Source: Amoebophrya sp. A120 (lineage: Eukaryota > Protista > Dinoflagellata). Taken from it: 64,000 nucleotides of DNA. This document shows positions 1 through 64,000 of this stretch, piece by piece. The notes below the pieces were generated by a model. That model was not told the DNA's origin. It made no database searches and saw nothing but the letters and a program-made list of their open reading frames with translations. Location: NCBI GenBank assembly GCA_905178155.1, contig CAJINV010000006.1:2582658-2646657 (forward strand). Reading direction: 5' to 3'. Made by a program: the position numbers and the translations under genes. Position 1 is the first letter of the stretch; each line of letters begins with the position of its first letter.

Positions 1-1711
1 GTTAGGGGGAATGCGGATGTGGTGACGCAAAAATACTTATGAATCGAAACTACAAAAGGAGCTGAGATAGGGACTTTGAGGGGAATGGAAGCGCATGGTG
101 GTATGGCTCCTTCTCATTCTCTGGCTGTTTTTTTACTAAAAAAGTGTTAGTCTGGAACAGAGTGTACTATATGGTGGGGAAAACTTGAAGATGAACTTGG
201 TGCTTGTATACAACACTTGAGTAAAAGACCTGATCTAGTACAACGATGAAGGCGGGAATTACAACTTCCACGAAACAAAGCCTGGTGGATGAAACACGAC
301 ATACCATTTAGAGAATCAATCACGATTTGAGCGTGTAGTTGACAGTCAGAACTTACTAGAACCGGGATGAAAAGAACGTCGACCTGCTGGTGCAACTGCT
401 TGAGCTCGGAATGCGACGCACGGAGTTCACAATCAAGAAGAAACAATAGAAGAACGAATCAGTGTAGAATTATGACCAGGAACGATCACGATGCGATTTT
501 TTTGGAACGACACAAACTTGCACGAAGGGGAGTGGTGACGACAGCTGAAATACGAAATACTTTATTGTTCTGTTCTTGAACGAAAATGAAAGAAACGGGT
601 CTGAATTCTTCTGTATCTGTCTGTAGTGTTTGACGACGAAATCGTTTCAAAGTAGCATCCACGAACAGCACTCTTGCTACGCTAGAGAAGTGGTCAACAT
701 CTTCTACTGTGCTACTAGCTAGCACGTTGACCACGACATTACAGTGCTTTTAATATTCGCCCGGTTTTCATTTTCAACAAAATCGAACTTTGCGATGTAT
801 CGGCACAGTACTTCTTCTACACAGAGGATAGATTTTATTTCCTCAAATTCTGTACCACACAAGAAAAATATTCCGTATCACAATATCTGGGGTCCTCGTT
901 GTAAGCAAGCAACCAGCCGCCCCTCGGAAACTGTAGCTAGGGTTCTTATTTGTCAAAGCAACAGACTCTGCATGAGTATAATCTTCAAGGTACTACGTAC
1001 GTACGTGCCGGAATTCTTATCTAGCCTATCTCAAAGCGCAGCCTCGTAAGTAGTAGATCACGGACGAAAGTAACTTCAGCTTGGAGTCTAATTTATGCCC
1101 GGTGGTCTTGCTGCGCTTGATATGCGAAGGATTCAGCATCAAAAAATCTCGCTTGTCTCCAAAGGAAAGCATACACGACTGGTCCGGCGGTTTTTCCTCC
1201 CTTTTTGTTGCTCTGTAATCAGTGCAGCTCCTGCGATCAAAACTGTTGTATATCCTTCTTCTAAATAACGGGCTTTATCCGTATACTCCCCGCTGTCTTG
1301 ACCAGACCGCCCCTTCTTTCGTTAAAAGCCTACCAAAATTTGCTGTGTGACCGGCTACTATCATTCGCACAAGCCTTGTGTTTTCCCAAACAAAAGTGAA
1401 GATCCTAGGCAGGGGGTCAGTGCTCTCCTAGGTCTAGCGCACCAGAATTAGGTGGCATGCATCAATATTCTGACAAAAATCCGAATAGAAATTGCGAGTT
1501 TAATTGGTACAAGAAAAGTTGTGTTGTGGTTTGTGCCTATTTATTTTCCCTTCTCGTAGGGGTAGGGCACAAAAAATGACATACGTGAAAACGCAAGTTG
1601 TTGTGTGGTTGAGGTTGACATGACAAGCACAAGGATATAATTGTTGTTTTTAATGCAGGAAAAAAAAAAGTGAGTTTCTAACACACAGGTATCATCCTAG
1701 GTAATTTTCGT

Positions 1712-4700
1712 TCAGTGCTGAAACTCCGGCGGGATAAAGCCACCATCAATCGGCGGTACGCCCATCGGATTCATCATCCCAGTTATCGTACGAAAAAAGT
1801 GTTTCACAACTGCGAGGATAATTTTGCAGCTTTTGCATCACAAGTTTGTTCTACACGACAGAGAAAATTCGCCATGCGAGGTTCCTAAGGTAAAACTACA
1901 CTGCCAAAAATGAAAATCCTCCGTTGTCTTGTTACATGTGTAGCATGACAAAGAACACTTCTGCGATGCATTTTCTGCATCACAAGTTTACAGCGAAACA
2001 GTTTTTTCTTGCGATACCCATGTCTGGGCCGGGTCCGAAGCCGCCCTTCATCATTCCCCCCGGAGGTCCGCCGAATCCACCCTTCATCATGGGATCATAT
2101 CATATGTAAAAACGAACCCAAAGCGTAGGTATTCAGGTAGGGAAATCTGCAAGACAAATCACTGAGCTTTATTGGCTGTTGCGCATGACAAGTTTCAGTT
2201 CGCAGTGTTGTCCCGTTTAGCTAGTGCAGCAGCATCAAAAATGTAGCGTTTCATGCTGATTCGAGCATCACAAATTTCAAAACAGCACTAGAAAATGCGC
2301 TTCATGGGGCTCCGCATGAGAGACATTCTGGGGACGTTTTTACACAGGATAGATCAAACCCGCCCTTCATGCCGCCATCAAAACCACCACTGTTGAATCC
2401 TATCAACTGCAAATATCCCTGGGTGTCTGGAAATTATGACGCAACTTGTGATGCTGCCTTTCCATTCTAACAAAGTCTGTATTGCATGGGCAGCAAGAAA
2501 AGTCTATTGGCTGCTACGTGTAGTAGGGGGTACTTATTTCTCATGCGGTATAGGCATTAGGAAGCCCTCACAAAACCTGTCATGCTACGGCGTGCATCAC
2601 AGACATCGTGAGTTATCCAAAATCTGCATGACAAACCTTCCACTCATCCAGACCCAGACGACATATTTGCAATTCATAAATCCCTTGTCCTTCCCAAATC
2701 CGCCGAAGCCGCCGCCGCCAAACTTCCCCTTGCCAAATATCAAATGCAAATAAGTCTGGGTCTGGAACTTTGCTAGACTTGTCATGCTGGTTTTCCATGA
2801 GCCATATGATCTGCAATGGAGGACCTAGCATGACAGATTCCGTGAGATCACTATCATGCCTATCCTGCATGACAAACTGCCTCCCAACTTGATCTAAAGT
2901 GGACAGCATTTGGTAATCATGCAGCACAGATTTTTGCATGATTCAGATTTAGCATGACAAGTTCGCATCCTTCCAGACCCCGACATATTTGCAATGCATA
3001 CCAAAGCCCCCGCCGCCAAACTTGCCGAAGCCCTTGCCTTTACCCTTGCCGAAGCCGCCTTTCTTACCTTGGTGTCAGTTGACAGTTGTGTAGTGGACAT
3101 AGTTGTTTATGTTTTCCTTTTCGCGTGAAAAATTAAATTTGAAAAAAGACTTTTCGTATTCTTACATGACAGAACTTTATTTGAAGGATCGCTTTGGCGT
3201 CTCAATCTAAGGGACGGGGACCACACCAATTTACTTATTTGCGTGAAAAGCCACCAGCCAGAATCAGAAAAAAAATACTCTACCAAAATTGTCAAATCCT
3301 CCAAACTATGAACTGCAAAAGCATCGTACTAGTGATACAAAAGTAAATTGCATTAGCATTACAAATTTGCTCAGCATTAGAAGTGGAATTTGTAATGCGG
3401 ATGTACCTTAATGAAAAAATTTGTAATGCATGAATCCGATTAGTACGAGTACGATACTTTTGCAGTTCATACGAACTTCCCGCCTTTTCGGAAGCCCTTC
3501 TCTACGCCTGTTCCGCCTGTGACATTTGAGGCCTTTGCATCAAAATGAAATATCCTCCCACCCAATAGTGAAACTGAGAACTTGTCATGCTAATTTCTTT
3601 TTGAAAACTTGTCATGCTGATTAGTAGCCGCAAGTCATGTCGTCTTCACGCTAGAAACGCAAAACATGCGGACTTTAGTGCTGGCTCGCGTGGGAAGGCA
3701 AAGGCCTTGCATTTTCAGCATGACAGGCACAGGAGGCAACTGGAGGTGGGAAACAGCATAACAAATTACCCGCAATAACAAGGCCAGAACTGCGTCTCTT
3801 GCCCCTCTAGCAATACAATTACAAACTGATTTGTATACGAAAATCCAGCATCACAGATTTTCTGTCCGATATGGGATGGGGGATTCATTTTCCTCACAGT
3901 ACTTTGACTTCTGCTTTGCTTCGTCGAAGGACTCGTCGTAATGAACCTAGTTTGGAAAGATTCTTGCAATACAAATTTTTACGTTTTAATATTTCCCTAT
4001 ACGTTTCTTGAATTATGCCTCGTTCGCATGACAAATTCCACAGCTGGAGCAACCTCGACGTTGATGGTGAACTACGTCTCAACGTCAACCCATTTCGATT
4101 TCCTTTTCCTTTTCCGCATGACAAAAAGCACCACTACCACTTGTAAGAAGTGCCCTCAAGTCAAGTCAAGTCAACGCGTGGGCTAGTCTCTGAATAGTAA
4201 TCCTCGCTCAGAGATTTGTCGAAAGTATCGTAGCCGTGCGTGTATTGTTATCACGCTCTTCTTCTAGTGGGGGGCTGTGGCCTAACTATCTGACCATGTA
4301 CGTTCCGTCAGATTCTTTTTGGAACCACACGCCCGCCACCTGCACCTCTTCCTTGCCGGTGTTTTCGCAGAAGAAAACCTCGCCCACCTGGAATACTATT
4401 CCTGGGTCGTCTTCCAATTCCCAAAAACCCGTCCTGTTACTGATCTGTTTCCACTTTTTCCCGTGGAGACTCGCGGCCACCTGTGCCCGCGCCTGCTCTT
4501 CTTCTGCCTTTTGCTGGTCCAGCCTTCTTCGGCGTTCCGCCTGCATTTCCTGCGCCCGTTCGGACTTCTGCCCCGGCTTCGGCCCCTTTTTTCCTGGGGG
4601 TTTTTTGGCTGTTGCGTACGGCCGGCGCCTTGTCAGCATTTCGCGCACCACCGGCCCCGCCGGCTTTTGCAGCTCTAGGTCTTGCAGCGTCAGGCCATAG

Positions 4701-5074
4701 TGCTCTAGATCTGCTGCTGCCAGCTTGCCCCATGGCGTGCCTTCTTCGATTTCCCGGCGGATTCTTGTGATGGAACCCTCCCCCGAGGAATCCCGCGCTG
4801 CGTGACCGATCCAAGAGATTCTTTTTTCCCTTATCTCCGTTTCGATCAGCTGCACCCCGAGGGACTGGCATAACTCCGCCCGTGATGGGGATGCTTCCCA
4901 GTCCCAGATTCCAAAAAAGAAGTGCCCTCTATTCTATATAAGTACCTCATCTCCTTCTTGCAATGGCGCGCCCTGTACATCGTTTGCGTGCACAAACACA
5001 TCGCCTTGTTCTGTCTCGATGAAGCCGAACCCCTTGGCCTGGTTGAAAAATTTTACGACGCCGGAGCAAGCCAT
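1712..5074 (-). CDS. Cold-shock domain protein with Gly-rich (GKG/GGF/PMM) C-terminal tail, multi-exon
   Basis: Exon 5074-4946 [43 protein letters not shown] (RNP1 KGFGFI, RNP2 VFVH); GT-AG intron 4945-3947; then [15 protein letters not shown]|ASNVTGGTG...; ends [24 protein letters not shown] (1714-1712). Six introners plus canonical introns. Confidence 0.92.
1784..2016. mobile_element. Introner family G/H
   Basis: TIR tatcgtacgaaaaaagtgtttc / gaaacagttttttcttgcgata; DR imperfect. Confidence 0.75.
2098..2351. mobile_element. Introner family C
   Basis: TIR tatc..tgtaaaaacg; DR gatca. Confidence 0.8.
2401..2678. mobile_element. Introner family A
   Basis: TIR tat...tgcaaatatgtctgg type; DR aatcc. 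Confidence 0.85.
2738..3000. mobile_element. Introner family A
   Basis: TIR; DR ccaaa. Confidence 0.9.
3307..3471. mobile_element. Introner family B
   Basis: TIR tatgaactgcaaaag.atcgtac; DR caaac/cgaac. Confidence 0.9.
3538..3901. mobile_element. Introner family E (diverged)
   Basis: Degenerate TIR; DR ctttg; removal restores [11 protein letters not shown]. Confidence 0.8.
4158..4916 (-). mobile_element. 5'-truncated RTE-like non-LTR retrotransposon in intron 1 of the CSD gene
   Basis: ORF with FFGIWDW...[18 protein letters not shown] (RTE post-RT motif RLRWxGHxxR); (TTGAC)n 3' tail; 13-bp TSD aagaagtgccctc at 4145-4157 and 4917-4929. Confidence 0.85.
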
Positions 5075-5719
5075 CGTACTATGTGACGACGGTGACAGAG
5101 GGAGAGAGAGAGAACAGGTAGTTGTTGTACCGCACTACACACGAACGGATATTGCTTGAATTTTTTTCGGACAGCAGGGTATATTCACTTACCAGAACAA
5201 CTAAACTTCTAGCTCTATCTACTTACTCCCCTACCCCGCCGTACTTCGGCTATAATATCTCTACACGAAATAAGTACAACCGGAGGAGCTCCAGCAAAGA
5301 GGAGACACAGACGCTTCTACTACGCTATGGATAATTTGTTGGTTCGTTCTTGTTTCCGGAACAGAAATATTATCTCAACAGTCAGAACAAGCACAATGAG
5401 GCATCTCAAAACAGAATGACTCTTCGAACGAACAGAGAAAACGCAGATTTTTGAACTAGCGGATGTTTCTGAAAAAAGAAGATCTAGCGTGAAGATGAAC
5501 ACAGAAAATCAAAACAACGCTTCTAGGCATATATTATCTTCACGATTTTTACACAAGGCATCATCATTGAGTATGCCCCGGCGTATATTAGAAATTTTCA
5601 ATGTCGTTCTTGATGTCGCTTTTACAAGAGCAGGAGCTCCTTGTAGTTTTTTTCAGTTTTAATCTCCGATGTGAATCTTCATGCGGTGCCGCTCTGATTA
5701 GTCCCTAGAAATAATAACT

Positions 5720-8700
5720 TCACGCCGCTTTACCAATGACCTGCAGCACTAGGTTCTTCGCAGTGCAGGTCGGCGGAGATAATCGTTTCAACGCTATCTC
5801 ATACGTTTTTTTCGTATTCCTGCTAGAACGAATTCTATGATCAACATCATTCAAAGCGTCTTCAGAACCACGACCGGCCCCTCCTTCTTCTTCTATCGCA
5901 CCAATTACTGGCTTATCAATTGCAAAAATGTCTGGGTCTGGAAGATTCTGAGACTTGTCATGCACGTTTTGCCTGGGCCATGATGTCTGTGATGCATGCC
6001 CTAGCTTCACAGACTTTTTGAGGGCTTCGTGATGTTGCCTATTCCGCATGACAAATGCCCTCTCCGCGTAGCCAAAATTGCATTCCCTTTGCTGCTTATG
6101 CAATACAGATTTTTTTGGAATTCAAATGCAGCATCACAAGTTCGGATCCTTCCAGACCCAGACATTTTTGCATTTGATATGGCTGTTGACGGACCAAGAA
6201 GTTCCGCTCCATCACATACAGTGCCCGGTCGTACTCCAGAAGCATCTTGGCTTCCTCGCATTCCAGATTATCCGCTGACTTCGTCAATAACTCAAAGTAG
6301 TCGACGAGATTTGTCGTAGAAGTGGTGGTCTTTTGCTTGTTCATTTGTCGACGGAACATGGCCAGGCGGTGCCTCATATGCCTTGCAAATATCCCTGGAT
6401 GTCTGGAAACTTGTAATGCTGGGCGGCGTATCATGAGGAGGCCACACGTGCTGGCTCAGCGTGACAAGTTTCGGAGCTTCCAGGTGTTGCCTATTCTGCA
6501 TGACAAACTGCGGTTCTGCATGACAGAAAAAAGGGGCTCTTGGGTGACGTGCATGACAGATTTAAGAGTCATGCTTATGCCAGACAAGCATGACAAACAT
6601 GCATTCTCCCAGACCCAGACATATTTGCGCTTGATATCTCAGCGTTTTTGATCGGGGGAACTGGAAATCTTCAAACTGATTTGCTGTCCTGTAATGATCA
6701 AAACGGCGATTTATTATTTCCACCGGCTTGAAGCAATCCAACTGTAATATCTTCCCGTGGCAGCAGGGCACCAAAACGCAGTCCGCGTTCTTCAGCAAGC
6801 AAATCTCCAGCACCAAATCAGAGAAATTTCCGCAGCAGTGCAGCCCCAGGCCGAGGGAGAAGGAGGCGTTTCTTCCTAAAATGTGGGAATCGTCGTTCGT
6901 CACCGTGAAGGCCAAATCCGAAACTACTGCCTTCACGTTTTTCAGACCCGCCAACTCTATCGTAAGGAAAAATCCCTCATCCCCATATCAAAAAGAAAAT
7001 TTGGGATGCTGATTTGTAGCCACAAATCAACTTTGTCTTGCGTACAAGGCAAACGGCACCCGCCATTTGGCACATTTTACAGCGACTCTGTCATGCCTTT
7101 TCGCCTATGTCCGACCTGTTTCTCATGCTCAGCTGCTAGCCGGATGCGTAGTTGTACCCAACTGGGCTTAGCATATGCCAGAACGCTCTTGCTGCAATAC
7201 AATGTTTGTTTGTGTACACAAATCCAGCAATACAAATTGTCTTTTGAATATAATGGGGTGGAGGCGTTTTTCATTCTGATAAACTCCGCCCGCTTTTTTG
7301 CCATATGACTTGCTCAAACGTTACAATCTCAAACGTTACAATAGAATCTGAGATTTGTCTTGCATGATGAGCATGACAGGTTCGCAGAGCGTTTCACTTT
7401 CTGCAATACAAATTTCGCCAGATTGTAGTGGGGTTTGATGCTCCGGAACCTGTCATGCGCAATCCTATGAGAATTGACTAGATCATGCATTCTTGCATCA
7501 CAGATTTCCAAATTCTATTGTAACGTTTGAGATTGTAACACCTGAGCGGGTTATATGCCAGGTCCACGGATTCTTTGTTCTTGTCGAGGAGGTATCAAAT
7601 GTAAAAATGTCTGGGTCTGGAAGAATGCAACTTGTGATGCTGAATTTGGATTCCAAAAAAATCTGTATTGCATGAGCAGCAAAGGGGGTGCGATTTTTGC
7701 TACGCGGAGAGGGCATTTGTCATGCGGAAAAGGCATCGCGAAGCCCCCAAAAAATCTGTGATGCTAAGGCATGCATCACAGACATCATGGGTCAGGGAAA
7801 ATATGCATGACAAGTCTCAGAATCTTCCAGACCCAGACATTTTTACATTTGATAGGAGGAGAAAGGTCGTGTTGGGCAGGAGAAAAGCGAGGGGCAGGGT
7901 GAGGTTACCGGACCCGCAACCGAAATCCACGATATCGTAGTGCGTTATTTTCGTGTCATTTGTGTTGCTGCTGTGCATGGCAGAATTTTCGTGGTCCCCG
8001 TCTGTTTCTACCTCTGTAGTTGTCTTTTCCTCTATCCTCATTTCCCGGATCATTTGGTAGATGTTCTGAATTTGCTGCTTCTTCCGAAAGTCCCGCGCGG
8101 CGGTCATAACCGGTGTAGTGAGTCGCGCGCTCGACGTTCTTGTCGAAGTGGCGATAGAAGTCGAAGCGGCTCGTCCTGCAGGAATTATACTAACTGCGCT
8201 CCTGTCGCCTCCAGAGTTGTTATTGCTACAACTTTTGTCACCAGCGACCTGTTCTACTACTTCCGGTGTGCCACTGCTGTCGCTGCGCAGCCCTTGTTGT
8301 TTCCCGTGCTTCTGCAGTCTTTCTGCCATCTGCTCTTCCGTGATATCGCCATCGGCAACTTGCTTCTTCAATTTCTTTATCAAATGTAAAAATGTCTGGG
8401 TCTGGAAGAGTGTAGCTTTGTCATGCAGATTTTCCATGACCCATGAGGTCTGGAATGCGGGACTTAGCATGACAGACTCTGCGAAGTCTCCGCCATGCCT
8501 GTCCTGCATGAGAAACTCCCTTCCAACTTGGTCAAAAGTGGACAGCTTTTGGCACTCATGCAAAACAGATTTTTGCATGCTTCAGATTTACCATGACAAG
8601 TTGCAATCTTCCAGACCCAGACATTTTTGCAATCCATATTCTTCAAAAATTTTTCCAACCGCTTCGCCTCCGCTTTCAGCAGGTGTGAGTATCCTGTGCA

Positions 8701-9602
8701 AAAGTATCGTATTCGTAGTAATTGCTGCTATGCATGACAAATCTCTCTCTTAAGGGAAAACAGCATTACAAGTTTCATTTGTAATGCTGAGCGAATTTGT
8801 AATGCAATTTATCCTAGTACGACGCTTTTGCATTCGATAGAGAGGAAGAAGGAGGAATTTCGTGTTTTCCTTCGCGCTGCCCGTTTTTAGTATAATTGGC
8901 ACTCTGTTCATCTTTTGAAGCTTGTCCGGTTAGTATTTTCTGTGCTATTGTTGCTCCATGACCACCACTACCCCCTCCTCCTCCTTCCCCTGAGACCGCC
9001 CAGATCTGTTCCAAACTACCACTTCCGGTCAAGCAGCTCGGGATCGTGTCCCAGGGAATCGCGAATTCGCTCGACAGCTCGATCTCCGGGAACTCCAGGA
9101 AAAGGTCCAGTTTTGCCGTGTTAAACGTCGAATAGGGTTCTTCTTTCGTCTCCTCGGATGTGATTGATTCCCCGTCAAGAACGTCCAAATCTTCGATATC
9201 TGTACTGAAGGACCGCGCGGAAGAGGGGGATGGAGAGTTGCTTCTAGCAGGGTCGTTCCTCGTCTCGAGAGCATCTTCATCGCCTTGTCGGGGGAATATT
9301 CTGCGGTCTCGTCCCCCCACCGTAGCAACAGGAATTCCTCGTTGTGCCCGATCGGACAGGCCTGATTCGGGTGGGCAAGGGGGACAAATGAAGTCGTTAT
9401 TTTTGCCGGCGCTCTCCAATAAATCATCGGAACTTGTTCCTGTAGTTGCACCAGTCCTACCGGGGTAATTGTCCAAATTGATGCTGATTTCTGCCAACCT
9501 GGGCAGTCCGCTCAACGCTTGATCTAAGATCTTTTGAATCCGGCTCTGCTTCTCGGCGGCGCGCCGCTGCCGCTGCCGCCGTTTGTGGTCGTTGTCGCGC
9601 AT
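5720..9602 (-). CDS. GSTCD-like / Methyltransf_32-type SAM-dependent methyltransferase, multi-exon
   Basis: Spliced pieces YDIVDFGCGSGNLTLPLAFLLP, GLHCCGNFSDLVLEICL...VLVPCCHGKI, AKMLLEYDRALYVME, LSPPTCTAKNLVL; ATG 9602, TGA 5722-5720; seven introners. Confidence 0.8.
5914..6179. mobile_element. Introner family A
   Basis: TIR; DR tggct. Confidence 0.9.
6377..6636. mobile_element. Introner family A
   Basis: TIR; DR cctca/tctca. Confidence 0.88.
6958..7281. mobile_element. Introner family E
   Basis: TIR tatc...aggaaaaatccc..ccccatat; DR aactc. Confidence 0.85.
7322..7537. mobile_element. Introner family F
   Basis: TIR tacaatctcaaacgttacaatagaat; DR not clean. Confidence 0.8.
7593..7854. mobile_element. 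Introner family A (reverse orientation relative to 5914-6179)
   Basis: TIR; DR ggagg. Confidence 0.9.
8378..8638. mobile_element. Introner family A
   Basis: TIR; DR ttctt. Confidence 0.9.
8690..8839. mobile_element. Introner family B
   Basis: TIR; DR gtgag/gagag. Confidence 0.88.
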
Positions 9603-10313
9603 TTGAAAAATGATGTCTCGCAGCTTTTACAAATCTGATCACTATACAGGTGTGCGAAAAAATGGGAAATTCTACATCTACTACAAATGGGAAATTCTAC
9701 TACTTAGTTGCTGGAACAAGTAAGTACATCATGTTCGACGGCTATTTATTTTTGACACCTACAACTACTCGCTCTTGAGCTGGAATGAAGAACTAGAATC
9801 AGGCTACTAAAACCCTTTGTCGCCTGCAGGGAAATGAGAAAAGCAAATACAGCTAGTCGCAAAGACACAAAAGTTGTCGTCTCCCTTCAACCTCACAAAG
9901 CGCCGCGTGAGTTTTCGGCCGAAGATCCTCCTTTGAGCCAATTTTGCTGCCGCGAAGGAACTTTCGGATCGACACGACGATCCGCAAATTTATTGGACCC
10001 AATACAAATCAATTCGTTTAAAACCGCTGATCTCGAGAGCGCCACCTACTTGCAACACGTAGGACAACGATCATCTTCCACGAACTACAACCCTGTGCTC
10101 GTCCTTCTTTGCCTGGTGATATCATCAGGCTAGGAAACCATAAAAAAAGTCTTGCTTTTCACCATGATGAAGCACAAATGTTATTCTTCGAAGTCAAATC
10201 AATTGACTCAGGTCGTACAGCAATCCGGCAGCCTTGCTTTTGTGCTGCTGTCCCCGTAATTATATCATTGTCCACCTCTCCTCGAACAGTTCCCGCGCAG
10301 TTGTTGTGCCATC

Positions 10314-10369
10314 GTCTACTAAATCAGACCGTGCGAAAAATTCAACTAGCAGCACGGTCGTCACTAGAC
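10314..10369 (-). promoter_or_regulatory. Candidate SECIS element in 3' UTR of the DsbA-like gene
   Basis: Minus strand GUCUA-GUGAC-GACCGUGC-loop-GCACGGUC-UGAU-UUAG-UAGAC: helix I, UGAN/NGAN quartet, perfect 8-bp helix II; ~230 nt after the stop codon. Confidence 0.72.
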
Positions 10370-10595
10370 TATTTTTCAAACTGACAAACCACAGAGAGGA
10401 AGTTTTTATGCTAGGACTTCAGTTTTACTAAAATGATGCTGAAATAGTGCTGAAAACCGTATTTCATCTACTGCAAAGAGCCACAACCGACCTCGAAACT
10501 TTACACAAAGGCGCGGGGTTTTGTGAGTAAGAAAGCCTGAAAAAAGACTGCATCAGCGCGTACTCACCATACTGCGGGGACGTCGCTCGGAAATT

Positions 10596-13254
10596 CTACC
10601 TTCCACCCGACGATGTCGATTCAGAAGTGCTCTTTTATCAAATGCAAATATGTCTGGGTCAGGAAACTTGTAATGCTGAGTTGTGAGTAGTGAATTCTCT
10701 CTAATGCACAGCCAAGCATGAGAAATATTCGCGCGGCTTAGTGTTGCGCTTTCCGCATGCCAAGCTGTGTTTTGCATGACAAGCAAAAGGGTCTCTTCTT
10801 GGACACGCATCACAAAACTCTTCCGTCATGCCAGACAAGCATGACAAACCTTGCATCCTTACAGACCCAGACATATTCGCAACGCATATCTTTAAAACCC
10901 TGTCAAAAGCTCGGATTAAGTTCTCCGGTTCCTGGGCCCCCGAGATCGCGACAACCGGCTCGAAAATTTCCCCTGCTGAACATGCGCCATCGTGGTCTTC
11001 TTCAGGAACCGTAGTTCTTTTCGGTGCACCTTCATTATCGCGGCCACTAGCAGCAAAACTCCTACTATTCAACCCGATAAAAAAAGCCGGTACTCCGTTG
11101 ACCGCGTATTTTCCCTTGTGGCTTTCTTCCAACAATGTGCGCACTTCGGACGCCAAAAACGTTGTATCAAATGTAAAAATGTCTGGGTCTGGAAGAGTTC
11201 ATGTTTGTCATGCTTTTCTGGCGTGATTCTTAAATCTGTCATGCACGTTGCCCAAGCGCTCCGTTTTTCTGTGATGCAGAAGCGCAGTTTGTCATGCAGA
11301 GTAGGCAACACCTAGGAGCTCAGAAACTTGTCATGCTGAGCCAGCATTTGTAGCCTCATCATGAGACGCCACCGAGCATCACAAGTTTCCAGACCCAGAC
11401 ACTTTTACATTTGATACGTTGGGTCGCTTTCCAATTTCTCGACCCATTTCGCCTCGATTTTTGCCGCCAGTCCGATCTTTATTAAAAGGAAAAATCAAAT
11501 CCCCCCCTCCCCATCCTCCAAGGGAGACTTGTGTAGCATGATGTGTGATCACGAGTCGCGTTGTCATGCTAGAAGGGATGAAGAGATGGTGCAGAAGACT
11601 GTAGTTCTGGCTGGCGTGGGAAAGCTTTGCGTCTTCAGCATGACAGGAAGCAACTGGAAACGGGAAACAGCGTGACAAATTGCCTGCAAACGAGGAAGCA
11701 GCTGCGTCTCTTGGCCCTCTAGCAATACAAGTTGATTTGTCGTCACAACTCAGCATCACAAATTTTCTTTTCGATATGGGGAGAGAGGAAATTTTTTCGC
11801 CACAATAATCTTTTTCAACGTGTCAAACTCCCCGATCCAGTTCTCCTTCTCGAAAAAATTGTTGAAAAGCATCTCCTATCCTGTGCAAAAGTATCGCACT
11901 CGTAGTAATTGCAATCATGCATTACAAATTTTTTTCTGGAGGTAAATCCGCATTACAACTTTTATTTCTCATGCAGCTGAGGAAGTTTGTAATGCATTTA
12001 GACGAGTACGATACTTTTGCAACGCATATCTCCACGACCGTGTCCTGCTTTTGCATATGGGAGTGTCAGGACCGAAATCCACGAGGTTGAAACAGTTTGT
12101 CATGCACAAAACGGAAGCCACAAAATGCCTGTCTTGCACCAGAGGTGGCAAGTGAGGCGGATTCTTGTGACGAGCCTTTTACTTTTTGAAACTAGAAATA
12201 GAACTGCTAAAGCAGCACGACAGAACCAAACTTCTTCGCCCCAAACAGCGTGACAAATTGGATTTCGATGCTACCAACATTTGTAGTCTTGCGCCGCTTA
12301 TAAAGTGCGCTTCCAGCAACTCGCATCGGTTTTGTGCATCACAAATTTTATTGCAACTTTGTCCATTTCGCTCCTGACGCCTCCATATTGCAAAGACCCG
12401 CCGTACTCCGGTCGCGAAGCCAAATAGATCAGGCGGTGGGAATATCAAATGCAATTATGTCTGGGTCTGCAAACTTGTGATGCTAAAATGTGCATGATGA
12501 AAACAACTTCCGAATGAAGCCCAGCATGACAACTTCCCAAAACGCTTTCTCATAGGCAATCCGCATGAGAAACTGCGTTTTTGCATGACAAAAGAGGCTG
12601 CGACTTATTTTGTTGCTTATGCAATACAGATTTCCCAGGATTGTAGAGCTAGCATTACAAGTTCCAACCTTCCAGACCCAGACATTTTTGTAGTGCATAG
12701 GGAATTAAAGGTGTTGCCGGTGTAGCCCTCGTAGTTGAAATTTATATCCTCCGTTCTCCCCACCTTCTGCAAGTAGGGAATGATCTGGCTCGCCCGGTCG
12801 GGGCCGAATTTTTGCTCGTAGTAGTCCCTTTTCCGTACCTTTTCGGCTTGGGGAAACTGTGGGTTCAGCTGAAACGGCAACCATTCGATGTTGAAGTTCA
12901 CGTTGGTTGCAACTTGGTCATCTTCAGCAGGAGTTTGCTGTGTGTGTTCTTGTGCGGTAGTACTTCTATTTGCCGTCGTATTGTACTCCTTTATCGCGGT
13001 CTCCAGTCGGCGTTTGCCGACGAAACACCATTATCCTGTGCAAAAGTATCGCACTCGTAGTAATTGCAAATATGCATGACAAATCTTCTTCCTAAGGTAA
13101 AACAGCATTACAAATTTCATTTCTCATGCTGAGGAAATTTGTAATGCAATTCATACTAGTACGATGCTTTTGCAATTCATAACCATGGTCAGACCGTGTC
13201 CGACACGATCTTGATCTGGATCTGCCGCGCGGCCTGCTTCCTCGCGGGCTGCAT
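10596..13254 (-). CDS. DsbA/FrnE-like thioredoxin-fold selenoprotein (Sec at codon 22)
   Basis: MQPARKQAARQIQIKIVSDTV-TGA-PW|CFVGKRRLETAIKE...IEWLPFQLNP...YTGNTFNS...VNGVPAFFIG...ISGAQEPENLIRAF; TGA at 13191-13189 replaces first Cys of CPWC; seven introners; stop TAG 10598-10596 after removing introner plus one DR. Confidence 0.88.
10636..10888. mobile_element. Introner family A
   Basis: TIR; DR tcttt. Confidence 0.88.
11165..11416. mobile_element. Introner family A
   Basis: TIR; DR cgttg. Confidence 0.9.
11480..11807. mobile_element. Introner family E
   Basis: TIR; DR atctt. Confidence 0.85.
11877..12028. mobile_element. Introner family B
   Basis: TIR; DR tctcc. Confidence 0.9.
12056..12387. 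mobile_element. Introner family D
   Basis: TIR tatgggagtgtcagga.cgaaat; DR ttgca. Confidence 0.88.
12443..12699. mobile_element. Introner family A
   Basis: TIR; DR gggaa. Confidence 0.88.
13032..13181. mobile_element. Introner family B splitting the UPWC motif
   Basis: TIR; DR accat. Confidence 0.9.
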
Positions 13255-13755
13255 GGTCGTTGAATGAACTATCGTCCCTGACCGACGAGCGAAAGAAAAC
13301 AACTGGATGAAATAATTATTCCAGTATAGTTGTAGTAGCCAAGTGGTAAAAGCCAAAGCACCTATGTCGTGCAGGGTTGGGTGCTAGAAGTAGCGCCTCT
13401 AGGTGGACGAGTTGTTGGACGAGACCTGATGGCTCGGGAAGTTGCGCTTGAAAAAGACTTCCAGTCATGCTCTTGTGGACGATGAAGAATATCTGGTCTT
13501 GATAAACACCTGGTTCTACTCTCGTTGTTCTGTTACAGTGCCCGTCTTGCCCTCTCTCTGTCAAATGCACGGTCGTTGTTGTCGAACACGATTGATTTTT
13601 CTTTGGACCACGTGATGTGGAGTATTGAAAACGTCATTTCTGCTCCTTTTTCCATCACCCTCAATGATCTTCGCCACTATAGAATCAATACCGGTGCTAC
13701 ATGCAACTGTGACCAGCACACTGCTCGGACTACATCTATTCCGCAGGAGCTTCGG

Positions 13756-16700
13756 TCAAATCCTTCTCTCCAACCCGAGCAATTTTTGCCTCGCCATCGC
13801 CCCAAGTACCCGCTTCTCTTTCCGCCGTTGCCGCAACACCGCGTGTCTCTGGTGTCTTTTCCGCGGTTGGAAGTAATTCAGCGCCTTGCGGGACTGCCAC
13901 TCGTAATTTACTTGGAGAGAAGAAGAAGGTGGCACTTTTGTTCCATCGGTGTCAAGTTGACAAGCAGCAGCAGTTTCGTCATTTCGGCCCCCAAAAACAG
14001 TTAACGCAGTACAACTATCAGAAGCGAAGCTTGTCGTGGGTTTTCTGTCAGAGAAACCTCTAGTGCGCAGCCTCGCTGTTGACGCTTCTGCTCCTTCACG
14101 CGGTCGAAAGCTCAGTTTCCGTTTCAAATAGTACACTTTTCCCTTGTGCAGAAACGAAAACCGCTCCCGGTTCCGCCAAGACCGCTCGGGCGGGTGGATG
14201 AAATTCTTCGTAGTGCATCCGGGTAGCAGCTTTAGCTCGTTTTCCTCGATGACCAATTGCGCCTCATCTGCATGATCCTTGTTTATGTTGGTATGGATTG
14301 CAAATATGTCTGAGAGGTCTGGAAGATTCCAACTCGTCAAGCTAAGTCCGAATCATGCAAAGATCTGTGTTGCACTGTAGTGCCAAAAGCTGCCCACCTT
14401 CGACCAAGCTGGGAGCGAATTTCTCATGCAGGAGAGGCATGATAGAGACCTCGCAGAGTCTGTCATGCTAGGTCCCGCATTCCAGATTCATGGGCCATAG
14501 AAAATTTGCATGACAAGTTTACACTCTTCCAGACCCAGACAGATTTGCATTTGATAGTTGGGTCCGTCTGGCAAGAACCGCCTCGCCGTCGCGTCGGTGC
14601 TTGTTGTGCTCCCGCCCGCAATACCAGTTTTTGAAGATGAGCCGATTTGGCTTTCTTCGCGCCGTCTCTGCTCCACTTGTTGTTCCACTTTCGTGAACTG
14701 CAGCGGAAAGCGGGTGCTCAGCGTTGTTGTTGAGCTGGTAGTTCTTGCACCAGTTGAAGGTCCTCTCCCTCTTCTTCTACTAGCGATGTTCAGGGTTTCG
14801 TCGTCCTTTCGTTCAAGTTCGTCTTCACTGACGGAAGACAGCTTGATGTCCTGGTGGCCCCCCTGCTGATCTACCATTTGATGTTTATGGATGTGTCAGG
14901 ATTGAAATCGACAAAGTTGAAATAACTTGTAATGCATAAAATGAATAAAAAGTTGTGGCCCAGTTTCCAAGTGGCACATGACAAATTTGGGTAGAACCGA
15001 AATCCAGTTTGTCATGCTGTTTGGGTAAGGATGACGCCTTTTGTCATGCTACTTTAGCAGCTCAGTGTCTACCCCTTAACAGGCTTACAATCTGCCTCGC
15101 TTGCCTACTCTGCAAGGCAGGCACTTTGTGGGCTGCATTTTATGCATGACAAACTCTTTCAACTTTGACAATTTCAATCCTGACGCTTCCATAATGGTCC
15201 TGCTCCTTGTACAAATGCGCCATCTATCAAATGCAAAAATGTCTGGGTCTGGAAGAATGCAACTTGTGATGCTGCAGTTGGATTCCAAAAAAATCTGTAT
15301 TGCATGAGTAGCACAGGGAATGTAATTTTTGGTACGGTGAGAAGAAATTTGTCATGCGGAATCGGCATCAAGAAGCCCTCAAAAAGTCTGTATTGCTACG
15401 GTATGCATCACAGACATCATGGCTCATGCAAAACGTGCATGACAGGTGTCAAAATCTTCCAGACCCAGACATTTTTACAGTTGATACCATCACGGCGTCG
15501 GGCCGCGGAGGCATGCCCCGCATGGCGAGTCGCTGCTCCACCAGCAGGGCTTTCTCGTCTTGTTGTTCTACGGTGTCTTCTTCATGCGGGCCTTTCTTGA
15601 TGTTCCCAGGTAAGAGCTGTGCAACAAGGGCGGGACCATCTTGTCTACTAATTTTCCGCAAGGATGAAAAGTACTCCGTCGCGTGGTCCTCCCCCGTAGT
15701 AGAAGAAGTTCCAAGCAGCCGCATCTCCTCGGCGATGCTCTTTCCCAACCTGTTTTCTCGCTCGGAAGTTAAGCCTGTCACGCAGTCCCCGGCCGTGATT
15801 TGTCCCTTCTCTTCCAGTATGAACTGCAAAAGTATCGCACTCGTATAAATGCATTTTAAATGCATTTATGAGAATAAATTTGTAATACAAATTTCCTCGG
15901 CATGAGACATAAAATTTGTAATGCGGATTTACCTTAAAAAGAAGATTTGTACTGCACGATTGCAATACGAGTACGATACTTTTGCGCAGGATATCCAGCT
16001 CCTCTAAGACGAAGGTTTTCCAGTCCGATTTCCCCATGCAATACAAGTAACTCGACAAGGAAAAAGGCTTTGCGATGATCGGGTGCGGAAGCGGTTTGCA
16101 ATTCGGCAGATTCTCATACCGAACGAAATCGAACGCGCGTTTCTTCGTTTGTTTTTCGATCAACCCGGCGAGGAATGGTTTGGAAAACTGCCCGAATTTC
16201 CGCACGTAGTCGACCACTTCGATGATGGAGATGGTAGAAAAACACCGCGTGAACAGCGCCGTCAACTCCGCGTTGTGCATATGGAAGCCTCAGGTTTGAA
16301 ATCGACAAAGTTGACCTGATTTGTCATGCATAAAATGCAAAGCACGAAGCGCCTGTCTTGCCGGGATGGCAAGTGAGGCAGATTGTCAGTCTATTTAGGG
16401 TTTGACTTAGAGCTGCTAAAGGAGCACGACAAAAGCAGTCTTCTGTGCCCAAACAGCATGACAAATTGGATTCCAGTGCTCCGAAAATTTGTCATGCACC
16501 AGTTCGAAATTGGGCTCCCAACAACTGGCATCGATTTTATGCATCACAAGTTATTTCAACTCTGTCGATTTCAATCCTGACACCCCCATAGTGCACCGTC
16601 CCGAAATAATCTTCGCTGCAGTGCCGAATCAGGTTTTCGTAGCTTTGTTGCGAGTACTTCTCCTATCCTGAGTAAAAACGTCCCCACTCCATAGTCACGA

Positions 16701-19700
16701 ACGATGGGAAATCTGCTCGACAAATCGACCAGCTTTGGTTGTTGCGCATGACAAGTTTGGTCTCGTAGTGCGATGCTGCTTAGCTCGTGGAGCAGCATCA
16801 CAGATCTAGCCTGTCATGCTGATTGGAGCATTGCAAACTCCAAAACACGACTAGAGCATGCTTCTCATGGGGCCGCGCATGACAAACATGTTCCAGCATG
16901 CAGACCTGCATGGCGATTATGGGGTGGGGACGTTTTTACATAGGATATCTCCCGAAACAACGCGATCCGGTGACACAGTTTCAAACACTTCTCCGCGGGA
17001 ATGAACTTCACGAGTTCATTATGCATTGCAAATGTGTCTGAGGTTGCAACTTGTGATGCTGTCTTTCGATTCCAAAAAAATCTGTGTTGCATGGCCAGCA
17101 ATAGAAACGCAGTTTGTGCTACGCGGAGAGGGCATTTCTCATGCGGATTAGGCAGCAGAAAGCTCCCTAAAGGAAATCTGTGATGCTAGGTCATGCATTA
17201 CGGGCATCATGGGTCATGCAAAGCATGCATGACAAACCAGGCAATCTTCCAGACCCAGACATATTTCTTGCACTGGATATTGATACTTGAATACCGTGTG
17301 CAAATCCTTCTGCGAGAGGCGGTCAACATCTAGAACCCGGACCCGAATCGGCCCCTTGCTCGGGTCAAACCAGGTCCCGAGTTTTAATCGCTTCTGCCGC
17401 TGTCGGTAGGTGAGGGAAGAAGCGTTCGCAGGAGTAGAACCGTATGAAAGTGTCAGAATCGAAATTGACAAAATCGAAATAATTTGTGATGCACAAAATC
17501 GACGCCAGTTGGAGCCTCGGTTTCCAAGTGGCGCATGACAAATTTCGGAAGCACCAAAATCCAGTCTGTCATGCTGTTTGGGCAAAGAAGACTGCTCCTG
17601 TCATGCTACTCTGGCAGCACATCGTCTTTCCCTAAACAGGCTTGCAATCGGTCGCATTTGCTTGCTCCCCAACACAGGCCATCCGTGCTCTACATTTTAT
17701 GCATTGCAGATTTTTCGATTTTGTCGATTTCGATCCTGACAGTCCCATAAACCACTTCTACATGATATCCTGTGCGAAAACGACGTCCCCGCCCCGCAGT
17801 CAAGTTGGAAAATCTGCATAGAGAAATCAAGATCAACACGCTTTGGCTGTTCTTGCGCATGACAGGTAGTTTGGGTTCGCAATGTCATCGCGTTGCGGTT
17901 GCGCTAGTGCAGCAGCATCACAAATCTCGCATCTCATGCTGATTCGAGCTTCACAAATTTCAAAACAGCACTAGAAAATGCGTCTCATGGGGTTCAGAAA
18001 GGGAAGCATTTTAAGCATGAGGTTTGCACCACCACTCTGGGTTGGGAACGTTTTTGCAGCTCAGGATAGTACTACAAATCCGGCTATCGTTGTTCATCTC
18101 CGCAGCTTTCGCCAGGAATTTTAACGCCCTTTTTTGCCCTCTGCCTACACCCGGATGTAATAGTTGCAGAGCTTCTACTGAGGTTGAAGACCCTGTAGTA
18201 CTGCTGCTGGAGCCGGGTGATCCTTTCCCCGCGACGGCTATTGCAAGGAAAAATCCCCCCCTCCCCATACTCAAAGGGAGATTTGCGTAGCATGATTTGT
18301 GATCACAAATCACGTTGTCATGCTAGAAGGGAAGAGATGCAAATTGTAGTGCTGGCTGGCGTGGGAAAGCCTTGCGCTTCAGCATGACAGGAAGCAACTG
18401 GAAACGGGAAACAGAGTGACAAATTGCCTGCAAACGAGGGAACAGCTGCGTCTCTTGGCCTTCTAGCAATGCAATTCGATTTGTGGTCACAAATCTGCAT
18501 CACAAATTTTCTTTTCGATATGGGGAGGGAGGATTTTTCCTTTTGATAACGGCGGCTCTCGAACTAGAGCCCGCCCGATTCGCTTGCTCCAGCTCCGATT
18601 GGAGAAACTGCCGTTTCGAAGAAAAATGATCTTCGTGGGTCTGAAATAAATTCTTGTTCCTGCTCTTGTCAGGCGCAGTAGTGTTTTTATTCCCATCACC
18701 CGCGTAGTACGAAGGTGTCGTTTGCACGCAACTTGTATCAATCTTCCGGTTTTCGTGGTATTCTGGGCGTTTTTTGTACGGACCGGGTTCTTCGGTGTCA
18801 AGGAGTTCGACTCTGGTGGCTATCACAATGAAAATTGCCCCTACCCCCGAACTTGAAAGCATTTGCATTGCAAACTTTTCCAAACGAAACACTCGCTCTC
18901 TTGCATCTATCAGCATCACAGATTTCCGCTCGTGAATAGCAAAAATTTGTATTGCAGAAGATCCCAGCAAGAGCGGCGTTTGTCATGCAAGCGATGCGAA
19001 ACAGGCCTAGACTCTGCATCAGAAAGGTTCACTCTCCTTTCACGCATAGATAAAAAGTTCTTCATTTGAAAACCTTATGCATCACAAATTTTTTGCAACT
19101 TTGGGGGTGGGGGCAATTTTCCTCGCGATAGTGGCTTCCATTGGTCTCTTTGTCCTCGGAAAATCATCTTCAACCCCGTGGTCTTTTTTATCAAATGTAA
19201 AAATGTCTGGGTCTGGAAACTTGTGATGCTGTGTGGCGTATCATGAGGAGGCGACAGTTGCTGGCTCAGCATGACAAGTTTCGGAGCTTCTAGGTGTTGC
19301 CTATTCTGCATGACAAACTACGTTTCTGCATGACAGAAAAGTGGGGCTCTTTGGTAATGTGCATGACAGATTTAAGAGTCATACCAGACAAGCATGACAA
19401 ACTTGCATTCTTCCAGACCCAGACATTTTTACATTTGATATTTTTCCCCTTTTATTTGCAACAGACCGCTGTGGTCCTCGTCAACAGCGCCTCGTCTCAA
19501 GCCAGAAAGGGATGCTGGTGAAGTTCTTGCGGCGACAACAGAACTGTGTCCTACTACCTGTTGTACCCTGTCACAGTTGTACTCCGGCCCCCGCTGCACT
19601 GGGTCCACGACGTCCACACTTTCTTCTTGTTGGTCTACTTCATTTGCAGGAGCTTCAGTCGCCGTCAATGCTTCTCCGGCTACCGTGCTGTTGAAGGCTG

Positions 19701-20622
19701 AAGGGTAGTAGAGCTTTACCACAGAGCATCGTAAGAAAAACCTGTCTCAACAGTCTCAAACCTTTATTGCAGACTCAGCAATACAAAGTTCTGTGATGCA
19801 AGAAACAAAAAATCTCTGATGCGTTTAGACAGCAAGGGATATTAACACATATGAAAGATGATCGGTCTTTCTTGCATCTCCAGCATGACAAAAAACTGTC
19901 TCGAGGAAGTTCCGCATTACAAGTTGAGACTGAGACAGTTTTTTCTCGCGATCATACAGAGGAATCCAAAACGTCCAGCTCGTAGTCTTGGTAGTAGTCC
20001 TGCTCCGCGAAGACATCATCGTCTTCCTCTATGTATGCATTGCACATATCCCTGGATGTCTGGATTTGTGATGCGAGAATTGAAGGACAAGAAGATCTGT
20101 GATGCATGAATGCGATGGGCCAGTTTTTTTGTCGTGCTGGATGGAAGTTTGTCATGCGTTTTCCGAATGAATCAGCAACAAGCCTTTCCAAACTTCTGAT
20201 GCTCCTGCTATGCCGTACAAGCGGCTAGTACCCTCTGTATGCTGCGAGTGTCAGCAACACAAATTTCCACATCCAGACATTATATTTGCATTTGATACTA
20301 TGCCGTCGTGGTCTTCTGAAGCTACATTACTACGTGTTAGTCTGGAGGGTAGTGGCAAAATTTCCGGCGTTCCGCGACGAGGTGCTGGTCCGGAGAACGT
20401 CGGGCTCGTGGGGGCTGCAGATTTTGCAGAAGCGCAAGATGTTGATACCGACCTGGTATTCGGGCACGACGGCGCGCCGGAAATACTCGTGGAAAACGCG
20501 TCGTGCCACGGGGAAGTAGAAGAGGAGGCTCGCAATAAATAAATCCGCCGTCTGGGCGGCAACTGCACCGCTGGTTTTGGAAAATAAGTGTAGTTCTTAA
20601 AAATTATGCTAGTGGAGCTCAT
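13756..20622 (-). CDS. Large hypothetical protein, multi-exon (14 introners); start uncertain
   Basis: Open exon frames between introners (e.g. HNAELTALFTRCFSTISIIEVVDYVRKFG..., LTYRQRQKRLKLGTWFDP...), basic C-terminus ending LLGLERRI-stop; no family recognised. Confidence 0.55.
14292..14556. mobile_element. Introner family A (reverse orientation relative to 2738-3000)
   Basis: TIR; DR gttgg. Confidence 0.88.
14886..15193. mobile_element. Introner family D
   Basis: TIR; DR atgtt/atggt. Confidence 0.88.
15225..15486. mobile_element. Introner family A
   Basis: TIR; DR ccatc. Confidence 0.9.
15818..15993. mobile_element. Introner family B
   Basis: TIR; DR tccag. Confidence 0.9.
16280..16590. 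mobile_element. Introner family D
   Basis: TIR; DR gtgca. Confidence 0.88.
16664..16947. mobile_element. Introner family C
   Basis: TIR tatcct..gtaaaaacgtcccca; DR tctcc. Confidence 0.9.
17020..17279. mobile_element. Introner family A
   Basis: TIR partly decayed; DR ttcat/ttgat. Confidence 0.82.
17443..17749. mobile_element. Introner family D
   Basis: TIR; DR aaccg/aacca. Confidence 0.88.
17766..18068. mobile_element. Introner family C
   Basis: TIR; no clean DR. Confidence 0.78.
18239..18548. mobile_element. Introner family E
   Basis: TIR; DR acggc. Confidence 0.88.
18821..19130. mobile_element. Introner family E variant
   Basis: TIR tatc.c.a.gaaaattgccccc; DR gtggc. Confidence 0.85.
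19189..19440. mobile_element. Introner family A
   Basis: Perfect TIR tatcaaatgtaaaaatgtctgggtctggaa; DR ttttt. Confidence 0.9.
19727..19956. mobile_element. Introner family G/H
   Basis: TIR atcg..agaaaaa.ctgtctca; DR cagag. Confidence 0.75.
20034..20297. mobile_element. Introner family A (diverged)
   Basis: TIR; DR ctatg. Confidence 0.82.
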
Positions 20623-21385
20623 CGTGCTGGAAAGATCAGAAGCAGGAGCAGCAAAAGTGATAAATCAAGGTCTCCTGCAGCTGAAATTCAATCGTGAGAA
20701 CAAGTCGGGGTGGCTGGTGCACTATTCAGGGTACAACATCATATGAAACAGAAAAGCGCAGTACTATCACGATCAAGAAAAATACCTTCATCCTCTCGTA
20801 GTTCGACGAAAACACCACGAGCGGATTGAAAGTCTTGATCTCCAAAAACAAAGAATCGTGATCTTCGGAAACAGTCAGACAGAAACTGCTTGATCCGAAC
20901 GGAACGCTTGCTTTATTTCTGATAGCAGCTCACAGAGCCGGATGTCCTTCGTCAAGCACATGGCTGCTAGCTCCTAAGCAGCACGACGAAAGCTTCTAGA
21001 CAGCAGAACGTCTACCGGAAGAGAGTGGTAAGAAGAACGAGAGGTCCCTTAGTTTAGAGGACCGATAGGCGTACACAGTCCTTGACATCGATCGTGGACA
21101 AGCAAAACTGCTTTGATCTTTGCCACCAGAAGATCGAAAAATTGTAACACTTCGCAACCATGCCGCCTTTCCCGCTATGCGCGCACGCACAGTGACCACA
21201 CCTAGTGCTTGTTTCTGTCTCGCCGGCTCTGACAGCGATCCTCGTTGAACCTATCCAATCATTCCTCAAAGAAATCATGTTCTTCCTGTGAAACTTTTGC
21301 AAGACATCAAAAGCACCTGTTCATCTTGTCCTCAAGTGGTCCATTCAACAACTTGTCTAAAGTAGACCAAGGACCTCGCACCAGC

Positions 21386-23773
21386 TCAGGCCATCGCGTG
21401 TGCCAAATCCACCTTCAGACAGGACGCCAAAACCCCGGTAAAAACGTCCGCGCGGGATATAACCAGCTCAGGTGCTACAACAATCTCAAACGGTACAATA
21501 GAATATGGAAATCAATCTGTGATGCACGAGGTGCATTATTTAGCCGACTTCCACGGGACGATTGCGCATGACAAGCTCCGGAGTCGGAGTCCCAAACCGC
21601 ACTACAATTATCTGGCGCAATTTGTATTGCAGAAAGTGGAATGCTGTCCGAGTCTGTCATGCAAACATCCAGACTCTATTGTAACGTTTGAGATGGTAAC
21701 CGATTTGAGCAGGTCATACGGGAGATGTCGCCTTCCTGTTTGCACTCCAGCGGGTTTTTGGTACCGGTCGGAAAGAAACTGATTTACAAGTGAATGATTC
21801 GTAGTTTGTCATGCACAAAAGCGGATGAGAAAGAATCTTTGTCATGCGTAGCACAAATAAAGGTAAAAAGTACTAATCATCATCATATAGTAATTCACGA
21901 ACTACTTATACCTGAAGTTCCACTTTTTCTTGGCCGGAACGAGCTGGTAAAAATTTCGGTCCGTCGCATTATAGTCTCGCACCCAGGGAGGTATGGAAAT
22001 AAAGCTGGTGAGAAGTAGTGTAAGTAGTCTTTTTGTCATGCGATTTTGATCTCCGTTTTCCGACTGACCATTCTTTTCGTAGCTCGGTCTGCCATGCATG
22101 TTCAGTAGAACTACCTTTTGGTGTTGGTTCAGTCTCTTGGCATGACGAAAAAAAATCAGCATCAGAAAGAAGAAACACTTGTCCACCTCAGAATGGAAAC
22201 ATTTCATACTCCGGTCAAATATCCAGTGCAAAAGTATCGTACTCGTAGCAATTGCAGTGATGAATTACAAATTTTTCACCTAAGGGCAACCAGCATTACA
22301 GACTCCATTTCTCACGCTGATAAAATTTGTCATGCGATTTACACTAGTACGATGCTTTTGCAATGCACATCAAACACCTCGTCGTTGTGAAAAACCATCG
22401 GGCAGTTGAGGTATGAAAAGGAAAATACCGCTAGAACCTCGTAGAAGCCGAAGTTGTCATGCGCTCCACTCCCGAAGCAGTAAATGCATAATTCTAAATC
22501 AGCATGACAAATTCGGCTTCAACGACGCAAAGCCGTGCTCCAGTCCGCCGTATCCGCGTGTCCTCGTCCAAACCAAACATTTTCCTCACCGAGTCGTCGA
22601 ATAGTTGCCAAGACCACTTCTGGCCATACCTGAGATGGCGTGAAGGACGTGTTTGTCATGCAGCAACGCGCATCACACAGATACTTAAAGTGTTTTTCAT
22701 GCGCACGAATACGAAAACATCAACCAGAAAGAGCATTAAAACTTAGTACGTTCCCTGCCCAAAGGCCCCGTTGAAAGGGTTCATGTTGGTCTCCCAGTAG
22801 ATTGCACCCGTCTGCAGTCCGTTTGGGGTGTGGGGGGGAAAAATTGTTTGACTACAGCATGTTTGGAAAAATGAAATGGCATGCAGTACGACTGCTGGGG
22901 ACTTCATTTTGCTAAGAAGCGGAGAGTGCAGCTGCACGCAAAGCTCAGGCATGCAAACAGTACTTTTGAAAGATTTTTCAGTTCTTCCTCTCTCCCTCTG
23001 TCTCTGTATCCGTGCACAGTAGTAGACACATCTGATTTACTCCAAACAGCTGAGCAATGCATTTCTTTCACCCCATACTCCACTTTCGCTGCAAACAGCG
23101 AGGTATGGATTGCAAAAGTATCGCACTCGTATTTAAATGCAATACAAATTTCCCCAGCATGAGAAATATAATTTTGTAATGCGGATTTACCTTAAGAAAA
23201 AAATTTGTAATGCATGATTGCAATACGAGTACGATACTTTTGCACAGAATACGAGGAGGGCGCCAGGTCGGCGTACGTCATGGCTGTTGGAGCACCGCTA
23301 TGGACTGCAAAAATGTCTGGGTCTGGAAGACTGGAAGGTCTGTCATGCTCTGCTAGCATGACTCCAAAGTCTGTCATGCTCGTTACCCAAAAGCCCCACT
23401 TTTCTGCCATGCCGGAACGCGGTTTGTCATGCAGAATGCGCAACACCTAGCAAGTCAGAAACTTGTCATGCTGAGCAGTTACTTGTGGCGTCCTCAGGAT
23501 TCGCCAGCCAGCATCACAAGTTTCCAGACCCAGACATATTTGCATTTCATAACCGCCGGAACTGCCGGGAGCCGCCGGAGCTGCCGCATCACCTACCACG
23601 CTGGGTTCTGCTTTAACACTCGGCAACATTTTTGCCGACTGCGCTGCATTCATTTGCGCAAACAAACCCTGACCCGCCAGCAGGGGCCGCTGCGAGGAAG
23701 GGTTAAGGTTCCCTCCTCGTGTTGGAAAGCACGACTGGGGTGAGTGCTGGTCTTTTCCCCGACGCGGCAGCAT
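21386..23773 (-). CDS. Hypothetical protein, multi-exon; boundaries approximate
   Basis: Joinable exons GAPTAMTYADLAPSS|LFAAKVEYG, GAIYWETNMNPFNG, YLNCPMVFHNDEVF|DRSMKCFHSE, IPPWVRDYNATDRNFYQL, ...KVDLAHAMA-TGA. Confidence 0.5.
21476..21698. mobile_element. Introner family F
   Basis: TIR atctcaaacg.tacaataga; reverse orientation relative to 7322-7537; DR not clean. Confidence 0.75.
22220..22369. mobile_element. Introner family B
   Basis: TIR; DR tcaaa. Confidence 0.88.
23104..23251. mobile_element. Introner family B
   Basis: TIR; DR cgagg. Confidence 0.9.
23299..23551. mobile_element. Introner family A
   Basis: TIR; DR accgc. Confidence 0.9.
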
Positions 23774-24390
23774 TTTTGTGGGCGGTGATATGTAGTTGCT
23801 ATCTTTATTTCACGTATAATTTTACCTTGCCCTACCGCTAACCATGCTGGCAAGTGTGTTTCTTGTCAACCAATGTCACGGTGATAGGTGTGAGTCTACT
23901 GGTGCTCTTCTTCGTGTGCCTAAACTTCCCTTCCCTCCTCAGCATTTCATCGTTGGTACAATTTAATACCACGGAAAAAAACGACCGAGTCTTTTTTCTG
24001 TGACGCAGGCATGCGTATAAACCTGTACATCAAGAAGCGAGCAGAACAAAGGTAGAACGGAAGCTAACCAAAATAAGACAAGAACCGAGAACATTGTACT
24101 CCGCCGCGAAAGAATGCCTTCCTCCGCCGCGAAAGAACGCCACGGTACGAAAGAGGTAAAGACGAAACAAATGTTTTTCTTCTACTTCATTTGCCGCCCC
24201 AGTGTCGTTTCTGGAAGATTTTTTGTTGTGCGCGAGTAAGAGTACTATGACCGTTCATTTCAAATCGGATTCATGTCTTGAAACTACAAATCTCCGCTAA
24301 GTACAACTCATTACCAACATCTTGGTATGTGATCAAGAACTTCTCATGCTCCTCCTGTGATGTGGAGAAACAGCTGTAGTAAATTATCCT

Positions 24391-27300
24391 TCACACGACC
24401 CTCAACATCCACACATCGCCCCCCGGCAAAACCGAGATTTCCCGGATATTCCTGCCGACCGCGAATGTCTCTACCTATCAAGAAGAAAAATCCCCCCTCC
24501 CCATATCAAAACGGAAATCTGTGATGCATATTTGTGGTCACAAATCAGCTTTGTCATGCTAGAAGGGAAATACAGTAGTGGTGCTGGGTGGCGTGGGAAA
24601 GCCTTGCATCTTCAGCATGACAGGAGGCAGCTGGAAGTGGGAAACAGCATGGAAAATGGCCTGCAAACGAGGCCACAGTGGCGGCTCCTGGCCTTCTAGC
24701 ATTACACGTCGATTTGTGTACTCAAATACAGCATCACAAATTTGGTTTTCGATATGGGGTGGGGAGATTTTTCCTTTTGATACTACCTGCTCCTTCACTT
24801 TTCCCTCCCGATTGCCAAACCCGGTGCCAGCGAGGACTAAATTCGTGTTGAGCACGGCCCAGTCGTTCAAATCGCGAGCCAAATTTGCGTAATCGTTGTC
24901 GAAGAAGACGAAGCCCAGCTGACTATCCTAGGGAAAAACGCTCCCACCCCACAGTGAAGATGGGGCTCGTGCTGCACAAATCAAGAAGGTTTGGCTGTTG
25001 CGCATGACAAGTTCGTGATAGATTTAGGTGGTGCAACTGCATCACAGATCGAATGGCGTATTCTTGTTTTCCCAGCATGACAAACTCTACCTCCCAGATA
25101 GGGGTAGCATTTTTACAATAGTTCCTCATGGAGCTGCTGCGCATGAGAAACGCCTCAGGTTAGTTGCGAATTAGCATGACAACTACGGGGTGGGGACGTT
25201 TTTGCTTGGGATACTGACTGCTCATCCCCGAGGTCCGAAAAGTGTCTGCGAAAGAGTGCGCCAAGTCTCGCACGAAATATGAGAGTGCTGACAACTCCCC
25301 CTCCCCCTCATTTGTTAAGCATGAACAGCAATACAAACACCAGCACACGTGGAGCCTGTGCATGACAAATTCATGCAGTTCTAGTGTAGTACTGTTTGGG
25401 GTCGTTCCGGAATCATCTGTCATGCTAAAAGTGCCACAGGGAAGCACTTCGATTTGGAGCTTTGCATGACAAATGAGAGGGAGGAGAGGCTATTTTCACT
25501 GTCATACGAAAGAGAGCCGGTTCTGAAAAGTTGGATTGATGCTAAACTGCTCCTGCACGGTATGAACTGCAAAAGTATCGCACTCGTATAAATGCATTAC
25601 AAATTTCCTCAGCATGAGACAGGAAATCTATTATGCAGATTCACCTTAAGAAAAAGATTTGTATATGCATGATTGCGATACGAGTACGATACTTTTGCAC
25701 AGGATACACGGACTCAAACGTCAATTGCGCTTCCTGGTCGGTTACCAAGTGCAAATATGTCGGGGTCTGGAAACTTGTGGTGCATGTCAGTGAATAGAAA
25801 GCGCACTGTAATGCACCGCCAAGCATGACAGATGTTCTCGTGGCTCTGTGTTGCGTATTCCGCATCAGAACCATCGTTTTTGCATGACAGACAAGACGAG
25901 GTCATCTTCCGATGTTGGCCCCACGCAATACAGAGTTCTGAGTCATGCTAAACTAGCATGAGAAATCTCGCAATCTTCCAGACCCAGACATATTTGCAAT
26001 GCTTATCGGTGGGAAAGGTGCAATCGGGAGAAGATGGTGATGGTTTTACTGCTGCTTTATTTTGCCCGTCTTGTTCCTGCAATGTGAAAGAATTTGCGTT
26101 CCCAGCTTTTCTTGCAGCCCCGCATCCCACCAAGTGAATCCAGGGGTCCACTAAATACAGCCCAATGGAGCTCGCTCTATCCAGAGCAATAAATACGTCT
26201 GGGTGTGGAAGCACCAGGTTTCGCATGACCAAGAGAAGATAGAGTGCGGGCTCAGCATCACAAATTTTCTTGAGAAGGATCCTCGACGCCTAGTCTGTGT
26301 GAGAAGAAGCGTTGCCTGCTTCTCGTAAGTACTTACTCCAAAATTGGGCACCTGCTTTGCTGGTCATGCAATACAGATTCTTGCGTCGATCAGACCTAGC
26401 ATCACAAACTCAGACTCGTCTTCCAGGCCCAGACATATTTGCAGTGGATACGTCCACCTTCCCAACAAGTCCAGCGAGAAGGCGTAGTTTTTTCCGACTC
26501 CCTATCCTCTGTAAAAACGTCCCCTCCCCAGAGTTGTCATGCATATGTGCAATGACAGGAACATTTGTAATGCGCAGCTCCACGAGACGAGGCATTTCCA
26601 ATGGTGTTTCGGAATTTGGAATGCTGTAAACAGGATGCGAAAGCGGCTTTCTCGTGCGGCTTCCACCTTTGCCAACCAGCACTACACTGCAGAGAGAAAC
26701 TTGTCATGCACAGCTATAACAAAACTTGGAGATTTGTGTTGCTAGATTCCCAACTTGACTATGGTGTGGGGACGTTTTTACGCAGAATACTCCCAGAATC
26801 ACCCCCAACCGGTATCCAGGAAAAAAACTGTGTGAGTGTAACTTTGTAGAAACAGCAGCAAACGCAAAGCATCACAAATTCGATTTGCATTACAGAAAAA
26901 ACCTGTCGTGCGCAGATAGCACGTGAAAACACGTATGAAACACGGCTATGACGCACTTCCAGCATGGCAAGTGTAACTGTTTTGCATTTTTTGCATCACA
27001 GATTTACACTTACACAGTTTTTTTCTACTTGCATAGCCGGTTTGCCGCGTGCACTTGGAGGTAATCGGGGAGGGAAAGGGTTGCTGGGTGCAGGATTTGT
27101 ACGCTTGTGCTGCTAGTTGTTTGTTGTACTGCTGGCACTGTAGTTGGTGGTGAAGAGGCCGCGCTACCTGTACAGAGACGAAGGACAAGGATGCTGCGCT
27201 GAGTGTTTCTTTGTATACGAAAATTCAAGCTTTTCATATTATCGAAATGAAGCAAAGGTCCAGGGAAATAAGCGTGGACATTGAAGCCTGACCACCTCAC

Positions 27301-28779
27301 GAGGACTCTGCAAAAAGTGAAAGAACGCGAGGCTAGTAATATATGAAGTTGTGAACTTATCTAAAGTGAATATGCGTGGAAGTACCAGGTCCTGTAGTTA
27401 TTTGTTCTCCCTCTCCTTCCGTGCCCATTGTTCCCACCACCCCGTCCTCCTCGTCATCCCCGAAGATGCTTTGTATTGCGTTGTCGCCTAAAATCGTGTT
27501 TTTCTGCGCAGCGCCGCTCGCTCCGTTAGAATTTATTTCTACTCCGGTGGAATCACTGCTACTACCAGTTTTGCCACTTGGTCGTGCCGGGCGCACAGAT
27601 GCCTTTTGCGTGACCGGCCGGTGCGTGGTTTTCCGAACCTGGGGGCTGTGGTATGCATTGCAAATAATATGTCTGGGTCTGGAAGTAGAATGGAAGTTTG
27701 TCATGCTTGTCGCTCATGACTCCTAACTCTGTGCTGCATGAGCAGGATGGGAGTCGCGTGCCTGTCATGCAATAGCGCAGTTTGCCATGCGGAACTCGCA
27801 ACACATAGCAGCTCAAGAACTTGTCATGCTTGGCTGCGTATTGCAGTGTGTCCACCATTCCCAAGCCAGCATCACAAGTTTCCAGAGGACCCAGACATAC
27901 TTGCATTTCATATGTGGTGCGTCGTGGCGATGTCCTGCACCCGCGGAATGATGGTGGGCGGGTTGGTCGTTCTCTGGTGTCCGCGGGAGGAGGATGCGTG
28001 ACCGCCGGGGACTCCAGGGGCCGAATTTCCATTTCCATGCGATGTGGAGTCAACAGCGTCGTAACTTCCATCATCGTCCTCGTCAAAGAGAGTCTCAACG
28101 TCCGCGCTGCAGCAATCCAACTGAATCTCGTTGTTGTAAAGGCTCGTTTGCTATGCAGAGTGCAAACAGGTCATCTGGGGGGTTCTTCGACTTTTTCGTT
28201 CTCCAGCCAAAAGATTAAGTCGCGAAAATGCACAACAAACTCCTGAAACTTGCATTTTTTATCCACACTAGCATTTTTGCAATACAGAATTTATTGGATT
28301 TTGCAGCTGCTCTGAGTCAGCAGGCACAACACGAAAAATGCTTTTACTAGCCCAGAACCTGTGATGTCCCTTTGCATAAGTAGAGCACCCGCGACGTGTA
28401 CAGTTGGCCCAGCAAAACCGCGGCCAGCAGCATATCCTATGTAAAAACGTCCCCACTCCATAGTCAAGTTGGCAAATTGCAACACAAATCTCCAAGTTTT
28501 GGGAGTTGCGCATGACAAAGCTCCATCTGCAGTGTAGTGCTGGTTAGCAAGGGCAGCCGTGTGAGAAGCCCCGCTTCTCATCTTCCTGTTTACAGCATTA
28601 CAAAGTCCAAAACACGATTGGAAATGCCTCTCATAGAGATGCGCACTCCATCAAATGCTCCTGTCAGTGCGCATTTGCATGACAACTCTGGGGTGGGGAT
28701 GTTTTTGCTGAAGATACAGCACCAGCGCCAGCTGCTTTTTCCCGGAGTTGTTCTCCACTTGGGAGATGGGGCTGGTCAT
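24391..28779 (-). CDS. Type II membrane protein with divergent Methyltransf_24-like class I methyltransferase domain
   Basis: N-terminal anchor KKQLALVL|LAAVLLGQLYTS; spliced RLGVILGVGKNYAFSLDLLGRW...LYLVDPW, YFVRDLAHSFADTF, LGFVFFDNDYANLARDLNDW...VLAGTGF...VKEQV|ETFA...DVWMLRVV-TGA. Confidence 0.62.
24476..24782. mobile_element. Introner family E
   Basis: TIR; DR ctacc. Confidence 0.9.
24924..25213. mobile_element. Introner family C
   Basis: TIR; DR ctgac. Confidence 0.85.
25561..25706. mobile_element. Introner family B
   Basis: TIR; DR cacgg. Confidence 0.9.
25743..26005. mobile_element. Introner family A
   Basis: TIR; DR tcggt. Confidence 0.86.
26178..26450. mobile_element. Introner family A (diverged)
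   Basis: TIR; DR cgctc/cgtcc. Confidence 0.8.
26503..26789. mobile_element. Introner family C
   Basis: TIR; DR ctccc. Confidence 0.88.
26813..27035. mobile_element. Introner family G
   Basis: TIR tat...gaaaaaaactgtgt.agtgtaa; DR accgg/gccgg. Confidence 0.86.
27652..27912. mobile_element. Introner family A
   Basis: TIR; DR tgtgg. Confidence 0.86.
28433..28716. mobile_element. Introner family C
   Basis: TIR; DR cagca. Confidence 0.88.
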
Positions 28780-29949
28780 GATTAGAAAATTATCTCCGGC
28801 TATTGGTCCCCGTAGTCGTCCGTGGTCAAAGCAATTGCTCGCTCACGCGGGGCGGATGAGCAGCTGCACTTCCACCTGTAATTTCAACAAGACGACTTGT
28901 TCTCGTCAATGTTCAGTGCCCGAGCTGCGTGTTCTTGCACAGAAGAAAAATAAGCGCCATCCTTGTAAATCAAAAACACACGACTAGTACAGCCACCGAA
29001 GCGACAAAGATCCAAGTAAACTCACACTACGTTTACTCAGAATCAGAATCAGAAAGTTTCAAAAAATGCGCGAACCACGAGGGGATGCCGCTAGAGAGGA
29101 GCAACGTGCGCTTACAATAAGATTGATCATGTTCTTACGCGAGACGCGACAAAACAAGTAGGACAGCGTCGTACTTTCGGAAAACAAAATGACAACTACT
29201 AAGCTGGTTCCTTGCGTACACCACACTCAACAGCATGATCCTGAAAGAACGGCGGTAGCGTTGATCGTGAAACAAGAATTATGGTAGTGTATCCTTATCT
29301 TCGTGACCACAACAAAATCAAACGAACCGGCTCGTTCGCAAAGAAAGTAAGGCGGAACACGGAAATAAACCGCAAAGAGCAGACACTGCACCACACCAGT
29401 CAGTGTGCAGCCTGAAAAAAAGCGATGGGCGCTGTAGTACTGCCAGGATTTTTTCGAACAAAGGTCCGCCGGACCGATGAGGTCATGTTTTGGAGGTACA
29501 GTGGGCGTTACTTATAGTGCCAACATTTTTCATCCGAAATAACATTGACGGAACCACGATTCATTTGAAACGCGTCTAGTACAGGGAAGGGGTAGCCAAA
29601 GGAGCCAAAAGGAGTAAACATTTTTACTTCGCGGAGTTTTTAATGTATTGCATATATTTTTTGACGATGACATAATTAGGATTACGGTTCCGATAAAAAG
29701 AATGACTGAAGCATAATACACGACTACTTCTTGCGACATTTGCTCTTTGTCATTTCCTGTTTCATGCAGATGAAGGATACAGCGCTGTGACAACGTTGAT
29801 GTTGAAAACTACAAGCTCATATTAATCGACTGCGAGTGATGCTGGTTTGCTCTGATACAGGGGAAAAAAATTTCATAATACACGACGACATTGCCCGTTC
29901 TAGCAAAATTTTGAAATTTCTACTCGTAGTTTTTTTATACAAAGCAAAT

Positions 29950-31496
29950 AACACTTCCCTGATGCAAAATGTGCCTGATGCGTCGATGTGCTGATGAAAA
30001 TGAGATTGTGAAAAGGATATGTCCGGGAGGCGTATGCCAACCTCGCCATCAATCAAAAAGCTCCGCTAGCTTCCGCGGTGGTGGCCTGTCGTTCTCGTTA
30101 TTTCTCTTCGGCAAGACGTTCGGCTTTTTTCGGCAGCAAAATGGGGCGCCGCCTTTAAGCATTGCAGCTGCCCATCAGGCGCTGCGCCATTGCAAAAGAG
30201 CCAAAAAGTGCAGCAAAATTGCTGGAAAGATGTATTTTTGGAGCAACTATCAAGCGGGCAGTACTCAAAAGCTGGATTTTTGCAGGGAGCGATTCAAATG
30301 AGGTCTTTTTTGGGGAAAAAAGCGGTCCAAAATGACCTCTATCTGGATCGAGCGTCAGGTCGTGATACCGGCTCTCGATGGTTCCCAAGATAGAGGTCCG
30401 GATGGAGGCCCTCCATGAACGAAAACCACCGATACAGGTCGGGGAACCGAAACCGAATTCATTTTCACCGAATCGCGGCGCTGTGGCGCCTTTTTTCAAC
30501 ATTTCTGCGCCCCCACCATCACCACCATGCCCTTCGCGCCCCTGTGGAGTGGCGCTCTACAGCCCGAACTGCTCGACCGTTAGCTCCGGGGCCGCCACGA
30601 TCCCCCGCGACCCTTTGCGCGCCTAGCTTGCCTCGCCCATGCACCTCCTCGAGCCACATGGAGCACACAGAAACGCCCAAACCATACTCGTGATTTACCT
30701 TCAAGCGGCCCCCCTTCGCGTGGTTGGCGCTCGAGCCCCGACGGCGTCGGCCGGTGCAATAGCGCACGAGATTGCCCCTCTTTGGGGGCTTTCCGTGGGC
30801 ACATACCCTCCGACGCCGTAGCGGCCGTGGGGTTTAGAGCTTGCGCTCCTATCCCAAGGCATTTCGGCCCGGGGTTTGCGGCTTCGTGGAGACAACAAAG
30901 TAGTCGCAGGCTGCGCTTGTTGTTTTGTTTGCTGGCAAAGCGGCCCGCATGATAACAATGCGATCAAGCCATGCTGGGGTGGGCCCAGGTCTTTCATGAG
31001 CGCAGGCCCAAAACCCTGCCCGCCGCCACCTAGCAGAAGCAACTACGTCCGGCGGTGTATCCGCCTCGGTTTGAAGATAGGCCGCGGGGCCCCTTTCAAA
31101 CAGGTGGCGCGCATGTCTTCCCCAGGACGGCCTAGCAGCGCTGCTGCCACTTATATTTTTGACTGCTTTCGTTTTTGACTATGTAGGGCTGCTTAATTCC
31201 GCTCGTTTCTTCTGCGTGACAGATGTCGCCTATGTATCTAATTCAAGTTGAGAGCGAGCTAGATGTTTGGCTTCATACTCTCTTCGGCGGCGTCTGGGAA
31301 CCGGGAACAAAACATCAAAAACGTATGACAGAATAAGTCTCGTTTTGTTTTACAACTTTAAGATGTCAAATGGTTGAAGAAAAATTTTTGAATCGCCTAC
31401 TTTTGAATCGCTGAATCCATCCCATAAACACTTCCCTGATGCAAAATGTGCCTCATGCGTCGATGTGCTGATGAAAATGAAATTGTGAAAAGGATA
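29950..31496 (+). mobile_element. ~1.4-kb GC-rich insertion flanked by 70-bp direct repeats (possible degraded non-LTR retroelement)
   Basis: 70-bp repeat at 29950-30019 and 31427-31496 (2 mismatches); degenerate TGAATC repeats before the right copy; weak RTE-like peptide LRHCKRAKKCSKIAGKMYFW. Confidence 0.5.
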
Positions 31497-31642
31497 CTTA
31501 CTGTAATGTGGCATAGAAAATCAGACAACTAACCGCTACGACTGATTGAACTGAGACTACTTCTTCTATCTAGTGCTACCTGCTTTTATTGTTCTTCTAC
31601 TACAACAACTTCTGCTCCATTTATAATGAATTCCCGCCCTTT

Positions 31643-33845
31643 TTAGTCCTGGTCCAGCGGAATGACCAGTGCGTAGTTCGTTTTCGTCAGCGCTGGATTC
31701 CTGTACTATCAAATGCAAATATGTCTGGGTCTGGGAAGTTGTGATGCAAGTCACTGAATAGTAAGCACACTCCTGTAATGCGCCGCCAAGCATGACAAGT
31801 TTTATTTTCATGGTTCTGTGTTGCGTATTCCGCACGATAGAATTAACTGTGTATTTGCATGACAATCAAGAGGAGCTCTAGTACTTGGTTTCCCCGCAAT
31901 ACAGATCCCGGAGTCATGCCAGACTAGCATGACAAGTCTCGCAATCTCCCAGACCCAGATCGAAATTTGCAATCGATAGGTACGTGCTGGGCTCGCGGAC
32001 GTAGATGCTGTTGCGATGGAATACCCGCTGGCTCCCCGGAGCAGGGGCATCTTCCCGGTTGAAGGTGAGGAATCCCGGAGCGGAGGGGTTTTTCGAAATG
32101 TCTGTTTTGAAGTAGTTCGTAAAGAATTGTTGTTTTCAAAGCGGCTTTTTTATATTGCAAAAAACAGAAACCTATTTTTCACCTGCTCGACATCAATCAG
32201 CATGACATCAAAATAGAACTCTTTTTCTTCTCCCGGAGCGAACTTGTGAAAATCAAAATTTTTGTTTCAAAAAAGTACTTGCCAACGGCCCGAAATTTTT
32301 CTTGAACCAGGGACTGGACCGGGCCATGTGGGCAACTCGCTTCTTGTTCCCCTCCCGCGTGGCGATATCGTACCCATTATCCAATGCAAATATTCCCGGA
32401 TCATGTCTGGAAAATATGTAATTGTGGGTTGTGACAAATGATAATGAATGGGCTGTGATGCACAGCCGTGCATGAGAACTATTTGCGCGGCCGCTAGGTG
32501 TTGCGTTTTCCGCATGAAAAACTGCGCTTGTGCATGTCAAGCAAACGGGTATTTTTGTCTCTGCTTACGCACGACGCGTCACAAACTCTTCACTTCTGAT
32601 GCAAGACAAACATGAAAACCTTGCACTCTCGTAGTTCCAGATCGTCCAATCATATTTGCAATGCATAGATGTCAAGGTCCAGTAACAGGCTGCTCGTGCT
32701 GCGCTTCAACGATCGTCGGTACTGCAGCAGCGGCCCGTCCGGGAAGTTTTCTGTTTAGCGAAATTGTTTTCGGTGCATGTCTTCCAAAGGCTCCATTCTA
32801 TTTGTAATCACCAGCAGATCACTACTGCCGAAACATAACCAAGCAAAGCGCAGATGGCCAAATGGATACAAGCATCCCGGGGTAGTTTCTCGTGCCGATA
32901 ATATGAGAAGCGCCTGCATCTTCAAAGCAAAAGCTCTTTTACCCGCATCATAATTGCAAATCGTAAAAAATACTCTGGTCTTTCTGCATGACAGACAGAT
33001 CATCTCATCTCATATCTATCCACCTGCAGTTCTTGTACTCTACTGCAACTCCTGAAAGGATGAACCTGTAAAACCAACATACCGATCAACCCCCGGACTT
33101 TGACGATTTTTGCGACCTCCTCTTCGTTATCAAATGCAAAAATGTCTGGGTCTGGAAGAGTGCTAGGTTTGTCATACAGGTTTTCCATGACCCCCGCCGT
33201 CTGGCATGCACGGCCTAGCATGACAGGTTCTGCGAGATCTCTATCATGCCTTTTCTGCATGAGAAACTGCCTCTAAACTTGTTCAAAAGTGGACCTCTTT
33301 TGGTAATCATGCAACACAAATTTTTCCACGATCCAGATGTAGCATGACAAGTTACACTCTTCCAGACCCAGACATATTTGCAATGCATATTCGTGGCATT
33401 CCTGCCGAAAACCCGTCATTTCTTTGTACTCGGCAGAGGTTCTGCTATGCGCGGCAAACATATCTTCACCATCTCTCACCAACCAGAGAAACTGAATCAT
33501 GGCAGACTGTATTTGTGATGCGCAGGGGCAAGCGATATGGAATTCTGTCATGCTGATTACTATTGATTCAATTTCAACCGAAAGACCACGACCTGCTTTC
33601 ATCTCGTGCGGAAGTGTAGTTTGTCATGCTTCTATGCATCGCAAGACCGAAGTAAAGCCCCCTTGCCAACTTATTACATTTCCCTGCTTCTACTCGAGAG
33701 GTGATGTTGTAGTGCATTCTTTTCCAGGATAAACAATGGCGTTCGACAAATCCCGCAAGTGCTCCTCCTCGGCATCAACCCGCCGCGACCCTGCACCCTT
33801 GGTCTTCTTCTGCGGCAAAGTCGTGACGACCTCCTTGCCCGACAT
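31643..33845 (-). CDS. Small hypothetical protein, multi-exon
   Basis: MSGKEVVTTLPQKK...; EYKEMTGFRQECHE|EEVAKIVKVRGLI; GYDIATREGNKKRVAHMARSSPWF; IYVREPSTY|RNPALTKTNYALVIPLDQD-TAA. Confidence 0.6.
31707..31978. mobile_element. Introner family A
   Basis: TIR; DR tgtac/ggtac. Confidence 0.86.
32378..32667. mobile_element. Introner family A (diverged)
   Basis: TIR decayed; no clean DR. Confidence 0.72.
33128..33389. mobile_element. Introner family A
   Basis: TIR; DR ttcgt. Confidence 0.9.
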
Positions 33846-34773
33846 TTTTTTTTGTCCTCGTGAAGGCCGTTTGTTTTTGTTACGACGCAATCACTTCTGT
33901 TGATTCTGTTACAGGACTTCCTTCTTCCGACAGAAGTTCCTTACTGCTTCTTATTTCTAGAGGCAACGTGGGACAGTAGAAACACTAGAAGTTGGTGGGA
34001 GAAGAAAGTTCAACAAGTGGGAACTGGTTTTATTCGGTTCAGCGTAGATTTAGCATTCATGACATCCAGGTCCGGGGTGCTGGTAAGTACTTCGGTAAGA
34101 ATATTATGCGAAGAAAATTATGAGGACGAAACTTTCTGGAATATCAGTAGACTGTTCTTGGACGTCGAGACTACAGTTCTTGTTCTTCGGTTATGCTGTT
34201 GGACTTGTACTACTTCGGTTATGCTTTACTGTACGGAGGTGGACTTCTAGCCTCAGTTGTACGCAACGTCACTACCAGTTTGCAGTTCAGAGGTGGCGTT
34301 CAGTATATGCTCGTATGGAAAGAGTAGAGAGTTGAGCTTCGTTGTACTAGCATCTAACAGACTAGAGGACGAGGCATACGATCGTACTTCTGGAGTGCGA
34401 GGCATACGACCAGCATTGCCAAGATGGACGGACACACGTAGTCGTAGAGCACGTTTAAAAGATGTTCCGACGTGGCGCACGTTTTGATTTGTGTTGAACG
34501 TTGAACGAAAGGTTTTTTGCAATACGACGCCGGCTTGAGCTAGTTCTACTTTGCTCTGTGAACTACTGCGTCCCATTCTACTGGGAACAAAAAGCACGTT
34601 GCTGCGAACGATGGACACGAAACGACAGTGAAAGAACTCCTACTCCAGGTTGAAAATATTAGCAGTCCAGAACAAGAGGTGGACGCGGCCGCACTGTTTC
34701 TGTACTCGGCCTGGTACAACTAGCATGTGGCGTAGAAACAAATCTTCACGCACCACTTTCGGAACTGAGGCCA

Positions 34774-34777
34774 AGTG

Positions 34778-34820
<43 letters not shown>

Positions 34821-64000: not shown

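What the first reader, a model, noticed from the sequence alone, without database searches (positions are those of the whole stretch)
13027..13254. Hidden selenoprotein: in-frame TGA in a DsbA/FrnE U-P-W-C active site split by an introner
Seen: ATG 13254, 21 codons, then TGA (13191-13189) CCA TGG T|introner 13181-13032|GT TTC GTC GGC AAA CGC CGA CTG = SDTV-U-PWCFVGKRRL. Known: FrnE-like consensus is SDxxCPWCyiGkrrL, and Sec-containing DsbA-like proteins occur in marine algae and protists. The ORF track misses this exon. Activity would need both exact non-canonical splicing and UGA recoding within ~10 nt.
Basis: partly seen in the sequence, partly recalled or inferred. Interest (0 to 1): 0.75.

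Follow-up and report, generated by a model that had tools for sequence, protein, structure and literature searches.

The report
Selenoprotein gene split by seven introners
A redox-enzyme gene, likely from the marine parasite Amoebophrya, is cut by seven transposon-like introns that are removed exactly from its RNA, and the stop codon left at its active site is likely read as selenocysteine; both the enzyme family and this kind of intron were already known.

Summary
The minus-strand gene runs from ATG 13254 to TAG 10598 (299 codons, 8 exons). Seven TAT...ATA elements with 5-bp direct repeats interrupt it.

RNA-type contigs show all seven joints at the predicted lengths. Joint 1 skips 155 nt, the element plus one repeat copy. 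It also appears in an independent metatranscriptome and is absent from a DNA-like run. The TGA at codon 22 is unedited in spliced contigs.

The TGA sits at the first Cys of CPWC (51 of 52 homologues). TGA-forms are common in metagenomes. A SECIS-like hairpin lies in the transcribed 3' UTR (10369-10314) but lacks the apical AA. A general UGA=Trp code finds no support: 13 of 13 other Trp codons in two genes are TGG. A published table lists the selenocysteine-to-protein pathway as detected in Amoebophrya A120.

Sec insertion itself is inferred, not shown. Verdict: a new member of the known DsbA/FrnE-like UxxC selenoprotein family inside known introners. One useful extra: a GT...CAG pair in intron 1 is not used in the major transcript.

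The parts
13255..13425 (-). 5' UTR (no ATG; the only ATG in 13490-13255 is at 13468, upstream of the main contig start)
   Evidence: X1 and X2 contigs both begin at 13427; ATG scan
13182..13254 (-). Exon 1 coding part: ATG 13254, codons 1-24 plus the first base of Cys25
   Evidence: 0 other letters in spliced contigs X1, X2, X4, X5
13189..13191 (-). In-frame TGA, codon 22, at the nucleophilic position of U-P-W-C; predicted selenocysteine
   Evidence: unedited in RNA-type contigs
13027..13181 (-). Intron 1: 150-nt TAT...ATA introner plus one copy of a 5-bp direct repeat; contains the unused GT (13183-13182) ... CAG (13038-13036) pair at its edges
   Evidence: joint 13026/13182 skips 155 in X1, X2, X4, X5; depth 0 in X7; fold z -3.9; alternative splice frameshifts
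12700..13026 (-). Exon 2 (completes Cys25; FVGKRRL and WLPFQL motifs)
12438..12699 (-). Intron 2, introner plus one 5-bp repeat (262 nt)
   Evidence: skips 262
12388..12437 (-). Exon 3
12051..12387 (-). Intron 3, introner plus repeat (337 nt)
   Evidence: skips 337
12029..12050 (-). Exon 4 (22 nt)
11872..12028 (-). Intron 4, introner plus repeat (157 nt), same family as intron 1
   Evidence: skips 157
11808..11871 (-). Exon 5
11475..11807 (-). Intron 5, introner plus repeat (333 nt; weak inverted repeat, 12 of 25)
   Evidence: skips 333
11417..11474 (-). Exon 6
11160..11416 (-). Intron 6, introner plus repeat (257 nt)
   Evidence: skips 257
10889..11159 (-). Exon 7: GVP loop (11096-11088, the family's cis-Pro loop by recall), a 36-residue insert, SGAQ motif (10943)
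10631..10888 (-). Intron 7, introner plus repeat (258 nt)
   Evidence: skips 258
10140..10630 (-). Exon 8: last codons, TAG 10598-10596, 3' UTR to about 10140
   Evidence: contigs end at 10151 and 10140; depth 0 at 9900-10137
10314..10369 (-). SECIS-like hairpin: 5-bp helix I, GUGAC (10364-10360) / UGAU (10326-10323) core, 8-bp perfect helix II, AG instead of AA at the apical position
   Evidence: inside transcribed contigs

Best explanation
This is an expressed DsbA/FrnE-like gene whose seven transposon-derived introns are spliced out exactly, leaving an in-frame UGA at the first position of its redox motif that is likely read as selenocysteine, giving a predicted 299-residue thiol-disulfide oxidoreductase. 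Shown: gene structure, exact removal of element plus one repeat copy at all seven sites, unedited UGA, and a 3' UTR that holds a SECIS-like hairpin. Inferred: the hairpin, 1066 nt downstream in the mRNA, recruits the eukaryotic Sec machinery. Inferred from the thioredoxin-fold family: Sec22 attacks substrate disulfides and Cys25 resolves, in the cytosol (no hydrophobic leader by eye), most likely in oxidative-stress defence. Inferred: junctions are set by the inverted-repeat hairpin and the direct repeat, not by GT-AG.
For: Seven of seven joints at predicted lengths in X1 and X4; joint 1 also in X2 and in X5 of a second study; none in DNA-like X7, whose contigs run from the exons into the element. 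One X4 contig of 1596 nt runs from the 5' UTR to the 3' UTR with 0 other letters in its four listed pieces. First position is Cys in 51 of 52 homologues and Trp in 1. That Trp-form, P0001, is sister to TGA-bearing locus L019 at SH-aLRT 99 in a quick tree. Only 1 of about 20 codons that can reach TGA in one step would be this site (19 others). The hairpin is one of 2 strict hits in 128 kb of both strands; 4 of 2000 UTR shuffles match at 8 pairs, 26 of 2000 at 6 pairs. Topoisomerase I in the window matches a protein named Amoebophrya sp. A120 at 98%, uses TGG for 9 of 9 Trp and ends at TAG. PMC7789003 Table S10 lists 'selenocysteine to protein' (5 genes) as detected in A25 and A120. PMC6394959 reports a Sec tRNA and selT, selM, selO in another Amoebophrya.
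Against: No protein-level evidence. No whole genome was held, so tRNA-Sec, eEFSec, SBP2, SecS, PSTK and SPS2 were not searched; the window has no tRNA and Table S10 does not name its five genes. The hairpin lacks AA at 10-13 nt from the core (it has AG), is not unusually stable (z -1.62, 13 of 200 shuffles as good) and has no Rfam SECIS hit. My SECIS grammar was written after I saw the hairpin, so its shuffle counts flatter it. No orthologue from a diverged relative was obtained: raw RNA runs X10 and X11 laid nothing on the exons, and X6 showed no joint. X1, X2 and X4 belong to one study and are labelled RNA by guess. The protein's place in the tree is unresolved.
Confidence: 0.88

Rival explanations
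1. UGA is read as Trp throughout this genome, as in Amoebophrya ex Karlodinium veneficum, giving a W-P-W-C protein without the attacking residue.
For: A congener has such a code (PMC6394959 passages). The best homologue P0001 and 3 of 150 representatives are recorded as WPWC. In that congener UGG is strongly favoured and about half of transcripts show no recoded codon, so two clean genes do not exclude it.
Against: 13 of 13 other Trp codons are TGG and 48 of 48 Gln codons are CAA/CAG in two genes; both end at TAG, whereas UGA appears to be the sole stop in the recoded strain. The window is about 47% GC against an AT-rich recoded strain. P0001 is sister to a TGA locus, so its W is likely a gene-caller reading. 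Caveat: the topoisomerase model P0053 was itself probably made under the standard code.
Confidence: 0.03
2. A recent nonsense allele or young pseudogene: Cys codon mutated to TGA, still transcribed and spliced, making a 21-residue peptide or nothing useful.
For: TGC/TGT is one step from TGA. No diverged orthologue was seen. The SECIS is non-canonical and missed by Rfam. The protein is on a long branch (1.12) with two inserts.
Against: The only stop in 299 codons falls on the exact site where this family uses Sec. The same TGA is in a wild metatranscriptome contig (X5, depth 3.9). All family motifs are intact. A SECIS-like hairpin lies in the UTR.
Confidence: 0.06
3. UGA is read through with Cys or another residue by leaky readthrough or selenium-limited misinsertion, or the true SECIS is another structure and the hairpin is chance.
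For: Apical AA missing; post hoc grammar; 1 similar hit elsewhere in the window, on the + strand at 26225-26276.
Against: Core UGAC/UGAU fits UGAN/KGAW (PMC3753652 passage). G before the core is known from Ostreococcus (PMC2375036 passage). Of the 5 purine-TGA sites in the UTR only this one forms the structure.
Confidence: 0.03

Closest known systems
DsbA-like (COG2761, FrnE; PF01323) UxxC selenoprotein family (PMC1088965, passages and Tables; algal DSBA in PMC7539508, passages; FrnE in Mamiellophyceae and Mesostigma in PMC6627142, passage)
   Same: UxxC motif in SD..U-PWC context, PF01323 homologues, same length class, eukaryote-type 3' UTR hairpin as in loci L018, L019, L041.
   Different: About 30-39% identity to the nearest sequences; inserts of about 20 and 36 residues; seven non-canonical introns; AG in place of the apical AA; not reported from Amoebophrya in the papers I searched.
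Amoebophrya A120-type introner elements (PMC7789003, sections 10 and 11 read)
   Same: Inverted repeats starting TAT, 3-5-nt direct repeats at the exon borders, 150-330 nt, non-GT-AG ends, hairpin fold, removed from RNA.
   Different: Nothing of kind. Here the repeat is 5 bp at all seven sites and the conserved U-P-W-C motif pins the removed length independently of read mapping.
Deinococcus radiodurans FrnE (PDB 5cnw, 5cp1)
   Same: Only solved relative hit (E 0.16, exon 2 alone); shares WC..GKRR.E and W..F.L.P.
   Different: Cys form. Its C-terminal extra cysteine pair (recalled, not from a call) has no counterpart: this protein has only Cys25 and Cys258.
Selenoproteins of Amoebophrya ex K. 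veneficum (selT, selM, selO; PMC6394959 passages)
   Same: Same genus, UGA-Sec with a SECIS reported for selT.
   Different: Other families; no DsbA mentioned (0 occurrences); that strain has a recoded genetic code.

Membership tests
DsbA/FrnE-like (PF01323/COG2761) | Homology over the whole domain | tested here: met
   168.5 bits against a profile of 51 Cys homologues, profile positions 4-213 of 216; all 52 hits carry PF01323
DsbA/FrnE-like (PF01323/COG2761) | C/U-x-x-C motif after the first strand, GVP loop and SGAQ motif | tested here: met
   alignment, positions 22-25, 220, 271
DsbA/FrnE-like (PF01323/COG2761) | Thiol-disulfide exchange activity | not testable with these tools
   needs an assay
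Eukaryotic selenoprotein | In-frame UGA aligned with a catalytic Cys of homologues | tested here: met
   51 of 52 Cys; TGA-forms in 120 selected loci
Eukaryotic selenoprotein | UGA present, unedited, in the mature mRNA with an open frame behind it | tested here: met
Eukaryotic selenoprotein | SECIS core (UGAN/KGAW), helices I and II in the 3' UTR | tested here: met
   10369-10314, transcribed; post hoc grammar
Eukaryotic selenoprotein | Apical unpaired AA (or CC) 10-13 nt from the core | tested here: not met
   AG at that place. Candidates in L019 and L041 also lack AA there as printed. This lowers 'canonical SECIS', less so 'works as a SECIS'
Eukaryotic selenoprotein | Match to Rfam SECIS models | tested here: inconclusive
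   no hit, but also none in 7 TGA-form control loci, whose SECIS elements are themselves unvalidated
Eukaryotic selenoprotein | Sec machinery in the genome | not testable with these tools
   no genome held; literature only
Eukaryotic selenoprotein | Selenium in the protein | not testable with these tools
   needs 75Se or MS
Amoebophrya introner element | TAT-start inverted repeats, direct repeat at borders, repeated family | tested here: met
   thousands of X7 contigs lay on the element (6651 laid)
Amoebophrya introner element | Removed from RNA, present in DNA, non-GT-AG ends | tested here: met
   no sliding position gives GT-AG for any of 7

The most novel reading that the evidence does not exclude
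This locus shows that introner junctions are chosen by the element's hairpin and direct repeat even when a canonical GT...polypyrimidine-CAG pair lies within a few bases, and that this parasite lineage decodes Sec with an AA-less (AG) SECIS on an mRNA whose UGA has seven non-canonical junctions downstream. It would make a natural single-nucleotide reporter of the unknown splicing mechanism and point to a hidden selenoproteome that standard SECIS tools and gene callers miss.
Probability: 0.3. Interest if true: 0.55.

Novelty: new member of a known kind. Interest (0 to 1): 0.3.

Why it matters
It adds a likely unannotated selenoprotein to a parasite of bloom-forming dinoflagellates: two capped searches found no public protein for this gene (weak evidence) while the neighbouring topoisomerase is on record. 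It suggests the parasite competes for selenium and that its selenoproteome is undercounted. The conserved motif gives a read-independent check that introners are removed with exactly one repeat copy, and a decoy GT-AG pair makes intron 1 a good test substrate. Neither component is new.

Tried and rejected
Canonical GT-AG splicing of intron 1 (13183-13036, 148 nt): frameshift, stop after 46 codons; no such joint among those listed, though contigs drop rare forms and 1 and 47 joints were not shown. Removing the element alone or retaining it: stops early. Removing 2 or 8 extra bases keeps the frame but is excluded by the RNA joints.

RNA editing of the TGA: 0 other letters in spliced contigs. An intronless DNA copy: joint depth 0 in X7. 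Low-depth unspliced pieces exist in X1 (depth about 8-13 against about 100), read as pre-mRNA or DNA.

Whole-genome search for Sec machinery: no genome held. ARAGORN on the window: 0 genes. Rfam: no SECIS. X10 and X11 matched only introner ends; X6 (share 0.05) covered part of exon 2 with no joint. Exon 7 search at 49-158 aa: 0 of 1 candidates. Pfam scan of 148 of 200 TGA-read-through frames (minus strand only): only topoisomerase I (4 frames) and one methyltransferase hit, so the code test rests on two genes. No W-form protein matched a fetched TGA locus letter for letter (0 of 4). The tree was the quick one, 119 selected rows (25 of 120 loci; truncated, duplicate and many near-identical proteins left out), and does not place the query. 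No structure was predicted. The ESM Atlas gave no answer. The supplement of PMC7539508 could not be read and may list a dinoflagellate DsbA. Earlier notes on this genome: 0 of 238 mention selenoprotein or selenocysteine.

Full report
Observation. The minus strand reads ATG at 13254, 21 codons, TGA at 13191-13189, CCA TGG T, then a 150-nt element. The element begins TAT, ends ATA, has imperfect inverted ends and a 5-bp direct repeat on both sides. Such elements fill the window: 53 passed a fixed rule against 1 for a displaced-repeat control; a laxer non-overlapping call gave 58 elements and 15,027 bases. This signature matches the A120-type introners in PMC7789003 (sections 10 and 11 read). The window's topoisomerase I exon is 98% identical to a protein its source names Amoebophrya sp. 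A120. The organism is therefore likely that strain or a close relative.

Gene anatomy. Removing each of seven elements with one repeat copy gives one frame of 299 codons ending at TAG 10598, with a single internal stop at codon 22. Retaining any of the first six, or removing them without the repeat copy, truncates the frame. Removing 2 or 8 extra bases would keep the frame, so frame alone does not fix the cut. No sliding position gives GT-AG for any of the seven. The spliced protein scores 168.5 bits against a profile of 51 Cys homologues, covering nearly the whole profile; a start at the next Met (158) scores 28.5.

RNA and DNA. Of 12 runs listed I laid 8. In X1 and X4 all seven joints appear with skips of 155, 262, 337, 157, 333, 257 and 258 nt, the predicted lengths. 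Joint 1 also appears in X2 and in estuary metatranscriptome X5, a different study, at depth 3.9. The pieces covering the TGA have 0 other letters. One X4 contig of 1596 nt spans 13450 to 10140. X1, X2 and X4 are labelled RNA by guess and come from one study, but they have no depth in flanking silent stretches (9900-10137; 13454-13560), whereas X7 has flat depth of 47-48 there, no joint, and contigs that run from both exons into the element. I read X7 as DNA. X6 gave no joint; X10 and X11 laid only on introner ends.

The TGA. The first motif position is Cys in 51 of 52 homologues and Trp in one; that search favours sequences sharing exact words with the query. Among 150 representatives found with P0001, 98 have C, 3 have W and 49 did not match the pattern, several of them starting just after the motif, as expected if gene callers cut at a TGA. 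The Trp-form P0001 is sister to L019 at SH-aLRT 99; the query itself is unresolved. UxxC DsbA-like selenoproteins are published for marine bacteria (PMC1088965, passages and tables) and algae (PMC7539508 and PMC6627142, passages).

Genetic code. A congener reads UGA as Trp (PMC6394959, passages). Here topoisomerase I uses TGG for 9 of 9 Trp, including the 4 conserved Trp columns it keeps (a fifth column is Tyr), CAA/CAG for 31 of 31 Gln, and ends at TAG. The FrnE gene uses TGG 4 times and CAA/CAG 17 times. Two genes are a small sample, but nothing supports recoding.

SECIS. At 10369-10314, 231 nt after the stop and inside the transcribed UTR, lies helix I (5 bp), GUGAC/UGAU core and a perfect 8-bp helix II with 33 nt between the core halves. 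My grammar, written after seeing it, finds 2 hits in 128 kb and matches 4, 8 and 26 of 2000 UTR shuffles at 8, 7 and 6 pairs. Against it: no AA at 10-13 nt (AG instead; criteria from PMC2375036, passage), z -1.62, no Rfam hit. Rfam also missed all 7 control loci. PMC3753652 (passages) notes lineage-specific SECIS forms in Ostreococcus and Toxoplasma.

Machinery. Not testable here. PMC7789003 supplement Table S10 (part 5 read) lists 'selenocysteine to protein', 5 genes considered, as detected in A25 and A120, without naming them. PMC6394959 reports a Sec tRNA and three selenoproteins in another strain.

Mechanism. Shown: transcription, exact removal of element plus one repeat, unedited UGA 2-7 nt before joint 1. 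Inferred: hairpin-guided junction choice. Intron 1 folds end to end (z -3.9, 2 of 200 shuffles) and offers a GT at 13183 and a T-rich CAG at 13038-13036 whose use would frameshift; the major transcript does not use them. This could be avoidance or decay of the wrong product. Inferred: SECIS-directed Sec insertion and selenol-thiol redox chemistry of a cytosolic FrnE-type enzyme.

Novelty. Both parts are known. The scan already holds 148 notes with the words selenoprotein, DsbA, FrnE, TGA (unchecked). Searches for Amoebophrya + selenoprotein gave 5 papers, of which I read passages of one, with no DsbA; introner + selenocysteine gave 0; PMC6176090 and PMC12005148 main texts have no 'seleno'. The library lacks most subscription journals and one supplement was unreadable. 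The adjacency of UGA and introner is what the local density predicts. Verdict: real, well supported, new member of a known kind; interest 0.3.

Noticed in passing
window 13427-13426 (- strand): X1 and X2 contigs both begin exactly at an AG (13427-13426), and X1's contig has 6 further letters that were not printed. This fits spliced-leader trans-splicing at this acceptor; X4 extends upstream past 13450.
   Followed up: partly
window 53743-60502 (- strand): DNA topoisomerase I gene, 754 aa, split by about a dozen introners and several other introns; 752 of 754 residues of P0053 recovered as exact matches.
   Followed up: yes
window 5723-9626 (- strand): 698-codon frame after removing 7 introners; one exon hits Methyltransf_32 (E 6e-6, just below cut-off).
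   Followed up: no
window 13759-17185 (- strand): 597-codon frame after removing 6 introners, no Pfam hit in the exons scanned, ends at TGA just upstream of the FrnE gene.
   Followed up: no
window 12889: One difference in metatranscriptome X6 (depth 14.6, one contig); by my reading it changes Ile to Val in exon 2.
   Followed up: no
window 26225-26276 (+ strand): Second hit of the strict SECIS grammar, on the strand opposite to most genes and overlapping repeat-like sequence; likely chance.
   Followed up: no
L019:950-1010, L041:1080-1130, L018 3' region: TGA-form FrnE genes in metagenome contigs with eukaryote-type SECIS-like hairpins; those of L019 and L041 lack AA at the apical position, that of L018 has AAAA. 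None is found by Rfam.
   Followed up: partly
window 28700-43400 and 48400-53900: Stretches nearly free of called introners, in part with higher GC (up to 58%), against dense elements elsewhere.
   Followed up: no
window 10982 (- strand): The only other Cys (258) lies in a 36-residue insert absent from the aligned homologues; role unknown.
   Followed up: no
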